Assembly (NCBI GenBank): GCA_964434115.1
Contig: CAYSSX010000005.1
Coordinates: 31,063-95,062, forward strand
DNA: 64,000 nt
From: an uncultured bacterium
GTDB taxonomy: Bacteria > Omnitrophota > Omnitrophia > Omnitrophales > Aquincolibacteriaceae
Direction of reading: 5' to 3'
Numbering within the stretch: the first letter of the stretch is position 1; every line of letters begins with the position of its first letter. A program made the translations under genes and the position numbers. The notes beneath the pieces are model-generated. The model was not told where the DNA came from, searched no databases, and worked only from the letters and a program-made list of their open reading frames with translations. Positions 1 to 64,000 of this stretch are shown here, one piece after another.

Positions 1-12
1 CAAAAAATTGAA

Positions 13-732
13 TCATTTAGATACCCCGTTAGGGATGATGATATTTTTCGGATTGATCGAAAGACGGTATTGCTTCCGCCCGTTCGATTCAATCAAGTCC
101 TTTGGATTTTTCTTCAACAAATATCCTCCCAGCGCACTCCGCAGACGGCTAAACGGCTGATACCCATCTGAGCGAATAATTCCATTAGACTGCAAATCCT
201 GAATATAAACCCAGCCCGCTTCCGTTTGCTTCATTTCATGCGCCAGATGGTAAAGCAATTTGTAAAGAGCATCCGGCAGCATCAGCTTGTCGCCATTGAT
301 GCTGACATTGGGTTCTCCCGGAAGGGCATGAGCGAAGAACGCCATCGTGTCTTTGCACTTGTATTTTTCAACGTGATATTCTACCTCTGCCTCGGCAATC
401 TGGGAGAATGATTTTTTCTCGAAAAAGTCATGGATCGTAACCACATGAGCCCTGGTATTCGGCACCCGGGAATGCTTTAGCACCAGCTTCAAGTCCGCCT
501 TGTCTTGTAGGATCTCCAAGTCTTCCAGGCTATCGCCGTAACTTTTTTGGATCGCCTGAATTATCTTTTCATTGACCCCCAAATTTCTTAACAAGGCAGT
601 ATCCATCACACTGACCTCCTCTTTTAGCCAGGAGATCCGCTTCGGGGTAGCGTCTCTCAAAATGAGAGGGGCTGTTTCCACTGGATCGTTCCACAGGTGT
701 TCATTTATAAATTCGCACGAATGACTCCGCAA
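13..732 (-). CDS. hypothetical protein immediately downstream of lexA, likely co-transcribed; ORF overlaps lexA 3' end, true start may be internal
   Basis: 239-aa ORF co-directional with lexA and overlapping its stop by 28 nt. No recognisable P-loop or catalytic motif. Function unknown. Confidence 0.4.
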   Translation of the reverse strand: MRSHSCEFINEHLWNDPVETAPLILRDATPKRISWLKEEVSVMDTALLRNLGVNEKIIQAIQKSYGDSLEDLEILQDKADLKLVLKHSRVPNTRAHVVTIHDFFEKKSFSQIAEAEVEYHVEKYKCKDTMAFFAHALPGEPNVSINGDKLMLPDALYKLLYHLAHEMKQTEAGWVYIQDLQSNGIIRSDGYQPFSRLRSALGGYLLKKNPKDLIESNGRKQYRLSINPKNIIIPNGVSK

Positions 733-1331
733 ACCTTTCCGACAACCGCAAAGTTCTGATGCGGTTTGACGGTAATCGTTTTAAATGCGTCGTTCTCCGG
801 TTTAAGCTCGATGTGTCCACGGCGCTTGTAAAACCGTTTTACGGTAGCTTCGTCTTCGATCATGCAGACCGCGATTTCTCCGTTATGGCATTCCCTCTGC
901 GGAGCCACAACTACCATGTCGCCATCTAAAATATGCGCATTGACCATACTGTTGCCTTTGACGCGCAATAAAAAGGCATCTTTCGCCTTTGCGAAAGACC
1001 GGTCAACGTGCAAATAACCTTCTCGGTTTTCTTCCGCGAGGATGGGGCTACCCGCTGCTACCTGGCCGATAATGGGTAACCGGATCGTTTCGCAGTTATC
1101 AACCTCGATTCCTGCCTGATCCAGAACCTCGATATCCCTGGCTTTTGGACTTCTTTTGATATAACCCTTTTTCTGTAAGACACTTAGGTAGTCTTGAACC
1201 GTGCCTATGGCCTTAAAATCAAAATGTTCCTGGATCTCCTGAAGGGAAGGAGCCCCGCCCCTTTTGGATTTTGTTTTGATAATAAAGCCCAGCACGTCTT
1301 TTTGATTAGATGTTAATTCGGGTTTCAACAT
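705..1331 (-). CDS. lexA: LexA repressor (SOS regulator, S24 peptidase)
   Basis: N-terminal LexA-type winged helix (SNQKDVLGFI...LQEIQEHF). C-terminal S24 autopeptidase with catalytic Ser in the GNSM motif and a downstream Lys (VKRF). The A-G cleavage site lies in QVAAGSPI. The ORF track starts at a TTG at 1367, but the in-frame ATG at 1331 (MLKPEL) gives the canonical length of about 208 aa. Confidence 0.85.
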   Translation of the reverse strand: MLKPELTSNQKDVLGFIIKTKSKRGGAPSLQEIQEHFDFKAIGTVQDYLSVLQKKGYIKRSPKARDIEVLDQAGIEVDNCETIRLPIIGQVAAGSPILAEENREGYLHVDRSFAKAKDAFLLRVKGNSMVNAHILDGDMVVVAPQRECHNGEIAVCMIEDEATVKRFYKRRGHIELKPENDAFKTITVKPHQNFAVVGKVCGVIRANL

Positions 1332-1341
1332 AAACAGAAAG

Positions 1342-1363
1342 ATACCATAAAAATTTATGGTAT
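1342..1363. promoter_or_regulatory. candidate LexA operator (SOS box): perfect palindrome ATACCATAAA-AA-TTTATGGTAT
   Basis: Two 10-bp perfect inverted arms separated by 2 nt, sitting 11 bp upstream of the proposed lexA ATG. This position is typical for an autoregulatory operator. Confidence 0.45.
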
Positions 1364-1367
1364 TCAA

Positions 1368-2114
1368 TTAATTTTTGCTAAAGTAGCTTTTTCCTCCCTG
1401 CAAGGCCTCCAAAGTCTTGTGATCTCCGATGTCATACCAGTTCCCGAGGATTGGATATGCACGGACAAACATATTTTCCGAAAGCCATTTCACAAAATAT
1501 CCAATCTGATCCATCGGAAGATTTTGCTCTTTGTATTTTGAAATCATTTTTTGGTGTTCAAGTGGGAGATAGTAAAGCCCAATGCTGGCAAGCGTGCTTT
1601 GTGGCTCCTTGGGCTTTTCTTCAAACCACATCACCTTCCCGTGATCACTCACATCCACAATGCCGTATTGCGAAGCAAGTGTTTTGCTGCCGACATTGTG
1701 AACAGCGATCACTGGTTCCCGCTGAAGGCTGCTGAAAAGAACAAAATAGCTGAGGTTGAAATCAAAATAGTTGTCTCCCGCGATGATCAACAAATCATCC
1801 GGTTCGGGATCGGAATCGAGCGCAAAGAAAAGATCCCCAATCGCCCCGCGCCGATCCTTTTCATTTTTTGAACCGTCATTCAGAATTTCAATGAACTGCT
1901 CATAACCATACCAGGCCCGCCACTGCAAAAAATCCTCGTAGAACTTGTCATTGGTAACAATTTGGATTTTGAAGACCGATGGCAGCGTCACAAGCTGATC
2001 AACGAGGTGTTCAACAATGGGCTTCCCTTTGACCTCCAGAAGAGGTTTTGCCTTGTGGAGCGTCAGAGGATAGAGACGGGTGGCGTAGCCTGCGCAAAGA
2101 ATGATGACCTTCAT
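1368..2114 (-). CDS. sugar-phosphate nucleotidyltransferase (NDP-sugar pyrophosphorylase family)
   Basis: N-terminal ILCAGYATRLYPLT signature of the NTP_transferase fold. About 248 aa. Confidence 0.7.
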   Translation of the reverse strand: MKVIILCAGYATRLYPLTLHKAKPLLEVKGKPIVEHLVDQLVTLPSVFKIQIVTNDKFYEDFLQWRAWYGYEQFIEILNDGSKNEKDRRGAIGDLFFALDSDPEPDDLLIIAGDNYFDFNLSYFVLFSSLQREPVIAVHNVGSKTLASQYGIVDVSDHGKVMWFEEKPKEPQSTLASIGLYYLPLEHQKMISKYKEQNLPMDQIGYFVKWLSENMFVRAYPILGNWYDIGDHKTLEALQGGKSYFSKN

Positions 2115-2139
2115 GGTGCCTCCTGTGTGGGATGTGGGA

Positions 2140-3123
2140 TTAAAAAAGAATTCGAGTTACGATTTTCTGAAGGAGATTGCGTTTCTTGCCCGAATGAATC
2201 ACTGCGTAGGCCTTCATGCCGGGAGTGAGTGAAACATCACCCTGGATTTCCAAAGTGATTCTGACCACATTCTTTTTCAGCCAGATTCGCTCCACCTCTT
2301 CTTCGACTTTGGAATCCATTTTTAAAACGCGGGCTTTATAGGTTTTAAGCGGGCTGGAGTAAAACCTGATTCTGGCACCGGCTCCCGGCCAAACATGAGC
2401 CGCCTGATCTTCAGTGACCAGAATCTCGACGCTCAAATCCTTACTGGCGAGCTTGATCAGCTCCGCCCCTTCGAGAAGCATTTTTCCGAGCTTGTCCTTC
2501 AAGCCGGACAAGATGAATCCATCTGCCGGAGCGGTGATCAAATTTTTCGCCCGAAGGTTTTTAAGGTAATCGATTTTTGACGAGACCTTTTCCTTTTCTT
2601 TCAGAAGAATCGCCAGATGCTGTTGCGCAAGCGTCAGTTTTTCTTCCGCCTCATTCTTTTCAGAAAGAGCGATGCTCCCGACCTCATAATAAAGTCTGCT
2701 TTTTTCCGCTTTGGCCGTCTGAGCTTTCAACTCGGCCTCTGCACCCAAAATTTTCGTGGAAACAATTTCCTGTTCTTTTTCAAATTGCTCCAGCTCAGAA
2801 GAAAGTTTTTCGCTTTTGATTTTTAAAATGGCGTCACCTGCTTTAACCGCCATGCCTTCCGATGAGTAAATCTCCTCGATCTTGCTTTCAAAAGGCGCGT
2901 CCACGGCGTATACAACTGCCGGGACAGTCTTCCCGGACGCCTTAACCGTCACGCTCATAGGAAAGAAAAGAACCAAAAATGATGCGCCGACAAAAAGTCC
3001 GTTCAGAGTCCAAACCTTCCGGCAGGACATTTTTTTGATTTCTTTTTCAGTGAAAAGATTGGGCGGGACACTCGGTCTGCCGTAATGCGCTTTGGGTTTC
3101 TGCTTTTGATCTGTATTTTGCAT
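2140..3123 (-). CDS. HlyD-family membrane fusion / periplasmic adaptor protein
   Basis: One N-terminal transmembrane segment, a long coiled-coil, and an ITAPADGFI beta-strand motif typical of HlyD-type membrane fusion proteins. Confidence 0.7.
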   Translation of the reverse strand: MQNTDQKQKPKAHYGRPSVPPNLFTEKEIKKMSCRKVWTLNGLFVGASFLVLFFPMSVTVKASGKTVPAVVYAVDAPFESKIEEIYSSEGMAVKAGDAILKIKSEKLSSELEQFEKEQEIVSTKILGAEAELKAQTAKAEKSRLYYEVGSIALSEKNEAEEKLTLAQQHLAILLKEKEKVSSKIDYLKNLRAKNLITAPADGFILSGLKDKLGKMLLEGAELIKLASKDLSVEILVTEDQAAHVWPGAGARIRFYSSPLKTYKARVLKMDSKVEEEVERIWLKKNVVRITLEIQGDVSLTPGMKAYAVIHSGKKRNLLQKIVTRILF

Positions 3124-3132
3124 TGAATCCTC

Positions 3133-4680
3133 CTAGATGAGCCAAGACTTGCCAGCGGGTTTTGCCGTCCAATAAACGACCGGGATTGACAGTGTGAAAC
3201 TTAAAAGCAGCGGGAACGAGAGAAGAAGCCATTCATTTGAAAGTTTAAGCCCATAGAAAATCCCGATGATTCCAAGCGCTGTTGTCGGCCAGAGGTTTTC
3301 AGCTACCTGCCTGAAAGTAACCGTGCTAAACGGATCTTTTTTCATAGGTTTCCAGACAAGCCCCTCGAACGGCAGCGACAAAATATCAACCGTCTGGTAA
3401 TAGACGTTATTAAGGGAAATCAGCGTTGAGAACACCAGCTCGATCAGAATGTCTTTCAATTTGAACCGTTTCAGCAGGACAAACTTGTGCCCGTAAATCG
3501 CCAGCATGGTCAGGATCAATCCAATGAGAAGTTCCTGCCGCATATAAGGCGACAAGAATAAAGTGTTATTGGATTTGAAAATCAAGTGATGCGTAGCGCG
3601 GATGTCCGCAAGAAATGCGTTCAGCACCAGCCACAGACCAAGCACAAGATGAGAAATGTAAACGTAGATTCCGTAGAAAACAAAAAGCCGTGTCTCAGGA
3701 GAAACCCCGCGTTTAAATATCAAAGGCCATGACTGAAGCGTGCCCTTGGCCCATCTCTTATCCCGGGCCCGCGCCTCAAGATAATTTGCCGGTGCTTCGT
3801 CCCAGGTTTTTACGTCATGGCAAAAAGCAATCCGCTTGCCCATTACATCAAGGTAAGTCGTATCCCAAATGTCATGGCTCATAATGCCCTTGGGAATTTT
3901 GACGCGAATGAAGTCTTTGGAGCGGATCAGGCAGAGATGCCCAAAAGAAATCTGCCGTCCGAAGAGTTCTTGAAGCGTCTTGAAATAAAGCTCTTGGGAA
4001 AGTCTCGCGCCAATAGATTGAATCTTGGCGAAGCGAGTCTTGGCATGTGTGATTTTGATAAACGTCTGAAAAAGAGAAATATCCCGATTTTCAGGATGCT
4101 CGGCTTTTTTAAGAAGTTTCAGCAATGTCCCTTTCGGAGCCATGCTGTCCGCGTCACAAACCATGAAGTATTTGTAATAGAGATGTTCGACCAGCCAGCT
4201 TAGGACGTTTCCTTGCTTGCGTTCGGTAGGTTTAGGCCGGTTGCGATAAAAAACTCGCTCTGAACCAAACTTACTTCGCAAGTCGGCGACAAGCTTCTGT
4301 TCCATTTCCAAAAAATCTTTGTCCGTATCGCTCAGTATCCACAGATCCACGCCGGGCAGATTATTGTTCCCGAATGTGTAGGAGATTCTTTCGAACATTC
4401 CGACCGTCTCATTTTTGAGCGGATAAATGATGGCGGTCTTTGGAATATACGGGACATAGGTTTCCTTAAGCGGCTTCGGATCAAGGATCAGATAAAAAGC
4501 ACTGGCCAGAAACATATAGATCACGTTGAAGATCAAAAACGAGAATCCTGTCAGCCATAACCACGCAACCCAGGAGCTGCTTAGCTGGAAGGCAATCGCA
4601 TCAAAGGCCGTGTAAACAGCGATGGCCCAAATTCCAAAAAGCAGGCCGAAATAAATCCTCCGAAGAAAAGGTTTATTCAT
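3133..4680 (-). CDS. processive family-2 glycosyltransferase, OpgH/MdoH-like glucan synthase
   Basis: Transmembrane helices flank a GT-A catalytic core. Motifs YRNRPKPTERKQGNV (R..N..KAGN-like), CDADS (the DxD motif), SHD, and ARDKRWAKGTLQ (the Q/RxxRW processivity motif). Shorter than E. coli OpgH, which is about 850 aa. Confidence 0.7.
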   Translation of the reverse strand: MNKPFLRRIYFGLLFGIWAIAVYTAFDAIAFQLSSSWVAWLWLTGFSFLIFNVIYMFLASAFYLILDPKPLKETYVPYIPKTAIIYPLKNETVGMFERISYTFGNNNLPGVDLWILSDTDKDFLEMEQKLVADLRSKFGSERVFYRNRPKPTERKQGNVLSWLVEHLYYKYFMVCDADSMAPKGTLLKLLKKAEHPENRDISLFQTFIKITHAKTRFAKIQSIGARLSQELYFKTLQELFGRQISFGHLCLIRSKDFIRVKIPKGIMSHDIWDTTYLDVMGKRIAFCHDVKTWDEAPANYLEARARDKRWAKGTLQSWPLIFKRGVSPETRLFVFYGIYVYISHLVLGLWLVLNAFLADIRATHHLIFKSNNTLFLSPYMRQELLIGLILTMLAIYGHKFVLLKRFKLKDILIELVFSTLISLNNVYYQTVDILSLPFEGLVWKPMKKDPFSTVTFRQVAENLWPTTALGIIGIFYGLKLSNEWLLLSFPLLLSFTLSIPVVYWTAKPAGKSWLI

Positions 4681-6109
4681 TGCCGGTCTCCGCCCCTACC
4701 GACTCGGCAAGACGCTGGGTTTCCGCCTGAATAATCCAGTAATCGCAGACCGCTTTTGCAACCTCCGTCTGGGCTTGAAGCAGCTGAATCTTTGCTTCGT
4801 TTATGGCGAGGTCTGAAACATCGCCCTGCATGTGCTTTGCCTTGGCGTTTTTAAAGTTTTCTTCCGCCATCTTCAGCGTCTGCTGTGAAATGGAGATCGT
4901 CTTCGCTCTTACAGAGAGCGCGTTGAAGGATTTTTTAAGTTCAAGCTTCGCGGTTTTAATTTCGGAGTCCTTCTTAAGCTGTTGCTCAGTCAAAATGGAG
5001 CGTTTTTCCCGGATGTCATTTGAAGTCTGGCTAAAATCCCAGACATTGAACTGCACCATGACACCGGCCTCCAGAGCATTTTTCTCATAAAAAGACTCTT
5101 CTTCCCGACGATAGCGGGAGACCAGAAAAGCTTTGGGCCAGCGGCGGGATTTTGCGATTCTCAAATCCTGTTCGGCGGCGGCTATTTCACGATCCAACTT
5201 CCTGACAAGAGGATGATTTTGGATCTCGCTTGATGAGAGGTTCGTTTCAGGCAGGGCTTCAGGCAGATCCTCCAAAACATAAGAAGGCTGAGAATCAATG
5301 CCGGTGATTTGAATCAAGAAATCATAGAGATACTGAAGATGCTGCTCTTTCTCGATAAGAGCCTTTTCCTTTTCCGCCGCATCAGCCACTCTCTTCAGCA
5401 AGATAGACTGCGTCTGGTAATCTTTCTCCGTGAGTTTTTGCTCAACATCTCTGAGCTTTTTGGCATGAATCAATTCTTCTTCGAGGAGTTTTACTTCAAC
5501 TTCCGCCTTCTTGATTTCAAAGAACACCCGCTTTACGGCATAAACAACGTCCGTCCTCTTCAAATCGCTCTCGCTTGAAGCGATCCCTTCCTGCGCTTCC
5601 GACTTCCTTTTGCGAGCCAGCAGTTCACCGCCAAGAAACAAGGGCTGCATAGCCTTCACATCAAACGTAAACACCGGTTGATCTGTTGAAAGAGCACCAT
5701 AAGCAGAGCTTGAAAGCGATGGAAGCATGGCTCCCTTTGCGAAATTCTTTTTGAATCTCGACTGATCAATATGCAGCGCTGAAATTTTTAAAGACGAGTT
5801 GTGTTCAAGAGCCGATTCAACGCATTTGTCCAGGGTGAGAATGGCCACGGTTTCTGCGCTGGCTTGAGAGGCAAGCATCATCAGGAGGGTAAATATGCAG
5901 GCGAGTTTACGAACGCGGGGAGATTTACGGATGGGCTTGATGATAATTTCGAACGGATTGTCCGTATTCTGGTTAAGCCGCTCAAAGAACTTGTTCACAT
6001 TCCTGCAATTCGGAAAATTCATCAGAAAGAATCCTGAATGCAGAAGATTCATCATCCATTGCTTGTTGCTGTCTCCGCCCCAGACCATATTGACCTTGAA
6101 TTTCCGCAT
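4673..6109 (-). CDS. TolC-like outer membrane efflux factor
   Basis: Strong signal peptide (KSPRVRKLACIFTLLMMLASQASA) followed by a coiled-coil-rich TolC-like body. The annotated ORF begins about 60 codons upstream of the signal peptide, so the true start is probably internal and non-ATG. Confidence 0.65.
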   Translation of the reverse strand: MRKFKVNMVWGGDSNKQWMMNLLHSGFFLMNFPNCRNVNKFFERLNQNTDNPFEIIIKPIRKSPRVRKLACIFTLLMMLASQASAETVAILTLDKCVESALEHNSSLKISALHIDQSRFKKNFAKGAMLPSLSSSAYGALSTDQPVFTFDVKAMQPLFLGGELLARKRKSEAQEGIASSESDLKRTDVVYAVKRVFFEIKKAEVEVKLLEEELIHAKKLRDVEQKLTEKDYQTQSILLKRVADAAEKEKALIEKEQHLQYLYDFLIQITGIDSQPSYVLEDLPEALPETNLSSSEIQNHPLVRKLDREIAAAEQDLRIAKSRRWPKAFLVSRYRREEESFYEKNALEAGVMVQFNVWDFSQTSNDIREKRSILTEQQLKKDSEIKTAKLELKKSFNALSVRAKTISISQQTLKMAEENFKNAKAKHMQGDVSDLAINEAKIQLLQAQTEVAKAVCDYWIIQAETQRLAESVGAETGNE

Positions 6110-6136
6110 AGCTGCCTCCGTATTTTTTCATGTTCG

Positions 6137-6718
6137 TTAGCAGCTCTGGGCTGTCGCGGTAATTTCATCTATCAGCAGAACCCCTTCTTTTGGAACGCTG
6201 AAAACATCATCAAAAGAAAGCGTTATTTCCCGAATATCTGACCAGTCCCGGATTCTGTTGAATCGCTTGATGGGGATTTCAAACCGCTTCCAGCTTTTTC
6301 CGATTCCAGACAGAATGTAAGAGGATCGGCGGCGTTGTCCGTCCGTGATCTGAAGAGTGACATTTTTAGACCCGCCTGCCAGCGGGTCCGCCTTGATGAA
6401 GAACTGAAGAGTCTGAAATGACGAAAAATCTTTTTGATCCGGTAAAAACCAAAAGTCCACGCGAGCAGATTCAGCAGAATCGACATCATAAATCAACATG
6501 AGGGAACGCCCATGCTGTTGGCTCAATGCGTCATCCTGTGAAAGTTCTGCACGGATGTCTTGCCCGTCATCCATGACATTTTTAACTGAAACTCCCGACC
6601 GCCCTGAAAGCGGCTGGTCAAAGTTCTCGATAACGACCTCTTTGACACAGGAATTGCTTGCGAATGCTTCTCCGAATCCAAAGACAAGCCAAAAGCCCAA
6701 CAAAAAAACACACACCAT
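6137..6718 (-). CDS. secreted beta-sandwich protein (CBM11/CIA30-like guess)
   Basis: Signal peptide with a Cys close to the cleavage region, and a size of 193 aa consistent with a single beta-sandwich. Last gene of the glycan module. The fold call is weak. Confidence 0.35.
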   Translation of the reverse strand: MVCVFLLGFWLVFGFGEAFASNSCVKEVVIENFDQPLSGRSGVSVKNVMDDGQDIRAELSQDDALSQQHGRSLMLIYDVDSAESARVDFWFLPDQKDFSSFQTLQFFIKADPLAGGSKNVTLQITDGQRRRSSYILSGIGKSWKRFEIPIKRFNRIRDWSDIREITLSFDDVFSVPKEGVLLIDEITATAQSC

Positions 6719-6767
6719 GCGCGGGTTATCCTGTTTGGAGGATTAAAGCTTCTGGAGCTTTGAGGGA

Positions 6768-7661
6768 TTAAACGTTATCCAGCAAAAGAATGAGAATCGG
6801 CGTATAGGCTTCCACGCTGATAGACTTCTCAATCTTAACTCGATTCAATGCTTCTTGCGCATCGTCCGCGAGATTACGGGATGCGTTCAAACGCAGTTCG
6901 TCTTCCAGCGAAATGGGCCCGCTGCGCCGGGTTCCTAAGACAAGAGAAGCGCCTGATAAAAGCATCTCTCCGCTGGCTTTTAAGATAGATCTGTCGTATT
7001 GCTTATCCACCTTTCCTTTGACTCCGCCCGAACCGTCCAGGCTTAAAGCCATTGCCCGAATTCGGGATTCTTTGCCGTCCGGCATGACCATCACAGAGAA
7101 TTTGATATTCACTCGGTCTCTGCTTTGGACAATCCCGGCTTCACCAATGAACTGCGTTCCTTTGGGAATAACGGTTATTCCATCCCGGACAAAATCTTCA
7201 TCGGTTACAGCAATTACAGGACTGGTTACGTTAAAAGAAAATATGGCGTTGGCTAGGTGTGCTTTGATTTTCACACCGGTTGGAACCCCCAGCTCTCGGC
7301 TTTTCTTCGTATTCGCCTTGGCGCTATCTTCTTTTTCTTCTTCTTTCACATACACAGCAATTTCTGCGTTCAGCTTTCTTTTCGGTGCCTGTGTTTTCAG
7401 ATCATGCTTCACGATTTCCTGTTTTCCGACTTCCAGCAGCTGCTCTTTAATGATGCTCTCGATCTCCGCCTTCGAATACACCCCTTTTGACTCTGCGGCC
7501 TGTGTCTTTACAACACTTTCTTTTCTTCTAGCCGCGTTATCAAGACTGACAAAAAGAAAGGCCAGCAAACAAAAAAGCGCCGCCCCGGCCAGAAAGATTT
7601 TTTTATTCTTGCCCGGCAACGGCTCTTTCTTTTGGAAGAAAGCTTTCGGTTCTTCGCTCAT
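6768..7661 (-). CDS. trbI: conjugal transfer protein TrbI/VirB10
   Basis: One N-terminal transmembrane segment, a Lys/Glu-rich linker, and a C-terminal TrbI domain (GITVIPKGTQFIGEAG...MPDGKESRIRA...LDGSGGVKGKVDKQYD). Confidence 0.7.
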   Translation of the reverse strand: MSEEPKAFFQKKEPLPGKNKKIFLAGAALFCLLAFLFVSLDNAARRKESVVKTQAAESKGVYSKAEIESIIKEQLLEVGKQEIVKHDLKTQAPKRKLNAEIAVYVKEEEKEDSAKANTKKSRELGVPTGVKIKAHLANAIFSFNVTSPVIAVTDEDFVRDGITVIPKGTQFIGEAGIVQSRDRVNIKFSVMVMPDGKESRIRAMALSLDGSGGVKGKVDKQYDRSILKASGEMLLSGASLVLGTRRSGPISLEDELRLNASRNLADDAQEALNRVKIEKSISVEAYTPILILLLDNV

Positions 7662-7663
7662 GA

Positions 7664-8608
7664 TTACTGCGCCTCCACGGGAATATCCTTGAGGATCAAG
7701 GAGCGGTTATTTCCTTTTTCATAGACCTTAATGACAAAGCGCTCATTTTTCTTGAGATACTGCTTTTCAAAGCTGATCAGCCCGTAATGGTAGCTGTTCT
7801 TTAAGAACCTGCTGTCCGCGTTGACCGAAATATCCACCGGCACAAAGCTTTCTTGCCGCATGGCAAGGCCGCTGCGCCGCAACGTCTCTTTTCCGGCCAC
7901 AACCCTCTCAAGCTCATAATCCTTGTCCGAATAATTCAGGACGCTAAACCGCAAGTAACTGACCCCGCCGATTTCTGTCAAAGAAAGCAGGTTCACCTGG
8001 ATGCCATTATCTTTCTCAGAGATTTTGAGACGTTTTGTTAAAGCGCCTTTCTTGATTTCCTCTTCAAATTTTTCATGTGTGAGTTTCTTAACCGTTTCCG
8101 TCTGCTTTTCTTCCTTTTCCTGAAATTGTTCCTGGAGCTCGGATTTCTTTGCTTCAAGTTTCGCTTTGAATTCGTTCTGCACCATTGCCTCATCACTCGG
8201 GAACCGGAAGTCCAAAACAAAGTCCGCCGTTTCGGGAGATCCGACCGTCACATCAAAGCTCAAGCGGCTCGATTGCGTGTAGATCGTGAGATTGCTTCGG
8301 GCATCCGTGTAGTCCGTCGCGGGTTTGATAACGACTTGAGATCCGTAGACTTCCACCTTGAAAAGTTCCGCATCACCGATAAAGACTTTTAGCGCCTCTT
8401 CGGGCAGATCAATAGTTGTGATGTAACCAATAGCGGTTTGAAGACGATAGGCCACGCCCGTCTTGGTTGTGAGCTTGTAGATATTGGCCGTAGTCCGGGC
8501 CAGCTTGTTTTGCTTCTGCCGTTCGATCATGGCCGCATTTTCTTCAGCCTGGGCAGAGCCCGCTTGAACGCAAAAAATAAGAAGCGCAAGTATCCATTGA
8601 AGAACCAT
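7664..8608 (-). CDS. trbG: conjugal transfer protein TrbG/VirB9-like
   Basis: Signal peptide, about 300 aa, and a position between the VirB8-like and VirB10-like genes. Confidence 0.55.
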   Translation of the reverse strand: MVLQWILALLIFCVQAGSAQAEENAAMIERQKQNKLARTTANIYKLTTKTGVAYRLQTAIGYITTIDLPEEALKVFIGDAELFKVEVYGSQVVIKPATDYTDARSNLTIYTQSSRLSFDVTVGSPETADFVLDFRFPSDEAMVQNEFKAKLEAKKSELQEQFQEKEEKQTETVKKLTHEKFEEEIKKGALTKRLKISEKDNGIQVNLLSLTEIGGVSYLRFSVLNYSDKDYELERVVAGKETLRRSGLAMRQESFVPVDISVNADSRFLKNSYHYGLISFEKQYLKKNERFVIKVYEKGNNRSLILKDIPVEAQ

Positions 8609-8619
8609 AAGGAGACCTC

Positions 8620-9249
8620 CTATTTATCAATCTGTTTGACCAGAACTTCCCGGTATTCATCTACGAGAAGTCCGTGAGGGTTTGCCATCGTGCGGGGAAC
8701 CTTTTTTAGAATGACATCGCCTTTGAATAGGCTTTCCTCTTTGAAGTCCCGGTTTTGATAACTCGAAATTGTCCGCAGTCCCAAGAGGGACAGCACCGCG
8801 TAACTCTCATCCTCCCGCTCGACCTTGATCTCCCGGATTTCAACATTGGTGTTGATGGAGGCCTGACTGATTTTTGAGATCAGATTGGAATCAATGACCT
8901 CTCGCTTTGCCACTTTCTGAAAGTTCGCTGTCATTAAGCCGAAGGATTCAGGAATTTCTGATGAAACCGTGTAGGAGTTGTAGCCCGTAAACTTTTTCAC
9001 AAAGAATTTTGCAAAAAAGAAAAGCTCCGGCTGCGTGACCGCATTGTTGATGCGGTAATCGGGAACAGGTTCCGCGTTGCCAATGTCGGAAACCCGGATA
9101 ACCACCGGCGGCCTCAAGCTGCTTAGGTAAATAAAGCAAAGTGAAACCGCCAGAAGAGAGAAGCAGGCAATCAGAAGAGTTTTAAGGGTATTATTTTGCG
9201 CTTCGAGATCGCCCCAGACTTCAAAGTATTTGCGTTTGATATTTTCCAT
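8620..9249 (-). CDS. trbF: conjugal transfer protein TrbF/VirB8-like
   Basis: A single N-terminal transmembrane segment followed by a periplasmic domain of about 150 aa. Size and position are typical for VirB8. Confidence 0.5.
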   Translation of the reverse strand: MENIKRKYFEVWGDLEAQNNTLKTLLIACFSLLAVSLCFIYLSSLRPPVVIRVSDIGNAEPVPDYRINNAVTQPELFFFAKFFVKKFTGYNSYTVSSEIPESFGLMTANFQKVAKREVIDSNLISKISQASINTNVEIREIKVEREDESYAVLSLLGLRTISSYQNRDFKEESLFKGDVILKKVPRTMANPHGLLVDEYREVLVKQIDK

Positions 9250-9255
9250 GTTTCC

Positions 9256-10110
9256 TCACTGAATGGAGTTCGTTTGATCCTGCAAGGCCTGCCGGTTTTT
9301 CAGGTTTTCAATCGCTTTCCCGGGCTGGACTTTGCGAAGCAGCGTATAAGTCGCAGACGTTGCGACGCCGATCATGGTAGAGCCGATATTCCCAATGCTT
9401 CCTTCGGACAAAAGACTTGCGGTAATCGCCGGAGTAAAAACAAACAGAAGAACAAAAAGCACATTCGCCGTGATAATTGAAATGGTGTTGACGTGCTCAA
9501 TGTTGTAGATCGCCGTAAGATTCATGTAGCTGGCAATGCGAACCAGAAGAGAAAGCGTCACGACCCAGGCTGAGACTTGGAATAAGGATTTCAGCCATGC
9601 GTTTAAGGCGCCGGATGTCTTGTAATAAATACCGAACACGATCAAGATAGGGCCGGAGATATAGATCAGTGAAAGAAGCATGAAGCGCAGCCAAATCAGA
9701 ACCGTGTAGGCAATGTAAGTCAGCACATAAGTGACGTAAGTAATACTGTTAAGCAAAGCGCCTTTGAACAAATTGAAGACGCCAAAATCTTTATTTTCTT
9801 TGATCTCTGTGAAGATTGTCTTCAAGACATTCTGAAACTCTTCTTCCGGCATGATCGTTTTGCTCAAAAGATCAGTGCCGTAAGTCACCACCACAAAGAA
9901 CCTGTCATAAATAATCAAAAGCCCGAGAATCATTAACACCCGGACAAACAGGCCGGTGTAATTGCCGCGATCTTCGATCTGCATGAAGTTTTCATGCACC
10001 ATTGCGATTACCATCACCGGCAGAACCAGAATAAAGGCCGTCTGACGCAAGGACAGAAAAAGCGTTTCAAAGAGAGACGGGATTTGAAGAGCGTTTGTGA
10101 ATAATGTCAT
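9256..10110 (-). CDS. trbL: conjugal transfer protein TrbL/VirB6-like polytopic membrane protein
   Basis: At least five hydrophobic helices, and a position following the VirB5-like gene. Confidence 0.55.
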   Translation of the reverse strand: MTLFTNALQIPSLFETLFLSLRQTAFILVLPVMVIAMVHENFMQIEDRGNYTGLFVRVLMILGLLIIYDRFFVVVTYGTDLLSKTIMPEEEFQNVLKTIFTEIKENKDFGVFNLFKGALLNSITYVTYVLTYIAYTVLIWLRFMLLSLIYISGPILIVFGIYYKTSGALNAWLKSLFQVSAWVVTLSLLVRIASYMNLTAIYNIEHVNTISIITANVLFVLLFVFTPAITASLLSEGSIGNIGSTMIGVATSATYTLLRKVQPGKAIENLKNRQALQDQTNSIQ

Positions 10111-10113
10111 GGT

Positions 10114-10875
10114 TCACCTCGAAGGAAGAGCGTCAAGAAGCCGATTGAATTCCCGCATGAATTTCAGTCTTTCCCGTTCCATGTATTTTTCTTCGCGGGA
10201 AACCTGCTCAATCTGTGTAGCTCCAATCTCAATCAACTTGGATTGGTTTTGTTGAATCTGTGCCTGGGTAACAAGAATTTTTCCAAGCGCGTCTGCCGTA
10301 AGTCTCGCTGCCCCTTTCGGGGAAGCGGTCTGCGCGGCTCTGGAAATGTCTTCACCTGCGTCAACGGTTGAATCAACGACTTTTCGGACTTCACTTGCCC
10401 AGCGGTATCCGTCTGCTGCAAAAACTTCCTCCTGTGTGATGTAAGGCTTTGTCGCGGAACGCGGATCTTCACCGAAAATTTCATTCAAATGCGCCCGGTA
10501 GTCCGAATCACTTCCAAGCGGCCCGCCGTTTACAAGCGCATAAAAATCCCGTTGTGCCTGACTCAGCTCATAACCCAAATTCGTAAGATTGAAAGACCCG
10601 TAACGGGAGATCAGCCGCTTGTAGTCGCCGACAAATAAACCCCGGATTTCATCAAATCCGCTGTTGAATCTTTGAAGTTCATCAAAGGTGCGGCGGAGTT
10701 CAAAGAGTTGATCCAAAGCATTCTTGATGTCTTCAAGGTGATAAACCTCCATCAACGTATTTCTGATCTGGTTGTAGAGCCCATTTACCGGATCATGCAC
10801 AACAAGGGTGGCCTGAGCGGAGGCCGTGAGAGCCGTCACGGTGATGAACACCATCACAAAATGCCTTAAAGCTCT
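10114..10875 (-). CDS. trbJ: TrbJ/VirB5-like minor pilus / entry-exclusion-associated protein
   Basis: Signal peptide beginning at MRALRHF... and a predicted coiled-coil. The gene sits immediately downstream of the VirB4 homologue. Confidence 0.45.
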   Translation of the reverse strand, partial: RALRHFVMVFITVTALTASAQATLVVHDPVNGLYNQIRNTLMEVYHLEDIKNALDQLFELRRTFDELQRFNSGFDEIRGLFVGDYKRLISRYGSFNLTNLGYELSQAQRDFYALVNGGPLGSDSDYRAHLNEIFGEDPRSATKPYITQEEVFAADGYRWASEVRKVVDSTVDAGEDISRAAQTASPKGAARLTADALGKILVTQAQIQQNQSKLIEIGATQIEQVSREEKYMERERLKFMREFNRLLDALPSR

Positions 10876-10962
10876 CATGGTAGGAGGCCTCCATATCTCA
10901 GGGTTAAAAGGAGCATTGCCAGTAAAGTGGCTGCCATGCAAAGGACGGCAAGGACGGGGTTG

Positions 10963-13440
10963 TCATCTTGCCGGGGCATGGCTCACTGCTCCTTTGGGGA
11001 AGTTTTCTGCCAGATACTTCAACAAACCGAACGCATCCAGATTGGGGTTTTTGCGCCGCGCATCCTGTTCCAATGCGTAGTCACCCGGATCGGTTGTGGC
11101 GATCCAGTATTCAAGCGGTGTGGGTTCAATCCTTCCGACCGTTGAATCATTTCCGTATTTGATAAGAGCTTCCGAAAACATTCCCGGCCTTGAGACCAAA
11201 GATTTCACCGCGTCAATTTCGGTGTCGCTCAGCTCGAATCGGGAAAGAAGCTCGTGCCCTTTGTTGAGCTTAAGAACATACTTCGTGAACGAATTGCTGA
11301 TGACGGCATTGGCCGCTTTAGTGTTCAGAAAATCTTCCGGGCTTTGCGAGATGCTCAAGACAAGCCCATTAAACTTTCTGGCTGTCCTGTAAAGGTCTTC
11401 AATGAGCCGGGCGCTTGTTTCATCATTGAAAAAGCGCCAGCCTTCATCAATCACGATCACTTTTTTATTCGCTTTCTGGTAGAGCTTGCCGGCAATAGCA
11501 GAACGGATGATGAAAAAGATCAGCGATTGCAAATCGGGGTAGCTGTCAAGCTTGCCTAATTCAAAAACGATGAGGCGGTTATTCGCGTTGATATTCCCGT
11601 GCCGGTTCAGCAACTTTCCATAACGTCCTTCCGCCCAAATGCTCAAATTTTTTCCAAACTCCAGTGCCTTTTGTTTCTCCGCAGCATCTTCAAAAGAGTG
11701 CGTCCTGAAAACCTGAAGCAAATCCGTCAGCAGCGGCGCACTTTTCGTTTCATAAACCTTAAGCAGCGCTTTTTCGATCAGCCTTTTGTGGGCATTCGTT
11801 AAGACTTCTTCAGCGTGACCCCGCACAAGTTTTTCGGTGATCAGCGCTAGGTAAGCCAGGTTGTCGTTATTAATTTCTCCATTGGCGATAACCGCTTCCT
11901 TGGGGAGCAGCGGATTGATCGCATAGTTTTCACCCAGATCAATGTCGAAGTAGGCGCCCTTAAAAAACGAAGTCAGACGGCGGTAAGAATTTCCAACGTC
12001 AATAATCACAAGCTGGTTGTATCTGTTTTCGAGGAGATAATTCATCAGCAGATAATTCGTTGCGAAAGACTTGCCTGATCCGGTCGCTCCCATGATGATT
12101 CCGTGCTTTGCCGGAAGCCCGTTCTCAAAAAGATCCAGTTTCAACAACTCCTGCTTGCGGGATTTCAGCAAAAAGCCTGCTTTTTCCGTGCCTCTCCAGT
12201 CGCTCTGAATGGGCACGAGGTTCGCAAGCGCATCGCTCTGGATGAGATACCTTCTCGGGTTCATCCAAGCCTGCCCGGGCAAAAAGGAAAGGAACAGCCG
12301 GTCATGATTCATGTGATCTGCTATCCCTTCAGAGCTGGCGAGCGCCGGGAAAGCGTCCACGATCTGATCCTGCTTGCGCTTGAGGAAATAGAAGTTCCGG
12401 TCGCGCACAAGAAACGAAAGTGAGTAATACACAAGCTTTTGGGAAGACGATTTAATTTCGGTAATCAGCGAATCAATTTCGCTGTATTTCTGAGCGGAGT
12501 CATAGTTTTTGGAGCTTCCTAAAAAGCTAAACGTCTTTGATACATTCGCCCGCGTCTTCAAAGACTCGATTTCGGCCTCGTTGTCCGGCACATAAATCGA
12601 AAGCATGAAGTCATAGGGAACCGTGATCTTCTCAAGCATCCTGCCCAAGCCCTGAATTTCAGTGTGTTCAGGCGGCAGTAGCAAATTGATCCCTTGGAAA
12701 AAATACCCGTCCTGGTAAATGTGCTCATGTTCCACAATCGGCGGAGAAAAGAGCAGAGACGAACGCAGCGTAATGCTCTGCGCTGGATTTTCCTCTGAAT
12801 TGACTAAAGGGGCTTTACTCGCCCTGGCCGGGTTGAGGTGAAAGTAAAAGAATGTTTTATATTCTTTTTCTTTCAAGGGCGTCATTTTTACCTTGAGATT
12901 GCCGAAGGCATTTTCAAGGTAGGTTTTTGCAGAAAGCAGCTCCTGCTTTCTGGCAAGAAACGCCTCTTTATTGATTTCAACTGCTTTTTTCCGAAAGACT
13001 TCCAGCCCGGAAGTCAGTTTGTGTTTTTCTTCATGAAATTTGGTGATGAAGAGATAAAGTTCGCTGTTAAAAAGCGCATCTTTCCGCAACGCCACTTCTT
13101 TTGTCTCGATCAGTGCCGTTGAAAAAGCATCCGCCGTCCGAATTGACCGGCGGTAATCAAAAAGCGCCCGTCCCGGGCCCGGCTTATGCTTCAGAATGAA
13201 CTGAAACTGTGTCTTCTCGGGAAGATGTCCAAGCGCCTGACGTAGAAACTCCACCACCGAAATGATTTCCTGTTTGGATTTGAACATCAAATTGATACCT
13301 TCAAACGTAAAACCCAGCGTAAGATTGCCTGTCGCGCCGATCAAAACATCATCTTCAATCGCAAGCAAATCAATCTGGTTGTAAAAAGGGACTTCCCGGC
13401 GAGCCTGGAGAATGTCCCGGATGCGAATCGGTGAAATCAT
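10963..13440 (-). CDS. trbE: type IV secretion ATPase TrbE/VirB4
   Basis: 825 aa. Walker A motif GATGSGKS, and Walker B hhhhDE (VIVIDEGW). Confidence 0.9.
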   Translation of the reverse strand: MISPIRIRDILQARREVPFYNQIDLLAIEDDVLIGATGNLTLGFTFEGINLMFKSKQEIISVVEFLRQALGHLPEKTQFQFILKHKPGPGRALFDYRRSIRTADAFSTALIETKEVALRKDALFNSELYLFITKFHEEKHKLTSGLEVFRKKAVEINKEAFLARKQELLSAKTYLENAFGNLKVKMTPLKEKEYKTFFYFHLNPARASKAPLVNSEENPAQSITLRSSLLFSPPIVEHEHIYQDGYFFQGINLLLPPEHTEIQGLGRMLEKITVPYDFMLSIYVPDNEAEIESLKTRANVSKTFSFLGSSKNYDSAQKYSEIDSLITEIKSSSQKLVYYSLSFLVRDRNFYFLKRKQDQIVDAFPALASSEGIADHMNHDRLFLSFLPGQAWMNPRRYLIQSDALANLVPIQSDWRGTEKAGFLLKSRKQELLKLDLFENGLPAKHGIIMGATGSGKSFATNYLLMNYLLENRYNQLVIIDVGNSYRRLTSFFKGAYFDIDLGENYAINPLLPKEAVIANGEINNDNLAYLALITEKLVRGHAEEVLTNAHKRLIEKALLKVYETKSAPLLTDLLQVFRTHSFEDAAEKQKALEFGKNLSIWAEGRYGKLLNRHGNINANNRLIVFELGKLDSYPDLQSLIFFIIRSAIAGKLYQKANKKVIVIDEGWRFFNDETSARLIEDLYRTARKFNGLVLSISQSPEDFLNTKAANAVISNSFTKYVLKLNKGHELLSRFELSDTEIDAVKSLVSRPGMFSEALIKYGNDSTVGRIEPTPLEYWIATTDPGDYALEQDARRKNPNLDAFGLLKYLAENFPKGAVSHAPAR

Positions 13441-13703
13441 TGTTCTTCTCTCCCCGTTAAAGTGTAAAACTTAGGCGTAAGCAGAAACCGGACGAGCATC
13501 GTCGTGTATTTAGGCGGTTTGCCTTTTTTGTAAATTCGCAAAAGGCAGTAAACCGCTGTTACCGCTGCCAGATTCAGAAAAATGTTGGCTGAAAGCATGA
13601 AAACCAGCGCATACACAACCGCGATGATCAGAAAATCGAGGACTTCCAGTCCGAAGACCTTCTCGTTTTTCTCAAGGGACGTATGTGTTTTGACCGGTTT
13701 CAT
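13437..13703 (-). CDS. trbD: TrbD/VirB3-like small membrane protein
   Basis: 88 aa with a hydrophobic hairpin. Its stop overlaps the VirB4 start, and this coupling is conserved for VirB3-VirB4 pairs. Confidence 0.5.
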   Translation of the reverse strand: MKPVKTHTSLEKNEKVFGLEVLDFLIIAVVYALVFMLSANIFLNLAAVTAVYCLLRIYKKGKPPKYTTMLVRFLLTPKFYTLTGREEQ

Positions 13704-13704
13704 T

Positions 13705-14004
13705 TCAAAACCCCGTAAGCCGTTGAATGAGATCCAGAATTGCCCGCGCCATCATGATGATTGCACCGCCGAGTGCGGCAAAGACGCCCCGTCGAAGCCC
13801 CATTTCATTGCCAGTTGCCATGCTGATGCCTCCGATACAAACTCCGATCACAAGAATTCCGGGCCCGATGATTCGAATCAAAAAATCCGCAATCCCTTCT
13901 AAGAACTCTTCAAGCTGGCTTTCAGAATCAGAGAAAGCCCAGGCACACGCCGCCCGCATCAGGACAAAGCAAATAATCAAAAGCCACATTTTCTTGCGCA
14001 TCAT
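13705..14004 (-). CDS. trbC: TrbC/VirB2-like pilin
   Basis: About 100 aa. Signal peptide (MMRKKMWLLIICFVLMRAACAWA) followed by two hydrophobic helices rich in Gly, Ala and Ile. Confidence 0.5.
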   Translation of the reverse strand: MMRKKMWLLIICFVLMRAACAWAFSDSESQLEEFLEGIADFLIRIIGPGILVIGVCIGGISMATGNEMGLRRGVFAALGGAIIMMARAILDLIQRLTGF

Positions 14005-14036
14005 CGAAAACTCCTCTCGTATACAAAGGTGCACTT

Positions 14037-14366
14037 TCAGGGGTTTTTATAGCCGTCACTTAAAAAATTCTTCAGTTTCTTCTTCCCGGATTGAATGTGC
14101 TGAAAAACCGTGGGCTGGCTCAGCTTGAACATGGCCGAAATTTCAGTCTCCGAATAGCCGTCAATATGTTTCAGGGAAAAACAAAGCCGCTGGCGTTCGG
14201 TCAGGGTGCTCAAAGCCGCGTCCATGTCCATCCAGAAGACCAGAGCATCCCACTCCCGCACGGAAAGAATCCTCTCCCGGATAGAGGTCTCGAATTTTGA
14301 CAAGTGTTTACCGTTCTCGACGTTGTGGAAATCAACGCTGATCAGTTTTTTCCGTCTTTTCTTCAT
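14037..14366 (-). CDS. small sigma-70 region-4-like HTH regulator
   Basis: LTERQRLCFSLKHIDGYSETEISAMFKLSQPTVFQHIQSGKKKL resembles sigma-70 region 4.2 / ECF sigma C-terminal HTH. No region 2 is present. Confidence 0.45.
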   Translation of the reverse strand: MKKRRKKLISVDFHNVENGKHLSKFETSIRERILSVREWDALVFWMDMDAALSTLTERQRLCFSLKHIDGYSETEISAMFKLSQPTVFQHIQSGKKKLKNFLSDGYKNP

Positions 14367-14380
14367 GGCTATCCTTTCCT

Positions 14381-14418
14381 GAAAATAAAAAAGCCCGAAA
14401 GAGATAACTCCTTCGGGC
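14381..14418 (-). terminator. rho-independent terminator or attenuator after the coupling-protein gene
   Basis: On the minus strand, a GCCCGAA...TTCGGGC stem with a 12-nt loop is followed by TTTTTTATTTT. Confidence 0.5.
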
Positions 14419-14451
14419 CTCTATGGGTCTCTGGTTGTAAAAAAAACAGGG

Positions 14452-16089
14452 CTACATGATTTCTACCTGGGGAATATGGCCTATGTAATCAAGCTGGATC
14501 ACATCAATCACAAACGGCTGCTTGATAATCACAGCCGCTTCGCCCCGCGCCAGCTCGCGGATAAGATTAGGATTCAGCCGGAACTCTTCAACCTCCCGGA
14601 CACTCACCATGCCGGTAGGGTTTTTGTCGATCCAGTCCTCTTTCGTCTGGATGGTGTCCTTGAAGGTCTTCTCCGTTCCTGAAATCCGCGAGTAAGTCTC
14701 GATAGATGCCGGATCATCCTGCCGCATGACGATTTTGATGTTACAGTTTTCAAGCACTTGCTTAAGGAAATGATCTCCCGCCTTTTGAAGGTCTCCTAGA
14801 GATTGGTGAGCAATCGTAATTGCCAGATGCGCACCACGCGCCTTATTCAAAAATTCCACAAAGGGCTCATAGGCGAAATTAGAGAATTCATCCACAAAGA
14901 TCGGGAAGAAGAAGCGCTTATCTTCGGGAAGGTAAGCCTGAATGTAATTTGAAATCGTCTTCAAATCCTGAAGAACAATCCGGCCAAACCGCCGGGCGGT
15001 TTCCTCATAGCCCTGGGCATTGAGCTGAAAATAAACGATTTTTCGATTTAAATAGGCATCCAGCAGGTCAATTTTTGGTTTTTCATCCCGGAGAAGGCTG
15101 GCGAACTCGCTTTCTGAAATCATCCCCAGATCAGCAGTCATTCCGGCCAGGTCTTTTTGAAAGACCGTGTATTTTTTGAGGATATTTACGACCATTTCCT
15201 TGAGATGGGGATCGGTAATTCCTTTTGCCAGCTCGGACAGCTTCCGCTCATTGGATAAAAGATCATAAAGCTTCTCGAAGGTGATGACTTGCTTTGCCTC
15301 GCAAAGGCTTTTCATCAGCAAGAGCAGGGTTTCTTCCGCCTTCTTTTTGTAAAACTCTTCCGTCCAGATATTGGCGCTTATGATTTTGTCCTTAAGCTCA
15401 GTCGGATTCCCCCTTAAAAGCGGATTATAGGTATGGGACTTTTCTGGATACGCAAGGGAGAAGAAGAGAAAATCCTTTTCACGCCCCAGAGCTTTGACAT
15501 GGTAGTAAATTTTATTCAGAGTTTCGCGGTCGCCCTTGGCGTCCATGATCAGAGCTCCCGTGGCCCGCGAGATATCCTGGGCAAAAATCGGGAGGATAAG
15601 CGATTCTGTTTTCCCCGCGCCGGTAGAACCCACAACGTGGGTGTGCATCTTGCGCATCTCCCGAGTCAGGCGCAAATCCCGTTTGGACTTCATACTCCGC
15701 CCGAGAAAAACCGCATCTTCCTCTGTCTTCTTTCTGGATAAAGCCATGCTGTCTGCTGAAAAGCGATATTTCTTGGCTGGCTTCAAACCCTTCGTGAATT
15801 GCTCCTGCTTGAAAAAACTAAATGTCAGAAAAACAGGCAGCGTGACCACGATATATCCAGCGTAAAAAATCAACCCGAGCGGCAAGACCTCATGAGCGGT
15901 GATCGTTTTCCCAGCAGAGCCGGGATCACGGCTGATTCTGTCCAGCGCGGCCAGGATCAGTGCCGAAAACAGGCATGAGCCTCCCAAAGCCCAATAAAAT
16001 CCTGTTTTCAGACTGCTCACAATAACCCGGCTGAGAATCATAGGTATCTGGATGAAAATATTTTCCAGAAAATCCATCAAGAGCCTCAT
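14452..16089 (-). CDS. type IV coupling protein (VirD4/TraG/TraD family)
   Basis: Two N-terminal transmembrane helices, Walker A motif VVGSTGAGKT, and Walker B FVDEFSNF. 545 aa. Confidence 0.75.
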   Translation of the reverse strand: MRLLMDFLENIFIQIPMILSRVIVSSLKTGFYWALGGSCLFSALILAALDRISRDPGSAGKTITAHEVLPLGLIFYAGYIVVTLPVFLTFSFFKQEQFTKGLKPAKKYRFSADSMALSRKKTEEDAVFLGRSMKSKRDLRLTREMRKMHTHVVGSTGAGKTESLILPIFAQDISRATGALIMDAKGDRETLNKIYYHVKALGREKDFLFFSLAYPEKSHTYNPLLRGNPTELKDKIISANIWTEEFYKKKAEETLLLLMKSLCEAKQVITFEKLYDLLSNERKLSELAKGITDPHLKEMVVNILKKYTVFQKDLAGMTADLGMISESEFASLLRDEKPKIDLLDAYLNRKIVYFQLNAQGYEETARRFGRIVLQDLKTISNYIQAYLPEDKRFFFPIFVDEFSNFAYEPFVEFLNKARGAHLAITIAHQSLGDLQKAGDHFLKQVLENCNIKIVMRQDDPASIETYSRISGTEKTFKDTIQTKEDWIDKNPTGMVSVREVEEFRLNPNLIRELARGEAAVIIKQPFVIDVIQLDYIGHIPQVEIM

Positions 16090-16787
16090 TCGCGGATCTC
16101 CAGAAGCTCATGCACGGAGCTTTTTTCAAAAACCCCCTGAAGGTGAGCATTCATTTGATTCGTTTGCAGTTCCTGAAGCGTCAGAAAGTGCAGCTTCCCG
16201 CAGGTAGCCGCCTCGCCCTTCAGCTTTTCCACAAGCGAAGGAGTATCCGCGATGTAGATCACCTGGCTGATATGATCATCCATCTCATAATCGAAGAAAA
16301 TATCCCGGTAACGCTCCTTGGATTTTTGTGACGATTCATATTCCACCGCGACATACTTCCCCCGGTTATAAATCATCCCGTCCGGCAGTCTGCGCAGCTG
16401 ATAGAGCTTCGATAAAACCCTTTCAGACAGCCAGTCCGTATAGCCCCAGCTGTTAAAAATAATCCGAATGTCCGTCACCGCCACATCATGCTTGTAATGG
16501 GAATAATCCACATCCGCCAGCTCACACAAACCCCGATGCCGTCCGAACGACTTTAACTCCCTCAGCCCATTTGCCGTCACCATATAGAGCACATGCTTAT
16601 AAAACCCGTATTTGCTCCTCTTTAAAAACCCCGCTTTCATCAGTTCATAAAGCCTTCTGTAATCCTCCGTGCTTTTTTCCGAAATATCCTTCCAAAAGAC
16701 TTTTCTTACCTGCTCCCTCGTCATAAACTTTTGTTCCAACATCCACCCCATGATCTCAATATCCCTTGCTGTAATTTTCATTTCCAA
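16086..16787 (-). CDS. Replication-relaxation-family-like protein; candidate relaxase or mobilisation protein
   Basis: 233 aa. N-terminal winged-helix-like region. PDGMIYNRGKYVAVEYESSQK resembles a PD-(D/E)XK core. The gene sits between the coupling protein and a nested inverted-repeat region. Confidence 0.4.
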   Translation of the reverse strand: MEMKITARDIEIMGWMLEQKFMTREQVRKVFWKDISEKSTEDYRRLYELMKAGFLKRSKYGFYKHVLYMVTANGLRELKSFGRHRGLCELADVDYSHYKHDVAVTDIRIIFNSWGYTDWLSERVLSKLYQLRRLPDGMIYNRGKYVAVEYESSQKSKERYRDIFFDYEMDDHISQVIYIADTPSLVEKLKGEAATCGKLHFLTLQELQTNQMNAHLQGVFEKSSVHELLEIRE

Positions 16788-16801
16788 TTTCCTCCTGTTT
16801 T

Positions 16802-16893
16802 CGCTTTCCTCCCGTTTACCTGACCACGATATCTCATCGTAGAGAGAGCGTGGTCAGGCAATGCGCGCTTTGTAAGCGCAAGGGAGGAAAGCG
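16802..16893. other. candidate oriT: nested inverted repeats upstream of relaxase-like gene
   Basis: Three nested palindromes: outer 12-bp inverted repeat CGCTTTCCTCCC / GGGAGGAAAGCG (16802-16813 / 16882-16893), inner 10-bp inverted repeat CCTGACCACG / CGTGGTCAGG (16819-16828 / 16849-16858), and TGCGC...GCGCA (16862-16880). Confidence 0.35.
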
Positions 16894-16941
16894 GTTGTGA
16901 ATGAATACCGCCCCACCGGATTTGTGTGGTGTCAGTGCTCC

Positions 16942-17088
16942 CTAAAATTCGATGATTTGTTTGCATTTTGTGCATTTGATGAAGAGCTTCTTTTTGTTCC
17001 GGTTGGCGTCCTTGCCTTCCTCGGTGTCAAAATAATCATCCGGCACCTCGGCAAGTTTTTTATTACAGTTCGGGCATCGCAAATCTTT
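16942..17088 (-). CDS. small zinc-ribbon protein (Com-like)
   Basis: The region MKDLRCPNCNKK...KCTKCKQ contains two CxxC pairs, giving a protein of about 48 aa. Confidence 0.4.
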   Translation of the reverse strand, partial: KDLRCPNCNKKLAEVPDDYFDTEEGKDANRNKKKLFIKCTKCKQIIEF

Positions 17089-17143
17089 CATGGCGGTTTC
17101 TCCTTCACTCCATTGATTCGAAAAACGAAAAGAAAAAGGAATG

Positions 17144-17635
17144 TCAGATTTGTGAAAACTCCTCCGCGAGGGTTCTGACATGAGCCAGCCGCTTGTTGAT
17201 GAAAGCTTTGCTGCGTTTAAGCAGGGCGGAAATTTCTAGCCGGGTTTTTCCTTCGGAAAGAAGTTTGCAGATAGATCGTTCGCACTGATTAAGCAAACTG
17301 AAAAAATCTTCCTGAGCATCCTGCGGATCGGATTGAGCAAAGTCATGCCCTTCGGCGAGCATTTGCTCCAAAGACAACGCCTCAACGCGTCTTTTCTGGG
17401 CGCAGGCCTGTTTGATGAGATCCGTCAGATGAAGGTTCAAGCACCGGCCCATAGCGCCTTGCCAGCGCTCGGGCTGAATCCAGCCTCTCCGCCTTGTTTC
17501 AATCCAGAAACAGAAGAGTTCCTGCCGGACGTCTTCAAGTTCCCAGCAATGATTCCAACGCATTTTGCGAAGGAATTTTCCGGCAACACGGTTGATGATT
17601 TCGATTTCTTCCTGGGTGATGATCGCTTCTGTCAT
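17144..17635 (-). CDS. sigma-70/ECF-like transcription factor
   Basis: Region-2-like segment ELEDVRQELFCFWIE and C-terminal region-4-like HTH LSEGKTRLEISALLKRSKAFINKRL. Confidence 0.45.
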   Translation of the reverse strand: MTEAIITQEEIEIINRVAGKFLRKMRWNHCWELEDVRQELFCFWIETRRRGWIQPERWQGAMGRCLNLHLTDLIKQACAQKRRVEALSLEQMLAEGHDFAQSDPQDAQEDFFSLLNQCERSICKLLSEGKTRLEISALLKRSKAFINKRLAHVRTLAEEFSQI

Positions 17636-17845
17636 GGGACACACTCCTGTTTTTTGTGTCCCAAAATAAAAGTCAGAGCGATGTCAGAAAATGCCGGAGG
17701 ACTGCCGGAGCCCTCCATGAGGATGGGGATACCTATAAAAGGAGGTGAAAGTGCCGCTTTATATAATGAAGGAGAAAATCATAGCCGGATTTAATTTCGG
17801 TAGTATAATCTGGTAAAAAATGGACACTCAAGAGGTCGCTATAAA

Positions 17846-18031
17846 ATGACTGCCAAATGGCTTACCATTGAACAAATCGCGGACTATCTCCAGGTTTCAA
17901 AGGAGAAGGTTTATAAACTCTGTCAACGCGGCCGCATGCCAGCATCAAAAGTCGGCGGGCAATGGCGTTTCGATAAAAAAGAGGTTGATGCGTGGGTAAG
18001 AAAACAGAGGCCAAAGAAGCAAACAGCATGA
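17846..18031 (+). CDS. xis: excisionase-family (MerR-like) HTH DNA-binding protein
   Basis: 61 aa. LTIEQIADYLQVSKEKVYKLCQRGRMPASKVGGQWRF matches the Xis/AlpA-type helix-turn-helix. First gene of the plus-strand block, and its stop overlaps the next gene's start (ATGA). Confidence 0.6.
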   Translation: MTAKWLTIEQIADYLQVSKEKVYKLCQRGRMPASKVGGQWRFDKKEVDAWVRKQRPKKQTA

Positions 18032-21018
18032 AATCGCCGATATTAAACTCCCCATATAAAGAACCAGCGCTTCATTTCAAGTCTGACGAACGTGGTGTTA
18101 CAGAAGAAATCATTGAATCCCGCCGCCCCAGCAGTTTCTACATCCCTGTCCCAAGAGCTAAGACCAAAGAAAAACAGCTTGAGTTAAATGTTGCCGAAGG
18201 CGCTTTCGGAAGTGAGCTCCAAAAAGAAAATGAATTCATCAATAAAATTCGAGAAAAAGTATCCGAATGGCGTAAAGCCGGTTATCAAGGACTTACAAAA
18301 AATTCCAGAGACCTCTTAGCCTATTGGCAGGACGAAACGCGGGAGAATAAATTGTTCTTCTGCCAGATCGAGGCGATGGAGACCTTGATGTATCTGACAG
18401 AAGTGGCTGAAAAATCTGGTGAAGCTGGAACCATTAACCAGATCAAACAGGCAAACGAAGGTGCAAACCCTGGGCTTTTCCGTTTGGCGTTTAAAATGGC
18501 AACCGGATCGGGAAAGACAGTAGTGATGGCAATGATTATTGCTTATCACACTCTGAATAAAATTCGGTATCCAATGGACGCCCGTTTCACGGATGCTTTT
18601 GCGATTATTACCCCAGGCATTACCATTCGGGATCGCCTGAATGTCCTTCAACCCAATGATCCCAATAACTACTACCTCAAGCGGGACATTGTTTCTTATC
18701 AAGATTTTGAACTGCTCCAGCAAGCCGTTGTTCTGGTTACGAACTTTCATCAGCTAGAGTTGCGTCAGAACCCTAGGTTTCAGTTAGGCGCGGTCATAAA
18801 AGCCGCTGGGCTAATGAAGGAAGAAGCTGTCAAAGAAACCCCAAGCACAATGGTTAACCGGGCTTTCCGCAGCCTTCTGAGCAAACCCCGTGTCCTTGTT
18901 ATCAATGATGAAGCTCACCATTGCTATCGGGAGAAACCCGAAACCATCAAGCTGACGGGCGAAGACCGGAAAGAGGCGGATGAAAACAACGAAGCCGCCC
19001 GTGTGTGGATCAGCGGACTTGAAGCGCTTTCTCAAAAAATGAGCGTTAATGCGATTATTGATCTTTCTGCTACGCCGTATTTCCTTCGGGGATCGGGCTA
19101 TTCTGAGGGAACGATATTCCCCTGGGCTATTTTTGATTTTTCACTGCTGGATGCTTTGGAATGCGGCGTTGTAAAAATCCCTCGCCTGCCGATTGAAGCG
19201 GATAACATCACGCATGGCGATATTCCTGAGTTCAGAAATCTTTGGATTCATGTTCGGGATGATCTGCCAAAGAAGGGGTTAAAGACCGGCGGCAAAGATT
19301 ACATTTCCGCCCATGTGCTTCCAACGAAGCTGCAAGAAGCTTTGGAATCGCTCTACGGAAGCTACGAAAAGTATCACAAGGAATACGAAAAGCAAAAGAA
19401 GCAGAATCCAGCGGTGATGCCTCCTGTGATGATTGTGGTCTGCAACAATACAGCGGTTTCCGAGCTTGTTTATCATTGGATCGCAGGTTTTGACCGCGAA
19501 ACCGCAAGCGGTAAAATTAAGATTGAAAAAGGCAACCTCGAAATTTTCAGGAACGAGGATGGAGTCCGCTTTTTGGATCGTCCTAATACTCTTCTGATTG
19601 ACAGCGCACAGCTTGAAAGCGGCAAAAAAATAAATCCCGAATTTAAAAAGATCTTCGCCAAGGAAATTGAAGACTTCCACAAAGAATATCGCCGCCGTTT
19701 TCCCGGACGCACGGAACCGGAAGATGAAGAGCTTTTGCGTGAAGTCATGAACACTGTGGGAAAACCCGGCAAGCTCGGAGAAAACATCAAATGCGTGGTG
19801 TCGGTTTCCATGCTTACCGAAGGGTGGGACGTTAACTCTGTGACGCACATTCTCGGCATACGGGCATTTTCAACGCAATTGCTTTGCGAACAGGTTGTGG
19901 GTAGAGCGCTCCGCCGGGTGGATTATAACGTCGGCCCTGACGGGTTAATGACGCCAGAATATGCCGAGGTCTATGGAGTTCCCTTTAGTTTCCTTAAAGT
20001 TGAAGGCGGGACAACCCCGCAACCACCCAAAGTCATTCATCGTGTCCATGCCTTACCTGAGCGTGAGAAGTATGAGATCACCTTCCCGCGATTGGAAGGC
20101 TACCGCTATGAACTAAACGAGACGAAGTTAGCGGCTCATTTCACCGAAGAATCAAAAATTGTTATCGAAAATGAACCCACGGAAGTTACTTCTGACGGTG
20201 TTATCGGTGAAGAAACCACAGAACGCCTTGAAAAGATCAAAGAACGCCGTGAAGGTGAAGTGGTTATCCGCCTCACCCAGGGGCTTTTGAAGCGCTATTT
20301 TACGGACGGCTATGGATCAGAAAAGTATTGGCTCACGCCGCAGCTTCAGCGGATTGCTTCGGAATATGTCAAAAAACAAGTGATTCTGAAAGACCGCATG
20401 GTGATTGGATACCTGACGGTTGGAACCTACTTCACCGGTGCTTTGACTAAAATTCATCAATCGATTGTGGCTGAAAACTTGGCGCACCAGAAAGACAAGA
20501 AGGTTCTTCCTATTCTAGCCCCTTACGATCCGGTTGGATCAACCCGGTATGTTGATTTCTTGACGACGAAACCGGTTCAAGAAACTGTTAAGAGCCATCT
20601 GAATTACGTTGTCGCGGACACGGAAGAATGGGAGCAAGGCGTTGCAAAGAGACTTGAGCAAATGCCCGAAGTTTTGTCCTATGTCAAAAACCAAAATTTG
20701 GGATTTACAATTCCCTATGAGCATCAAGGTCATGGACACCATTACTGGCCGGACTTTATCGTTAAGATCGAGATGAAAGACAAAACCACCCTGAACCTGC
20801 TCGTTGAGGTCACTGGAAAAAAAGATGATCGCAAGGCCATGAAGATTCGCACAGCCCGTGATTTTTGGGTTCCAGCGGTCAATAATATTGAAAAGTTCAG
20901 AAAGTGGGCGCTCATTGAAATTCAAGACATTCATGAAACCCAAGGGCTCATTCGGGCTGGATTAGCCAAGGGATTCGATAATCTGACAAAGGAACTGCCA
21001 TGCCTCGATCAAAAGTAA
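18028..21018 (+). CDS. res: Type III restriction enzyme Res-like SF2 helicase-nuclease
   Basis: Motif I GSGKT, motif II DEAH (VINDEAHH), motif VI QVVGRALRR, and a C-terminal PD..E.K-like segment (WPDFIVK...LLVEVTGKK). An alternative GTG start lies at 17992. Confidence 0.7.
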   Translation: MKSPILNSPYKEPALHFKSDERGVTEEIIESRRPSSFYIPVPRAKTKEKQLELNVAEGAFGSELQKENEFINKIREKVSEWRKAGYQGLTKNSRDLLAYWQDETRENKLFFCQIEAMETLMYLTEVAEKSGEAGTINQIKQANEGANPGLFRLAFKMATGSGKTVVMAMIIAYHTLNKIRYPMDARFTDAFAIITPGITIRDRLNVLQPNDPNNYYLKRDIVSYQDFELLQQAVVLVTNFHQLELRQNPRFQLGAVIKAAGLMKEEAVKETPSTMVNRAFRSLLSKPRVLVINDEAHHCYREKPETIKLTGEDRKEADENNEAARVWISGLEALSQKMSVNAIIDLSATPYFLRGSGYSEGTIFPWAIFDFSLLDALECGVVKIPRLPIEADNITHGDIPEFRNLWIHVRDDLPKKGLKTGGKDYISAHVLPTKLQEALESLYGSYEKYHKEYEKQKKQNPAVMPPVMIVVCNNTAVSELVYHWIAGFDRETASGKIKIEKGNLEIFRNEDGVRFLDRPNTLLIDSAQLESGKKINPEFKKIFAKEIEDFHKEYRRRFPGRTEPEDEELLREVMNTVGKPGKLGENIKCVVSVSMLTEGWDVNSVTHILGIRAFSTQLLCEQVVGRALRRVDYNVGPDGLMTPEYAEVYGVPFSFLKVEGGTTPQPPKVIHRVHALPEREKYEITFPRLEGYRYELNETKLAAHFTEESKIVIENEPTEVTSDGVIGEETTERLEKIKERREGEVVIRLTQGLLKRYFTDGYGSEKYWLTPQLQRIASEYVKKQVILKDRMVIGYLTVGTYFTGALTKIHQSIVAENLAHQKDKKVLPILAPYDPVGSTRYVDFLTTKPVQETVKSHLNYVVADTEEWEQGVAKRLEQMPEVLSYVKNQNLGFTIPYEHQGHGHHYWPDFIVKIEMKDKTTLNLLVEVTGKKDDRKAMKIRTARDFWVPAVNNIEKFRKWALIEIQDIHETQGLIRAGLAKGFDNLTKELPCLDQK

Positions 21019-23471
21019 AATCTCCTACAAACGCTGCGCCGGTCGCATCGTATAAACACGAGAACAAGCGCGCTCGAATTCCCACTCAAGAGGAATCCGA
21101 AAAACTCAGCCCAAGGGACAAACAGCCCGTTAAAAAGCGCTATGACTATGATCCCTCCCTTGATCCACAGCTTATCTGGTCTGGGAAAAAAGAAGCTGGC
21201 GCTCAATTTGAAGTAGCAACTGTTCCCATTTACGTCCAGGAAAAAATTGCGCCCGAGGCCATCATTGCTCGCCTTAAAGCTGGGCATACTGAAAACACGC
21301 AGATGCTTCTCTTTGGAGAGACCGCGCACGAACAGTTTACAAAAGCGGTTGATTTTTATAAACACGAGGATAACTGGCAGAACCGCATGATTCTCGGCGA
21401 TAGCCTTCTTGTAATGAATAGCCTTTTGGAGAAAGAAGGCATGCGTGGCAAGGTGCAGACCATTTACATGGACCCACCGTATGGAATTAAGTTTGGCTCG
21501 AATTGGCAGGTTTCGACTCGTAAGCGTGAAGTTAAAGATAATAAGTTAACTGATTTTGTTCGCCAACCAGAGCAAGTAAAGGCGTTTCGAGATACTTGGG
21601 AACTTGGAATCCATTCTTATCTTTCGTATTTGAGGGATCGTCTACTTGTCTCACGAGAGCTTCTGACTGAAAGCGGCAGTTGTTTTGTTCAAATTAATAT
21701 CGAGAATGTTCATATAGTGCGGAACTTAATGGAAGAAATTTTTGGCGCAAGAAATTTTGTGAGCATGATAAGTTTCTATAAAACAAGCGGTTTTTCTGGG
21801 AAGCATCTCGATTCTGTTTCAGACTATTTAATTTGGTATGCCAAAGATATCGATCATCTAAAATATCGTCAGTTATACACTCCAAAGGAACCTCCAGTTA
21901 ATGATGCGAATTTTCGGTTTGTCCTTTTGGCTGACGGAACGGTAAGAAAAATGACAGACGAAGAAAGGCAAGCCCCTCTTTCAATTCCATCAGGCGCTCG
22001 CATTTTTAGATATGATAATTTAACTTCTGATGGCGCTAGCGCAGACCCACAAGAATTTTTATTCAAAGGGAAAAAGTATCTTCCTGGATCGGGATTACAT
22101 TGGAAAACAACGATTGATGGATTAAAACGTCTTTCAGTTCTGGGTCGTATAGAGAAAGTTGGTGCCCAGTTGGCTTATGTTCGTTTTTGGGACGATTTTC
22201 CATTCACGCCTCGTGTAAATAGCTGGGATGATACGGCCACGGGAGGTTTTGGGGATGAAAAATACTATGTGGTGCAGACTACGGTCAAAACCATAGCTCG
22301 TTGTGTTTTAATGACAACAGACCCCGGTGATTTAGTGCTTGATCCAACCTGCGGTTCAGGCACAACAGCTTACGTTGCTGAACAATGGGGAAGACGTTGG
22401 ATAACTACGGACACATCTCGGGTTGCATTGGCGTTAGCGCGAACTCGCCTCATGACAGCTAAATACCCATTTTATAAGTTAAAGGAAGTGAAAAATCTTC
22501 GAGAAGGTTTTGAATGCAACGGGATTCCTCATATCACACTAAAATCCCTCGCTAAAAACGAAGAACCAGATCAGGAGATTATGTATGATCAGCCAGTGGA
22601 AGAAAAAAATATCGTTCGAGTAGCAGGCCCATTTACCGTGGAATCTTTATCTCCACATAGAATTTCTGATGCGCAGGAAATGGTTTCCTCGGAACGATTT
22701 ATAGAAACGATTGTTTCTAACTTACTCAAGGCGGGCGTTCAAACCGGCGAAAAAGGTGCTCGTGTCGAGTTTGTAAACCTTGATATTCTTCCGGGCGGCC
22801 CGGAAATTCAAGCCGCCGGTGAATACAAAACCGAGAATGGTCTAAAAAAGGTAGCCGTTTCAATCGGCCCCGAGTTTGGTAGCGTTGACGATGATTTTAT
22901 TAAAGACGCGGCCAAGATCGCCAAGAAGTTTGCCGATTTGCTTGTGGTGGCCGCAACATCATTCGATGCGTCTGCATTTTCCGTTCCTGCGGACATGAAC
23001 GGATTGCGGATTATGCGCGTTAAAATCAACCCCGATCTCTCGATGGGAGACCTTCTCAAGAAAACGGGTTCGGGCAATCTATTTTTGGCTTTTGGAGAAC
23101 CCGAAGTCAAAGTTAAGGAAACAAAAGAAGGTGTTGTTGTTGAAGTCGTCGGCGTGGATGTCTACGACCCGGTGAAGAGCGAAATTCGTTCCAGCGGATC
23201 AGGTGACCCCGAACACGACATTGCAGCCTGGTTCATCGATACCAATTACAACGGAGAAGCTTTCTTCGTCACGCACGCATATTTTTTGGGCGCAGATAAG
23301 CCCTACGAAAAATTAAAGAAGGCGTTGAAGGCAGATATTAATGAAGCCGCGTGGGATGAACTTTACTCTATTGTCTCCCGCCCCTTCCCTAAGCCCAAAA
23401 CCGGCAAGATTGCGATCAAAGTCATCAATCACTACGGCGACGAAGTGATGAAGATTGTGGATATTTCATAA
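21000..23471 (+). CDS. mod: beta-class N6-adenine/N4-cytosine DNA methyltransferase (Type III Mod-like)
   Basis: Motif IV DPPY (IYMDPPYG) lies about 300 aa before motif I (LDPTCGSGTT). This is the beta permutation, with the target-recognition domain between the two motifs. A further C-terminal extension of about 370 aa follows motif I. Confidence 0.75.
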   Translation: MPRSKVKSPTNAAPVASYKHENKRARIPTQEESEKLSPRDKQPVKKRYDYDPSLDPQLIWSGKKEAGAQFEVATVPIYVQEKIAPEAIIARLKAGHTENTQMLLFGETAHEQFTKAVDFYKHEDNWQNRMILGDSLLVMNSLLEKEGMRGKVQTIYMDPPYGIKFGSNWQVSTRKREVKDNKLTDFVRQPEQVKAFRDTWELGIHSYLSYLRDRLLVSRELLTESGSCFVQINIENVHIVRNLMEEIFGARNFVSMISFYKTSGFSGKHLDSVSDYLIWYAKDIDHLKYRQLYTPKEPPVNDANFRFVLLADGTVRKMTDEERQAPLSIPSGARIFRYDNLTSDGASADPQEFLFKGKKYLPGSGLHWKTTIDGLKRLSVLGRIEKVGAQLAYVRFWDDFPFTPRVNSWDDTATGGFGDEKYYVVQTTVKTIARCVLMTTDPGDLVLDPTCGSGTTAYVAEQWGRRWITTDTSRVALALARTRLMTAKYPFYKLKEVKNLREGFECNGIPHITLKSLAKNEEPDQEIMYDQPVEEKNIVRVAGPFTVESLSPHRISDAQEMVSSERFIETIVSNLLKAGVQTGEKGARVEFVNLDILPGGPEIQAAGEYKTENGLKKVAVSIGPEFGSVDDDFIKDAAKIAKKFADLLVVAATSFDASAFSVPADMNGLRIMRVKINPDLSMGDLLKKTGSGNLFLAFGEPEVKVKETKEGVVVEVVGVDVYDPVKSEIRSSGSGDPEHDIAAWFIDTNYNGEAFFVTHAYFLGADKPYEKLKKALKADINEAAWDELYSIVSRPFPKPKTGKIAIKVINHYGDEVMKIVDIS

Positions 23472-23502
23472 ATATCGCTCTTAATAACATGGCAGAGGAG
23501 AG

Positions 23503-24768
23503 TTGAGATTGAGCACTCATGATCCAAGAAAAGTAGTTGAAGATTTACGCAACCATCTTGCCGCCCACGACAAACCCTTAATATTTCTTTTTGGCGCAGG
23601 AACGTCTAGTTCGATCAATATAGCTCCTCCACCTCCCGCTGGCACAAAACGAGACTATAAGCCGCTTGTGCCAGCTATTAAAATTTTGACCGACCGCTGT
23701 AAAGCCGCCGTGAAAAATTTAGGCGATGCTTTTGAAAAAGCTTGGGGTATTTTGGAATCAGAATGCAGCGATTGCAAAAGGCCGATCAACATTGAGAATA
23801 TTTTATCGAGAGTTCATTTTAAAATTGATGCGATAGGTAAAAGCGAAAAATTGCTTGGCCTTGAGAAGGCCGATCTTGAAAAATTAGAGACAACGATATT
23901 AAAAACAATCGCTGGGGCTGTTAGCCCCAAAGCAACTGACATACCTAGCAATATACCGCATGATGACTTTGCCACATGGATTAAGCGTGCAGCGAGAACC
24001 GCCCCTTTGGAAATTTTTACAACCAATTATGACATCCTGATTGAAAAATCGCTAGAAGCAGCGCACATTCCGGTATTCGATGGGTTTGTTGGTTCAAGTG
24101 AACCGTTTTTTTATGCTGATAGCTTGGATCGACCTGAAATCATTCCTCCATCTGGTTGGGTTCGTCTTTGGAAGATTCACGGATCGATTAATTGGAAAAT
24201 CGTAAAAAATAATCTGGATCAAAAAATCGTCCGGCATTCTGAACCGGTGCCGTCAGGAGAAATGATTCTTCCATCTCATAGGAAATATGATGAGTCGCGG
24301 AAGCAACCATACCTTGCATTATTAGACAGGTTATCCAACGTTATGAATCGTGAGCATGCTCTCTTAATTACATGCGGATATAGCTTTGGCGATGACCATA
24401 TTAACGCGATTATTTTCAATAATCTCGACAACAGACCAACAACCCATGTTATTTCGCTTCAATACGAAGATTTATCAGTGAATGGAACGATTGTGGAGTG
24501 GGCCAAAAAAAGATCCAATTTCACAATTCTAGGCCCCAATTCAGGGGTTATTTCAGGCCGATTCGGAACCTGGAGATTGATTCAGCCCGTGGATGATAAA
24601 AGCAGCTCTTTTATGGATTTTGCTTTTGACAGTAAAGCTTCTATGGAAGCTGGAACGTCAGCTGCTACGCCAACGGTTTCCGCAGACCATTTCTCAGGCG
24701 CTCTCCGATTGGGCGATTTCAATTGGCTTTGCAAATTTCTGAACACAATGGGACGAAAGACCGAGTGA
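23503..24768 (+). CDS. SIR2-family (SIR2_2) NAD+-dependent effector, as in the SIR2-HerA defence system
   Basis: Motifs GAGTS (LIFLFGAGTSS), TTNYD, and the catalytic-His motif KIHGS. TTG start. Confidence 0.7.
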   Translation: MRLSTHDPRKVVEDLRNHLAAHDKPLIFLFGAGTSSSINIAPPPPAGTKRDYKPLVPAIKILTDRCKAAVKNLGDAFEKAWGILESECSDCKRPINIENILSRVHFKIDAIGKSEKLLGLEKADLEKLETTILKTIAGAVSPKATDIPSNIPHDDFATWIKRAARTAPLEIFTTNYDILIEKSLEAAHIPVFDGFVGSSEPFFYADSLDRPEIIPPSGWVRLWKIHGSINWKIVKNNLDQKIVRHSEPVPSGEMILPSHRKYDESRKQPYLALLDRLSNVMNREHALLITCGYSFGDDHINAIIFNNLDNRPTTHVISLQYEDLSVNGTIVEWAKKRSNFTILGPNSGVISGRFGTWRLIQPVDDKSSSFMDFAFDSKASMEAGTSAATPTVSADHFSGALRLGDFNWLCKFLNTMGRKTE

Positions 24769-24772
24769 GTTA

Positions 24773-26563
24773 ATGGCTGGAAAGAACCCCACTTTAATTG
24801 GCCACGTTGATTCTGTAAATGGTGGCGTCGTTACAGTCCAACTTCTTGACCATATGCCCACCCTTGTTATGGTTAAGGGCCAGTCATATCGAATTGGCCA
24901 AATAGGCGCATTCGTTCGTATTCCTTTGGGCTACACACAGCTTTACGCTGTCTGCACCTTGGTAGGAGCTGCTGCTGCCCCTCAGAAAGATTCCCCTTTG
25001 CCCAATCACGGTCACAGATGGATTTCTGTCACTCTTTTTGGAGAATCAGTCGGAGATTCATTTGAAAGAGGCGTTAGCCAATATCCGACAATTCAGGATG
25101 AAGTTCATATTGTTACGCCTGATGATGTCAAAATAATTTATGGTTCAACCCTCCATGATAAAGCTATTACTGTTGGTCACATTGCTGCATCATCAGGAAT
25201 CGAAGGCAGATTAGATTTGGCAAGACTGGTTGCGCGCCATTCTGCTATTGTTGGTTCAACCGGATCGGGAAAATCAAACTTCGTTGCGGTGCTCTTAGAG
25301 GCTCTAGCTACGCAAGGGCTTAGCGCTTCTCGTGTTCTAGTCATAGATCCGCACGGAGAATATGCATCTTCCGTTGGCAAATACGGCTACACTTTTCGTG
25401 TAAATCCAGACAGGGCTAAGGGAGAAAAACCACTTCATGTCCCGTTCTGGGCTTTACCGTTCGATGAGCTTCGAGATATTGCATTAGGAGAAATGCAACC
25501 CGCAAGTGATTCGGCAATTAGGGATGAGATTAAGGAAAGAAAAAAAACCACGGCATTAACGCTGACCCCCAGGCCACCGGAGACCGCAATCACGGCAGAC
25601 TCACCTATACCATTTAATATCAGAAAGCTTTGGTTTGATTTTGATGATTTCGAGCGACAGACGTTCAATCAAAACCAAGGAAAAGATTTGTGCACGCCTA
25701 CCACGCGAGGTGACGCTGAAAAGCTTATATCCAATATTTATCCTAAAATTGGATTGGGCAGCACGGCGCCATTCGCAAATCCAAGCCCGAGAAGAATAAT
25801 GAAGCAATTGGAACTTCTCAAAAGCCGATTGCAAGATACCAGATTTAACTTTTTGTTTAATCCCGGGCCCGATTACACTCCAAACGCTGATGGCAAAACA
25901 TTAAAAGACCTTGATGCGCTTGTTCAAACTTGGATCGGTCATGACAAGCCCATAACGGTTCTGGACGTATCAGGAATGCCTTCAGAAATATTGTCTACGG
26001 TTGTGGGCACGATGTTGCGAATCGTTTACGACATTCTGTTTTGGGCAGCCGACCTTCCGGTTGGCGGGCGTAAGCAACCTTTGCTGATTGTTTTGGAAGA
26101 AGCGCATCTTTTTTTACCTGAAGGAAAAGACAGCCCAGCACATAGAACTGTCACAAAAATAGCTAAAGAAGGGCGTAAATACGGAGTGGGATTGAGCATT
26201 GTTACGCAACGTCCTACGGAAGTAGAGAGCACAACTTTGAGTCAGTGTGGAACTGTTATTGCGCTAAGGATTACAAATCCAAAAGATCGTGAAAAAGTCG
26301 CTTCGGCTATGCCTGATGATTTAGGTGCATTAGCAGGTATGTTGCCCTCATTGAGGACTGGTGAGGGCTTAGTTATTGGGGAAGCCATGCCGATCCCTTC
26401 ACGTATTCAATTTTATCGAGCAAACAACAAGCCCGTTGGAGGTGATCCGGATGTAATGGCGGCTTGGACTGCGCCTCGGCCGGACGGAAAGGACTATAAA
26501 AAGGCGCTTGAAAATTGGCGCCGGCAATCAACATTCAAAACAGGAGAAACAGAAAATGGTTGA
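24773..26563 (+). CDS. HerA-like ATPase (FtsK/HerA superfamily), partner of SIR2
   Basis: Walker A IVGSTGSGKSN, Walker B LLIVLEEAHLF. 596 aa, with a 4-nt gap after the SIR2 gene. Confidence 0.75.
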   Translation: MAGKNPTLIGHVDSVNGGVVTVQLLDHMPTLVMVKGQSYRIGQIGAFVRIPLGYTQLYAVCTLVGAAAAPQKDSPLPNHGHRWISVTLFGESVGDSFERGVSQYPTIQDEVHIVTPDDVKIIYGSTLHDKAITVGHIAASSGIEGRLDLARLVARHSAIVGSTGSGKSNFVAVLLEALATQGLSASRVLVIDPHGEYASSVGKYGYTFRVNPDRAKGEKPLHVPFWALPFDELRDIALGEMQPASDSAIRDEIKERKKTTALTLTPRPPETAITADSPIPFNIRKLWFDFDDFERQTFNQNQGKDLCTPTTRGDAEKLISNIYPKIGLGSTAPFANPSPRRIMKQLELLKSRLQDTRFNFLFNPGPDYTPNADGKTLKDLDALVQTWIGHDKPITVLDVSGMPSEILSTVVGTMLRIVYDILFWAADLPVGGRKQPLLIVLEEAHLFLPEGKDSPAHRTVTKIAKEGRKYGVGLSIVTQRPTEVESTTLSQCGTVIALRITNPKDREKVASAMPDDLGALAGMLPSLRTGEGLVIGEAMPIPSRIQFYRANNKPVGGDPDVMAAWTAPRPDGKDYKKALENWRRQSTFKTGETENG

Positions 26564-26768
26564 TATGCATTTTGTGGATTCATCTAATATCGAGGCCATA
26601 GGCTACGATCCAGCTTCGCAGGAACTGCACGTTCGCTTTTTGTCGGGAACAGAATATGTTTATCATGGTGTGCCACAGGAGGTTTATGACGAGTTGATGG
26701 CGGCTCCCTCAAAAGGAAGTTTTTTGAATAGAGCGGTTAAATCTAATTATCAATACTCTCAGAAGTGA
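26556..26768 (+). CDS. KTSC-domain protein
   Basis: SSNIEAIGYDPASQELHVRF.SG.EYVYHGVPQEVYDEL resembles the KTSC (lysyl-tRNA synthetase C-terminal-like) domain. Its ATG overlaps the HerA stop. Confidence 0.55.
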   Translation: MVDMHFVDSSNIEAIGYDPASQELHVRFLSGTEYVYHGVPQEVYDELMAAPSKGSFLNRAVKSNYQYSQK

Positions 26769-26774
26769 TGAAGA

Positions 26775-27542
26775 ATGTCTCAATATTATAATGGAAAGCG
26801 ATCACGTAATTTATTCGCACCAAAAAGCACGGAGCCTTTTAAATTAAGCCGTACAAAAGTCGATCTGTTTCTGTCATGCCCGAGATGTTTTTATCTTGAC
26901 CGCCGTTTGGGTGTAGGTCAGCCTCCGGGATTCCCATTTAGCCTTAATTCCGCAGTAGACACGCTTCTAAAAAAAGAATTTGATGCATATAGGGTGCGTC
27001 AAGAAACGCATCCTTTAATGAAAACATATGGGATTAACGCTGTCCCATTCCGGCATGAAAAAATTGAGGAATGGCGCGACGCCTTGCGAAGAGGGATTTC
27101 TTATTTGCATAAGCCGACAAACTTTATTGTGACCGGCGCAGTTGATGATGTCTGGATAACTCCGAACGGAGATTTGTTAATTGTTGATTATAAGAGCACC
27201 TCCAAAAAGGAGGCCGTTAGTTTGGATGCCGAGTGGCAAATATCTTACAAGAGGCAAATGGAATTTTATCAGTGGCTATTCCGAAGAAATGAATTCAAAG
27301 TTTGGCCTACCGGTTACTTTGTCTATTGCAACGGTTTAACTGATAAAGACAGTTTTGATAAGAAGCTTGAGTTTGACGTTAAAATTATTCCTTACGAGGG
27401 CAATGATAGCTGGGTAGAACCTGCACTGCTTGATGCACGCAAGTGTTTAGATGCGGATCAGATCCCCCAACCGCACTCCGATTGTGATTATTGCAGATAT
27501 TTTGCTTTGGTGAAAGACGCAGAAACGCAAAACAAAGCATAG
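26775..27542 (+). CDS. Cys-cluster PD-(D/E)XK nuclease (Cas4/RecB-family-like)
   Basis: N-terminal CPRC pair, GAVDD and IVDYK core motifs, QxxxY-like EFYQW, and C-terminal CDYC pair. Starts 6 nt after the KTSC gene stop. Confidence 0.6.
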   Translation: MSQYYNGKRSRNLFAPKSTEPFKLSRTKVDLFLSCPRCFYLDRRLGVGQPPGFPFSLNSAVDTLLKKEFDAYRVRQETHPLMKTYGINAVPFRHEKIEEWRDALRRGISYLHKPTNFIVTGAVDDVWITPNGDLLIVDYKSTSKKEAVSLDAEWQISYKRQMEFYQWLFRRNEFKVWPTGYFVYCNGLTDKDSFDKKLEFDVKIIPYEGNDSWVEPALLDARKCLDADQIPQPHSDCDYCRYFALVKDAETQNKA

Positions 27543-27668
27543 TAATCTGGGAATAAATTTCCGCCATTGTTGTTCCGCTGCCACCTTAAGAGCATTTTTG
27601 AATGAGAATTTTCTTTGAAAAAAGTTCATTTAATAATACAATTGCTCAATTACAAGACTGATAAGAAT

Positions 27669-29357
27669 ATGAAAAAAGCCTACATCTACGCCAGAGTATC
27701 GACCGCCGAGCAGAACAAGGGCGATATTACGTCCATAGAGAACCAGATTGAGACCTGTAAGCACTTTATAGCCATTAAACAGGCCGAGGGGTGGCAGCAT
27801 GTTAAAACGATCACAGACCCCGGTTTCTCGGGTAAAGATCTGGATCGCCCCGGCATTAAAGAGCTGATGGCCGAGGTTGCCCAGGGGAACGTGGATGTGG
27901 TCGTCACCTACAAAGTAGACCGGGTTAGCCGGTCGCTGATCAAGTTTTACGAGTTCAATAAGCTTCTCGAATCCCACAAGGTTGAATTCGCTTCCGCCAC
28001 CCAAAGCTTTGATACCTCCAGCTCGTCTGGTCGCCTGATGCTCAATATCCTGCTGAGTTTCGCGGAGTATGAACGCGAACTTATCAGCGAGCGAACAGCC
28101 GACAAAATGCAGGCTAATTTCGAGCGCGGAAAATGGGGCGGCGGATATGTGCCCTACGGTTATGAGCTTGATCCGGCAATAAAAGATTTAAAAGTTCATC
28201 CCAAAGAATCCAAAGCGGTTCGCTTAATGTTTGAATCCGTAGCCGCAGGTTTGACATTGGCGAGAACGGCGGACATTCTTCATGAAAAAGGACACCTTAC
28301 GAAATCCCGGATTGTGAAACGTCAAAACGGGAAAGAAGTAAACATGGGCGGAAGAAAATTCCGTGAGGACATTATCTTTCGGATGATCCGCAATCCGTTT
28401 TATTGTGGTTTTATGACGCACAACGGCAAGCTCGGAAAACATCGCTATGAAAGTATTATTCCGAAAACTCTTTATGATAAAGCCAACGCTTCCATGAAGA
28501 AAAAATCGCCTGACAATAACGGCGTTAAGATCAAGCCGAATGCAGACCGGCACACCCACCTTCTGAAAGGCATTCTGAAGTGCGATGACTGTGGCTGTTC
28601 TATGACGCCGGTGCCCAGCGGGAAGCGGGATAAAGACGGCAATCAATACCTATACTACGTCTGCACCGAGGTAAATCACTATAAGGACGCTAAGACCTGC
28701 AAGGTGCGGACTCTTCCAGCCCGGTTAATCGAAAACACCATGATTCACTATTTGAGGGATTTAGGGCAGAAACCCGAACTTCTGGCAGAGGTTATCAGAG
28801 CTTCAAACAAGGCGGCGGGTGGCGAGGTTAAGAACCTCAAGAAGGAAGAGGAACGGCTCAATAAAGCGGTTTTAGCCGCCACCGAAGAGATTAAGAACCT
28901 TATTCAGGTGATTAAGGCCAGTAAGAAAATCTCCCCGGAGATACAGGCGGAAACCGATGCTTTATCAGCCAAGAGGGATCAGCTGTCAGGTGAGCTTGAA
29001 AAGGTCAGAGTGGATTTAAACATTCACGCTTCCAAGCAGCTTGAAATGGAAACGATTCGAAAGAACCTGCTCCATTTCACAGACGTTGTGGATAAGCTCT
29101 CTTTGGAAGAAAAGAAGGAACTGATGTCCCTCATTTTGAAGGAAGTGAAAGTCTCGCGTGTTAACCACGAAAAAGGAAAGGCGCCAGCCGAAGCTGGCGC
29201 CTTCAATACAATGATACGAACTTCGTGGTTTCGCATTGTCGTGACAATTTACGCAATGCCTTCATTGCCTGTCACTTATGACGAACTCACTCAAAAGTTC
29301 GTATTTACTTCTAAATGGCTCCCCCGCGTGGGCTCGAACCACGGACAAGGTGATTAA
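27669..29357 (+). CDS. large serine recombinase (integrase)
   Basis: Resolvase N-terminal domain with catalytic Ser (YIYARVSTAEQ), a recombinase domain, a Cys-rich zinc ribbon (CDDCGCS...YYVCTE), and a C-terminal coiled-coil. The last 42 nt of the ORF overlap tRNA-Asn. Confidence 0.85.
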   Translation: MKKAYIYARVSTAEQNKGDITSIENQIETCKHFIAIKQAEGWQHVKTITDPGFSGKDLDRPGIKELMAEVAQGNVDVVVTYKVDRVSRSLIKFYEFNKLLESHKVEFASATQSFDTSSSSGRLMLNILLSFAEYERELISERTADKMQANFERGKWGGGYVPYGYELDPAIKDLKVHPKESKAVRLMFESVAAGLTLARTADILHEKGHLTKSRIVKRQNGKEVNMGGRKFREDIIFRMIRNPFYCGFMTHNGKLGKHRYESIIPKTLYDKANASMKKKSPDNNGVKIKPNADRHTHLLKGILKCDDCGCSMTPVPSGKRDKDGNQYLYYVCTEVNHYKDAKTCKVRTLPARLIENTMIHYLRDLGQKPELLAEVIRASNKAAGGEVKNLKKEEERLNKAVLAATEEIKNLIQVIKASKKISPEIQAETDALSAKRDQLSGELEKVRVDLNIHASKQLEMETIRKNLLHFTDVVDKLSLEEKKELMSLILKEVKVSRVNHEKGKAPAEAGAFNTMIRTSWFRIVVTIYAMPSLPVTYDELTQKFVFTSKWLPRVGSNHGQGD

Positions 29358-29391
29358 CAGTCACCTGCTCTACCAACTGAGCTACAGGGGA
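29316..29391 (-). tRNA. tRNA-Asn (anticodon GTT)
   Basis: Cloverleaf folded by hand: 7-bp acceptor stem with U1-A72, D-stem GCTC/GAGC, anticodon loop CUGUUAA, T-loop TTCGAGC, discriminator G, and an encoded CCA. Confidence 0.85.
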
Positions 29392-29540
29392 ATAATTCTA
29401 ATTGTATGAAGCCTTACTAACTGCTTGCTCTACCCTCTACTGCCTTCAACTGCCAAAAAGCAGGTACAGGGGATCGAAGGGAGAAAATGTTCGATAATTA
29501 TAAGGATTCAGCGTCTCAGGTCAACCGATGATTGCAGGTC

Positions 29541-31979
29541 TTACAACTCGGTTTGAGCGGGCTGAGGTGCTGAGTTCTGGCCCTGGGCCATGTAAATATC
29601 ACGGGGTTTTGCCCCTTGCGCGGGGCCGATAAGACCCTCGGCTTCCATCTGGTCAATGATGCGGGCCGCACGGGTATACCCCAAACGCAGACGGCGCTGA
29701 AGGTTGGACGTGGAGGCCTGGCCGGTTTCAAGGACCACGGCCACAGCTTCATCAAAGAGTTCGTCTTTTTCGCCGGCCCCTTCCGCGGTTGCGCGGCCTT
29801 CCTGGGCTGAGGCGATTTCGGGGTGATATTCGGGCTTGCCCTGGTTGGCCCAGAAATCCACAACCCCATTGATTTCTTCATCGGTCACAAAGGGCGCCTG
29901 GCCACGGATCAATTTTTCCATACCGGGCTTCAGGAAAAGCATGTCGCCTTTTCCAAGAAGTTTGTCGGCACCGCCCTGATCAAGGATGGTGCGCGAATCC
30001 ACTTTGGATGCGACCTTAAAAGAAATACGCGCCGGAAAATTGGCCTTGATGATACCGGTGATCACGTCCACCGACGGGCGCTGCGTCGCGACAATCAAGT
30101 GAATACCGACCGCGCGGGCAAGCTGCGCGAGACGCGCGATCGCGCCTTCGACTTTGTCCTGCGCAACCATCATCAAATCTGCAAGTTCATCAATGATGAC
30201 CACAATGTACGGGAGTTTCGCGGGAATCACATTCTCAGAAGTCTTGCCTTCAATTTCCGCGAGCGCTTCTTCACTCATGGGCCGTGAGTTAAAGGCCTGA
30301 ATATTGCGGACACCGACTGTCGCGAGAAGTTTGTAACGGTTTTCCATTTCGTTCACAACCCAGTTCAGGGTGTGCGCGGCTTTCTTAACATTCGTGACTA
30401 CGGGTGTGAGCATATGCGGCACGCGGTTATAGACCGCCATTTCCACCATCTTAGGATCAATCATGACAAGCTTCAGCTGGTCCGGCGTGGCGTGATAAAG
30501 AAGGCTGACAATAATCGAATTCACGCACACGGTTTTACCGCTGCCGGTGGTACCCGCGATAATGATATGCGGCATGCCGGCAAGGTCCGCGATCAAGGTC
30601 TTGCCGCTGGTGTCTTTGCCAAGCACAAGCGGCAGTTCGGATTTCTTGGATTTAAAAAGCGGCGAATCGATCAGTTCCCGAAGTGAAACGACGCTTGAAA
30701 CAGAATTGGGCACTTCTATACCTATCGCAGACTTGCCCGGAATCGGAACAATCAGCCGTATGCTCATGGCCTTCAGCGCAAGCGCGATATCATCCTGAAG
30801 CGAGGTGATGGAATTGACCTTCACACCCGGCGCGGGCAAAAGCTCGTAACGCGTAATCACAGGGCCTTGCTCGATTTCAACGACCTTGACCTGAATACCA
30901 AAACGGGCCAGGGTCTCTTCGAGAATCCGGGAATTGGCGGTGAGATCATCCCCTGCTCCGGCAACACCCGGCGCGGCTTTCTTGAGAAGATCCAGCGGCG
31001 GAAATTGATACTCGATGGACGAGGGTTTTGAACCAATCACGCCGTCATGCGCGCCCTCTTCAGCGTCTTCAAGCTTGTCTGCTTTCGAAATCGCGGAAAG
31101 CGCGGCAGCCACTTGAGGCGAAGGCGTACGGTTTTTCTCCGCGGGCTTTTCGGTTTCCCTTTTCGCAGGAAGATTTTTCTGACTCTCGGCCAACACGGCT
31201 TTCTTCAACTCTTCTGCGGCATCAAGGCTTTCTTCAGGAAGTTCCGGACGGTACTTGGTGACCTTGAGCGGAACATCGGGCATCTTCGGAAGTTCGACCG
31301 CCTTCGTCTTCTCTTTTTCTTTTTCCTTGGGCTTCTGCGGCACAATTTTTTCTTTCACAACCGCGTTAGCTTTGGGCTCTCTGGCTTTCAGAAAAGAAAA
31401 GAGTTTTGAGAAACCGCGGGTTAATGACGTGACGCCTTCGAAGAAATCAGAAAAGCCCTGGTGAAGTTTTTCGAGCGTACCTTTGACCATGGGATAAATA
31501 AGAAAATCCGTGGCCAGAAGAAGCGAAAGAAGAAGGCATGAGGTCGCGACAATATAACTTCCGACAAGACCGAAATAGCGCAGAAGATGCGTTCCCGCCA
31601 GATAACCGATGGCACCGCCTTCATTGAAGCGGGATTCCGGAGAAACGGAAATCGCGACAAGCGTCGCGGTTGAAACCAGAGAAATGCCGAGGCCGAAAAA
31701 TTTGAAGATCTTTTTTTCGGGAACGCGCTGCAGAAAAAAGCAGCCGGCCCAAAGAAGAAAAAGAAGCGGGATCAAATACGCGCTGATTCCAAACGTGATG
31801 AAAAGGCCGAAGGCAAGGTAAGCGCCGATCAGGCCCGTGTAATTATGAACCGGAGAAAAAGGGTGTGAGGTGTAAAAAGGAATATCATTAAGCTGGAAGA
31901 AGAACAGGGCGGCCAGGGTAAAGAGCCCCAGCAGCAGCGCAAAAACTCCCCAGATTTCGTTCAATCTCTCTTGACGCAT
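29541..31979 (-). CDS. ftsK: DNA translocase FtsK
   Basis: N-terminal transmembrane helices, a Pro/Lys-rich linker, motor domain with P-loop GTTGSGKT, and a C-terminal gamma winged helix. Confidence 0.9.
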   Translation of the reverse strand: MRQERLNEIWGVFALLLGLFTLAALFFFQLNDIPFYTSHPFSPVHNYTGLIGAYLAFGLFITFGISAYLIPLLFLLWAGCFFLQRVPEKKIFKFFGLGISLVSTATLVAISVSPESRFNEGGAIGYLAGTHLLRYFGLVGSYIVATSCLLLSLLLATDFLIYPMVKGTLEKLHQGFSDFFEGVTSLTRGFSKLFSFLKAREPKANAVVKEKIVPQKPKEKEKEKTKAVELPKMPDVPLKVTKYRPELPEESLDAAEELKKAVLAESQKNLPAKRETEKPAEKNRTPSPQVAAALSAISKADKLEDAEEGAHDGVIGSKPSSIEYQFPPLDLLKKAAPGVAGAGDDLTANSRILEETLARFGIQVKVVEIEQGPVITRYELLPAPGVKVNSITSLQDDIALALKAMSIRLIVPIPGKSAIGIEVPNSVSSVVSLRELIDSPLFKSKKSELPLVLGKDTSGKTLIADLAGMPHIIIAGTTGSGKTVCVNSIIVSLLYHATPDQLKLVMIDPKMVEMAVYNRVPHMLTPVVTNVKKAAHTLNWVVNEMENRYKLLATVGVRNIQAFNSRPMSEEALAEIEGKTSENVIPAKLPYIVVIIDELADLMMVAQDKVEGAIARLAQLARAVGIHLIVATQRPSVDVITGIIKANFPARISFKVASKVDSRTILDQGGADKLLGKGDMLFLKPGMEKLIRGQAPFVTDEEINGVVDFWANQGKPEYHPEIASAQEGRATAEGAGEKDELFDEAVAVVLETGQASTSNLQRRLRLGYTRAARIIDQMEAEGLIGPAQGAKPRDIYMAQGQNSAPQPAQTEL

Positions 31980-32049
31980 TGTGCAAACCCGCGGGTGTCA
32001 TTTGTGGAACGCGCTTCTTAACATTATATAAGGACAAACGAACTGCGCG

Positions 32050-32502
32050 TTATGAAATACCGGTATGTCCAAAGCCCCCGCTGCCGCGGGATGTAGCGCT
32101 TAAATTATCGGCCAAAACCAGCTGGGCCTTGACCACTTCCGCGATCACCATTTGAGCGATTCTCATACCCCTAGTAATCGTAAAGGGTTCCCGCCCCAGA
32201 TTCGCCATAATCACCTGGACTTCGCCCCTGTAATCGGCGTCAATCGTCCCTGGAGAATTTAACAGGGTAATGCCGTGTTTAAGGGCAAGACCGCTGCGGG
32301 GACGGATCTGGGCTTCATAACCTTCTGGGAGAGAGATCGAAAGGCCGGTTGGAACCAAAATGCGTTCGCCGGGATTGATCGGGATATCCCCGGCGCAAGC
32401 GGCCATGAGATCCAGGCCGCTTGCGTGGGGTGTTTGATACTGGGGAAGTTCCAGCCCTTCGAAGTGTGGAAGTTTTTTAACAACAACTTCGCAGGACTTC
32501 AT
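32050..32502 (-). CDS. dut: dUTP diphosphatase
   Basis: 150 aa. dUTPase motifs [24 protein letters not shown]. Confidence 0.85.
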
Positions 32503-32511
32503 AGCGCTCGC

Positions 32512-34710
32512 TTACCTGCGAGGCCGGCGATCGCGGTCTCCGCGTCCGCCCCGGTCACCGCCGCGGGCAGGAGCTGCTTCAATCACATCGCGTTCAGCGC
32601 CTTCAGGAAGTTTGGGCCAGCCGCCTTCTTTGGCCTGCTTGATGCTGAGGTTGATCTTGCCTCTTTCATCAACACCGACCACCTTCACGGGCACCACATC
32701 GCCGACGCGAAGATATTCCGTGACATCTTTCACATAGCCTTCAGAAATTTCAGACACGTGGCAAAGACCGTCCTGGCCGGGAAGAATTTCGCAGAACGCG
32801 CCAAAAGGCATCAGTTTGCGGACCGTCGCCTGATAAAGCGCGCCGATTTCCGCTTCCGCGGTAATCCCCTTCACACGGGCAATCGCGGCATCAGAAGCAG
32901 CGGCGTCCGTAGAAGCAATCAACACGCGGCCGCTGTCATCAATGTCAATCTTGACGCCAGTTTCTTCACAGATGCTGCGGATAACTTTACCGCCGGGACC
33001 GATGAGCGCGCCGATTTTTTCAGGATTGATTTGAAGAGCGGTGATGCGGGGAGCGAAGCTTGAAAGATTTTCACGGGGAGCAGCGATCACTTCCGCGATT
33101 TTGTCCAGGATCTTGAAGCGGGCTTCTTTGGCCTGATCAAAGGCTTCGAGAAGAATCGCATCCGTCACGCCGGAAATTTTAAGATCCATCTGGAGCGCGG
33201 TAAGACCCTTGCGGGTTCCCGCGGCCTTGAAATCCATGTCACCGAGATGATCTTCAATGCCCGCGATGTCGGTCAAAACTTTCCAATCATTGCCTTCAGT
33301 CACAAGACCCAGGGCGATACCGGCCACAGGCGCCTTGAGCGGAACGCCCGCGTCCATCAGGGACAACGTGCCGCCGCAGACAGAAGCCATGGAGCTGGAA
33401 CCGTTGGATTCAAGAATGTCTGACACCACGCGCACCACATACGGGAACTGGTCCGGGTCTGCGGGGATCACGGGTTTCAGCGCGCGTTCAGCAAGAGCAC
33501 CGTGGCCGATTTCGCGGCGGCCTGTACCGCCGTAACGGCCGGTTTCACCCACGCTGAAGGCCGGGAAATTGTAGTGAAGCATAAAACGCTTGGAGATATC
33601 GCCTTCAAGGGCGTCGATGCGCTGTTCATCATCCCCGGTGCCGAGCGTTGTCACGCAAAGCGCCTGAGTCTGGCCGCGCGTAAAGATCGCGGAACCATGC
33701 GTTCTCGGAAGCACGCTGACTTCACTGGTGATATTGCGGATCTCGCGGTTCTGACGGCCGTCCGGGCGCTTGCCTTTGCGGACAATCAACTCGCGGACAT
33801 ATTTCTTTTCAAATTTTTCGAACACGGCTTTCACGGAACCTTCACAGAAGTCTTCCGCTTTGGCATCAAACGCGCCAAGGACTTTTTCCTTGTAGAGTTT
33901 CTTTACGCCTTCTTCGCGGTCTTCCTTGGAACCGCCGCCGAAAATCTTGTCAAACTCGCCGGCAATGATTCCCGCGACTTTGGATTCAAGCGCCGCATCC
34001 GCTTCTTTGCGGACGATTTCACGCTTTTTCTTTCCGATTTTCGCGCGCAGCTCGGCCTGAAGTTCCGCGAGCTCCTTGATGGCCTTGTGCCCGAAGTGAA
34101 GGGCTTCCATCATTTTCTCTTCGGAAATTTCGTTGGCGCCGGCTTCGATCATCACGATCTTGTCCTTGGTTCCCGTGACCACAAGATCAAGGTCACTGGT
34201 TTCCATTTCAGCAATCGTGGGGTTGATAATGAGTTCACCATTCACAAGACCCACGCGAACCGTACCCAGCGCGTCATCAAAGGGAATATCGGAAACAAGA
34301 AGGGCTGCGGAAGCGCCGTTCATGCCCAGGATATCCGCGGGATTTTCGCAGTCAGAGGAAAGAACGGTCACGATGACTTGCGTGTCATTCGTGTAATCGT
34401 CATCAAACACAGAACGGATCGGACGGTCAATCAGACGGGAAACCAGGGTTTCACGTTCGGTCGGACGGCCTTCACGTTTGAAATACCCGCCCGGGATTTT
34501 CCCTGCGGCATAAGCCTTTTCACGGTATTCCACGGTCAGCGGAAAAAAATCTTTGGTTTCATCCGCTTCTTTTTCAGAAACCGCTGCGGCCAGAATAACG
34601 GTGCCGCCGTACTGAACGGTCACGGCTCCGTGCGCCTGCTTGGCCACGCGTCCTGTTTCGATAATAAAATCGCGATTGCCGATTTTGCGGGAAATTTTCT
34701 CAATGGTCAT
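32512..34710 (-). CDS. pnp: polyribonucleotide nucleotidyltransferase (PNPase)
   Basis: Two RNase PH domains, a KH domain, an S1 domain, and an Arg-rich tail. Start set at MTIEK. Confidence 0.95.
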   Translation of the reverse strand: MTIEKISRKIGNRDFIIETGRVAKQAHGAVTVQYGGTVILAAAVSEKEADETKDFFPLTVEYREKAYAAGKIPGGYFKREGRPTERETLVSRLIDRPIRSVFDDDYTNDTQVIVTVLSSDCENPADILGMNGASAALLVSDIPFDDALGTVRVGLVNGELIINPTIAEMETSDLDLVVTGTKDKIVMIEAGANEISEEKMMEALHFGHKAIKELAELQAELRAKIGKKKREIVRKEADAALESKVAGIIAGEFDKIFGGGSKEDREEGVKKLYKEKVLGAFDAKAEDFCEGSVKAVFEKFEKKYVRELIVRKGKRPDGRQNREIRNITSEVSVLPRTHGSAIFTRGQTQALCVTTLGTGDDEQRIDALEGDISKRFMLHYNFPAFSVGETGRYGGTGRREIGHGALAERALKPVIPADPDQFPYVVRVVSDILESNGSSSMASVCGGTLSLMDAGVPLKAPVAGIALGLVTEGNDWKVLTDIAGIEDHLGDMDFKAAGTRKGLTALQMDLKISGVTDAILLEAFDQAKEARFKILDKIAEVIAAPRENLSSFAPRITALQINPEKIGALIGPGGKVIRSICEETGVKIDIDDSGRVLIASTDAAASDAAIARVKGITAEAEIGALYQATVRKLMPFGAFCEILPGQDGLCHVSEISEGYVKDVTEYLRVGDVVPVKVVGVDERGKINLSIKQAKEGGWPKLPEGAERDVIEAAPARGGDRGGRGDRDRRPRR

Positions 34711-34753
34711 AGGATTGTCCTTGCTTGGATTTCGATTCAATGCGGAAGGCAGA

Positions 34754-35023
34754 TTATTTTCTCAGATTCAAACGAGCGATGATTTCCTTGTAACGGGGAA
34801 GCTCATTCGTTTTGAGATACGTCAGAAGTTTTTTTCTGCGGCTGACCATCTTAATAAGACCGTAACGGGAATGATGATCGACTTTGTTAGCCTTGAAGTG
34901 CTCTTCGAGCCCGTTGATGCGCTCGGTGAGGAGAGCAATTTGAACTTCAGCTGAACCGGTGTCTTCTTTCGTGCGCCGGTAATCCGTGATGACTTTTTTC
35001 TTTTTCTCTTTAGCGAGTGGCAT
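34754..35023 (-). CDS. rpsO: 30S ribosomal protein S15
   Basis: 89 aa. The sequence ...[34 protein letters not shown]... is typical of S15. Confidence 0.95.
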
Positions 35024-35090
35024 GTGAATCTTTCTAACTCCTTAACATGGTTTTATTTAGATTTTTAGACCGCGCAGTATACCCAAATCA

Positions 35091-36083
35091 CTAGGCCTTG
35101 TAAAGGCTTTCTTCCCGTCCGGCAAGCACCTGACGGGCCCTCTGAATATCGGTCTGAATCTGGTTTTTTAAAGCGGAAATATCCGGAAAGGTCATTTCCG
35201 CCCGGAGCCTCGGGTAAAACCGGATTTCCAGGTTCTTTCCGTACATATCTCCATTAAAATCAAAGAGATGCGCTTCGGGGACAGCCTTCTTAACTGCCTC
35301 GTCAAAGGTCGGCCGGTACCCGTAATTCAAGACTCCGGAAAGCCAGGGGCCGGCCTTAAGAGGGTCTTCGGATGCCCCGGTTTCCGCCGTCAGCTCCCGG
35401 ACCTGGACCGGATAAACCCCAAGCGGCGGCAGGATCTCGCTGGCCACCTCCAGGTTCACCGTGGGAAACCCGATTTTAGAACCCCTGCCCGCGCCTTTGA
35501 CCACATTCCCGAAAACACTGAATTTCCGGCCCAGACAAATTTCAGCTTCTTCGAGCTTTCCTTCGCGGACCAGGGTCCGGATTCGGGAACTTGAAACCAT
35601 GTCCCCCGCGGCCTGAACCGGTTCAAGCTGATAGAAAGCAAATCCCAGTTCGCGGCCGAGGCGGCGCATCAGGTCCGCATCGCCTTCACGGTTGCGGCCG
35701 AAACGGGCATTGTGTCCGAGATAAACTTCTTTGACCTCAAGCTGGCGGACGAGAACATCGCGGACAAAAGTCTCGGGGTCCATGGAAGAAAATTCCGTCG
35801 TGAATGCGAGCAGAAAGCAGAGTTCCACGCCGTTTTCTTTTAAAAGAAAAAGTTTGTGCTCAAGCGAAGTCAAAAGCGGCGGCTTGGAAGTCGGGTGGAG
35901 CACATGCTGAGGGTGCTCGCGGAAAGTCATCACCGCGGCAATTCCGTTTTGAGAGCGGGCGCTTTCTGTCACACGCGCCAGAAGGCTTTGATGGCCTAAA
36001 TGAACGCCGTCAAAGTTACCAAGGGCGAGAACAAGCGGACGGGCATTTTTCGGGGCAAACTTAAAATCACTGAGTATTCGCAT
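35091..36083 (-). CDS. ribF: bifunctional riboflavin kinase / FAD synthetase
   Basis: N-terminal FAD-synthetase nucleotidyltransferase domain (GNFDGVHLGH) followed by a C-terminal riboflavin kinase domain. Confidence 0.85.
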   Translation of the reverse strand: MRILSDFKFAPKNARPLVLALGNFDGVHLGHQSLLARVTESARSQNGIAAVMTFREHPQHVLHPTSKPPLLTSLEHKLFLLKENGVELCFLLAFTTEFSSMDPETFVRDVLVRQLEVKEVYLGHNARFGRNREGDADLMRRLGRELGFAFYQLEPVQAAGDMVSSSRIRTLVREGKLEEAEICLGRKFSVFGNVVKGAGRGSKIGFPTVNLEVASEILPPLGVYPVQVRELTAETGASEDPLKAGPWLSGVLNYGYRPTFDEAVKKAVPEAHLFDFNGDMYGKNLEIRFYPRLRAEMTFPDISALKNQIQTDIQRARQVLAGREESLYKA

Positions 36084-36807
36084 AATTTAAAGCCCTCAAC
36101 GGAAGCACCTTGCGGCGGAGCTCTTCCGGCGTCATATTTTTCAGGGCCTCAATCGTCACACCGCCGGGTTCCAGCGTAAAAGTTCCGCTGCGCAAACGGC
36201 GAAGCTCGGCAAGCGTGGCGGAACAGCCAAGCGCTTTTCCCAAATCATGGACAAGCGTGCGGACATACGTGCCTTTGGAGACGCTTGAAAAAAAGGAAAC
36301 GAACTTCCCTTCCTGTTTGCGGATGTCAAAAACCTGCACATTCACTTCGCGGCCTTCGCGGGGAACTTCCTGTCCCTGCCGGGCCAGCTTGTACAAGCGG
36401 ACTCCCTTGTGCTTCAAAGCGGAGACCATGGGCGGCACCTGGATAATATTGCCGGTAAAAATCTTGGCCTTTTCGCGGACCATTTCAAGAGTCACGCCTG
36501 AGGGATCTGATTCCAAAAGCACTTTGCCGCAGCGGTCATGGGAATCGGTTTCAACACCGAGCTCCATCACGCCTTCATAATCCTTGTCGCACGCCGTGAG
36601 GTTCGCGGATTGTTTTGTGGCGCTGCCGAGAAGAAGAACAAGCAGCCCTGTGGCCAGCGGATCAAGAGTTCCGGCATGGCCGACCTTTTTAATGTTGAAT
36701 CTTTTTTTCACAAACGCGCAGACATCATGGGAAGTCCATTCACGGGGTTTGTCGACAAGCAGAATGCCGTCGATGAAAAATTCGCGTCTCAGATTCTGCG
36801 TGGTCAT
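36067..36807 (-). CDS. truB: tRNA pseudouridine(55) synthase
   Basis: LLVDKPREWTSHDV...GHAGTLDP catalytic-Asp motif. Confidence 0.9.
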   Translation of the reverse strand: MTTQNLRREFFIDGILLVDKPREWTSHDVCAFVKKRFNIKKVGHAGTLDPLATGLLVLLLGSATKQSANLTACDKDYEGVMELGVETDSHDRCGKVLLESDPSGVTLEMVREKAKIFTGNIIQVPPMVSALKHKGVRLYKLARQGQEVPREGREVNVQVFDIRKQEGKFVSFFSSVSKGTYVRTLVHDLGKALGCSATLAELRRLRSGTFTLEPGGVTIEALKNMTPEELRRKVLPLRALNYANTQ

Positions 36808-37814
36808 GCGGAGTGTCTCCCCGGTTTAAAATGAAACGAACTCAAGATGCGTTTGACGATCTGGCGTTCCGCTTCGGCAACCGATGCGCGGATCGTACAC
36901 CCGGAGGCCTTCTTGTGGCCGCCGCCGTTAAAAAAGGTCGCCACGCGGTTCACATCATAAGGGCCCTTGGCGCGGAACGAAACCCTCACCGATTTCCCGT
37001 CGGAAAGCTCGGTCAGAAAAAAAGAAACCTTGGAACCTTTCAAGTAGCGCACAAAATCAATAAAGCCTTCGGCGTCTTCATAACCCGCGCCGGTTTCTTT
37101 CAGATCGCGCCGGCTCATGGCCGACCACGCGAGCGCGCCGCCAGCCGCGGTTTTGACGCGCCCGAGAAGACGGCTGTAAAGTTTCATGGTCTTCAGTGAA
37201 TACGCGCCGTGAAGCTCGTCATTGATTTTTTCAATATCCAGCCCCGTGGCAATCAGCTTGGCCGCCATGACATGCGACTCCGCCCGCGTGTTGCTGTATT
37301 TGAAAGATCCGGTGTCCGTTGCGAGGCCCACATAAAGGTTCTTGGCCTCATCGCGCGTCAGCTTAAGCTTCAGGTAATTAAAAATATCCAGCACGACTTC
37401 CGCGGAGGCCGCGGCCTCGGGGCGGATGAAATTGTAATTTCCGAAACGGTCATTGCTGATGTGGTGATCAATATTAAAAATAGCGATGTCTTTAGGAAGA
37501 ATGCTGCGCACATCCCCGATGCGGGCAAGTGTCGGGCAATCCGTTAGAACAAGGGCGTCAAAACCGGGATTGTTCTTTTTTAATTCCGAGGTCCGCATCC
37601 ATTTACGATTGGAAAGACAGGAGAGGCGTTCCGGAAAAGGGTCCTGACAAACCACCTGGGTTTTTTTACCCATGCGTCTTAGAAGGGATTCCATGGCCAG
37701 CATACTGCCAATCGCGTCCCCTTCGGGCGTCACGTGGCAGGAAAGAAGAAAGCGTTTGTGCTTTTTTAAACCTTGAACGAGTTTGATGAGGTCGCGTTTG
37801 TTTGCGGTTTTCAT
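36804..37814 (-). CDS. DHH-family phosphoesterase (NrnA-like nanoRNase/pAp phosphatase)
   Basis: DHH motif (NIDHHISN) and a C-terminal GGGH motif (DHHA1 domain). Confidence 0.7.
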   Translation of the reverse strand: MKTANKRDLIKLVQGLKKHKRFLLSCHVTPEGDAIGSMLAMESLLRRMGKKTQVVCQDPFPERLSCLSNRKWMRTSELKKNNPGFDALVLTDCPTLARIGDVRSILPKDIAIFNIDHHISNDRFGNYNFIRPEAAASAEVVLDIFNYLKLKLTRDEAKNLYVGLATDTGSFKYSNTRAESHVMAAKLIATGLDIEKINDELHGAYSLKTMKLYSRLLGRVKTAAGGALAWSAMSRRDLKETGAGYEDAEGFIDFVRYLKGSKVSFFLTELSDGKSVRVSFRAKGPYDVNRVATFFNGGGHKKASGCTIRASVAEAERQIVKRILSSFHFKPGRHSA

Positions 37815-38185
37815 TCGGCCGCGGCTCCGCCTTCGGGATTTTCCTTGATCTGGATGTCGCGGAGAATTTTGTCGATCTCAAGCCCCTTTTCGATCGAGGC
37901 ATCAAGCCGGAAAATAAGGCGCGGCGTGTTACGCATTTTGAGAACAGCGCCGATTTCACGCTGAAGAAATCCTGCCGCCTTTTCGAGCGCGATCTGAGTA
38001 CCCTTCTTCGCTTCTTCGGTCCCGAGCACACTGTAAAAAACACAGGCGGATTTCAGGTCCGGTGAAACGTCCACGTGCGTCACGGTCACAAAACCAAGGC
38101 GCGGGTCTTTGACTTTAAAAAGAATCAGCTGACTGAGTTCCATCTGCATGAGATGGCCGACCCGGTCCGTACGTTTACCTTGCAA
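37811..38185 (-). CDS. rbfA: ribosome-binding factor A
   Basis: 124 aa. RVGHLMQMELSQLI...DPRLGFVTVTHVDVSPDL is typical of RbfA. Confidence 0.85.
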   Translation of the reverse strand: MQGKRTDRVGHLMQMELSQLILFKVKDPRLGFVTVTHVDVSPDLKSACVFYSVLGTEEAKKGTQIALEKAAGFLQREIGAVLKMRNTPRLIFRLDASIEKGLEIDKILRDIQIKENPEGGAAAE

Positions 38186-38271
38186 GAGAATCCTCCGTAT
38201 AAGCGATATGCGCCCCGGAAATTCGGGGGAAATTGCGGGACAAAACTTCGAAGAAACGCGGGAAAAATCTT

Positions 38272-40362
38272 TTAATGCAGCTTCGTGGCGGTCTTATCCA
38301 CCCGGTAGGACTCGATGATATCGCCTTCGCGGATATCGTCAAATCCGTGGAGTGAAATACCGCACTCGTAGCCCTCGGCCACTTCTCGGGCATCATCTTT
38401 AAACCGTTTCAAAGCGGCGATTTTTCCTTCAAAAACAATGATGTTATCACGAATGACGCGGACAGGATTATTCCGGAGAACCTTCCCCTTGGTCACCATG
38501 CCGCCGCCGATATTGCCGATCTTGGAAGACTTGAAAATCTTGCGAAGCTCAATATGCCCCTCAATGACTTCTTCAAGGGTTGGCGCAAGAAGACCTTCCA
38601 TAGCTTTGGTGATGCTCTCGACCGCTTCGTAAATGATATGGTAAAAACGGATATCCACACCTTCTTTGTCGCTAAGCTGTTCAGCCTTCACATCGGCCTT
38701 CACATGAAAACCGATAATGATCGCGTCGGAAGCCGCGGCCAGCATGACGTCAGACTCATTGATGCCGCCGACGCCGCCGTGAATCACGCGCACATGGCAC
38801 TGGTCGTTCGTCAGTTTTTCAAGAGACGTCTTTAAGGCTTCGGCCGAACCCTGCACGTCAGACTTGATGATGAGTTTCAGCTCTCTAAAATTGCCTTCTG
38901 AAATCTTCTGATACAAATTTTCAAGCGAAAGGTGTTTGGAGGACGAGTTCATTTCCCGTTCGCGTTTTTCTAGCGTCCGGCGTTCCGTAATTTCACGCGC
39001 CTTCTTTTCATTCTCAACCACCACAAAAGTTTCACCGGCTTCCGGCACGCCGCCGAGACCGCTTATCTGCACCGCGTAAGCAGGGCCGGCTTCTTTCACG
39101 GTCTTTCCAAGATCCGAACGAAGGGCGCGGACTTTACCCATATGCGTGCCGCAGACCACCACATCGCCGACGCGCAAGGTGCCGCGCTGGACAATCACCG
39201 TAGCGACCGGTCCGGAACCCTTGGAGATACGGGCTTCCACGACAGTCCCCGCGGCCGGGCAAAAACGGTTGGCTTTCAGTTCAAGGATTTCAGATTCCAA
39301 AAGCAGCAATTCCAGAAGTTCTTCAAGGCCCAAACCTGTTTTCGCGGACACGTTCACGCAGATCGTTTTTCCGCCCCAGGCCTCGGGAGTCAGGTCATGC
39401 TTCTGAAGTTCACCCATGACTTTTTCAGGGTTGGCCGACGGAAGATCGCATTTGTTGATCGCGACCACAATCGGACAGCCTGCTTCACGCGCATGGTCAA
39501 CAGCTTCAATGGTCTGGGGCATAATGCCGTCATCGGCCGCAACCACAAGCACGACAACGTCGGTGATGTTCGCGCCGCGGGCGCGCATGGCCGTGAAGGC
39601 TTCGTGACCCGGGGTATCCAGAAAGGTCACAAACCCTTTGCCCGGAATGGAGACGTTATAAGCGCCGATGTGCTGGGTAATCGCACCATGTTCACGCGAG
39701 GCAACATTGGTTTTACGGATGGCGTCCAAAAGACTGGTCTTGCCGTGGTCAACGTGGCCCATCATGGTCACAACCGGTGAACGGGTTTCAAGTTTGGCCG
39801 GGTCTTCAACCGCAACGGACAACGCGTCGGCTTCCGCTTCTTTAAGAGACTCTACCGGAATGCCTAGCTTTTCAGAAACCGCAAGGCCGATGTCTTCATT
39901 CAAGAGCTGGTTCACATTCGCGAAAATTCCAATTTCCATCAAGGCCTTGATGAGCGCCGGGATGCGGACATTCAGCTGAGTCGAAAGATTTCCAACCGTC
40001 ACTGGAAACCGGATAGAAAGAGCGGGCTTTGCTGTGCTGACCGCTTGCGGCGCGGGGGACGGCGCAGCCGCCTGCTGGGGCGCTTCCTGCAGAGGCGCGT
40101 CATGTTTCACTTCGGATTTTGCTTCAGCGGGTTTTGCGGACTTGGGAGAACCCTGTGCGGCTTTGTCGCCGGACTCTTCTCCCTTGGCGGGAGAAAGCGA
40201 CTTTCCGCTGAGAATCATGCTCAGCTTGCCTTGAATAAGGCTCAGCAATTCTTCATCCACAACAGCCATGTGACTCTTGACGTCACCGCCCAATTCGGCG
40301 ATGCGCGCCATGAGGTCTTTGCTGGGGATCCCTAATTCTTTGGCAAGTTCGTGAACTCTCAT
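38272..40362 (-). CDS. infB: translation initiation factor IF-2
   Basis: G domain motifs [17 protein letters not shown], followed by the C-terminal beta-barrel domains. Confidence 0.95.
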
Positions 40363-40408
40363 GCGTTTCCTGAAATAGTATTCAATTTTTAAAGCAAAAA
40401 ACTACGTG

Positions 40409-41533
40409 TTAATTGCCTTTTTCTAAAATGGCCTTGTGAGCCGCGGTGATAATTTTTTCGGCTGTCTTCTCGCCGATGCCCGGGATTTTCTGAAGGTCTT
40501 CTGCGGTCGTCTTCAAAATATCCTTGATCGAAACAATGCCGGCGCCCTTCAAGATCTCTTCCGTTTTTTCGCCGATACCTTCAAGCGATGCGAGCGGAAT
40601 TTTCTGATGAACACTGCGCACATCCAGGTTCCAGCCAAGCAGCTTGGAAGCGAGGCGTACATTCTGCCCCTTCTTACCAATCGCCAGCGACAGCTGATCA
40701 TCTTCCACAAGGACTTCCGCGGACTTTTGATCACGGTGCAATTTAATCTCGGCAAGCTGGGCCGGGGCCATCGCATTGCGGATATAAGTTTCCGTGTCAT
40801 CGCTGAAACGGATAATATCGATTTTCTCTCCGCCCAATTCCCGCACGATATTTTTGACGCGCTGGCCGCGGACACCGACGCAGGAACCCACGCAGTCAAT
40901 TTTGTCATCCGTGGAATGGACCGCGATTTTAGTCCTGGAACCGGCTTCGCGCGCGGCCCCCAGAACTTTTACGATACCGTCATGGATTTCCGGCACTTCA
41001 AGCTCAAAAAGACGGCGGACAAGCCCGTCGTGAGCACGCGACAAAATGATTTCCGGCCCTTTGGAAGTCTTCTTAACTTCCAGAACATACGCGCGAACAA
41101 GGTTTCCCTGCTGAAATTCATCGACAGGCGACTGCTCGCGGGCGGGAAGAATTCCTTCCGTCTTTCCAAAATCCACGAAAATGGCTTTCTTCTCAACACG
41201 ATGAACGGTCCCGGAAACAATGTCCCCGACCTGATGATTGAACTCATCGTAGATAGAATCGCGTTCCGCTTCACGGATTTTCTGGATAATGACCTGCTTG
41301 GCAGTTTGAGCAGCAATACGGCCAAAGGAGGCATCATTAATAGGACGGCCTTCCTTAAGAAGCTCAATCCGGTAGGTAATCGGATCAATATTGATCTGAA
41401 TATCTTCTGTTTCCGGGTAGGTTTTACGGCAAGCGGAGAGAAGCGCCTGTTTAAGCGCTTCAATAAGGACTTCCTTGCGGACGCCCTTCTCTTTTTCGAT
41501 ATATTCAAGTGAAGTCAAAAGTTCCTGATTCAC
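40409..41533 (-). CDS. nusA: transcription termination/antitermination factor NusA
   Basis: N-terminal domain, S1 domain, two KH domains, and a C-terminal HhH region. Confidence 0.95.
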   Translation of the reverse strand: MNQELLTSLEYIEKEKGVRKEVLIEALKQALLSACRKTYPETEDIQINIDPITYRIELLKEGRPINDASFGRIAAQTAKQVIIQKIREAERDSIYDEFNHQVGDIVSGTVHRVEKKAIFVDFGKTEGILPAREQSPVDEFQQGNLVRAYVLEVKKTSKGPEIILSRAHDGLVRRLFELEVPEIHDGIVKVLGAAREAGSRTKIAVHSTDDKIDCVGSCVGVRGQRVKNIVRELGGEKIDIIRFSDDTETYIRNAMAPAQLAEIKLHRDQKSAEVLVEDDQLSLAIGKKGQNVRLASKLLGWNLDVRSVHQKIPLASLEGIGEKTEEILKGAGIVSIKDILKTTAEDLQKIPGIGEKTAEKIITAAHKAILEKGN

Positions 41534-41563
41534 GACAAAACCCTCTCTTGTCTCCTAAAATAA

Positions 41564-41592
41564 AAAAGTGGGCGTTGACTCGGCCCACTTTT
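41564..41592 (-). terminator. hairpin plus U-tract in nusA leader (possible attenuator; bidirectional potential)
   Basis: An AGTGGGC...GCCCACT stem (7 bp, 9-nt loop) is flanked by an A-run and a T-run. On the minus strand it sits 30-60 nt upstream of the nusA start. Confidence 0.35.
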
Positions 41593-41895
41593 CTCGCACA
41601 CGTCTGCTAAATGAGATGGTTTATTATATGCAAAAAGTGTTTTCTGTCAATCGTCTCTTCATCATTGGACAAGCGCTATTTTATGATAGTTTTTAATTTC
41701 TTATGATTATTTATGATTTTTATTGCTATTTAAATAAACGCAAAATCCTGTATTTTCCCCCTGGATCAGGCACTCTGAACGAGTGAACCCGTTAAAAAGA
41801 TATGGTACTTAGGCCGAAAATCTACTACCATAATCAAAATTTTTTCCGCGGAAAGCAGTCCTTTTCCCGCAAAATCCCAATGGAGGTTTTCTTTC

Positions 41896-42786
41896 GTGTC
41901 CCAATCTACTCTTGAGCAGGAGTCTTGTGTCTCCGCTTCGGCACCAACCCCTTACCAGTTTCAGTGGAAGGACGTTTACTGGACCCCTTTTATTTTCATC
42001 GTCGCCGTGCATCTTATTGCGCTGGCAGGATTTTTCACTTTCACCTGGCCGGCTTTCTGGCTGTGCGTTGTGATGCATTGGGTGACCGGCGGCATCGGCA
42101 TCACCCTCACTTACCACCGGCTTTTAACGCACCGGAGTTTCACCCTTCCAAAGCCTTTGGAATATTTTTTGGCAACAGTGGCTACGTTAGCGGGTCAAGG
42201 CGGCCCCATTTCCTGGGTCGCGGCACACCGCGTTCACCACACAAAATCCGATCTTGAAGGCGATCCGCACAGCCCTCTGCGCGGTTTCTTCTGGGCGCAT
42301 ATGCTGTGGTGCATGACCAAAAGCGAAACCCTGGATCATTTTGAATCTTACTCCAAACACGCGCCGGACCTGGCCAAAGACCGCTACTATGTCTTCCTGG
42401 ACCGTTTTCACATGCTCCCGACAGCGCTTCTTGCTTTGGGGTTTTACGCTTTGGGCGGCTGGTCTTTTGTAATCTGGGGCGTCTTTGTGCGCCTGGTCCT
42501 TGTGTATCACTCCACCTGGCTTGTGAACTCCGCGGCCCATGTCTGGGGTTACAAAACTTATGACAGCCGTGATGCTTCGCGCAATCTTTGGTGGGTGGCT
42601 CTCATCACCTACGGTGAAGGCTGGCACAATAACCACCATGCGTTTCAGCATTCCGCGCGGCATGGTTTGGCTTGGTGGGAATTTGATACCACGTATTTGA
42701 CGATACGCTTTTTGGAAATCCTGGGATTGGCCAAAGCGGTCAAGCTTCCCGCTCCGGAACTTCTGCAGAAAAAAGCCACCCGCTGA
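41896..42786 (+). CDS. acyl-CoA (stearoyl-CoA-type delta-9) fatty acid desaturase
   Basis: Three histidine boxes: HRLLTHRSF, HRVHHTKSD, and HNNHHAFQHSARHG. GTG start preceded by GGAGG. Confidence 0.85.
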   Translation: MSQSTLEQESCVSASAPTPYQFQWKDVYWTPFIFIVAVHLIALAGFFTFTWPAFWLCVVMHWVTGGIGITLTYHRLLTHRSFTLPKPLEYFLATVATLAGQGGPISWVAAHRVHHTKSDLEGDPHSPLRGFFWAHMLWCMTKSETLDHFESYSKHAPDLAKDRYYVFLDRFHMLPTALLALGFYALGGWSFVIWGVFVRLVLVYHSTWLVNSAAHVWGYKTYDSRDASRNLWWVALITYGEGWHNNHHAFQHSARHGLAWWEFDTTYLTIRFLEILGLAKAVKLPAPELLQKKATR

Positions 42787-42818
42787 TTTTAAAGAAATCA
42801 ACGCGGTTTAAAAATTAA

Positions 42819-42850
42819 AAAGGCGCCCCGGTTTTGGGGCGCCTTTGTTT
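42819..42850. terminator. bidirectional rho-independent terminator between desaturase and tRNA-Gly
   Basis: AAAGGCGCCCC-GGTTTT-GGGGCGCCTTT stem-loop with T-runs on both strands. Confidence 0.55.
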
Positions 42851-42884
42851 TGAAGAAAAGATTCTGATGGGATTTATCAAGACA

Positions 42885-42958
42885 TGGAGCGGGCGGTGGG
42901 AATCGAACCCACATGACCAGCTTGGAAGGCTGGGACTTTACCATTAAGCTACGCCCGC
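42885..42958 (-). tRNA. tRNA-Gly (anticodon TCC)
   Basis: Cloverleaf folded by hand: acceptor stem GCGGGCG/CGCCCGC, anticodon loop CUUCCAA, T-loop TTCGATT, discriminator U, and an encoded CCA. Confidence 0.85.
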
Positions 42959-43056
42959 TTAAAAGAGCGGACATTATAGGCAGTCCCAAAACCCTCTGTC
43001 AATTGATGGTTTAACCGTTTTCATCTTAAAGAAAACTCACAACGAAAGGCTCTCAA

Positions 43057-43692
43057 ATGCCGCAGCTCATTCTCCTTCGCCACGGACAATCTCAATGGAA
43101 TCTTGAAAACCGTTTCACCGGCTGGGTCGATGTGGAACTCTCCGCCAAAGGGCGTGAAGAGGCCACGGAAGCCGGAAAGAAACTCGCACCTTTCAAGATC
43201 GACAAGGCTTACACTTCGATTCTGAAACGCGCGATGAACACCTGCGATATCGCGCTTCAGAACGCCGGCAAAACAGGGATTCCCATCACACGTGACATCG
43301 CACTCAATGAACGCCACTATGGCGCGCTTCAGGGACTCGACAAAGCCGAGACCGCAAAGAAATACGGCGATGATCAGGTGCATATTTGGCGCCGCAGCTA
43401 CGACATTCCGCCGCCCAAAGAGAAAACCGAAATGAATCCGGAAGGCATCAGCGAAAGCCTGAAAGACACGGCCGCCAGAACGCTTCCCTATTTTGATGCG
43501 AACATCATGAAGGATTTAAAAGCCGGCAAGAATGTTCTTGTCGCCGCGCACGGCAACAGCCTGCGGTCCATCGTCATGCATCTGGATAAAATGACCGAAG
43601 CCCAGGTGCTTGAGCTGAATATTCCGACGGGCACGCCGCTTGTTTATGAATTGGATTCCAACCTGAAGGTTCTTTCGAAGAAATACCTGTAG
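43057..43692 (+). CDS. gpmA: 2,3-bisphosphoglycerate-dependent phosphoglycerate mutase
   Basis: LLRHGQSQWN catalytic-His motif and the phosphoglycerate mutase family signature. Confidence 0.9.
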   Translation: MPQLILLRHGQSQWNLENRFTGWVDVELSAKGREEATEAGKKLAPFKIDKAYTSILKRAMNTCDIALQNAGKTGIPITRDIALNERHYGALQGLDKAETAKKYGDDQVHIWRRSYDIPPPKEKTEMNPEGISESLKDTAARTLPYFDANIMKDLKAGKNVLVAAHGNSLRSIVMHLDKMTEAQVLELNIPTGTPLVYELDSNLKVLSKKYL

Positions 43693-43747
43693 AAAAATCC
43701 CAGACCCGCGGTCTTTCAAAAGGCCGCGGGGTCCTGCGGACCACTGG

Positions 43748-44383
43748 CTAGGCGCCCGGAACGCTGATCCCCATCCGCTTAAGCGTTTCCCAGATGATAA
43801 TGTCCATCACCCCGCGAAGACCCGCCACGTCCCTGAAAATGGAATGCTGCATGCCCAGGTTGTAACTCTTTTGAAGCGGGTTCGGCCCTGTAAGGTCTGT
43901 TGAGGTCGCCTGCCCAAGGCTTAAAATCAGCTGTTCCACACCAAACTGCGGTTTGATCTCCGCAACAAAACGCCCGGCCCCGGTTTCTCCCGTATTTTTA
44001 AATTTGGGCTTCATCACCGAAAGGGCATAGAGATTAAGCCCGTTGCCCGGAACATTCAGAACCCGGATCTCGCCCACATTCACTTCCAGGGTCCGGAGCA
44101 TGATTTTTCCGCGAAGCAGGGCCTCGGGTTTAAAGTCGAGGAAAAGTTTGGGGATGAAAATCATACCGCCGTCAGGGAAAACCAAGGGGTTCTGAATGAC
44201 CACCCCGTTGTATTTGGCCTGGGCATTCACAAAATCAAGCTTCACTTCCTCCACAGACACCTGGGTCCCGAACTCTTTTTGAAGATAGACCGTCAAAAGC
44301 CACTTGGCGCCGTACGCGCGCAGAAAAAAACCCACAAGAGCCAAAAGGACAGCGAGTTTGATCAGGCTCCAGAGAAAACGCAT
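43748..44383 (-). CDS. hypothetical membrane-anchored periplasmic protein
   Basis: N-terminal transmembrane anchor or signal (LIKLAVLLALVGFFL). No recognisable motifs. Confidence 0.4.
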   Translation of the reverse strand: MRFLWSLIKLAVLLALVGFFLRAYGAKWLLTVYLQKEFGTQVSVEEVKLDFVNAQAKYNGVVIQNPLVFPDGGMIFIPKLFLDFKPEALLRGKIMLRTLEVNVGEIRVLNVPGNGLNLYALSVMKPKFKNTGETGAGRFVAEIKPQFGVEQLILSLGQATSTDLTGPNPLQKSYNLGMQHSIFRDVAGLRGVMDIIIWETLKRMGISVPGA

Positions 44384-44487
44384 AGGGTTCCTTTCTAAAA
44401 AACGACAGGTTTCCAGGATTGAAAGCGCCCCATTGTAACGGCCTCTTGCTTACCCTGCAACATCGAAGGCAAAAAGCCGTTTTTTGT

Positions 44488-44516
44488 TTGACATTTCAGG
44501 GGTGTTCCGTGATAAT
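44488..44516 (+). promoter_or_regulatory. sigma-70-type promoter for atp operon (TTGACA-17nt-GATAAT)
   Basis: Perfect -35 hexamer at 44488-44493, a 17-nt spacer, and a -10 GATAAT at 44511-44516. It lies about 130 nt upstream of the first atp ORF. Confidence 0.5.
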
Positions 44517-44644
44517 AGCGCCCTTAAATTTCCCTAAGTCCCGGCTGGCATTAGGGTTTTGTTTTTTCGCTCGAGAAACGGTCCGCAATCAGACGTTTCT
44601 CTGTTTTCCAGGTCTTTCCTCAGGAAAGTTCAGCGAGAACATCC

Positions 44645-44890
44645 TTGACTGCTCAAAAAAGTAACCCTTATAAATCGATCTGGATGGCGGGCCTCGCGCT
44701 CACGCTCCCGATGATTCTTTTGAGCGGGCCGGTGACAGGTTATTTTTTGAGCGTTGCCTGGCTTCATTATAAGAAGGGTCCAGGTTACATCATGCCGCTG
44801 TTTATGATGATCGGTCTTGCGGCATCAGGCATTCAAACTTACAGGCTTATTAACAAGCTGCGCCAACAACTGAAGAGCATGGATTCATGA
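44645..44890 (+). CDS. AtpZ/AtpI-like small membrane protein of ATP synthase operon
   Basis: 81 aa, two transmembrane helices, and a stop overlapping the atpB start. Confidence 0.45.
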   Translation: MTAQKSNPYKSIWMAGLALTLPMILLSGPVTGYFLSVAWLHYKKGPGYIMPLFMMIGLAASGIQTYRLINKLRQQLKSMDS

Positions 44891-45750
44891 ACGAGCACGA
44901 GATCGCGCACACCACCGCCCACGCTTCCGCAGCGCATGCTCATGATGCCCACGAGCTGCCGAATTTCCTCAAAGTTTTAAGCGGCCACTTTCCCGACTCC
45001 GGAATCTTGAAGTTTTTAGGACAGTGGGAAAATGCCCTTTTCACGGCCCTTATTCTGGGGCTTCTTTGTTTCACCGCAATCCGCGCGTCACGCACCGGCA
45101 GCCTCATCCCTCAAAGCCTTCAGAATTTCTGGGAAGTCCTCGTGGAAGCCATTTACACTTTCGTCTGCGGTATCCTTGGCCCCAAACACGGCCCTAAACA
45201 CGTGGCCTTTCTGGGAACGCTTTTCTTTTATGTTCTCCTCATGAATTGGGCAGGCATGATTCCTTTAATGAAGTCACCGACCGCGGCCTGGAGCACAACA
45301 ATCACGCTGGGTTTTATCACGATGTTTTATGTGCAGGGCACAGGGCTTCGTGAGCAGGGCCTTGGAAATTACCTGAAACACATCGCGGGAAACCCGCAGG
45401 GTTTTCTCGGACTGGCGCTCGTGGTCCTGATGCTTCCCTTGAATATCATTCTTGAATTCCTGGCCGCTCCGTTCAGCCTGTCGCTCCGTCTTTTTGCGAA
45501 TGTCTCGAGTGAAGACCGCTTGCTGCTGAATTTCGCCAATCTGACTTTGAATTCCCCTTACCGCATCGGTTTCCTGTTCCAGCTTTTTGCCAATATCCTG
45601 ACCGTTGTGTTCAGCTTCATTCAGGCTTTTGTTTTTATGTTATTATCCACGGTCTACATTTCCCTTGTCTTACCTCATGACGAACACGGGGAGGAAGAGC
45701 ACAGCGATTCCGCCCCAGCAGCTCACTTAACACCAAAAGGAGAACATTAA
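44887..45750 (+). CDS. atpB: F-type ATP synthase Fo subunit a
   Basis: Polytopic protein. The conserved Arg-containing helix LSLRLFANV is present. Confidence 0.85.
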   Translation: MNEHEIAHTTAHASAAHAHDAHELPNFLKVLSGHFPDSGILKFLGQWENALFTALILGLLCFTAIRASRTGSLIPQSLQNFWEVLVEAIYTFVCGILGPKHGPKHVAFLGTLFFYVLLMNWAGMIPLMKSPTAAWSTTITLGFITMFYVQGTGLREQGLGNYLKHIAGNPQGFLGLALVVLMLPLNIILEFLAAPFSLSLRLFANVSSEDRLLLNFANLTLNSPYRIGFLFQLFANILTVVFSFIQAFVFMLLSTVYISLVLPHDEHGEEEHSDSAPAAHLTPKGEH

Positions 45751-45751
45751 A

Positions 45752-45988
45752 ATGGATTATCAAGCAGCTTTAGCACTCGCACTTCCCCTGAGTCTCGGAA
45801 TCGCAGCCGCCGGTTCAGGCATTGGTCTTGGACGCGCCGTTGCCGGAGCCATGGATGCTACAGGCCGTCAGCCGGAAGCTTCCACCAAGATTCTCGTCAA
45901 CATGATGGCCGGATGCGCCCTGATCGAAGCCTTGACGCTTTACGCTCTTGTCTTCGGTTTCTCTCTCATGGGCAAAATCGGAGCTTAA
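45752..45988 (+). CDS. atpE: F-type ATP synthase Fo subunit c
   Basis: 78-aa helical hairpin with GLGRAVAGA...ALIEALTLYALV, including the ion-binding carboxylate. Confidence 0.9.
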   Translation: MDYQAALALALPLSLGIAAAGSGIGLGRAVAGAMDATGRQPEASTKILVNMMAGCALIEALTLYALVFGFSLMGKIGA

Positions 45989-45999
45989 TTTAAACGCTT

Positions 46000-46503
46000 A
46001 TGGAATTCTTTAAAGCCAACATTATTCCCAGCGAAGTCATCGTACAGCTGATCGCCTTTCTCATCGTGTTTTTCGCGTTGAGAAAGATGGCTTGGAAACC
46101 TGTGCTGGATACTCTGGAAGCCCGCCGGTCGAAAATTCGCAGCGAATTTGAATCCATTGAAGCCGCGAAGAAAGAGATCGAATCCCTGAAAGCCGAGTAT
46201 GCCGCAAGTCTTCAGAAGATCGAAGACCAGGCGCGCGCGAAGCTTCAGGAGGCCATCGATGAAGGCCGCCGGATTTCCCGCGAAATGCAGGAGCAGGCCA
46301 GGCTGGATTCTCAAGCCACTTTTGAGAAAGCCAAGGAGAACCTGGCCATTGAAGTCGCAAAGGCCAGAATCAGCCTTCGCCGCGACGTTGCGGAGCTTGC
46401 CCTTGACGCTTCCGAAAAGGTGTTGAAGGAAAAGATGTCCGATGACAAGAAGCAGCAGGAAAAAATCATGGCCATCATTGAAGACATGGAGAAGGCATTG
46501 TGA
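46000..46503 (+). CDS. atpF: F-type ATP synthase Fo subunit b
   Basis: One N-terminal transmembrane helix followed by a long charged coiled-coil. Confidence 0.8.
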   Translation: MEFFKANIIPSEVIVQLIAFLIVFFALRKMAWKPVLDTLEARRSKIRSEFESIEAAKKEIESLKAEYAASLQKIEDQARAKLQEAIDEGRRISREMQEQARLDSQATFEKAKENLAIEVAKARISLRRDVAELALDASEKVLKEKMSDDKKQQEKIMAIIEDMEKAL

Positions 46504-47039
46504 AAGATCTCCGGGCTTCCAACCGCTATGCGGACGCGCTCTTCAGCCTTGCCGAAGAACGGAACGAGCTTCCGAAAGTCGAGCAGGATCTCGCGGCCGT
46601 AAGCCGCGTTCTCGAGGAGCACCCGCAGATCACGCGCATTGTGTGGAACTCCACCATTTCCACGCAGGATAAGGAAGCCGCGCTGGAGAAAATCTTTGGG
46701 CAGATGGTCTCTCCTATTGTTTTGAATTTTTTGAAACTGCTTATCAAGAAAAACCGCTTTTCCGAAATTGCTTCGATTCAAAAGTCGTTCCACGCGCGTT
46801 TTGAGGCCAAAAAGAAAATCCGTGAAGTGACGGTGCTTGTTTCCCGCTCGCTGACCGAAGAGGCTGAGAAAAAACTGCGCACGCTTCTCAACAAGAAACT
46901 GGCTTCTGAAATACGCCTCGCGGTGAAAACCGATCCGAGCTTAATCGGCGGCCTGGTCCTTCGTTTTGACGGCCGCGAGATCGACGCCAGCTACAAGAAT
47001 CGGCTTCGGGAGATCCGGCAAAAACTGCTGGTTTCCTGA
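46500..47039 (+). CDS. atpH: F-type ATP synthase F1 subunit delta
   Basis: 179 aa. OSCP/delta-like sequence, with gene order b-delta-alpha. Confidence 0.8.
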   Translation: MKDLRASNRYADALFSLAEERNELPKVEQDLAAVSRVLEEHPQITRIVWNSTISTQDKEAALEKIFGQMVSPIVLNFLKLLIKKNRFSEIASIQKSFHARFEAKKKIREVTVLVSRSLTEEAEKKLRTLLNKKLASEIRLAVKTDPSLIGGLVLRFDGREIDASYKNRLREIRQKLLVS

Positions 47040-47087
47040 TTTTTTTTCTGACGCAAGAGTGATTGAAAAACTGAAGAGGGTTCGGGC

Positions 47088-48599
47088 ATGTTGAAACCTG
47101 AAGAAGTCGTACAAGCAATCCAGACTGAAATTAAAAAGTACGAAACCAAACTTAAAATGGAATCTGTCGGCTACGTGCTGCAGGTCGGTGACGGCATTGC
47201 CCGTGTTTACGGCCTTGATGAAGTCATGGCCGGAGAAATCGTCAGTTTTCAGGACGGTACGATGGGGCTGGTTCTTAATTTGGAACCGGGAAATGTCGGG
47301 GTCGTTATTCTGGGTTCCGACACGGCTATTAAAGAAGGACACCAGGTCAAGCGCACGGAGCGCATCGCGGATGTTCCCGTAGGGAACGCGCTCCTCGGCC
47401 GTGTGGTGAATCCCCTTGGCATTCCGATGGATGGAAAAGGCCCGATTGCATCAACCAAGCGCCGCCCGCTCGAAACCGTTCCTCCCTCAGTCATTGAACG
47501 CCAGCCCGTAAAAGAACCTCTGCAGACCGGAATCAAGGCCATTGATGCCATGATCCCGATCGGCCGCGGCCAGCGCGAACTGATTATCGGCGACCGCCAG
47601 ACCGGTAAGACCGCCATTCTGATCGACACCATCGTGAATCAGAAGCATACGGGTGTGAAATGCATTTACGTGGCCATTGGGCAAAAGCTTTCGAGCGTCG
47701 TCGCGCTTGCGAAAACACTGGAAGAATACGGCGCCATGGAATACACGACCATTGTTTCCGCTTCTTCCGATGATCCCGCTCCTTTGCAGTACCTCGCGCC
47801 TTACGCGGGCTGTGCCATCGGGGAAGAATACATGCATACCGGTCAGCACGCGCTTGTGGTTTATGACGATTTGTCGAAGCACGCCGTCGCCTACCGCGAA
47901 CTCTCCCTTCTCCTTCAGCGGCCGCCGGGACGTGAAGCTTATCCGGGCGATGTTTTCTATCTTCACTCCCGTCTTCTGGAAAGAGCGGCCAAACTGCGCG
48001 ATGATCTCGGCGCCGGTTCTTTGACAGCTCTTCCGGTCATTGAAACCCAGATGGGCGACGTTTCCGCGTACATTCCGACGAACGTAATTTCGATTACGGA
48101 CGGTCAGATTTACCTGGAAAGCGACCTCTTTTACGCCGGTGTTCGTCCGGCCGTGAACGTCGGTCTTTCCGTGTCGCGCGTCGGCGGTAACGCCCAGACC
48201 AAGGCCATGAAGCAGGTGGCCGGCCAGCTCCGCCTCGCGCTCGCGCAGTACCGCGAACTCGCGGCCTTCGCCCAGCTGTCAACCGACCTCGACAAAGCCA
48301 CCAAGGATCAGCTGACACGCGGTGAACGGATGGTAGAAATCCTGAAGCAGGACATTCTCCAGCCGATTCCGTTTGAGCGTCAGGTTGCGGTGATCTTCGC
48401 CGGCAACGAAGGCCATCTTGATGATGTTCCTCTTGACCGCTTGAAGGATTTCGAAACCCAGCTTCTTGTTTTCCTGGATAAGAACTATCCTGATGTCTTT
48501 CACAACATCCGTGAAAAGAAAGCGATCAGCGATGATCTGAAAGCAAAGCTCGCGGACGGCGTGAAGAAATTCAAAAGTCAGTTTTTAGCGAAAGCTTAA
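47088..48599 (+). CDS. atpA: F-type ATP synthase F1 subunit alpha
   Basis: P-loop GDRQTGKT. Confidence 0.95.
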
Positions 48600-48620
48600 G
48601 CGCCTTTAACGGAGTTTGTT

Positions 48621-49505
48621 GTGTCAGGTCAGCTCAGAGAACTTAAAAACCGCATTCGCAGCGTTGAGAGCACGAAAAAAATCACGCGCGCGATGGAAAT
48701 GGTGGCAGCCGCGAAGCTCCACCGTTTTCAAGGCATGATGAACAGCGCCCGTCCTTATACGGAAGCGCTTGAAAATCAGGTGAAACGGCTTTTCCAGACC
48801 CAAGGCTCCTCGGCCGGGGGCGATGTTCTTCACCCGTTCTTTCAGGAGCGCGCGCCGAAAAGAATCGCGGTCGTGATCATGACTTCGGACACCGGCCTTT
48901 GCGGTTCATACAACAATGACCTCGCCAACCTGGCAAAAAGTTTTCTGCAGGAACAGTCCGCGGCCAGCGAACCGGTGTTTATCGGCGTGGGAAAGTCCGG
49001 GATCTCCGCGCTTCAGCGTGAGGGTTATGATTTTACGGCAACCTTTACGGACCTTCGCGCCAGCCGGGTAGAAGAAGTGCTCAAAGGTTTCAAGGAAACG
49101 CTTGAAGAACTCTACGTTTCCAAAAAGGTGGATGCGATCTACGTTGTTTACGATCACTTCCTGACCCTCAGCACTTATGAGGGCGTCGTGGAAAAAATCC
49201 TGCCCCTTGAGAAGCCAAAAGGCGGCAGCGCGGGACCTGAGGTGCCATATATTTTTGAACCGGATCCGGCCGCGATTTTCAGCCGCATCGTCCCCCTCTA
49301 TTTTGAAGCCAAGACGCGCATGATTCTGCTTGAGGCCCTGGTTTCTGAACAGGTGGCCCGCATGCAGGCCATGCATTTGGCCACGGAAAATGCGAAGGAA
49401 ATGATCGATTCTCTTGTGCTTCTGCGCAACAAGGCGCGTCAGGCATCGATCACCAAAGAAATTATCGAAATCGTTTCGGGCTCATTGGCCCTGAAAGTAA
49501 AATAA
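48621..49505 (+). CDS. atpG: F-type ATP synthase F1 subunit gamma
   Basis: 294 aa with N- and C-terminal coiled-coil helices. Confidence 0.9.
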   Translation: MSGQLRELKNRIRSVESTKKITRAMEMVAAAKLHRFQGMMNSARPYTEALENQVKRLFQTQGSSAGGDVLHPFFQERAPKRIAVVIMTSDTGLCGSYNNDLANLAKSFLQEQSAASEPVFIGVGKSGISALQREGYDFTATFTDLRASRVEEVLKGFKETLEELYVSKKVDAIYVVYDHFLTLSTYEGVVEKILPLEKPKGGSAGPEVPYIFEPDPAAIFSRIVPLYFEAKTRMILLEALVSEQVARMQAMHLATENAKEMIDSLVLLRNKARQASITKEIIEIVSGSLALKVK

Positions 49506-49541
49506 CTTTGCTTACGGGTTTTAAATAAACCCTTTGAGTGA

Positions 49542-50975
<1,434 letters not shown>

Positions 50976-50997
50976 GCGGCTTTAAGAGACCCTGTTT

Positions 50998-51270
50998 ATG
51001 GCCAGCACCTATCAACTGCAAGTCATCACTCCTCAGGGCGTCGCCTATGAGGGCGCTGTGGTTCACGCGCGGGTACCCGGTGAGAATGGTTTTGTCGGGG
51101 TTCTGGCCAATCACGCCCCTCTCATTACATCTTCTAAGGGCGGGCGTCTTGAACTTCGTGAAAAAAACGGAACTGAAAAAGTATTCGAAGTCGGTGCAGG
51201 CTTTTTTGAAGTCAAACGTAACCAGGCTGTCTTCATAACTCAAATGTTTGCCCCCGCCAGCTCAAACTGA
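50998..51270 (+). CDS. atpC: F-type ATP synthase F1 subunit epsilon (short form)
   Basis: 90-aa beta-sandwich N-domain only. The C-terminal helical hairpin is absent. Confidence 0.8.
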   Translation: MASTYQLQVITPQGVAYEGAVVHARVPGENGFVGVLANHAPLITSSKGGRLELREKNGTEKVFEVGAGFFEVKRNQAVFITQMFAPASSN

Positions 51271-51282
51271 TCGTTTGGTTCT

Positions 51283-51777
51283 ATGGAAGCTGTTCTGTTC
51301 TATTTTTCTTCGGCCTTGGCGATTATAAGTTCGCTACTGGTCATCTTTTTGCCTAAGCCTACCCGCGCGCTTCTCGCGCTGATCGTGGCCATGACCGCGA
51401 TTTCCGTTCTGCACCTTCTGTTGGGCGCCTATTTCCTGGCCATAGCGCAGATCATTGTCTATGCCGGCGCCGTGCTTGTTCTCTTCCTCTTCGTGATCAT
51501 GCTGCAGGGCATTGCGGCAAAAGACATGCCCTTATGGAAGCGCTTTGGGCCCGTTTTTCCGGTGGCCTCCGCACTGACCGTGCTGATGCTGCTGGCCTTT
51601 ATCACAAGAATTACGGGCGGCTTTTCAGCGCCTGCTGTTCAAGGGGTTCTCGGAGACATCCGCTCGGTCGGAATCTCCCTTTTCAGAAATTTCCTGCTGC
51701 CCTTTGAGTTAACTTCCATTCTTCTTCTGCTCAGCATCTTTGCCGCCGTGACCCTGGCCAAAAAGGATGATCTATGA
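51283..51777 (+). CDS. nuoJ: NADH-quinone oxidoreductase subunit J
   Basis: 164 aa with five transmembrane helices. The sequence LLGAYFLAIAQIIVYAGAVLVLFLFVIML is typical of ND6. Confidence 0.8.
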   Translation: MEAVLFYFSSALAIISSLLVIFLPKPTRALLALIVAMTAISVLHLLLGAYFLAIAQIIVYAGAVLVLFLFVIMLQGIAAKDMPLWKRFGPVFPVASALTVLMLLAFITRITGGFSAPAVQGVLGDIRSVGISLFRNFLLPFELTSILLLLSIFAAVTLAKKDDL

Positions 51778-52076
51778 TTCCTATCACCCATTACCTTGCC
51801 GTGGGCGCCATTCTTTTTGTCATTGGTCTTTTGGGCCTGCTTTTGCGGCGCAACCTCCTCTTGATCCTTTTATCTATCGAACTCATGCTGAACGCGGCGA
51901 ATCTTAATTTTATTGCGGGCGCGGCGCTTCACGGAGATGTCGGAGGGCAGGTCACGGCTTTCTTTGTCATGGTTCTTGCGGCGGCGGAAATCACCATTGG
52001 TTTGGCCATCGCGGTCCTTCTTTTCAGAAAGCAGGATTCGGTCGACACGCAGGAAATTTCGTTCCTTAAAGGCTGA
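51774..52076 (+). CDS. nuoK: NADH-quinone oxidoreductase subunit K
   Basis: 100 aa with three transmembrane helices and the conserved Glu-containing helices (SIELMLNAANLNF). Confidence 0.85.
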   Translation: MIPITHYLAVGAILFVIGLLGLLLRRNLLLILLSIELMLNAANLNFIAGAALHGDVGGQVTAFFVMVLAAAEITIGLAIAVLLFRKQDSVDTQEISFLKG

Positions 52077-52113
52077 TTTTTAAACCGATTCACCGGAGAA
52101 TTTTTAACGCTTC

Positions 52114-54030
52114 ATGATTCTTACTTTGACGTGGATTATTTTCTTTCTGCCTTTTGTGATGGCCCTGATTTTGGGCTATGGCCTGCCTAAATCCTCCAAG
52201 CTCGCGGGCGCTCTTGGAACCGGCGCGATGTTTGCGGCCTTTCTTCTTTCCTGCGCGCTCCTGCCTCAGTACGACGCGCTGAAGCACCAAGGCCAGACGC
52301 TTCTGGAATCTTCCCTGCCGTGGATCCATGCGGGGAACCTGTCCATTGACTTCGGAATCTATGTCAACGGCCTGACGCTTCTGATGCTTCTTGTGGTTAC
52401 CGGCATCGGCACCCTGGTTTTTTTGTTTTCCACTTCTTATATGGCAGGCGACCCCGGCTACAACCGTTACTTTGCCTGCCTTTCCCTGTTCAGCTTTTCC
52501 ATGCTTGGGATCGTGCTCGCAAACAACCTGATCCAGATTTTCATCTTCTGGGAATTGGTCGGTCTCAGCTCTTACCTGCTCATCGGATTTTGGTATGAGA
52601 AAAAAGAAGCCAGCACCGCGGGTAAAAAAGCCTTTATGACCACGCGCGTCGGGGATGTCGGAATGATGCTGGGCATTCTCGGGCTCTACGGATTTCTTGC
52701 GGCTAAAGGGGTTGAGAGTTTCAATTTCACGGTCATTGCTTCTCACCTCCCCTCGCTCGGAATTTCTTCTTTCTGGATGACCCTGATTACGGCCGGGCTT
52801 TTTCTCGGTGCTGTCGGCAAATCCGCGCAAGTGCCGCTTCACGTCTGGCTTCCGGATGCCATGGAAGGCCCGACACCGGTCAGCGCTCTCATCCACGCGG
52901 CGACCATGGTCGCGGCCGGTATCTTCATGATTGTCCGGCTTTATTTTATTTTTGAGCTGTCCCCGGAAACACTCCGGATCATTGCCTGGACCGGAGGCCT
53001 TACAGCCTTTCTCGCGGCGACGATTGCCTTGGTGCAAACCGACATCAAAAAGGTGCTCGCCTACTCCACCCTGAGTCAGCTGGGTTACATGGTGCTTGCG
53101 CTCGGGCTTGCCAGTCCCGAAGCGGGAATGTTTCATCTCACCACCCATGCCTTTTTCAAGGCTTTGCTTTTTCTTGGCGCCGGGTCCTTGATTCACGCGC
53201 TTCACACCCAGGACATCCGGGAAATGGGCAGCAAGATTGACGCTGAAGGCGGCCGCTTTCAGCTCTTCAAAAAAATGCCCTGGACCAGCCTGACTTTTTT
53301 AATCGGTACCCTTGCGCTGATTGGCATTCCGCCGCTCAGCGGTTTTTACAGCAAGGAAGAAATTCTGACCGCGGCCTCTCATGGCCCCAAAATCCTTTTC
53401 ATGCTTTCCCTGACCACCGTTTTTCTGACCGCGTTTTACAACGGACGTCTTTTTACCCTTGTCTTTCTTCCCGCGCGCCGTGATGCCGGCCATGCCGCGG
53501 CCGCGCACGCTCACGGGATACACGAAAGTGACCTGAGAATGCTTGTGCCGCTTCTGACTTTGGCCGTTCTCACCGTGATCGGCGGGTTTCTTCCCATCCG
53601 CACTTTACTCAATCTGCCCCACGCGGGCGAGCATGCCGCGCATGGGTTCGGAAGCTTGGCCGTTACTTCCATTGCCCTTGCGGCCGCGGGCTTTCTGCTG
53701 GCTTTGGGTCTTTACTTCAAACGTTCAAAAAGCCTTCGCACCGCGGCCGGGTTTCTCGCCGCACCAGCCTCCGTGCTGGACCGGAAATACTTTTTCGATG
53801 ATGCTTACGATGCGCTGGTCCGGTATGGCCAGAATTCGGCCGGGCGTTTGGCCGACCTCATTGAGCGTTACGCCTTTGTGGAGTGGTCCCTGAACGGTTT
53901 AGGCCGTTTGATCCGCACCATGGGGGATACGGTCCGGAAGCTCCAAACCGGCGCGGTTCAGTTTTACGCTTTTGTTTTCACGATTGGCGTGACAGTCATT
54001 GTTTATTTTTTTATTGCGGCAAAAATTTAA
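52114..54030 (+). CDS. nuoL: NADH-quinone oxidoreductase subunit L
   Basis: 638-aa antiporter-like subunit. The long C-terminal extension matches the L-specific lateral helix. Confidence 0.9.
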   Translation: MILTLTWIIFFLPFVMALILGYGLPKSSKLAGALGTGAMFAAFLLSCALLPQYDALKHQGQTLLESSLPWIHAGNLSIDFGIYVNGLTLLMLLVVTGIGTLVFLFSTSYMAGDPGYNRYFACLSLFSFSMLGIVLANNLIQIFIFWELVGLSSYLLIGFWYEKKEASTAGKKAFMTTRVGDVGMMLGILGLYGFLAAKGVESFNFTVIASHLPSLGISSFWMTLITAGLFLGAVGKSAQVPLHVWLPDAMEGPTPVSALIHAATMVAAGIFMIVRLYFIFELSPETLRIIAWTGGLTAFLAATIALVQTDIKKVLAYSTLSQLGYMVLALGLASPEAGMFHLTTHAFFKALLFLGAGSLIHALHTQDIREMGSKIDAEGGRFQLFKKMPWTSLTFLIGTLALIGIPPLSGFYSKEEILTAASHGPKILFMLSLTTVFLTAFYNGRLFTLVFLPARRDAGHAAAAHAHGIHESDLRMLVPLLTLAVLTVIGGFLPIRTLLNLPHAGEHAAHGFGSLAVTSIALAAAGFLLALGLYFKRSKSLRTAAGFLAAPASVLDRKYFFDDAYDALVRYGQNSAGRLADLIERYAFVEWSLNGLGRLIRTMGDTVRKLQTGAVQFYAFVFTIGVTVIVYFFIAAKI

Positions 54031-54063
54031 TTTTTCAAATCGGGAAATTTTTTAGGTTCTAAA

Positions 54064-55512
54064 ATGATTCTGACACTTCCCTGGATTTCCATGCTGGCGG
54101 CTTTCGCGATGCTCTTTATCCCGAAAGAAAATGAACGCCTGCTAAAATCCCTGACCCTTGCAAGCTGCACAGTCTCATCGCTGATCGTGCTGGCTTTGAC
54201 TTTTCAATTTGTCCCGGCGCAAGCGGGTTATCAGTTCGTTCACCGCTTTGAATGGCTCCCGTCCCTTGGTATTCATTATCAGGTGGGGCTCGACGGCCTT
54301 AACCTGACGATGTGCCTTCTGAATGCGATTGTCTCGCTGGCCGGCGCTTTCCTTTCCTGCTCATCCAAAGACCGGCTCAAAACTTATCTGATCTTCTACC
54401 TGATTCTCACGGGAGCGCTTTATGGAGTACTCACATCCCTGAATATTTTTTTCCTTTATTTGTTCTATGAAACCACGGTGATCGCGGTTTACCCCTTGAT
54501 CGCGGTTTGGGGCAGCGGCAAGAAAGAATACGCGGCCCTTAACATGGCCATCTTTACGGCTACGGGTGCCGTGATCGCGCTTTACGGTCTTCTTATGCTC
54601 TATCATCAGGCCGGGTCTCAAATCTTCGACCTTGTCTGGCTTCGTGAGAACGCGGCGTCCCTTCACCTTTCGGGAGATCTTCAAAAGCATGTGATTCCCT
54701 TTTTAATCATTGGCTTCGGAATTATCTCCTCCCTTTGGCCTTTTCACAGCTGGGCGCCTTCAGGGTATGCCTCGGCCCCCGCTTCCGCGGCCATGCTGCA
54801 CGCGGGCGTGAAGGTCGGCCCTTATCTCATCCTGCGCTTTGTAATCCCCTTTCTTCCTGAAGGCTTCAAGGCGTCAGCAGAGTGTCTTGCGGTTCTGGCC
54901 GTGATCGGAATTTTGTACGCAGGCTACGCGGCCCTTCACCAGAAAGAGACCGGATGGATGCTTGGGTTCTCCGGGGTCTCTCATTTGGGTTATGTTTTTC
55001 TGGGCCTTTCGGCTTTAAACGCCACGGCTGTTTCGGGCGCTGTCCTTTTAATTTTCTCGCATGGTCTCTTGACCGCGTGCCTTTTCGGTCTTAACGGGAT
55101 TCTCTATGAACAAACCCATAAGCGCGGCATTTCGGACTATGGCGGCCTTGCCAAAACCGCCCCTTTCCTGAGTGTCTGCCTGATTATGGCTTCCATGGCC
55201 TCGCTCGGCATGCCGGGCTTCGCGAATTTCGCCTCCGAGGTTTTGATTTTCATCGGAACCTGGCGCACCTTTCCCCTGCTTACGGGACTGGCTGTCTTTG
55301 GCCTTCTGGTCACATCCCTTTATCTTCTGCGCATGATTCAAAACATCTGTTACGGACCCGTCAATCCTGCGTTAGCCAAATTTAAAGATGCTTCAACCTG
55401 GACAGAGCGTTTCCCTTTTCTCCTTCTCTTGGCGGGCCTGCTTCTTTTTGGATTGTGGCCGCACGGGCTTTTGCAATTCATTGAACCGGCCGTAGGAGCC
55501 ATCCTGTCATGA
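54064..55512 (+). CDS. nuoM: NADH-quinone oxidoreductase subunit M
   Basis: 482-aa antiporter-like subunit. Confidence 0.85.
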   Translation: MILTLPWISMLAAFAMLFIPKENERLLKSLTLASCTVSSLIVLALTFQFVPAQAGYQFVHRFEWLPSLGIHYQVGLDGLNLTMCLLNAIVSLAGAFLSCSSKDRLKTYLIFYLILTGALYGVLTSLNIFFLYLFYETTVIAVYPLIAVWGSGKKEYAALNMAIFTATGAVIALYGLLMLYHQAGSQIFDLVWLRENAASLHLSGDLQKHVIPFLIIGFGIISSLWPFHSWAPSGYASAPASAAMLHAGVKVGPYLILRFVIPFLPEGFKASAECLAVLAVIGILYAGYAALHQKETGWMLGFSGVSHLGYVFLGLSALNATAVSGAVLLIFSHGLLTACLFGLNGILYEQTHKRGISDYGGLAKTAPFLSVCLIMASMASLGMPGFANFASEVLIFIGTWRTFPLLTGLAVFGLLVTSLYLLRMIQNICYGPVNPALAKFKDASTWTERFPFLLLLAGLLLFGLWPHGLLQFIEPAVGAILS

Positions 55513-56930
55513 ACTTCTCTCTGATGATTCCCGAGTTTTCAGTGCTGGCCGTCCTTCTCGTCCTCTTGGTTGGAGAGTTATTTGTAAAGGATTTTTCAAA
55601 GCGCTTTTCAGCGCTTGCCGCGATGGGCGGAGCGTTTTTTGTTCTGGCTTCTATTTTGTTGAGCGCGGGAAATCAAGGGACCACTTTTGGCGGGACTTTC
55701 CGGAGTGATGCCTTCAGCATTTTCTTCAAAACCTTTTTCATTCTGGCCATTATCCCGGTCATTCAGATGAGCGTGGATTTTTTCGGCGCCAGGCTCAAAC
55801 ACCCGGGGGAGTTTTTCCTGATCCTCTGGAGCTCGCTTTTCGGTTTCTTCTTCCTCGCTTCGGCCCATGATTTCCTTTTGCTTTTCATCGCGTTGGAAAT
55901 CGTCACCCTTTCTTTTTACATCATGGCCGCGTATCTCAAGAAGGACCTCTTTTCCATTGAAGCGGGTTTGAAATACCTGATTCTCGGCTCGTTGTCCTCG
56001 GCCTTCTTTATTTATGGCATCAGCCTTCTTTATTTCGCGTCAGGCTCCACCTCTTTCGCGGGAGTCCATCAGTTCTTTCAAGCTGCCCCGGGCAGCAAAA
56101 TGATGCTCCTGGGCCTCATCATGATCCTTGCGGGCGCGGGTTTCAAAGCCGCGGCAGCTCCCTTTCAGCTTTGGGTCGCGGATGTCTACGAAGGCGCGCC
56201 GGCTCCGGTCGTTTCCTTTCTTTCCGTTGCCTCCAAAGCCGCGGGATTCGTGATCGCGCTGAAAGTTTTGTTTTTAGTGTTTCCGGCGTTTGACGTGGGG
56301 CGCACGATTTTGTTTTCCGTGCTCGCGGCTCTGACCCTCGTTTATGGAAACCTTGGGGCCGTGCTTCAAACCAACGTCAAACGCCTCTTCGGTTACTCAA
56401 GCATCAGTCATGCGGGATATCTTTTGATGGGCCTTGCGGCAGGAAGCATCCGAGGAACAGAGTCCCTGATTTTTTATCTCATGGCCTATGGCGTCAGCAA
56501 TCTCGCGGCCTTCATGGCCATTACGATTGCCGGTCAAGCCCTTGGGTCAGACCGGATCGATGCTTACCGCGGGCTTGCAAAGCGTTCCCCTTTTCTCGCG
56601 GGCGTTCTTTTCTTGTCTCTTTTCTCGCTGGCAGGGATTCCTCCGCTGGCCGGATTCTTCGGAAAGTTTCTGATCCTGCTCTCGGCCATGGAAAAAGATT
56701 TAACGGCATTGACCCTGCTTGCCGCACTGGCTGTGGCCGTGTCTTTGTTTTATTACCTCAATATTGTACGGAAAATGTACGCGGAAGAATCTTTCGTGGA
56801 AACACCGATTCAAATCTCCAGAACCTCGCAGCTCATGATGGCCGCCCTCTCGGCCGGAATCATTATCCTCGGCTTGTGGCAGGCGCCTTTCCTCGGCTTT
56901 GCCCACCAGGCCGTCAGCACGCTGTTCTAA
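55509..56930 (+). CDS. nuoN: NADH-quinone oxidoreductase subunit N
   Basis: 473-aa antiporter-like subunit, with a start overlapping the nuoM stop. Confidence 0.85.
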   Translation: MNFSLMIPEFSVLAVLLVLLVGELFVKDFSKRFSALAAMGGAFFVLASILLSAGNQGTTFGGTFRSDAFSIFFKTFFILAIIPVIQMSVDFFGARLKHPGEFFLILWSSLFGFFFLASAHDFLLLFIALEIVTLSFYIMAAYLKKDLFSIEAGLKYLILGSLSSAFFIYGISLLYFASGSTSFAGVHQFFQAAPGSKMMLLGLIMILAGAGFKAAAAPFQLWVADVYEGAPAPVVSFLSVASKAAGFVIALKVLFLVFPAFDVGRTILFSVLAALTLVYGNLGAVLQTNVKRLFGYSSISHAGYLLMGLAAGSIRGTESLIFYLMAYGVSNLAAFMAITIAGQALGSDRIDAYRGLAKRSPFLAGVLFLSLFSLAGIPPLAGFFGKFLILLSAMEKDLTALTLLAALAVAVSLFYYLNIVRKMYAEESFVETPIQISRTSQLMMAALSAGIIILGLWQAPFLGFAHQAVSTLF

Positions 56931-57021
56931 AAATTTTCTTTCCTGCACCGGAATTCAGCTCAAATACTTTCACGCATAGACAGACGAATCCCTTTTTCTT
57001 TTTAATCAAAACCGGATGGTT

Positions 57022-57576
57022 TTAGTTTGATCCGGGCGGAGGGACTTGCGAATACTGCGGATTGGGGTTCAAAAGTTCCCGGATGTCGAGAACCATCTGC
57101 TTGCGGCTATAGGCGGAAGTATCAATGATCTGAGTGTCCATGCGGATGGCATCTTCGGGACAGGCTTCAACACAAAATCCGCAGTAAACACATTTCCCCA
57201 GATCAATGTCAAAACTGGCCGGACGTTTTTCAATCGTCGGATCCGGATGCTCTTCGGCCACAATCGTAATACATCGGGCGGGACAAACGGTCTCGCACAT
57301 CATGCAGGCCACACATCGCGTAGAGCCATCAGCACGCTTCATCAAACGGTGCCGGGTCCTGGAACGCTTGGCCATGGGACGGCGGTGCTCAGGATACATA
57401 ATCGTGACCGCGGCCTGGATTCCCTTAAAGAGTCCCAGCGTATGCATGGTGTGGAAGAAAAGATTCCGCCAAAAATGGCCGCCGGTAATAAGGACGCCCT
57501 TAAATACTTCCGACAGGTACATCTTCTGCCAGAAATTAAGTTTGGGCCTTTCCATGATTTTGGTTTTAATAGGCAT
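57022..57576 (-). CDS. nuoI: NADH-quinone oxidoreductase subunit I-like 2x[4Fe-4S] ferredoxin
   Basis: Two ferredoxin-type Cys clusters, CVACMMCETVCP and CVYCGFCVEACP, plus an N-terminal amphipathic region typical of NuoI. Confidence 0.75.
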   Translation of the reverse strand: MPIKTKIMERPKLNFWQKMYLSEVFKGVLITGGHFWRNLFFHTMHTLGLFKGIQAAVTIMYPEHRRPMAKRSRTRHRLMKRADGSTRCVACMMCETVCPARCITIVAEEHPDPTIEKRPASFDIDLGKCVYCGFCVEACPEDAIRMDTQIIDTSAYSRKQMVLDIRELLNPNPQYSQVPPPGSN

Positions 57577-57630
57577 GGCTTTGTTTTCCTTTAAAAAGAG
57601 GCTGTACTATAGCCCTTTTCAGGGCTTTTT

Positions 57631-59346
57631 TCAATCCGGCTTCTTGGAGACCAGGTAGTCACCGATCGCAAGATACTTAAGGCCGCTGCCTTCAAACATC
57701 CGCAGGGCATCGGCCGGAGAACAGACCATCGGCTCGCCTCTGCGGTTAAGCGATGTGTTAATGACCAGCGGGACCCCGGAAAGTTTATAAAATTTAGTGA
57801 TCAATTCATGGAAGCGCGGATTGTGCTCGCGGCTGACGTACTGAGGCCGGGCCGTTCCGTCTACGTGAACGATTTCAGGAACCTTGGTTTTCCACTCTTC
57901 GCGGACGTTGAAACAAAAGGTCATGAAGGGTGAGTTGTGCCGGGTATCCATAATTTTATCGCCGTGCTCTTCCAGAACGGAAGGGCAAAAGGGACGCCAG
58001 TTTTCGCGGAACTTGATGATTTCATTGATGCGGTCGGCCGTGCCTTTAACAGTCGGGTTTCCCAAAATACTCCGGTTGCCCAGGGCACGCGGACCCCATT
58101 CCATGGGTCCCTGAAACCAGGCCACGATCTCTCCCTTATCCAGAATCCGGCTCGCGGTATCCGTGATCGATTCCTCGCGGGTAAAAGAATGCCCGCTTTT
58201 ACTAAAAACGGTTTCGATTTCCTGCGCCGAATAACTCGGCCCGTAATACGCATGCCGCATGGGCTGGATCTTGTCGCCCGCCTGATGCGCCACCCATGCC
58301 GCAGCGCCAATGGGAAGGCCGGCATCGCTCGAAGCGGGCTGAACCCAAAGCTCTGAGACCTTGGGGTGCGCGATGATCCGCTGATTCAATTTCACATTCA
58401 GGGCGCAGCCTCCTGCGAAACAAAGCCTTCCGCCGGCCCGCTCAAGCGCTTCGCTCAGATAATCATCGATCAGCCGGAGCGTGATATCTTCAAATTTTTT
58501 CTGTGTGGCCGCGGCAATATGAATGTAGGGTTCGTTCAGCTCATCACCTTCACGCGGCGGTCCGAAGCGCTCCACCATGGCTTTTGAAAACCACTTCTCC
58601 GGTTGATACCGGTTGCGGCGGATGGCGTAAATGTAGTCATCGTTCACACGGTAGGTCTTGTTTTTATAGCTCACCAGGTCATCCAGATTAAATTTTGACG
58701 GGTCGCCGTAAGGCGCCATGCCCATGACCTTATACTCGCCGTCATCATGCTCAAACCCCAGGTAGTCGGTCATGGTCGCGTAAAAAAATCCGAGCGAATC
58801 GGGAACACAGAATTCTTTCAAGATGTGAATTTTTCCCTGCTTGTCAAAATACCCGAGCATCGTTGCTGTAAATTCACCGGAACCGTCCATCGTGATGAAC
58901 GCGGATTCCGGGAATCCCGAAAAATAAAAGGCCGACGCCGCATGCGCGACATGGTGCTCAACGTCATGGATCTGGACTTTATCAGGCTCAATACCCGCGC
59001 TTTTCAAAACCTTGCGCGGGACTTCGCGGAAGTTTTCATTCCGGCTTTTGGATTTCACGAGGGCTTTCAAGGCTTGGGCCGGCCGGCTCTGGAAGGACCG
59101 CAGAAAATAACCCCATTTGTGCCGGTCATAGGCCGCGGGCGAGGACGGATGGGCCACGGTCTGAATGTCTGACAGCCGGAGACCGGCCTGCTTGAGGCAG
59201 AAACGGATCGCATTAACCGGATACTCCCCGGTGGCGTGCTTATTCCGGCTAAAGCGCTCTTCTTCGGCCGCGGCAATAAGCTTCCCATCAACCATAATGC
59301 AGGCTGCGGGGTCATGATGCAGGTTACCAATACCTAAAACGATCAA
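57631..59346 (-). CDS. carbamoyltransferase (NodU/CmcH/TobZ family)
   Basis: N-terminal ILGIGNLHHDPAACIMVDGKLIAAAEEERFSR motif. 571 aa. Confidence 0.8.
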   Translation of the reverse strand: MIVLGIGNLHHDPAACIMVDGKLIAAAEEERFSRNKHATGEYPVNAIRFCLKQAGLRLSDIQTVAHPSSPAAYDRHKWGYFLRSFQSRPAQALKALVKSKSRNENFREVPRKVLKSAGIEPDKVQIHDVEHHVAHAASAFYFSGFPESAFITMDGSGEFTATMLGYFDKQGKIHILKEFCVPDSLGFFYATMTDYLGFEHDDGEYKVMGMAPYGDPSKFNLDDLVSYKNKTYRVNDDYIYAIRRNRYQPEKWFSKAMVERFGPPREGDELNEPYIHIAAATQKKFEDITLRLIDDYLSEALERAGGRLCFAGGCALNVKLNQRIIAHPKVSELWVQPASSDAGLPIGAAAWVAHQAGDKIQPMRHAYYGPSYSAQEIETVFSKSGHSFTREESITDTASRILDKGEIVAWFQGPMEWGPRALGNRSILGNPTVKGTADRINEIIKFRENWRPFCPSVLEEHGDKIMDTRHNSPFMTFCFNVREEWKTKVPEIVHVDGTARPQYVSREHNPRFHELITKFYKLSGVPLVINTSLNRRGEPMVCSPADALRMFEGSGLKYLAIGDYLVSKKPD

Positions 59347-59433
59347 AAAAAATCTCCTCTAAAAGGGGGGCGGAAAAGGCGCTATTGTATCGTTTTTCAG
59401 GTCGGATGACGAGCCTAAACCTTCGCCGCGGCT

Positions 59434-60117
59434 TTATTTGAAGGGGGTCTTAAAATTCCGGAGCCAGGCGCAGTATTCGCAGGTGGTTTTTGACGGCGGA
59501 AGGGGTTCTGACAGCTGTTTAACGGCCTGCCTCATAAGATCTCGGGCACGCCCGGTATCAATCGGAATCTTAATGGGCTGGACCTCAAAACGGATTTGCC
59601 GGACCTCTAAAAGATCCTTGGGTGAAAAATAAAGCAAATACCCAAACCCGGCCGTCTCAAGCCCCTGGGCCTCCAAAATAAGCGCGTAACAATCCAGCTG
59701 GTTTTGATAGTACTTGATGGCCGATTCTTCGGTTGCCGGCGAGCCTTTAGTCTTGTAATCAAAGGGAACATAGCGGCCCTCAAAGGTCATCAGGTCATCC
59801 AAGGCTCCGGAAAGAACCGTTCCATCCGTGTCGCGGAATTCCGGACCGGTTTTCCAGCTCCGCCACAAATCCAATTGCTTCTGATCCTGAAAAAGAGCAA
59901 GCCCCGCCAGTTCGGGACGGTCAAGGCCTGGCGGAAGCGAGGCTTTGGCGCGGTGTTGATCAAAATAAGTTTTGATCACCCGGTCCATGCCGCTGGGAAG
60001 AGAAGGAAAAATACCGCGCGGTCTTTTGATGTTTTTGTTTTTTTCGAGCCAAAAGCAGCGCGGGCAATCCACAAAAAGATTTAACGCTGAGGGTGAAAGT
60101 TTGAGACTGCTCATCAC
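59434..60117 (-). CDS. Cys-cluster PD-(D/E)XK nuclease, paralogue of island gene 26775-27542
   Basis: Same architecture as the island nuclease: N-terminal CPRCFWL, GALDD...FDYKTKG core, and C-terminal CEYCAW. Confidence 0.5.
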   Translation of the reverse strand: MMSSLKLSPSALNLFVDCPRCFWLEKNKNIKRPRGIFPSLPSGMDRVIKTYFDQHRAKASLPPGLDRPELAGLALFQDQKQLDLWRSWKTGPEFRDTDGTVLSGALDDLMTFEGRYVPFDYKTKGSPATEESAIKYYQNQLDCYALILEAQGLETAGFGYLLYFSPKDLLEVRQIRFEVQPIKIPIDTGRARDLMRQAVKQLSEPLPPSKTTCEYCAWLRNFKTPFK

Positions 60118-60917
60118 TACTTCTCCGCCCGCCCAGCCTGAAGGGCGTAAACAATTTTCGGAATAAGCCAGCGCGGCGACAAGCGGGTGGAAAAAGCGAG
60201 AATTTTATTGAGCAAGCCTGGAATGATCACGCGTTTTCCTTTTTTCATCCCGTGAACTCCCGCCTTGGCGACCTTCAAGGGATCCATACTGAAACGCTTG
60301 AATAGCTCGACATGGCCCATCCCCGCCCGCTCCTGAAACTCCGAATGCGTCGGTCCTGGACAGAGCGTTGAAACCTTAACTCCAGAGCCGCGCAACTCCT
60401 CCGCAACAGCTTCGCTGAACATAAGCACATAGGCCTTGGACGCGTAATAAGCCGCCATCAGCGGACCCGGCTGAAACGCGGCGGTGGAGGCCACGTTCAA
60501 AATCCGGCCGTACCCGGCCGAGCGCATGCCCGGGATAAAAAATCTCGTTAATTCCGTCAGGGATTCGATGTTCAGACGGAGCATGCCCGTAATTCGAGCG
60601 GGATCCATTTCATCAAAGCGACCATGCAGACCGTGTCCCGCATTGTTGATCAGCCAGCTGACCGGGTACCCTTGGCTCACCACTTCCTCATAAAGGCTTT
60701 TCGCGGACCCGGGCAGTGAAAGGTCCCGGACCAGAATATGGATCTTCACGCCTTCTTTTTCAAGTTCCCGGGCGACTTCATTCAGTTTCTCCACGGATCG
60801 CGCCACCAGAACAAGGTCATGACCTTCGCGGGCCAGAACACGGGCCATTTCAAGTCCGATTCCAAACGAAGCGCCTGTCACCAGCGCGGTTTCTTTTATT
60901 TTTGTCTTTGCCTTCAC
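60117..60917 (-). CDS. short-chain dehydrogenase/reductase (SDR)
   Basis: TGASFGIG cofactor-binding motif and the YxxxK active site (YYASK). Confidence 0.8.
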   Translation of the reverse strand: MKAKTKIKETALVTGASFGIGLEMARVLAREGHDLVLVARSVEKLNEVARELEKEGVKIHILVRDLSLPGSAKSLYEEVVSQGYPVSWLINNAGHGLHGRFDEMDPARITGMLRLNIESLTELTRFFIPGMRSAGYGRILNVASTAAFQPGPLMAAYYASKAYVLMFSEAVAEELRGSGVKVSTLCPGPTHSEFQERAGMGHVELFKRFSMDPLKVAKAGVHGMKKGKRVIIPGLLNKILAFSTRLSPRWLIPKIVYALQAGRAEK

Positions 60918-60926
60918 ACGGACCCC

Positions 60927-61325
60927 TTACAATTTTAAGATAAAAAGCGTTTCACTCTTGGCTTCACTCGCGGGTTTCAAAATACCCTTTTCAACTTTTT
61001 CCGCCCACGCCGCATCGGATTCATAGTCGACGCCGATTTTTTCCTCTTTGAGGTCTTTCTTGATCGCCTCTTCAAGCTTCAGGACGGCCCAGCGGACAAA
61101 AAGCGCGCGTTTCGCATGAAGGATTTTTTTCTCTTCCTGGGGAAGCTTTTTGAACCACCGGACACGGAAATAGCGGACCAGAAACTCCTCCGTAAAATAG
61201 ACAAGCCTCATCTCACAGCGGTTTAAGGGGCCGCGTACATCAAAAATAATTTCAAACGCGGAATCGTTGGGAGGATCTTCCCGGAAATCGGTAATTTCAA
61301 GTTCAAAGGTTCCGTAAACACCCAT
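60927..61325 (-). CDS. hypothetical protein
   Basis: 132-aa ORF co-directional with the SDR gene. No recognisable motifs. Confidence 0.35.
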   Translation of the reverse strand: MGVYGTFELEITDFREDPPNDSAFEIIFDVRGPLNRCEMRLVYFTEEFLVRYFRVRWFKKLPQEEKKILHAKRALFVRWAVLKLEEAIKKDLKEEKIGVDYESDAAWAEKVEKGILKPASEAKSETLFILKL

Positions 61326-61450
61326 GGTTTCCTCCCGGGGTTTAATGTCCTGTCAAATCCGAAGGCATCATAAGTTTTCCGGGGGCTTTTGGCAACCCTT
61401 CCCAGAGATTCCGGTTTAAAAACCCCCGCACTCAGCTTAGAATAGGACCC

Positions 61451-62458
61451 ATGTCTCCAAAATCAAATCGCAGCAGAAACTTTTTTCTCACTGAAAGACC
61501 GCGGAGGAACCGCCGCAGCCCGGCCATCCGCTCGCTGGCCCGTGAGACCCGCCTCACCCCTGAAAATCTGATTCTCCCCCTTTTTCTGATTCCCGGGAAA
61601 AGTACAAAAACAGCCATCACGTCCATGCCGGGTATTTTCCGCTGGAGCCGGGATCTTCTGCTCAAAGAAGCGAGGAAGGCGGCGGCACTGGGGATTCCAG
61701 CCGTGGCCCTTTTTCCCGCGCTTCCGGACAAGCTCAAGGACAAAACAGCCTCGGAGTCGCGCAACCCCAAAGGCCTGCTTCAGGAAACAGTCAAAGCCCT
61801 GAAAGATCAATGCCCGGAGATTGCCGTGATTACGGACGTGGCCATGGATCCTTATTCAAGCGACGGGCATGATGGGCTTGTTCGAAACGGCAAAATCGTC
61901 AACGATGAAACCCTTGCGATTCTTGCCGCCATGGCTCTTTCACAGGCCCAGGCCGGAGCTGATTTTGTCGCTCCCTCGGACATGATGGACGGGCGCATTG
62001 GAACGATCCGGAAAACCTTGGACGCGGGCGGTTTTGAAGAAACCGGAATTCTAGCTTACTCCGCCAAATACGCTTCCGCCTTTTACGGTCCGTTTCGCGA
62101 GGCTTTGGATTCAGCCCCGCGTTCCGGCGACAAGAAAACGTATCAGATGGATCCCGCGAATATCCGCGAGGCGCTCCGTGAAGTGAAGCTCGATATTGCG
62201 GAGGGCGCAGACATTGTCATGGTAAAACCCGCGCTGGCTTACCTGGATGTGATCACTCAAGTCCGGAAAGTTTCAACAGTCCCTGTCGCCGCCTACAGTG
62301 TTAGCGGAGAATACGCCATGATTATGGCCGCATCCCAAAAAGGCTGGATCTCCGGAAAAGACGCCATGATGGAAGCCCTGGTATCCATCAAGCGCGCGGG
62401 CGCGGACATGATTCTGACCTATGCGGCCCTTGAAGCTGCGCGGCTTTTGAACGCCTGA
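61451..62458 (+). CDS. hemB: porphobilinogen synthase (delta-aminolevulinate dehydratase)
   Basis: RPRRNRRSPAIRSL...PLFL at the N-terminus, the active-site lysine region (MVKPA), and 335 aa. Confidence 0.9.
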   Translation: MSPKSNRSRNFFLTERPRRNRRSPAIRSLARETRLTPENLILPLFLIPGKSTKTAITSMPGIFRWSRDLLLKEARKAAALGIPAVALFPALPDKLKDKTASESRNPKGLLQETVKALKDQCPEIAVITDVAMDPYSSDGHDGLVRNGKIVNDETLAILAAMALSQAQAGADFVAPSDMMDGRIGTIRKTLDAGGFEETGILAYSAKYASAFYGPFREALDSAPRSGDKKTYQMDPANIREALREVKLDIAEGADIVMVKPALAYLDVITQVRKVSTVPVAAYSVSGEYAMIMAASQKGWISGKDAMMEALVSIKRAGADMILTYAALEAARLLNA

Positions 62459-62534
62459 AAATCTCACCCAGCCTGAAAATAAAAAGGGCCCCGGTTTAAG
62501 GGGCCCTTTTTTATTTCTCTTCTAAAACCGCTTC

Positions 62535-63551
62535 TTACATTTCAAGAACGTATGCAAACACCAGAGGCGCGACAATCGTCGCGTCGGATTCAATGATGAA
62601 GCGGGGCGTGTTTCCATCCAGCTTGCCCCATGTGATCTTCTCATTCGGAACCGCGCCGCTGTAAGACCCATAAGAAGTGGTGCTGTCGGAAATCTGGCAG
62701 AAATACCCCCACAGCTTGCAGTCTCCCTTGAGGTCCTGATTGATCAAGGGCACCACGCAGATCGGAAAGTCGCCGGCAATGCCGCCCGCGATCTGAAAAA
62801 AACCAATGTTGCCCGCGCCGGCCGTGTTCGTCAGGTACCAGTCAATCAAGCTGTCCATCAGCTCAAGACCCGACTTCACGACATTCAGCGTCGAAACGTT
62901 TTTCTTGCGGACCTGCCCGACAAACATATTGCCGAGCGTGGAATCTTCCCAGCCAGGCGTGAAAATCGGAAGGTTCTTTTCGCAGGCCGCGAGGATCCAG
63001 GAATTTTTTGGATCAATTTCATAGTACTTCTCAAGACGGCCGCTTTTCAAAAGCTGATACATGTATTCGTACGGGAAGTAACGCTTGCCTTCCTTGTCCG
63101 CCTTCTGCCAGAAGTGAAGCACTTCGCTCTCGATGCGGCGCATGGCGGTGTCTTCCGGGATGCAGGTGTCCGTCACACGGTTCAGCCCGCGGTCATGAAG
63201 CGCGACTTCTTCTTCCGCCGTCAAGTGCCGGTAGTGGGGAACGCGTTCGTATTCGCTGTGCGCGACGAGGTTAAAAACATCCTCTTCAAGGTTGGCTCCC
63301 GTAGTGCAGATCGCATGAACTTTGTCCTGACGGATCATTTCGGCAAGCGTGATGCCGAGTTCCGCAGTGCTCATCGCGCCGCCCATGGTGAGCAGCATTT
63401 TGTTGCCGCCGTTCAGATGATCGACCCACGCCTGTGCGGCATCCACGATCACCGCGGCATTAAAATGGCGGTAATTGTTCTTGATGAAGTTTTTAATCGT
63501 CGCTTCTTTGGCCACAGCCACTCCTGCTTCTTTCATATTGTCATCCCTCAC
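62535..63551 (-). CDS. deoxyhypusine synthase family protein (possibly homospermidine-synthase-like)
   Basis: ICTTGANLEEDVF and IAGGIAGDF resemble the NAD-binding and active-site regions of deoxyhypusine synthase. About 338 aa. Confidence 0.5.
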   Translation of the reverse strand: MRDDNMKEAGVAVAKEATIKNFIKNNYRHFNAAVIVDAAQAWVDHLNGGNKMLLTMGGAMSTAELGITLAEMIRQDKVHAICTTGANLEEDVFNLVAHSEYERVPHYRHLTAEEEVALHDRGLNRVTDTCIPEDTAMRRIESEVLHFWQKADKEGKRYFPYEYMYQLLKSGRLEKYYEIDPKNSWILAACEKNLPIFTPGWEDSTLGNMFVGQVRKKNVSTLNVVKSGLELMDSLIDWYLTNTAGAGNIGFFQIAGGIAGDFPICVVPLINQDLKGDCKLWGYFCQISDSTTSYGSYSGAVPNEKITWGKLDGNTPRFIIESDATIVAPLVFAYVLEM

Positions 63552-63720
63552 TTTTAAAATCCATCCCGCGGTTTGGCCGCAGGGGCGGGTACTGTAAAAT
63601 CACGGCTTCGGAATCGGCGCCTTGCGACGGGGTGCTTGGGCCGGGCGAGCAAATTCTCGCAAAATTAACCGGCAGCGTCAACCCGTCATTCCGGGTTTTT
63701 TATACATTTCCCGGGATCGG

Positions 63721-63978
63721 TTACCGAAGGCTCTGAAGAGGTATGGATTCCTCGACCAGCATCACGGGAATCCCTTCACGGATGGGGTACAAAACCTGGC
63801 CGTCACGCCGCACCAAGCCGGCTTCAATTTTTTCGGCCACCTTCTGATTGCCGCGGTTGAGAAGATTCCCGCCCGTAATGGCGGCGTTCACACGCGCCAG
63901 GGTTTGGGCGTCCGCGGCCTGAAGGGTTTGCTTGGTTTCCGGACAAGCCAGAATTTTGAGAAACTCTGAATCAATCAT
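63721..63978 (-). CDS. Trm112/YcaR-like small protein
   Basis: 85 aa, with LKILACPETK close to the N-terminus as in UPF0434/Trm112. The CxxC motif is degenerate. Confidence 0.45.
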   Translation of the reverse strand: MIDSEFLKILACPETKQTLQAADAQTLARVNAAITGGNLLNRGNQKVAEKIEAGLVRRDGQVLYPIREGIPVMLVEESIPLQSLR

Positions 63979-64000
63979 GCAGCCTTTTCCTTGGTCTTAA

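Follow-up and report, generated by a model that had tools for sequence, protein, structure and literature searches.

A predicted glucan synthase-exporter cassette with an OpgH-like GT2 accompanies the T4SS genes of Omnitrophota elements

The window (the whole stretch of 64,000 nucleotides that was analysed) contains five tightly packed ORFs on the minus strand, 3' of the VirB10/TrbI gene, which encode, in this order, a CBM11-like protein (p193), a TolC-family outer-membrane factor (OEP), an OpgH-like GT2 synthase, an HlyD-type adaptor, and a sugar-1-phosphate nucleotidyltransferase (Table 1). These are the five co-directional genes that an earlier note had described at 1368-6718 and 50 nt from the trbI stop; all five were found at these positions, and the gap was measured as 49 nt. 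The spacings within the cassette are 27, -8, 9, and 25 nt in gene order, the OEP stop overlapping the GT2 start by 8 nt. Strong Shine-Dalgarno sites are present in the cassette, and a GGAGG precedes the OEP start (ATG 6109). Downstream of 14366, the genes of the T4SS block are separated by gaps of -4 to 21 nt. A scan for minus-strand terminators revealed none that was convincing from VirB2 as far as the nucleotidyltransferase gene, and the only strong one was located at 14389-14422. We infer that the cassette and the T4SS genes are co-transcribed.

Beyond the tRNA-Asn gene at the right end of the element lie housekeeping genes (FtsK, dUTPase, PNPase, RibF, TruB, IF-2, and NusA), and the element carries defence cargo, i.e. 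type III restriction-modification and SIR2-HerA genes. The host element of the cassette is, as judged from its sequence, an integrative conjugative element (ICE) of an Omnitrophota-type bacterium. The host phylum is uncultivated. The GC content of the cassette is 0.466, compared with 0.474 in the T4SS genes, 0.463 in the whole element (1-29300), and 0.527 in the chromosomal part of the window. The lower GC content that had been ascribed to the cassette is therefore a property of the whole element relative to the chromosome.

Table 1. Features of the cassette, the T4SS gene block, and the element end in the window
Feature	Position	Strand	Basis
Element-borne LexA, probable start ATG 1331	705-1367	-	TIGR00498, 200 bits (cut-off 111)
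Sugar-1-phosphate nucleotidyltransferase, RmlA/GalU superfamily	1368-2114	-	Pfam NTP_transferase 2e-29
HlyD-type membrane fusion protein (periplasmic adaptor)	2140-3123	-	Pfam HlyD_D23 2.5e-11, HlyD_3 5e-8
OpgH-like processive membrane GT2 synthase (predicted), 515 aa	3133-4680	-	MdoH NCBIfam models, hhalign, AF2/Foldseek, motifs
GT2 motif SDTD	4321-4332	-	
GT2 motif KQGN	4207-4218	-	
GT2 motif DAD	4147-4155	-	
GT2 motif SHD	3871-3879	-	
GT2 motif RDKRW	3751-3765	-	
TolC-family outer-membrane factor (OEP)	4673-6109	-	Pfam OEP 7e-37, two repeats
p193, secreted CBM11-like beta-sandwich protein (predicted), 193 aa	6137-6718	-	Signal peptide, Pfam CBM_11, AF2/Foldseek
VirB10/TrbI, last gene of T4SS structural block	6768-7661	-	Pfam TrbI 1.6e-12
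Rest of T4SS gene block	7664-16089	-	Pfam and NCBIfam matches
VirB9	7664-8608	-	
VirB8-like	8620-9249	-	
VirB6	9256-10110	-	
275-aa unknown protein	10114-10941	-	
VirB4	10963-13440	-	
VirB3/TraL-like	13437-13703	-	
VirB2	13705-14034	-	
Sigma70-region-4-like	14037-14366	-	
VirD4-type coupling protein	14452-16089	-	
Right end of integrated element	27615-29391	.	Serine recombinase abutting tRNA-Asn
Large serine recombinase	27615-29357	+	Resolvase, Recombinase, Zn_ribbon_recom domains
tRNA-Asn	29316-29391	-	

The best NCBIfam matches of the GT2 protein are all MdoH/OpgH models, with scores of up to 164 bits against cut-offs of 328-1131. In hhalign, it was aligned with Escherichia coli OpgH with a probability of 99.9 and 26% identity, and because the alignment covers only OpgH residues 238-725, the protein is trimmed at both termini and, as the earlier note had pointed out, much shorter than the 847-aa OpgH. 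The OpgH/cellulose-synthase-type motifs recognized in that note (K.GN, DAD, SHD, and RD.RW) are present and, together with SD.D, invariant across 24 members of the GT2 family, which supports the predicted catalytic competence of the enzyme. In Foldseek searches of PDB, the AF2 model (pLDDT 90.7) matched channel-forming processive synthases from end to end, TM region included; the top match was the cyclic beta-1,2-glucan synthase (Cgs) 8rf0 (E 6e-18, TMq 0.75), ahead of BcsA (about 0.6) and HAS. Thus, in the comparison with OpgH, BcsA, NdvB, and HAS, OpgH is nearest in sequence and Cgs nearest in fold. The family, with only 44 representatives among 1.84 billion, is a small, separate, adaptor-coupled clade that is sister to OpgH (~27% identity) rather than part of a well-characterized family with an unrelated export route. 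No PilZ or other c-di-GMP-binding domain was detected in the synthase or the adaptor with Pfam and NCBIfam.

The proteins encoded on either side of the GT2 gene gave the Pfam HlyD and OEP matches expected from the membrane fusion protein and outer membrane factor of the earlier description. The adaptor contains one N-terminal TM helix (residues 37-55) and an alpha-hairpin, the tip of which is encoded at 2668-2703. Across the adaptor family, the tip conforms to R-x3-L-x6-[G/S/A] (R in 38 and L in 42 of 52 members), matching the RLS TolC-docking motif; the adaptor of the window has K, Y, and A at the positions of R, L, and S. The OEP protein scored 86 bits against TIGR01844, below the cut-off, and has a 65-aa N-terminal extension that is peculiar to the window's subclade and is under coding constraint.

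The two remaining genes, which had been noted as those of a sugar nucleotidyltransferase and a secreted beta-sandwich protein, also bore out these assignments. A signal-like hydrophobic segment was found at the N-terminus of p193, Pfam CBM_11 was matched by 7 of 13 members of its family (best 1.8e-7), and the top Foldseek PDB matches of its AF2 model (pLDDT 87.9) were CtCBM11 structures (1v0a/6r3m; E 2e-10, TMt 0.71). At least 1218 proteins belong to this family, most of them from Omnitrophota, and the dN/dS value of p193 was 0.09 against the related locus L001. By sequence and model, p193 is a candidate glucan-binding protein; the ligands of characterized CBM11 modules are beta-1,4 and mixed-linkage (beta-1,3-1,4) glucans, not beta-1,2-glucans (descriptions of CBM11 structures). 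The nearest solved relatives of the nucleotidyltransferase are RmlA glucose-1-phosphate thymidylyltransferases (1e-13), and the enzyme presumably supplies NDP-glucose to the synthase.

In every one of the 44 related loci with sufficient flanking sequence, an adaptor gene adjoins the GT2 gene, although the adaptor hairpin is missing in two (Rudaea). Of 39 loci, 32 have a TolC-family gene immediately upstream, and in 29 of 41 the adaptor gene is followed by one for a nucleotidyltransferase. The synthase-adaptor-TolC triad occurs without any T4SS in Elusimicrobia. OpgG and OpgD were found neither in the window, by homologue search, nor in the Omnitrophota loci. These results agree with the earlier view of a self-contained synthase and export machine distinct from a periplasmic OPG system. 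Since an HlyD-type adaptor always accompanies the GT2, and a TolC-family channel usually does, the glucan is predicted to be destined for the outside of the cell; we infer that the three proteins form a physical complex that exports the polymer.

The pairing of the cassette with the T4SS recurs in most related Omnitrophota elements, which is a new observation. In this phylum, the cassette lies 3' of VirB10 in 43 of the 55 T4SS-side clusters left after de-replication, and it is 3' of TrbI in 26 of 34 synthase-side loci. Pairwise identity of the GT2 proteins tracks that of VirB4 (r 0.99), VirB9 (0.96), and TrbI (0.91), and OEP co-diverges with GT2 (r 0.97). Mean identity is 0.54 for the cassette block versus 0.50 for VirB4, the pairing after VirB10 being kept down to ~35% VirB4 identity, and dN/dS values are 0.03-0.09 over the five cassette genes and 0.04-0.06 in the T4SS genes. 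This linkage, co-divergence, and equally strong purifying selection indicate from sequence comparison that the cassette is an old companion module of this ICE/T4SS family, not recent cargo, and the persistence of co-divergence with VirB4 to such low identity points to an ancestral module. As an anciently co-inherited companion within the operon of this T4SS family, the cassette is probably produced along with the mating apparatus. The remaining 12 of the 55 clusters have no cassette, and it is therefore dispensable for the persistence of the T4SS. The earlier suggestion that the genes could be element cargo holds insofar as they lie within an integrated element, bounded by a serine recombinase and a tRNA-Asn end, and are absent from these clusters; its GC reasoning fails because the cassette has no GC dip of its own, and the label understates the association with VirB4.

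The type of machine is already known. An inner-membrane processive GT2, an HlyD-like MFP, and a TolC-type channel together form XcsA/XcsB/XcsC (Thermosynechococcus, cellulose; Maeda 2018, cited in PMC13438883) and BgsA/BgsB/TolC (Sinorhizobium, mixed-linkage glucan; PMC13438883). The cassette has the same three-part architecture, but its synthase is of the OpgH type rather than the BcsA/BgsA type, with a weaker fold match to BcsA than to Cgs; no c-di-GMP-binding domain was detected in its synthase or adaptor, and all three genes, together with the nucleotidyltransferase gene, cluster inside the T4SS operon of a mobile element. In a tblastn search against plasmids at 1e-5, no Sinorhizobium record was present among the named organisms, the matches extending to 10 more genera. 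OpgH/MdoH, the E. coli enzyme for osmoregulated periplasmic glucan, is the closest sequence family and shares the five motifs, whereas the cassette GT2 lacks ~235 N-terminal and ~120 C-terminal OpgH residues, falls below all curated MdoH cut-offs, and has adaptor and channel in place of an OpgG/OpgD partner. Cgs/NdvB/ChvB (PDB 8RF0) is the best structural match to the GT and TM core; however, it is a ~2800-aa protein to which GH189 cyclase and GH94 phosphorylase domains are fused, and a separate ABC transporter delivers its product to the periplasm, whereas the cassette GT2 consists of the synthase core alone, with adaptor and TolC as its predicted route. In Alg8/Alg44/AlgE-type systems, a GT2 synthase works with a partner that spans the periplasm and has a membrane-fusion-protein-like domain, and the polymer leaves through an exit in the outer membrane. 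They resemble the cassette in general logic only; the latter has a TolC-type channel instead of a dedicated porin, an adaptor without PilZ, and no scaffold of periplasmic modifying enzymes. Our literature search found no published example of a T4SS operon in which a polysaccharide synthase-exporter is conserved. What is new about the cassette is the OpgH type of its enzyme and its linkage to the T4SS.

We propose, with moderate confidence, that the five genes constitute a self-sufficient, synthase-dependent, envelope-spanning glucan secretion module, an old T4SS companion that produces a transfer-linked surface glucan. The nucleotidyltransferase would make NDP-glucose, which the inner-membrane GT2 would polymerize, most likely to beta-1,2-glucan, guiding the chain across the membrane through a channel of its own. 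The adaptor, held by its TM helix, would join the synthase to the TolC-family channel via the alpha-hairpin, and through this bridge the chain would exit the cell rather than remain periplasmic. At the cell surface, the secreted CBM11-like protein may bind the glucan, which may help donor and recipient cells to adhere; this role in DNA transfer is our best guess. Conjugative elements encode adhesins or aggregation factors, e.g. enterococcal aggregation substance and plasmid-borne fimbriae, but these are proteins, whereas the cassette product would be a polysaccharide. If the role is true, the glucan would be an element-encoded surface product, made with the transfer genes, that promotes cell contact.

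The same machine could instead produce a host-beneficial cargo glucan (biofilm matrix, or protection from desiccation, phages, or predators) or a surface-exclusion coat, with no positive role in mating, and we regard this as possible, if somewhat unlikely. Joint inheritance as a beneficial cargo block would also produce the co-divergence with VirB4. The cassette is dispensable, in the window's subclade T4SSs without it carry toxin-antitoxin genes, MarR and a large acyltransferase fusion, or an SRAP-like protein in the slot after TrbI, the element bears other (defence) cargo, and the synthase-adaptor(-TolC) set occurs without T4SS in other lineages. Moreover, a study of capsules suggests that surface polysaccharide shapes conjugation and often lowers rather than aids it (PMC10918111). 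Cargo is normally variable, however, and this block is conserved like VirB4 and sits within a structural operon with tiny gaps. A more distant reading, in which the adaptor and TolC-family protein form an outer conduit of the T4SS and the GT2 is a non-processive GT21-like transferase acting on lipid or pilin, would suit the gene position directly after VirB9 and VirB10 and the weak Pfam Glyco_transf_21 match (3e-5). We consider it extremely improbable, given that the triad exists independently of T4SSs, MdoH models outscore GT21 by far, and the model fits processive synthases over its full length.

As for the polymer, OpgH homology, the Cgs fold match, and the neighbours in T4SS-free relatives suggest that it is probably beta-1,2-glucan, and such a backbone is likely since both GT2 and OpgH are membrane-embedded synthases. 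That the GT2 falls below every curated MdoH cut-off means that its product could differ. Export of cellulose, mixed-linkage beta-glucan, or a GlcNAc-containing chain by the proposed tripartite machine would accord with the products of known tripartite systems, the characterized CBM11 ligands, the low identity to OpgH (26-28%), and a sugar specificity of the nucleotidyltransferase that family and PDB matches do not fix. It is nonetheless unlikely in our estimation, the GT2 being nearer to OpgH and Cgs than to BcsA or HAS and the neighbours in T4SS-free relatives belonging to beta-1,2-glucan-specific families (GH144, GH189, and OpgG/GH186). In a T4SS-free locus (L055), the next gene encodes a protein related to the Cgs cyclization domain (GH189) and GH144 (1e-23), and in L030 a GH144-like protein is encoded 5 kb away (CpSGL match 2e-20). 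The synthase-adaptor pair is also repeatedly accompanied by CBM11-like domains, both in the presence and in the absence of a T4SS. A Rudaea relative has an adjacent OpgG (2.8e-173), its adaptor has no hairpin, and a TolC-family gene is missing; this, with OpgH as the closest family, would fit release of beta-1,2-glucan to the periplasm, perhaps stabilizing the T4SS envelope complex while adaptor and TolC serve otherwise. Banta et al. reportedly found in 1998 that VirB10 is unstable in chvB mutants of Agrobacterium, in which periplasmic beta-1,2-glucan is missing. Such an OPG-like system is very doubtful here, where the Omnitrophota adaptors retain a complete hairpin ending in an RLS-like tip, translational coupling and co-divergence link the TolC-family gene to GT2, and neither the window nor the Omnitrophota loci have OpgG/OpgD.

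Finally, a perfect palindrome, TACCAT-N8-ATGGTA, precedes the element-borne lexA gene at 1342-1363; it occurs as a single copy in the window and is also kept 5' of lexA in L001, L003, and L064-L068.

The cassette consists of five minus-strand genes that together occupy 5.4 kb, their own sugar-activation step included, and lie directly behind the gene for VirB10 (TrbI) of the T4SS (see the table). The earlier note had described them as an OpgH-like synthase flanked by a HlyD-type adaptor and a TolC-like channel, accompanied by a nucleotidyltransferase and a secreted protein; the five ORFs and their Pfam and NCBIfam assignments bear this description out in every point except base composition. 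The genes had been placed in lower-GC DNA, but the GC content of the cassette (0.466 vs 0.474 for the T4SS genes) forms no dip of its own, which rules out the GC-based argument that they are cargo. Further upstream on the same strand are genes for VirB9, a VirB8-like protein, VirB6, a 275-aa protein, VirB4, a VirB3/TraL-like protein, VirB2, a small sigma-70-region-4 protein, and a VirD4-type coupling protein. The gap between the VirB10 and p193 genes is 49 nt, and those within the cassette are 27, -8, 9, and 25 nt, the negative value marking the overlap of the OEP gene with the start of the GT2 gene; GGAGG-type ribosome-binding sites precede the TolC-family, adaptor, and nucleotidyltransferase genes. 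Because these gaps are small and 18 kb of the minus strand contain a single convincing terminator, between the coupling-protein and sigma-like genes, the layout points to one long operon running from approximately 14366 to 1368. A sigma-70 promoter scan returned four sites (18 expected by chance). The 109-aa protein encoded at the head of the VirB2-to-cassette string consists of sigma-70 region 4 alone and is kept in all close relatives; the terminator, a strong intrinsic one, is located just upstream of its gene.

Positions, strands, and assignments of the cassette genes and of other features of the element in the window
Feature	Position	Strand	Remarks
p193, 193 aa	6137-6718	-	first cassette gene in transcription order
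TolC-family outer-membrane factor	4673-6109	-	Pfam OEP, 7e-37
N-terminal extension of the TolC-family protein, 65 aa	5915-6109	-	ahead of signal-like hydrophobic segment
GT2 synthase, 515 aa	3133-4680	-	NCBIfam MdoH/OpgH matches
GT2 motif SD.D	4321-4332	-	family alignment
GT2 motif K.GN	4207-4218	-	family alignment
GT2 motif DAD	4147-4155	-	family alignment
GT2 motif SHD	3871-3879	-	family alignment
GT2 motif RD.RW	3751-3765	-	family alignment
HlyD-type membrane fusion protein (adaptor)	2140-3123	-	HlyD_D23 2.5e-11, HlyD_3 5e-8, above Pfam cut-offs
Sugar-1-phosphate nucleotidyltransferase	1368-2114	-	NTP_transferase, 2e-29
VirB10/TrbI	6768-7661	-	upstream of cassette, same strand
Sigma-70-region-4 protein, 109 aa	14037-14366	-	
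Intrinsic terminator	14389-14422	-	
p239	13-732		no family match
Palindrome	1342-1363		between nucleotidyltransferase stop and probable lexA start (ATG 1331)
275-aa ORF	10114-10941	-	no family match
233-aa ORF	16086-16787		no family match
166-aa ORF	17144-17644		no family match
Type III restriction-modification, Res	17992-21018	divergent from T4SS operon	defence island
Type III restriction-modification, Mod	21000-23471	divergent from T4SS operon	defence island
SIR2-like + HerA pair	23503-26563	divergent from T4SS operon	defence island
PD-(D/E)XK nuclease	26775-27542	divergent from T4SS operon	defence island
Large serine recombinase	27615-29357	opposite to tRNA-Asn	
tRNA-Asn	29316-29391		

The T4SS set of the element comprises VirB2, 3, 4, 6, 8, 9, and 10 and the VirD4-type coupling protein, VirB8 being assigned by a weak match in the related locus L006 (L numbers denote loci of relatives fetched for comparison) and VirB3 by a weak TraL match. 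No VirB11 was recognised in window positions 1-17700, and neither the scanned ORFs of the window nor the Pfam lists for related loci contained a relaxase domain, the element being cut at the left edge of the window. At the other side, a large serine recombinase gene abuts a tRNA-Asn gene, overlapping its 3' end by approximately 40 nt, and genes for FtsK, dUTPase, PNPase, RibF, TruB, IF-2, NusA, and ATP synthase follow past the tRNA. This region (27615-29391) is likely the attachment site of the element, and the GC content changes across it from 0.463 (whole element, 1-29300) to 0.527 (chromosomal rest of the window). The recombinase, the tRNA gene, and the house-keeping genes beyond them thus place the cassette within an integrated T4SS-bearing element, the left end of which lies beyond the window. 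Serine or tyrosine recombinases also mark the ends of elements in the large T4SS-linked clade of relatives. A defence island (17992-27542) lies to the right of the T4SS genes. Several conserved ORFs of positions 1-17700 (see the table) have no family match; one of these, p239, is retained in the window's subclade, where it adjoins the cassette or LexA.

All nine NCBIfam matches of the GT2 synthase are MdoH/OpgH models, none of which reaches its cut-off (328-1131); even the highest score, 164 bits, falls short of the 419 that its model requires. A reading as a GT21 glycolipid enzyme was dropped because the MdoH models score far higher. In a word-indexed search of 5.8 billion proteins, approximately 33 relatives were found at 32% identity or more, followed by OpgH-like proteins at approximately 27%, and when 1.84 billion representatives were searched exhaustively with phmmer, only 44 matches were obtained at E <= 1e-30, the full-length ones nearly all of 485-550 aa, with OpgH-like proteins of 600-850 aa starting at approximately 1e-29 to 1e-27. 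These searches indicate that the GT2 family is small and distinct. Five motifs (SD.D, K.GN, DAD, SHD, and RD.RW) show no variation among 24 family members and align with those of Escherichia coli OpgH, with which a profile alignment (probability 99.9, 26% identity) covers only OpgH residues 238-725 of 847. Direct sequence searches of the PDB with the GT2, adaptor, and TolC-family proteins gave no match, and only fold and profile comparisons were informative. The AlphaFold (AF2) model of GT2 (pLDDT 90.7) shows a GT-A domain between two N-terminal and several C-terminal TM helices, and among PDB structures Foldseek ranks the cyclic beta-1,2-glucan synthase Cgs first (8RF0; E 6e-18, TM 0.75 on query), matched over approximately 16% of the target length (TMt 0.16), with further matches to BcsA (TM ~0.6), hyaluronan synthases, and CesA. 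On the strength of the fold matches to Cgs, BcsA, and hyaluronan synthases, the modelled GT2 is predicted to be a channel-forming processive synthase, and its closest counterparts, by sequence as well as by fold, are the two known beta-1,2-glucan synthases, OpgH and Cgs. Pfam and NCBIfam scans revealed no PilZ or other c-di-GMP receptor domain in GT2 or the adaptor, and a reading with this type of control was dropped.

GT2 relatives were annotated with profiles from the window proteins at 52 genomic loci and on several metagenomic contigs, nearly all from MAGs of Candidatus Omnitrophota and a few from Elusimicrobia, Verrucomicrobiota, and the cultured gammaproteobacterium Rudaea. Partner counts were drawn from 56 distinct loci, the denominators being those with enough flanking sequence. 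An adaptor gene adjoins GT2 in 44/44 loci (downstream in 41, upstream in three), a TolC-family gene lies directly 5' of GT2 in 32 of 39, and a nucleotidyltransferase gene follows the adaptor in 29 of 41. The synthase-adaptor-TolC triad is an autonomous module, since one Elusimicrobia chromosome carries it, in the order TolC-adaptor-GT2-GT2, with no T4SS nearby. The consensus at the hairpin tip of 52 adaptors is R-x3-L-x6-[G/S/A], with R present in 38 and L in 42, a pattern that in sequence matches the RLS motif through which AcrA, MacA, and HlyD dock onto TolC (PMC3391258); the corresponding residues of the window adaptor are K, Y, and A. Among solved structures, the nucleotidyltransferase comes closest to glucose-1-phosphate thymidylyltransferases of the RmlA type. 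The cassette contains no ABC, RND, or MFS transporter gene, and GT2 occupies the slot between the TolC-family and adaptor genes. In the window's subclade, the TolC-family protein carries a 65-aa N-terminal extension that its homologues in L003, L006, L011, and L072 lack. This extension appears to be translated, because its dN against the related locus L001 is 0.11 with saturated dS and a GGAGG sequence precedes ATG 6109.

The association of the cassette with the T4SS extends far beyond the window. Among Omnitrophota loci with at least 3 kb of upstream sequence, 26 of 34 show the order VirB4 ... VirB9-VirB10-TolC-GT2-adaptor-nucleotidyltransferase, and the VirB10-cassette order is kept down to 43% GT2 identity and approximately 35% VirB4 identity. 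When sampled from the T4SS side, by an alignment of VirB10 against metagenome contigs with clusters de-replicated at 97% identity, the cassette was found right after VirB10 in 43 of the 55 informative clusters and was absent from this place in 12, showing that the T4SS genes persist without it. Six of these 12 clusters belong to the window's own subclade, where the slot is empty or is occupied by a toxin-antitoxin pair, an SRAP-like gene, a lone adaptor remnant, or a MarR gene with a 1185-aa transporter/acyltransferase fusion; the nucleotidyltransferase alone is kept in three clusters (four loci). In a neighbour-joining tree, T4SS-free members are basal and T4SS-linked ones fall in derived clades. 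Pairwise identities over 15 loci correlate with GT2 identity at r = 0.99 for VirB4 (0.98 within the large clade), 0.96 for VirB9, 0.91 for VirB10, 0.97 for the TolC-family protein, and 0.94 for the adaptor, and GT2 equals VirB4 in its degree of conservation (mean identity 0.54 vs 0.50). Between the window and L001 (91% identical), dN/dS is 0.03-0.09 for the five cassette genes and 0.04-0.06 for the T4SS genes, the ratios being approximate given that dS is saturated. The synteny, co-divergence, low dN/dS, and 12 losses together indicate that the cassette is an old, co-inherited, and selected but dispensable module of an Omnitrophota conjugative-element family and no recent insertion.

Regarding the replacements in this slot, a MarR regulator and a protein of approximately 1185 aa follow VirB10 or the adaptor in some elements of the window's subclade (L006, 12641-16692; L077, 8048-12098). 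In the L006 protein, MFS transporter, acyltransferase, and AMP-binding domains are joined, as in lysophospholipid transporter/acyl-ACP synthetase fusions; its L077 counterpart was recognised from length and location alone. One Omnitrophota MAG can contain two to four loci with T4SS and cassette, in some cases from more than one subclade (for example, JAZDJU01, L023/L031/L036/L049; CAISGE01, L017/L018/L033/L058; CAYLXA01, L035/L045), which reflects either multiple such elements in small genomes or mixed bins. Typical Omnitrophota-type cassettes also occur in bins labelled Actinomycetota (L012) and Desulfobacterales (L024), through either mis-binning or element transfer across phyla.

The first cassette protein, p193, has a signal-like N-terminus. 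Its family counts at least 1218 proteins of approximately 200 aa, mostly from Omnitrophota, many of which are annotated with PF03425 (CBM_11). The best match of the p193 model (pLDDT 87.9) is the family 11 carbohydrate-binding module of C. thermocellum (E 2e-10, TM 0.71 on target), and p193 probably binds glucan. A p193 profile free of long multidomain proteins located proteins or domains of this type immediately 5' of the GT2 gene at L008, which has no T4SS, within the GH144/GH189-like proteins encoded at L055 and L030, and downstream of the nucleotidyltransferase in many T4SS-linked loci; given these three settings, p193 is a recurrent accessory of the synthase. In the large T4SS-linked clade, the place that p193 has in the window, between VirB10 and the TolC-family gene, is taken by a conserved 81-94-aa protein (L014, 8271-8543; L015, 8293-8541; L017, 8222-8500; and others) with the motif GEELHF..VEV.GK.RGDIRYF and a weak match to PC4 (ssDNA-binding; 6e-4).

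The neighbours of T4SS-free relatives bear on the polymer. In L055, TolC-GT2-adaptor is followed directly by a gene for a 626-aa PF10091 protein that matches the cyclisation region of Cgs (1e-23), an isolated GH189 domain (8WY1; 1e-22), and GH144 beta-1,2-glucanases, and a 1234-aa PF10091 protein encoded 5 kb downstream in L030 matches the GH144 endo-beta-1,2-glucanase CpSGL (2e-20) and related enzymes. The GH144 and GH189 families act specifically on beta-1,2-glucans (PMC11842490). In Rudaea sp. 3F27F6 (L050, 7008-12147; NZ_SCNG01000009.1), a short OpgH-like GT2 (37% identical) is followed by a nucleotidyltransferase gene, and a divergent OpgG gene (PF04349, 2.8e-173) lies approximately 1.1 kb away. 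The 237-aa protein encoded before this GT2 is a membrane fusion protein in part only: its TM/lipoyl and barrel portions align with the adaptor profile, and it has no alpha-hairpin. A TolC-family gene is absent from the locus. The Rudaea set looks like an experimentally tractable periplasmic counterpart of the export cassette. Apart from this relative, no OpgG gene was found: tblastn with E. coli MdoG gave nothing in the window, and no Omnitrophota locus has an MdoG Pfam match. On the basis of the OpgH homology, the Cgs fold, and the GH144, GH189, and OpgG neighbours in relatives, the GT2 family would make beta-1,2-glucan. We infer that the chain leaves the cell where a hairpin adaptor and a TolC partner are present and that, without them, the product stays in the periplasm, as in the osmoregulated periplasmic glucan system. 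In the T4SS-free Omnitrophota locus L044 (12765-21374), the GT2-adaptor pair is directly followed by a gene for a protein of more than 2870 aa with RHS repeats and weak CBM11-like segments.

The cassette differs from each of the known systems that it resembles. It shares the catalytic motifs of OpgH, but its 515-aa synthase lacks the long N-terminal region and the C-terminal extension of the 847-aa enzyme, and no OpgG/OpgD (GH186) partner was found in the window or the Omnitrophota loci. In Cgs/NdvB, GH189 cyclisation and GH94 phosphorylase domains are fused to the GT core, whereas GT2 comprises the GT/TM core only. Type I secretion systems and tripartite efflux pumps have an energised ABC, RND, or MFS transporter, which the cassette lacks. 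The closest architecture is that proposed for the cyanobacterial Xcs cellulose system and Sinorhizobium BgsA/BgsB/TolC (PMC13438883), in which a membrane-integrated processive GT2 likewise works with a dedicated HlyD-type membrane fusion protein. The cassette also has a TolC-family gene, adjoining that of GT2; however, the Xcs/Bgs synthases are of the BcsA/BgsA type with c-di-GMP control, and that of the cassette is of the OpgH type without PilZ. The machine type is therefore known, for BcsA-like cellulose and mixed-linkage-glucan synthases, and what is new is its OpgH-type synthase, which would be the first of its kind and the third enzyme lineage in such a machine, and its association with a T4SS. 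This suggests a route from periplasmic-glucan synthase to outside export by gain of an alpha-hairpin adaptor. In the literature, of which coverage was incomplete, we found no description of the cassette, of an Omnitrophota T4SS, or of Omnitrophota conjugative elements, nor of a polysaccharide synthase-exporter conserved in a T4SS operon or polysaccharide-based mating-pair stabilisation.

In the proposed mechanism, the nucleotidyltransferase would make NDP-glucose, GT2 would polymerise it, the chain would pass through the adaptor and the TolC-family channel, and p193 would bind the exported glucan. From the established families and the comparative pattern, we consider this scheme reasonably probable; specific beta-1,2-glucanases exist as analytical tools for the product. 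The biological role is much less certain. Retention of a polysaccharide module behind virB10 across a conjugative-element family points to a part for a surface glycan in DNA transfer or in element-host relations, and the placement in the T4SS operon and the long-term linkage suggest joint production of the glucan and the mating apparatus. A surface glucan and a secreted glucan-binding protein could plausibly hold very small cells together during transfer; the phylum consists of ultra-small, possibly host-dependent bacteria in which conjugation has hardly been studied. Most of the data fit equally well with an exported glucan that forms a coat, either to the benefit of the host or for exclusion. 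Support of the T4SS by a periplasmic glucan is less likely, because the adaptor has a hairpin and the TolC gene is coupled to the synthase gene. The strongest form of the transfer hypothesis, in which the exporter is a working part of the Omnitrophota conjugation apparatus, with T4SS-co-expressed beta-1,2-glucan and a CBM11-like lectin stabilising mating pairs and DNA transfer dependent on them, seems to us unlikely; if true, a glucan matrix or bridge would replace, in ultra-small cells, the protein adhesins used elsewhere.

Downstream of the cassette, the element encodes a full-length LexA (TIGR00498, 200 bits). The perfect palindrome that precedes its probable start, ATACCATAAA-AA-TTTATGGTAT, contains TACCAT-N8-ATGGTA, which is kept just upstream of the element-borne lexA in L001, L003/L042, and L064-L068. 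With a single occurrence of this palindrome in the window, regulation of the T4SS/cassette operon by LexA is unsupported; the lexA-proximal copy is a candidate for the auto-operator of LexA in this uncharacterised phylum.

Follow-up and report, generated by a model that had tools for sequence, protein, structure and literature searches.

A probable mosaic defence island headed by a MAD1-like leader cassette on an integrative conjugative element of an uncultured bacterium

According to our analysis, the 9.7-kb array of defence genes at positions 17846-27542 of a 64,000-nucleotide DNA stretch from an uncultured bacterium (the whole stretch is hereafter called the window) is probably a mosaic defence island on an integrative conjugative element, put together head-to-tail from separately mobile units, in which a small helix-turn-helix (HTH) gene and its promoter would act as a portable leader cassette. 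An earlier note on this DNA had proposed that a type III-like restriction-modification (RM) system is stacked with an NAD-depleting system on a conjugative element, and both the domain content and the context support this. The idea of a conserved single operon was not supported: SIR2, HerA and KTSC genes were absent from all 42 related Res-Mod loci, and close Res-Mod pairs were absent from all 35 loci of the KTSC clade. Furthermore, the homology blocks of the two modules stop precisely at gene borders.

Results

Gene content and mobile context

Recomputation of the open reading frames and junctions confirmed the seven closely packed plus-strand genes of the earlier note, with the same boundaries and with domain content that fits the labels given there. 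The HTH gene and res share an ATGA overlap, res and mod overlap by 19 nt, 31 nt separate mod from the SIR2 gene and 4 nt separate the latter from herA; herA and the KTSC gene overlap by 8 nt, and 6 nt lie between the KTSC gene and the nuclease gene. Such close packing of seven genes on one strand is statistically unremarkable on its own. Between the nuclease and recombinase genes there is a gap of 126 nt, which holds a promoter-like site on the plus strand (27615-27642; TTGAAA-16-TACAAT, 10/12 matches).

The position of the array as cargo between a conjugation module and an integrase, as suggested previously, was confirmed. To the left, the minus strand carries conjugation genes (10963-16787) for a VirB4/TraC ATPase (10963-13440), a TraD-like coupling protein (14452-16089) and a MobC-family protein (16086-16787), and VirB9/VirB10-like genes are also found on this side. 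To the right, the plus strand encodes a large serine recombinase (27669-29357) with Resolvase, Recombinase and Zn_ribbon_recom domains and with matches to CcrB-like and XisF-like models; its reading frame extends into a tRNA-Asn(GTT) gene (29316-29391, minus strand), with which the low-G+C element ends on its right side, and the host ftsK follows. At this border (~29 kb) the G+C content jumps from 0.44-0.48 to 0.50-0.56. The type IV secretion ATPase, the coupling protein, the recombinase, the insertion beside a tRNA gene and the compositional step together fit an integrative conjugative element. Among the ORFs scanned there was no relaxase domain, the MobC-family protein being the only mobilization protein seen, and no att repeat was found within the window; the left end of the element may fall outside it.

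The Res-Mod module

The res product (18028-21018, plus strand) belongs to the BPTD_3080 family of restriction endonucleases, matching model NF046055 over its full length (1103 bits, cut-off 800; residues 2-974 of 996). It also matches ResIII (40 bits) and, weakly, RE_endonuc (18.3 bits against a cut-off of 23.4); its score is 15.6 bits with the type III Res equivalog (cut-off 564) and at most 25 bits with PADLOC REase_III. Its Walker A (159-164) and DEAH (293-298) motifs and domain matches suggest a type III-like protein in which an SF2 helicase is followed by a C-terminal PD-(D/E)XK-like endonuclease. Homologues with 68-81% identity occur in many phyla; we found no published characterisation and no solved relative. 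The mod product (21000-23471, plus strand) is a beta-class N6/N4 DNA methyltransferase (N6_N4_Mtase, 98.5 bits; PADLOC MTase_III PDLC03632, 715 bits), with the motif order of that class (DPPY at 158-161 before DPTCGSGT at 448-455).

In type III RM systems, mod canonically precedes res, and ATP-dependent cleavage needs two inversely oriented unmethylated sites. The pair in the window resembles the EcoP15I-like systems in the predicted SF2 helicase-endonuclease layout of Res and in its beta-class N6/N4 Mod with a central target-recognition region. It differs in that Res falls into the separate NCBIfam BPTD_3080 family and that res comes before mod, both in the window and in all related loci that hold the two genes.

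DNA homology to more than 30 loci covers exactly 18028-23471, beginning with the ATG of Res and ending with the stop of Mod, which supports the start codon chosen for Res; inside this block it breaks in most loci (~21745-22299) at the variable target-recognition region of mod (~21750-22300). The spacer behind it (23472-23502, plus strand), where the modules join, is homologous to neither flanking block.

The SIR2-HerA-KTSC module

The second block of homology covers 23509-26778, with 79% DNA identity to four loci (L043-L046), in which the SIR2-HerA-KTSC genes sit after a type II RM system or before a type I RM system. In the window, the SIR2 protein (SIR2_2; 23503-24768, plus strand; PADLOC PDLC04093, 415 bits) matches 8w9l_A (5e-55) and retains the catalytic N175, D177 and H226; its gene perhaps starts at TTG 23509, as in L043. 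The adjoining gene (24773-26563, plus strand) encodes the HerA ATPase/translocase partner of SIR2 (PADLOC PDLC04105, 518 bits), which matches 8wiv_A (7.8e-149) over chain residues 11-604 and has Walker A (GSTGSGKS, 161-168) and Walker B (IVLEEAH, 439-445) motifs. A catalytic Asn/Asp/His SIR2 next to a Walker A/B HerA marks the pair as the Paenibacillus type of SIR2-HerA, and a predicted role in phage-triggered abortive infection by NAD+ depletion goes with this type.

The small gene that comes next (26556-26768, plus strand; 70 aa; KTSC, 87 bits) had been counted as one of the seven genes. Its product aligns to residues 631-695 of the 696-residue Paenibacillus HerA chain 8wiv_A and, judged by this alignment, is the split-off C-terminal domain of a Paenibacillus-type HerA and the constant third gene of the clade. 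It lies directly 3' of herA in all 35 assessable loci where HerA identity reaches 40% or more; of 47 more distant loci, none has it there. The module shares with the system of Paenibacillus sp. 453MF (8WIV/8WLD/8W9L) the SIR2 and HerA matches and motifs, the adjacent genes and, as in the rest of the clade, the PADLOC sub-models. It differs in that the last ~65 residues of the Paenibacillus HerA, its C-terminal arm/KTSC extension, are encoded in the window by a gene of their own, which overlaps the stop of herA; the same split is seen in each of the 35 metagenomic relatives sampled. In the structural study the Paenibacillus HerA C terminus is the end of a "C-terminal arm domain," and the term KTSC is absent (NAR 2024, PMC11472057).

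The leader cassette

The first gene of the array (17846-18031, plus strand) encodes a 61-aa HTH_17 protein (72 bits). Its best match in both NCBIfam and PADLOC is MAD1 (NF047737, 70.4 bits, below the equivalog cut-off of 80; PADLOC mad1, 9e-15), and the NCBIfam excisionase-family domain model gives 65.8 bits. The predicted structure (pLDDT 85) is a MerR-like winged helix that resembles BldC, RdfS and Xis; it superposes on the excisionase RdfS with a TM of 0.73-0.75 and on Pukovnik Xis with a TM of 0.65. The protein thus has an Xis/RdfS-type fold, which BldC and MerR regulators share, and because this fold is common to excisionases and regulators it cannot separate the two readings.

That the HTH gene leads the array, as the earlier note had it, is borne out by a phylogenetically conserved promoter of its own. 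The promoter/leader block (17801-17824, plus strand) consists of TAGTATAAT, with the -10 element at 17804-17809, followed by CTGGTAAAAAATGGA. Its consensus, TTGGTATAATCTGGnAAAAAATGGA (extended -10), aligned 5' of the HTH gene in 10/10 loci compared; the TGnTATAAT block is kept in all ten, and the flanking DNA is unconserved. The block also appears in a pairwise alignment with a locus (L034) in which a 78% identical HTH copy leads a Schlafen/AlbA_2 gene. Between 17645 and 17845 no palindrome was present except one at the start of the divergent gene, and, with no clear palindromic or repeated operator 5' of the HTH gene, autoregulation may be proposed by analogy only.

The contexts of close HTH homologues were sampled in nine look-ups that were picked for long contigs and do not form a census. 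In 9/9 of these, a homologue with 81-88% identity is the first gene of a methylation-type defence operon: type I RM (L127, L132, L135, L136), BREX (L128, L141), DrmD-like SNF2 with MTase_III and Res (L129, L131) or Vsr-Dcm-SNF2 (L133). It abuts or overlaps the next gene in eight of the nine, the distance ranging from -37 to +10 nt in the eight tabulated loci and being ~+2 nt in L141. One more distant HTH_17 (58% identical; L088) stands ahead of a SIR2-HerA pair and, after it, a serine recombinase, so the family is not strictly tied to methylation systems. Among 41 Res-Mod loci with upstream sequence, just four have a small HTH gene directly 5' of res, of the HTH_17 type in L001 and L013 and of the XRE type (HTH_3) in L011 and L033. 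The earlier question of whether the HTH-led arrangement recurs is therefore answered in part: the HTH does head other defence operons, and an HTH_17 leads Res-Mod in those two loci only. From this distribution, the 61-aa protein appears to be a facultative leader of Res-Mod and not its fixed partner.

Among known regulators, MAD1 of the methylation-associated defence system MADS is not needed for protection and counts as a "widespread regulator"; the authors' model requires MAD6-8 (bioRxiv 10.1101/2023.03.30.534895). The HTH protein resembles MAD1 as a small HTH_17 protein whose gene opens a defence operon that includes a methyltransferase. Membership in MADS is contradicted by its sub-threshold score and by the absence of the MAD6-8 set: PADLOC matches to mad2-mad7 were absent from the window, and the HerA matches mad8 (5e-21) far more weakly than it matches HerA models. 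A functional precedent is RptR, the small first-gene repressor of one promoter that drives an EPEC island of type I RM and DarTG2; its association with RM systems is widespread, and the 79-aa protein forms a bZIP-like helical dimer that recognises TAGCTA repeats (NAR 2025, PMC12255303). It shows that one leader repressor can stand over RM and an embedded abortive/toxin system, but its bZIP-like structure, as against the predicted winged MerR-like HTH, makes it an analogue and not a homologue. The C proteins of type II RM systems, dimers of the XRE/HTH_3 type, recognise palindromic C-boxes and set the timing of R relative to M. As with these, the HTH gene in the window lies directly 5' of the endonuclease gene and overlaps it, and the XRE-type genes of L011 and L033 hold the same position. 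However, the protein is of the HTH_17 and not the HTH_3 type, its upstream region has no C-box-like palindrome, R and M lie together downstream, and the gene that follows in homologous cassettes can encode M, BrxA or an SNF2 helicase.

Discussion

A rival reading, after the earlier note, is one co-evolved seven-gene operon, in which an excisionase-family ("xis-like") HTH protein couples excision to the expression of RM and abortive infection. The tight junctions behind a single conserved promoter, the excisionase-family domain match, the superposition on RdfS and Pukovnik Xis and the serine recombinase on the element speak for it, yet in the related loci compared the two main modules are never found together, and the homology of each stops where genes end. 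The coupling itself finds no support in the linkage of the HTH, since in 9/9 look-ups its close homologues stand at the front of RM, BREX or DISARM-like operons and not of recombinases; a recombinase is near them in L133/L134 only, and there it is divergent. Moreover, the Res-Mod loci with an adjacent serine recombinase (L002, L004, L009, L011) lack a 61-aa-type HTH, and in the window 9.6 kb lie between the HTH gene and the recombinase gene, the latter with a promoter-like site of its own. With no conserved link to a cognate recombinase among the relatives sampled, this account is in our opinion highly improbable, and the 61-aa protein is most likely a MAD1-like regulator of the operon that it heads.

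How far such control would extend along the island depends on the junction after mod. The scans, which are crude and cover a sigma-70-type consensus only, gave 22 predicted promoters (17.3 +/- 4.0 in shuffles) and 23 predicted terminators (15.6 +/- 4.2), both near expectation. In keeping with the operon of the earlier note, nothing in the sequence would break transcription between the genes, and no internal promoter or terminator is recognisable. Since mod and SIR2 are 31 nt apart with no predicted promoter or terminator on the plus strand of the spacer, control of SIR2-HerA by read-through from the HTH promoter is plausible, and would be specific to this element. It is also conceivable, if rather doubtful, that the modules are merely adjacent, the HTH controlling Res-Mod only and SIR2-HerA-KTSC, with or without the nuclease, being expressed from a cryptic promoter in the 3' end of mod. 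Separate promoters are common in defence islands, SIR2-HerA-KTSC works as a self-contained unit in many other settings (in L043-L046 it has 185-250 nt of upstream DNA to itself), and the consensus scanned may not be that of the host, which leaves room for an internal promoter in mod. Against this, the spacer has a Shine-Dalgarno sequence (GGAGGAG) but no -10/-35 match, no terminator-like hairpin lies 3' of mod, and the DNA that lies upstream of SIR2 in the relatives is not kept in the window, where homology begins at the SIR2 start codon.

The last gene (26775-27542, plus strand) encodes a PD-(D/E)XK nuclease (PDDEXK_1, 55 bits) with the motifs GAVDD, VDYK, CPRC and CDYC (CxxC...CxxC) and weak Cas4 matches in PADLOC and NCBIfam. 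It had been counted as a member of the operon, and could be a functional fourth component of SIR2-HerA-KTSC, for instance by processing DNA ends for HerA. The same gene order recurs in L043, among the four closest relatives, and other nuclease-like genes flank members of the clade: DUF2779 (PD-(D/E)XK/RecB-like) in L044-46, PDDEXK_1 and RNase_H_2 in L048 and, judged by sequence only, a RecB-like N-terminus in L059; variants with HerA, KTSC and an endoDNase have been noted by the Aravind group. Nevertheless, homologues of the nuclease were found only in L043 and, beside Res-Mod without SIR2-HerA, in L001, L004 and L042; the L043 copy is 55% identical, against 83-96% for the other three L043 proteins, and the genes 3' of KTSC in the remaining relatives are diverse, on the opposite strand or unresolved. 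We therefore regard a fourth component as unlikely, and the sporadic recurrence suggests that the Cas4-like nuclease is an accessory hitch-hiker of defence islands.

Under the mosaic-island reading, a portable cassette, made of an extended -10 promoter and a MAD1-type protein of 61 aa with a MerR-like winged HTH and found at the 5' end of many kinds of methylation-based defence operons, would stand before a BPTD_3080-family Res-Mod pair predicted to restrict DNA that lacks methylation, a SIR2-HerA system of the Paenibacillus type for abortive infection with the C-terminal KTSC domain of HerA as its third gene, and a stand-alone Cas4-like nuclease. With the modules fused through spacers of 31 and 6 nt, transcription from ~17.815 kb would probably read through all seven genes. 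We infer that the HTH protein binds to the promoter region in front of its own gene and that it sets or limits the expression of whichever operon follows; by read-through, it would become the de facto gate for both RM and SIR2-HerA in this element. Overall, the 61-aa HTH protein looks like a widely reused on/off leader of restriction-type defence operons and not like an excision factor.

Organization of the Defense Array

The ORF map reproduced the seven plus-strand genes at the coordinates proposed in the earlier note, and the labels given there matched the results of the domain searches: a 61-aa HTH_17 protein (17846–18031), the ResIII-helicase restriction subunit Res (18028–21018), the N6_N4 methyltransferase Mod (21000–23471), SIR2_2 (23503–24768), HerA (24773–26563), KTSC (26556–26768), and a Cas4-like PD-(D/E)XK nuclease (26775–27542). 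The recomputed junctions are, in gene order, an ATGA overlap, a 19-nt overlap, spacers of 31 and 4 nt, an 8-nt overlap, and a spacer of 6 nt. A large serine recombinase (27669–29357) with its own promoter-like site begins 126 nt beyond the nuclease. Minus-strand genes for TraC/VirB4, a TraD-like coupling protein, a MobC-family protein, and VirB9/VirB10-like proteins lie to the left of the array; to the right, tRNA-Asn is followed by the host genes ftsK, pnp, and dut, and the G+C content steps at approximately 29 kb. Given these T4SS-type genes on one side and the recombinase, tRNA-Asn, and G+C step on the other, the array was therefore correctly described as defense cargo placed between a conjugation module and a recombinase.

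Neither a relaxase nor the left border of the element was found within the window, and the search for att sites or direct repeats using 29000–29549 gave only chance matches of at most 17 nt. The recombinase ORF overruns its conserved domains by about 180 nt and ends inside tRNA-Asn, which is encoded on the minus strand (region 29177–29391); a strong minus-strand hairpin with a T-run (29177–29204), positioned as the tRNA-Asn terminator, is located within the same ORF. This suggests an att crossover close to the 3' terminus of the recombinase gene and a host-derived C-terminal tail of the recombinase. At the beginning of the window (1–6109), genes for a LexA-like S24 repressor, a nucleotidyl transferase, HlyD/OEP efflux, and a glycosyltransferase share the element's low G+C content and may be either cargo or host genes. 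The Rfam search returned nothing but the tRNA. Megablast of 17600–29400 gave no match to E. coli genomes and one match to plasmids (299 bp, methyltransferase).

The Res-Mod Module

The modules of the array are distinct units. Res scored above the NCBIfam equivalog cut-off for the “BPTD_3080 family restriction endonuclease” (1103 bits vs. 800) and did not pass the model for classical type III Res. Mod belongs to the beta class, with DPPY ahead of the SAM-binding motif, and reached 715 bits against a PADLOC model for type III methyltransferases; in this type III-like pair, the gene order is reversed. The literature search on “BPTD_3080” gave nothing specific, no publication on the pair was found, and the PDB sequence search revealed no solved relative of Res.

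A genome-collection scan identified Res at 68–80% identity at 42 loci (L001–L042) of Patescibacteria, Omnitrophota, Chloroflexota, Planctomycetota, Actinomycetota, and Ignavibacteria, and Res and Mod were found together at every related locus with a long enough contig. The DNA homology of these relatives to the window extends from the ATG of Res (18028) to the stop codon of Mod (23471) and is interrupted within Mod at approximately 21750–22300, a break that we read as a putative swappable target-recognition domain. The two proteins are conserved between phyla that are very distant and for the most part uncultivated, with divergence confined to central Mod, and this pattern indicates a recent and wide horizontal spread with swapping of specificity. 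A divergent serine recombinase adjoins the pair in L002, L004, L009, and L011, in L004 with a further ORF of about 156 aa beside it.

SIR2, HerA, and KTSC were absent from all 42 Res-Mod loci.

The SIR2-HerA-KTSC Module and the Nuclease

The closest relatives of HerA (92% identical) are located in contexts other than that of the window. In L043, from an Omnitrophica genome, SIR2-HerA-KTSC is placed after a type II RM system, and in L044–L046 it is placed ahead of a type I RM system; the gene order is constant in all four loci, and their DNA homology to the window is confined to the stretch from 23509 to 26769–26778, besides a weak nuclease match in L043. With 80 HerA loci added by a metagenome scan, KTSC was located directly 3' of HerA in 35 of the 35 assessable loci where HerA shares at least 40% identity with the window copy, and in none of the 47 loci of the clade with HerA at most 32% identical. 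The observation of KTSC after HerA covers the window (26556–26768), L043–L077, L090, and L095, and no KTSC other than the HerA-adjacent copies was found in the fetched DNA.

The window HerA aligned with residues 11–604 of the 696-residue HerA of Paenibacillus sp. 453MF (8WIV; E-value 7.8e-149), and the separate KTSC protein with residues 631–695 of chain A of the same structure; KTSC is thus a split-off HerA domain, namely the detached terminal part of the “C-terminal arm domain.” The window SIR2 matched its counterpart in the Paenibacillus system (8W9L; E-value 5e-55) and retained the catalytic Asn, Asp, and His. SIR2-HerA-KTSC is a split-gene member of this characterized two-gene system, in which HerA forms a single chain, whereas in the window the KTSC end is a separate gene. 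The arm domain of the Paenibacillus HerA was described by cryo-EM, and the term KTSC was not used there (PMC11472057). The link between HerA and KTSC was mentioned by the Aravind group only as an unpublished observation.

The nuclease has intact PD-(D/E)XK motifs and two CxxC pairs. Among the fetched loci, no more than four contain a homologue. Three of them, L001, L004 (where it follows a gene for a reverse transcriptase), and L042, have it beside Res-Mod; in the fourth, L043, it comes after KTSC and is 55% identical, vs. 83–96% for its neighbors. In other loci, the genes 3' of KTSC are heterogeneous. Due to this heterogeneity and the sporadic occurrence of homologues, we judged it unlikely that the nuclease is a core component of either module, and it was treated as a defense-island hitch-hiker; the PDB sequence search gave no relatives. 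In L004 (16099–17753), the RVT_1 gene stands directly before the 46% identical nuclease homologue, downstream of Res-Mod, and the two may form an RT-nuclease defense pair. A protein of 160–180 aa with a faint DUF1353 match, another shuffled island gene, follows the nuclease in L043 (12755–13243), and a similar one lies directly upstream of Res in L031 (4217–4759).

The HTH Leader and Its Promoter

A small HTH gene directly upstream of Res is the exception, found at four of the 41 loci with upstream sequence (HTH_17 in L001 and L013, both with an ATGA overlap; XRE-type in L011 and L033). The window HTH itself has about 130 cluster representatives at 70–93% identity, and in nine of nine context look-ups its homologue (81–88% identical) was the first gene of a different methyltransferase-containing defense operon: type I RM (L127, L132, L135, and L136), BREX (L128 and L141), DrmD-like SNF2 with type III Mod and Res (L129 and L131), or Vsr-Dcm-SNF2 (L133). 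The distance from the HTH stop to the next start ranges from -37 to +10 nt in eight tabulated look-ups; in L141, a 65-aa ORF ahead of brxA begins about 2 nt past the HTH stop. The gene led by a 78% identical copy in L034 is of the Schlafen/AlbA_2 type and is itself located upstream of a Res-Mod pair.

Alignment of the 160 nt upstream of ten such HTH genes revealed a common block with the consensus TTGGTATAATCTGGnAAAAAATGGA, an extended -10 promoter, while the DNA flanking it is unrelated among the ten loci. The window copy is TAGTATAATCTGGTAAAAAATGGA (17801–17824), and CTGGTAAAAAATGGA is a sequence element of the promoter region 17780–17846. A shared block within unrelated flanks indicates that the HTH gene and its promoter travel together as a cassette. 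Only three distant matches to the HTH were obtained in the viral-contig scan, so the cassette is not notably viral. The search for repeats and palindromes upstream of the HTH gave no convincing operator.

Several features were observed around the cassette and its relatives. An inverted repeat, GGGACACA...TGTGTCCC (17626–17672), spans the start codon and Shine-Dalgarno sequence of a divergent 166-aa gene without a family match (17144–17644, minus strand) and could serve as an operator or form a hairpin that blocks translation. On a short contig (L088, 35–3001), a more distant HTH_17 gene (58% identical) directly leads SIR2 (two ORFs) and HerA, followed by a serine recombinase, a miniature of the window arrangement without the RM system. 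A gene of about 260–290 aa (weak CoiA_N) or a 493-aa gene of the PD-(D/E)XK-related DUF2779 recurs just upstream of the HTH cassette (L133, L134, L136, and L137) or of SIR2-HerA-KTSC, the further loci being L141, L142, and L044–L046; these may be additional conserved neighbors of the modules.

Regulator or Excisionase

The earlier note regarded the HTH protein as excisionase-like and suggested that excision of the element could be coordinated with defense expression. The AlphaFold model is a MerR-like winged helix (pLDDT 85), and its nearest solved folds include the excisionases RdfS and Pukovnik as well as the regulator BldC, so that the predicted fold would fit either function. It is the genomic context that separates them: homologues head methyltransferase-containing defense operons in all nine look-ups, and the proposed coupling to excision finds no support. 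The best family-level match of the HTH is MAD1, a protein of the MADS system that is dispensable for protection and was viewed by its discoverers as a regulator (10.1101/2023.03.30.534895). The MAD1 score is under the equivalog cut-off, and membership in MADS was rejected. The PDB sequence search with the HTH profile gave no relatives, and the literature search on HTH_17 as a defense regulator gave nothing specific.

As for a regulatory role, the conserved promoter at approximately 17.80 kb is supplied by the cassette, and all genes downstream of the HTH are co-oriented with spacers of at most 31 nt. Neither a sigma-70-like promoter nor an intrinsic terminator was predicted at the module joints, and the DNA found upstream of SIR2 in its relatives was not kept in the window; a custom scan for terminators 3' of mod, applied to 31 relatives, detected hairpins in a minority, with no pattern. 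A transcript from the cassette promoter would run through res, mod, SIR2, herA, KTSC, and the nuclease gene, and the HTH protein would bind at or just downstream of its own -10 element and autoregulate. In this way, a restriction system that may be toxic to its own cell, along with the abortive-infection system present here, would be kept at a safe level, in particular when conjugation brings the genes into an unmethylated host. Functionally, the nearest precedent is RptR (PMC12255303), which is not homologous to the window HTH; this 79-aa protein is the leader repressor of an island of E. coli with DarTG2 embedded in a type I RM operon. That island is paralleled by RM and SIR2-HerA in one likely transcription unit in the window. 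Together with this precedent, the predicted read-through and autoregulation make it plausible that one DNA-binding protein governs both RM and SIR2-HerA in this element, as was originally suggested. Such joint control would stem from the local fusion of modules, not from a conserved design.

Significance

Defense islands on ICEs, type III-like RM, and SIR2-HerA are already known. Two points are not described in the literature that was searched: an HTH_17-plus-promoter leader common to type I RM, type III-like RM, BREX, and DISARM-like operons, and the explicit recognition that KTSC is a split HerA domain, constant in one clade. The latter bears on the annotation of SIR2-HerA systems, because PADLOC has no model for KTSC, and on the function of the C-terminal arm that HerA shows in the cryo-EM structures.

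Most of the value of the finding lies in the cassette hypothesis. Tentatively, and at somewhat below even probability, we propose that an undescribed, horizontally mobile plug-in cassette (the 61-aa HTH with its extended -10 promoter) autoregulates self/non-self, methylation-based operons (type I RM, type III-like RM, BREX, DISARM-like, and MADS), and that fusion within the ICE extends its control to SIR2-HerA. The HTH copies of the cassette are 80–90% identical across distant uncultivated phyla. To our knowledge, the regulation of defense islands is far less understood than their effectors, and dedicated regulators are few (C proteins, BrxR/CapW, and RptR). A conserved cassette preceding at least five kinds of methylation-based systems would offer a general and easily tested approach to the safe keeping of toxic restriction systems, a matter of particular weight for conjugative elements that come into unmethylated hosts again and again. 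At the window locus, RM and SIR2-HerA have been joined naturally into what is probably a single transcription unit; if the plug-in proposal is true, operon fusion would place both layers under the HTH, so that a single repressor would gate first-line and abortive defense upon entry of the ICE into a new host.

What the first reader, a model, noticed from the sequence alone, without database searches (positions are those of the whole stretch)
23503..27542. SIR2-HerA cassette extended by a translationally coupled KTSC-domain gene and a Cys-cluster PD-(D/E)XK nuclease
The SIR2_2 gene and the HerA-like ATPase are 4 nt apart. Together they match the two-gene SIR2-HerA (Nezha-type) anti-phage system reported in defence-island surveys. 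Two more genes continue the same unit here. The KTSC gene's ATG overlaps the herA stop (ATGGTTGA), and the nuclease starts 6 nt after the KTSC stop. Such tight coupling implies coordinated synthesis. I know of no described SIR2-HerA variant carrying a KTSC protein and a nuclease, so this may be an undescribed four-gene defence architecture. The NADase effector could be joined by a DNA nuclease, with KTSC acting as an adaptor or sensor. An alternative reading is an independent two-gene module (KTSC + nuclease) inserted behind Nezha.
Basis: partly seen in the sequence, partly recalled or inferred. Interest (0 to 1): 0.78.

Follow-up and report, generated by a model that had tools for sequence, protein, structure and literature searches.

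The report
SIR2-HerA defence with split KTSC, nuclease
This is a Paenibacillus-type SIR2-HerA anti-phage system carried on a conjugative element; its small KTSC gene is the detached C-terminal domain of HerA, not a new adaptor, and the Cas4-like nuclease behind it is a recurrent but optional fourth gene whose role is untested.

Summary
Four same-strand genes lie at the stated coordinates: SIR2_2, HerA, KTSC and a PD-(D/E)XK nuclease. The junctions are 4 nt, an 8-nt ATGGTTGA overlap, and 6 nt.

The system is closest to the Paenibacillus sp. 453MF SIR2-HerA, not to E. coli Nezha. In that solved complex (PDB 8WIV, 8WLD) HerA carries a fused C-terminal KTSC domain. The window's KTSC model superposes on it (TM 0.91).

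A separate ~70-aa KTSC gene directly follows herA in 32 of 32 metagenome loci with HerA at least 40% identical. It is absent from all 47 loci with HerA at most 32% identical. KTSC is therefore a split HerA domain and a core subunit.

The nuclease belongs to a large, very conserved family that is mostly solitary: none of 80 genome loci has SIR2, HerA or KTSC nearby. One nuclease subclade sits 6-21 nt behind KTSC in six distinct loci. The HerA of those loci falls in two distant clades. Most SIR2-HerA-KTSC loci lack this family (0 of 23 unbiased loci).

The four-gene form is thus a real, apparently undescribed variant, with an optional nuclease of unproven function. The cassette is cargo of an integrative conjugative element at tRNA-Asn.

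The parts
7664..16089 (-). Conjugation (type IV secretion) genes of the surrounding mobile element. They include a CagX/VirB9-like gene (7664-8608), TrbL/VirB6 (9256-10110), a VirB4/TraC-like ATPase (10963-13440) and a TraG/VirD4 coupling protein (14452-16089).
   Evidence: Pfam hits. G+C is about 0.44-0.49 from 1 to about 29.4 kb and 0.50-0.56 beyond.
17846..18031 (+). HTH_17 (excisionase/AlpA-like) small DNA-binding protein at the head of the same-strand gene string.
   Evidence: PF12728, 5e-20.
17992..21018 (+). Type III restriction enzyme Res subunit (helicase plus a C-terminal endonuclease-like region).
   Evidence: ResIII 4e-10; weak PADLOC REase_III hits.
21000..23471 (+). Type III restriction-modification methyltransferase (Mod). 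It overlaps res by 19 nt and ends 31 nt before SIR2.
   Evidence: N6_N4_Mtase 7e-28; PADLOC MTase_III 3.8e-215.
23503..24768 (+). SIR2 NADase-type effector of the Paenibacillus type. The start is TTG at 23503 or 23509. Catalytic N175, D177 and H226 are retained.
   Evidence: PF13289 8e-19; PADLOC SIR2 8e-125. PDB 8w9l_A matches at 5e-55, with the TTNYD and HGSINW motifs aligned.
24773..26563 (+). HerA hexameric ATPase/translocase, with Walker A GSTGSGKS at residue 161 and Walker B LIVLEEAH at 438. It lacks the C-terminal KTSC domain that is fused in Paenibacillus HerA.
   Evidence: DUF87 2.5e-29 and HerA_C; PADLOC HerA 6e-156. It is 46% identical to PDB 8wiv_A, residues 6-586 against 11-604.
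26556..26768 (+). KTSC gene (70 aa): the detached C-terminal domain of HerA. It is translationally coupled to herA by an 8-nt ATGGTTGA overlap.
   Evidence: PF13619 5.8e-25. It matches residues 631-695 of 8wiv_A at 2.3e-11. The AF2 model (pLDDT 95) superposes on HerA chains of 8WLD and 8WOF with TM 0.91 and rmsd 1.1-1.3 A. It is present after herA in 32 of 32 related metagenome loci.
26775..27542 (+). Cas4/RecB-family PD-(D/E)XK nuclease (255 aa) with a conserved Cys cluster. It is an optional fourth gene, starting 6 nt after the KTSC stop.
   Evidence: PDDEXK_1 1.6e-14; TIGR00372 cas4 reaches only 23 bits against a cut-off of 65. Motifs are invariant. The AF2 model (pLDDT 81) matches RecE, the AdnAB nuclease domain, Cas4, MGME1, Exo5 and lambda exonuclease. 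The same subclade lies behind KTSC in L084, L088, L173, L176 and L178.
27669..29357 (+). Large serine recombinase, the likely integrase of the element. The probable start is ATG 27669, and a promoter-like site lies at 27615-27642.
   Evidence: Resolvase 1.3e-38, Recombinase and Zn_ribbon_recom; promoter scan.
29316..29391 (-). tRNA-Asn (GTT) at the right edge of the low-G+C element. It is overlapped by the 3' end of the recombinase ORF.
   Evidence: ARAGORN; G+C step at about 29.4 kb.

Best explanation
The four genes are defence cargo at the integrase end of an integrative conjugative element inserted at tRNA-Asn.

SIR2, HerA and KTSC together form one Paenibacillus-type SIR2-HerA abortive-infection machine. 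HerA forms the ATPase/translocase ring. KTSC is HerA's own C-terminal domain, encoded as a separate and translationally coupled gene, so it should be made at about 1:1 with HerA. It should sit where the fused domain sits in the solved complex, as part of the 'arm' that stabilises the ring. SIR2 is the NAD+-depleting effector.

The fourth gene encodes a RecB/Cas4-family DNA-end exonuclease that is co-transcribed with the system. It is most likely an optional accessory that works on the same DNA substrate as HerA. It could degrade DNA that the ring engages, as NurA does with archaeal HerA, or it could make or trim the DNA ends that switch on HerA ATPase and so the NADase.

Shown here:
- gene content, junctions, domains and catalytic residues;
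- the equivalence of KTSC to the fused HerA domain;
- the strict HerA-KTSC linkage in this clade;
- the recurrence of the nuclease behind KTSC.

Inferred, not shown:
- that KTSC binds HerA in trans;
- that the nuclease cooperates with the complex at all;
- which step the nuclease serves.
For: KTSC as a split HerA domain:
- PDB 8wiv_A (Paenibacillus HerA, 696 aa) aligns with the window's HerA over residues 11-604 (46% identity). It aligns with the window's KTSC over residues 631-695.
- The KTSC model superposes on HerA chains in the SIR2/HerA cryo-EM complexes.
- The authors call residues 576-696 a C-terminal arm domain that stabilises the split-spiral hexamer (PMC11472057).
- A ~70-aa KTSC gene lies -11 to +23 nt from the herA stop in 32 of 32 metagenome loci with HerA at least 40% identical. 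Ten of them have the same 8-nt overlap. None of the 47 loci with HerA at most 32% identical has KTSC, even by profile HMM at E<=10.
- The same triad is annotated on E. coli, Citrobacter and Rhizobium plasmids.

Nuclease linkage:
- One nuclease subclade (WIN, L084, L088, L173, L176, L178) lies 6-21 nt after KTSC. The genes on either side of the four-gene block differ between these loci.
- The HerA of these loci falls in two distant clades.
- Two further loci, L169 and the P0006 contig, place the triad directly upstream of what looks like a resident copy of the nuclease.
- L172 has a different PDDEXK_1 gene in the same slot.
- PDDEXK_1 is the commonest Pfam family among the 103 ORFs flanking 35 unbiased loci of the KTSC clade (6 hits). 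It is not among the 25 listed families for 149 ORFs flanking 44 loci without KTSC.
- The family also directly follows a truncated HerA fragment (L006), a distant HerA-like ATPase (L185) and a type III Mod-Res pair (L182).
- The fold matches DNA-end-processing exonucleases.

DNA ends activate the ATPase and license the NADase of an E. coli Sir2-HerA system (PMC13434337).
Against: - The Paenibacillus and E. coli systems protect as two genes, so no nuclease is required.
- None of 23 unbiased SIR2-HerA-KTSC loci with at least 800 nt after KTSC has this nuclease family.
- The family is overwhelmingly solitary. All 80 genome loci lack SIR2, HerA and KTSC, and they share no conserved neighbour.
- The nuclease and HerA/KTSC phylogenies disagree.
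- The window's KTSC is 96% identical to that of L169, which sits beside a nuclease only 55% identical. There is therefore no sign of an evolved KTSC-nuclease interface.
- In L169 the adjacency looks like an island landing beside a resident gene.
- Tight spacing also joins the plainly independent type III R-M system to SIR2.
- The flank census uses crude ORF calls and an imperfect control clade.
- No interaction or activity was tested.
Confidence: 0.6

Rival explanations
1. Three-gene system plus an unrelated neighbour. SIR2-HerA-KTSC is complete on its own. The nuclease is then an independent single-gene function, such as repair, recombination or a stand-alone defence or anti-plasmid nuclease. 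It would lie next to the system only because defence and cargo genes pile up and are shuffled in mobile-element hotspots.
For: The family is solitary and in variable context in all 80 genomes. It is absent from 23 of 23 unbiased loci of the KTSC clade. Its phylogeny disagrees with that of HerA and KTSC. L169 and the P0006 contig look like insertions beside a resident copy. In L182 it is just as tightly packed behind a type III R-M pair. The type III R-M of the window is itself only 31 nt from SIR2.
Against: The same nuclease subclade sits at the same position (6-21 nt after KTSC, same strand) in six distinct loci. Their outer flanks differ and their HerA belongs to two clades. Further independent juxtapositions exist (L169, the P0006 contig, L172, L185, L006). 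PDDEXK_1 is the top flanking family in the KTSC clade but not in the control.
Confidence: 0.35
2. KTSC is an adaptor or sensor that recruits the nuclease to HerA, so that KTSC and the nuclease together extend a two-gene system into a new four-gene machine.
For: The herA-KTSC and KTSC-nuclease junctions are tight. Iyer et al. 2022 mention, as an unpublished observation, HerA coupled with a KTSC protein and an endoDNase (PMC9503650).
Against: KTSC is present in every sampled locus of this HerA clade that has sequence beyond herA (32 of 32 metagenome loci, plus all loci found by other routes), whether or not a nuclease follows. It is fused to HerA in a system that has no nuclease. The window's KTSC is nearly identical (90-96%) to KTSC in loci with a different nuclease or none.
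Confidence: 0.1
3. An independent two-gene KTSC + nuclease module inserted behind a canonical two-gene SIR2-HerA system.
For: Only the 6-nt KTSC-nuclease spacing.
Against: KTSC was never found beside the nuclease without HerA where the upstream sequence is available. None of the 80 genome loci and none of the 10 viral loci has it. KTSC always follows herA in this clade. KTSC co-varies with HerA, not with the nuclease.
Confidence: 0.02

Closest known systems
SIR2-HerA of Paenibacillus sp. 453MF (validated by Gao et al. 2020, from my own knowledge; cryo-EM 8WIV, 8WLD, 8WOF and 8W9L; PMC11472057)
   Same: SIR2 matches at 5e-55 and keeps the N-D-H catalytic residues. HerA is 46% identical over 576 columns, with Walker A and B. 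The KTSC fold is the same as HerA residues 631-695.
   Different: Here KTSC is a separate gene overlapping the herA stop, not a fused domain. A Cas4-like nuclease gene follows. The published system is described and tested as two genes.
E. coli Nezha and the E. coli Sir2-HerA types I-III (8J4U; PMC13434337)
   Same: The same two-component logic: a SIR2 NADase plus a HerA ATPase, abortive infection, and DNA-end-stimulated ATPase gating the NADase.
   Different: Only distant sequence similarity (HerA 1e-24, SIR2 7e-9). Neither KTSC nor any accessory gene is mentioned in that paper.
HerA + KTSC + endoDNase variants noted by Iyer, Burroughs, Anantharaman and Aravind 2022 (PMC9503650, 'unpublished observations')
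   Same: HerA-like ATPase genes coupled to a KTSC-domain gene and to a DNase.
   Different: There the endoDNase is said to replace the sirtuin, and the two are called mutually exclusive. Here SIR2 and a nuclease are both present, and the nuclease lies 3' of KTSC rather than in the effector position.
Archaeal HerA-NurA end-resection machine and DUF4297-HerA defence systems (from my own knowledge; 4D2I and 8YHO appear as HerA matches)
   Same: A HerA ring partnered with a nuclease that acts on the DNA the ring handles.
   Different: NurA and DUF4297 are unrelated to this RecB/Cas4-family protein. No interaction has been shown here.
Cas4/RecB-family exonucleases (Cas4 SSO0001 4IC1, type I-C Cas4 8D3L, AdnAB/AddAB nuclease domains, RecE, MGME1, Exo5, Argonaute-associated ACE1 9IAB/9IAC)
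   Same: The PD-(D/E)XK core with D...D-x-K...Q-x3-Y motifs, conserved cysteines, and top Foldseek matches (probability 1.0, TM 0.40-0.45).
   Different: It scores below the Cas4 equivalog cut-off (23 bits against 65). The cysteines are arranged CxxC...CxxC rather than C...CxxCx5C. The PDB sequence search found no significant match (best E 0.025).

Membership tests
SIR2-HerA anti-phage system, Paenibacillus sp. 453MF type | A SIR2_2-domain protein with the catalytic N, D and H | tested here: met
   PF13289 8e-19; PADLOC SIR2 8e-125. N175, D177 and H226 align with N163, D165 and H212 of 8w9l_A.
SIR2-HerA anti-phage system, Paenibacillus sp. 453MF type | A HerA/FtsK-superfamily ATPase with Walker A and B, encoded directly after SIR2 | tested here: met
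   DUF87 and HerA_C; PADLOC HerA 6e-156; 46% identity to 8wiv_A; 4-nt gap from SIR2.
SIR2-HerA anti-phage system, Paenibacillus sp. 453MF type | HerA C-terminal arm ending in a KTSC-fold domain | tested here: met
   Present, but as a separate 70-aa gene. It matches residues 631-695 of 8wiv_A and superposes on 8WLD and 8WOF with TM 0.91.
SIR2-HerA anti-phage system, Paenibacillus sp. 453MF type | Phage protection, NAD+ depletion and assembly of a SIR2-HerA supercomplex | not testable with these tools
   These require plaque assays, NADase assays and purification.
Nezha (E. coli SIR2-HerA, 8J4U) | Close sequence relationship to the EcSIR2 and EcHerA lineage | tested here: not met
   HerA 1.2e-24 and SIR2 7e-9 to 8J4U, against 7.8e-149 and 5.1e-55 to the Paenibacillus proteins.
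KTSC domain (PF13619) | Profile match above the gathering score, and the KTSC fold | tested here: met
   87.2 bits against a cut-off of 25. The AF2 model (pLDDT 95) matches the KTSC crystal structures 7X8C and 4RGI with TM 0.92-0.95.
Cas4 (TIGR00372 equivalog) | Score above the curated cut-off | tested here: not met
   23 bits against a cut-off of 65. PADLOC Cas4 models match only at 1e-6 to 3e-4.
Cas4 (TIGR00372 equivalog) | Location next to cas1/cas2 or a CRISPR array | not tested
   No cas gene appeared among the ORFs examined at 17.8-29.4 kb, but no CRISPR-array search was run.
RecB/Cas4-like PD-(D/E)XK nuclease superfamily (PDDEXK_1) | Profile match above the gathering score, with the D, (D/E)xK and QxxxY motifs | tested here: met
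   54.9 bits against 22. D124/D125, D138-Y-K140 and Q161...Y165 are invariant in 24 sequences. Foldseek matches RecE, AdnAB, Cas4, MGME1 and Exo5.
RecB/Cas4-like PD-(D/E)XK nuclease superfamily (PDDEXK_1) | A four-cysteine Fe-S cluster 'staple' (one N-terminal Cys plus CxxCx5C) | tested here: inconclusive
   The invariant cysteines are C35-x2-C38 and C237-x2-C240, plus C185 and the nearly invariant C224. This is a different arrangement, and the bound metal is unknown.
Integrative conjugative element | Type IV secretion and coupling-protein genes, a site-specific recombinase at one end, insertion at a tRNA, and atypical composition | tested here: met
   TraG/VirD4, VirB4/TraC, TrbL and CagX; large serine recombinase; tRNA-Asn at 29316-29391; G+C step. 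The left end is not defined, and no att repeat was found.

The most novel reading that the evidence does not exclude
The Cas4/RecB-like nuclease is a true fourth subunit or client of the SIR2-HerA-KTSC ring. It would give a HerA-NurA-like DNA-end-resecting defence complex that couples degradation of phage DNA to NAD+ depletion. It would have been recruited several times independently, which contradicts the proposed mutual exclusivity of sirtuin and DNase effectors on HerA platforms.
Probability: 0.25. Interest if true: 0.7.

Novelty: new variant of a known kind. Interest (0 to 1): 0.5.

Why it matters
SIR2-HerA is under active structural and mechanistic study and is treated everywhere as a two-gene system. 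Three points follow from this work.

1. In the Paenibacillus-type clade the last HerA domain is usually a separate small gene. This includes plasmids of E. coli, Klebsiella, Citrobacter and Rhizobium. Two-gene detection rules, and two-gene clones taken from such loci, may leave out a subunit.

2. The fused and split forms offer a natural experiment on what the HerA 'arm' KTSC domain does.

3. A recurrent four-gene variant with a DNA-end exonuclease gives a direct way to test whether DNA-end processing feeds the HerA ATPase to NADase switch reported for E. coli systems. It also tests whether sirtuin and DNase effectors can share one HerA platform.

If the nuclease proves unrelated, the locus is an ordinary defence island on a conjugative element.

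Tried and rejected
- Attachment-site repeats between 16.0 and 29.7 kb: only short chance-like repeats were found. The left end of the element stays undefined.
- Promoter and terminator scan of 17.0-29.6 kb: counts were close to the shuffled expectation. The only useful hint is a promoter-like site before the recombinase.
- PDB sequence search with the nuclease profile: nothing significant, best E 0.025. The fold search was needed.
- Viral-contig scan with the L084-type HerA: no relatives.
- Viral-contig scan with the nuclease: only 10 contigs, none with KTSC.
- Naming the organism by exact-sequence look-up: no name was returned. The closest HerA cluster representative is from an Omnitrophota MAG.
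- The 2026 E. coli Sir2-HerA classification paper does not mention KTSC or accessory genes. I could not tell whether any of its types belongs to this clade.
- The E. coli C5 plasmid triad occurs in only 1 of 5426 complete E. coli genomes at the DNA level.
- Rejected: KTSC as a tRNA/RNA-binding sensor, an idea taken from its lysyl-tRNA synthetase name. Its structural place in the HerA complex explains it better.
- Rejected: the nuclease as part of a fixed mobile-element backbone. The genes downstream of it differ in every locus (recombinase, HTH + resolvase, PLD, SRAP).

Full report
**Observation.** The region holds four same-strand ORFs exactly as described.
- SIR2_2 is 23503-24768. Its TTG start is ambiguous between 23503 and 23509.
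- HerA is 24773-26563.
- KTSC is 26556-26768 (70 aa).
- The PD-(D/E)XK nuclease is 26775-27542.

Reading the junctions confirms three things: a 4-nt SIR2-herA gap; an 8-nt ATGGTTGA overlap of the KTSC start with the herA stop, with AGGAG upstream; and a 6-nt KTSC-nuclease gap. Pfam and PADLOC support all four domains well above threshold. SIR2 keeps N175, D177 and H226. HerA keeps Walker A and B. The nuclease keeps D124/D125, D138-x-K140, Q161-x3-Y165 and a conserved set of cysteines.

**Setting.** The cassette lies in a low-G+C stretch that ends at about 29.4 kb. Upstream on the same strand are an HTH_17 gene and a type III res-mod pair; mod ends 31 nt before SIR2. Further upstream are type IV secretion and coupling-protein genes. 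Downstream, after 126 nt and a promoter-like site, is a large serine recombinase whose ORF runs into tRNA-Asn. This is defence cargo at the integrase end of an integrative conjugative element. Tight spacing therefore also links a plainly independent R-M system to SIR2, so spacing alone is weak evidence for a functional unit.

**What KTSC is.** A PDB sequence search gave the decisive result. The 696-aa HerA of Paenibacillus sp. 453MF (8WIV and related entries) aligns with the window's HerA over residues 11-604 (46% identity). It aligns with the window's KTSC over residues 631-695. An AlphaFold model of KTSC (pLDDT 95) superposes on HerA chains in the SIR2/HerA cryo-EM complexes (TM 0.91, rmsd 1.1-1.3 A, 38% identity). 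It also superposes on the free KTSC proteins 7X8C and 4RGI. The structural paper calls residues 576-696 a 'C-terminal arm domain' that stabilises the split-spiral hexamer, and it never uses the name KTSC (PMC11472057). The window's SIR2 is likewise closest to the Paenibacillus SIR2 (5e-55) and far from Nezha (7e-9).

**How general the split is.** A metagenome scan with a HerA alignment returned 80 loci.
- Every locus with HerA at least 40% identical and with sequence beyond herA (32 of 32) has a ~70-aa KTSC gene -11 to +23 nt from the herA stop. Ten have the same 8-nt overlap.
- None of the 47 loci with HerA at most 32% identical has KTSC, even with a profile HMM at E<=10. About 41 of these have enough sequence after herA to show one.
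- The triad is annotated as SIR2 / ATP-binding protein / 'KTSC domain-containing protein' on plasmids of E. coli, Citrobacter and Rhizobium. Klebsiella plasmids are among the most frequent HerA matches in that search, but I did not open one.

KTSC is thus a core, split HerA domain, and translational coupling fits a 1:1 subunit. In the literature I could search, only Iyer et al. 2022 link KTSC and HerA, as an unpublished remark about variants in which an endoDNase replaces the sirtuin. The 2026 E. coli classification paper mentions no third gene.

**The nuclease family.** It is very large (more than 8000 clusters) and unusually conserved, 62-70% identical across Patescibacteria, Omnitrophota and other phyla. 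In 80 species-representative genome loci it never lies near SIR2, HerA or KTSC, apart from one truncated HerA fragment in L006. It has no conserved neighbour; the contexts are mostly housekeeping genes, with a few defence genes. It is rare in viral contigs (10 loci). Its model (pLDDT 81) matches RecE, the AdnAB nuclease domain, Cas4, MGME1, Exo5 and lambda exonuclease, which are DNA-end exonucleases. It falls below the Cas4 equivalog cut-off.

**Is the nuclease part of the system?**

For:
- Its closest relatives (71-79% identical) are almost all KTSC-linked. L084 (Bacteroidales), L088 and L173 (Omnitrophota), L176 and L178 show SIR2-HerA-KTSC-nuclease, or KTSC-nuclease on short contigs, with 13-21 nt gaps. 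The R-M genes upstream and the genes downstream differ between loci.
- In a nuclease tree these loci and the window form one clade.
- In a HerA tree L084, L088 and L173 form one tight clade, while the window sits in another with L169, L170 and L172.
- Within the window's own HerA clade (90-92% identical) the slot after KTSC varies. L169 has a nuclease only 55% identical, sitting in its native Omnitrophota neighbourhood. L172 has a distant PDDEXK_1 gene. L170 has an unknown 162-aa gene, with a DUF2779/Cas4-like gene upstream.
- The P0006 contig is another case of the triad lying beside a probably resident copy.
- Other RecB-like nucleases flank further triads (L090, L101, L104, L181).
- PDDEXK_1 is the top Pfam family among the flanking ORFs of 35 unbiased loci (6 of 103). 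It is not among the 25 listed families in the control set.
- The family also follows a distant HerA-like gene (L185) and a type III Mod-Res pair (L182) with gaps of 0-4 nt.

Against:
- None of 23 unbiased triads with room has this family.
- The characterised systems work without it.
- The phylogenies disagree, and KTSC shows no adaptation to the nuclease.
- At least two adjacencies look like insertion beside a resident gene.

**Conclusion.** The interpretation needs two changes. KTSC is the detached C-terminal domain of HerA, already visible as a fused domain in a solved SIR2-HerA complex, and not a new adaptor. The independent 'KTSC + nuclease module' reading is refuted. The four-gene SIR2-HerA-KTSC-nuclease block is real, recurrent and, as far as I could find, undescribed. 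But the nuclease is optional and its cooperation with the complex is only inferred.

The most likely role is a DNA-end exonuclease acting with the HerA ring, either as a second effector or as a processor of the DNA ends that activate HerA. I put this at about 0.5-0.6, against about 0.35 for an unrelated neighbour. I rate the finding a new variant of a known kind, of moderate interest.

Noticed in passing
window 7664-16089 (- strand), 27669-29391: The low-G+C stretch (1 to about 29.4 kb) carries type IV secretion and coupling-protein genes. It ends with a large serine recombinase whose ORF overlaps tRNA-Asn. This is an integrative conjugative element with defence cargo at its integrase end. The left boundary and the att sites were not found.
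   Followed up: partly
L001-L080 (genome contigs); P0002-P0120: The 250-aa Cys-cluster PD-(D/E)XK family is 62-70% identical across Patescibacteria, Omnitrophota, Planctomycetia and MAGs labelled proteobacterial. It has no conserved neighbour. Such conservation in a solitary gene of unknown role is unexplained.
   Followed up: partly
L169 5560-14637: In an Omnitrophota MAG, an R-M + SIR2-HerA-KTSC island (HerA 92% identical to the window's) lies between SerRS and a resident nuclease. Relatives of the genes that follow that nuclease here (M50 peptidase, holin-like) are found next to solitary nucleases in other Omnitrophota (L023, L025, L029, L037). The island appears to have landed directly upstream of the resident gene. 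The P0006 and P0035 contigs (nuclease next to SRAP) suggest a second such case.
   Followed up: partly
L006 7574-7990: A 138-aa ORF that is only the C-terminal part of a HerA-type ATPase (Walker B and sensor motifs) sits about 10 nt upstream of a solitary nuclease, with no SIR2 or KTSC. It may be a decayed HerA-nuclease pair.
   Followed up: partly
L182 3-5753; L185 2-2384 (IMG/VR contigs): In viral contigs the same nuclease family directly follows a type III Mod-Res pair (42% and 31% identical to the window's Mod and Res; 0-nt gap). It also follows a distant HerA-like ATPase (4-nt gap). This hints at a wider link with DNA-translocating defence ATPases.
   Followed up: no
L090 2311-3789; L101 5796-9188; L104 1288-2850; L170 3050-4531; L181 1-241: Other RecB-like nucleases lie next to several SIR2-HerA-KTSC triads. 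They include PDDEXK_1 + RNase_H_2 'TM0106-like' proteins, one fused to an SF1 helicase, and one DUF2779/Cas4-like protein. They occur upstream of SIR2 or downstream of KTSC.
   Followed up: partly
L179 (E. coli C5 plasmid A), L180 (Citrobacter freundii IncFII plasmid), L181 (Rhizobium johnstonii plasmid): Cultured bacteria carry annotated SIR2 / HerA / 'KTSC domain-containing protein' triads on conjugative plasmids. The plasmid search gave 363 records with a HerA match, many from Klebsiella, Citrobacter and Escherichia. These are ready material for testing whether KTSC is required.
   Followed up: partly
L170 8083-8571: A 162-aa ORF with no Pfam, NCBIfam or PHROG match occupies the slot after KTSC in the locus whose HerA is 92% identical to the window's.
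   Followed up: no
window 23442-23471 and 26762-26791: The 3' end of mod and the KTSC/nuclease junction share GAAGTGATGAAGA (a 30-nt repeat, 77% identical). This is probably chance.
   Followed up: no
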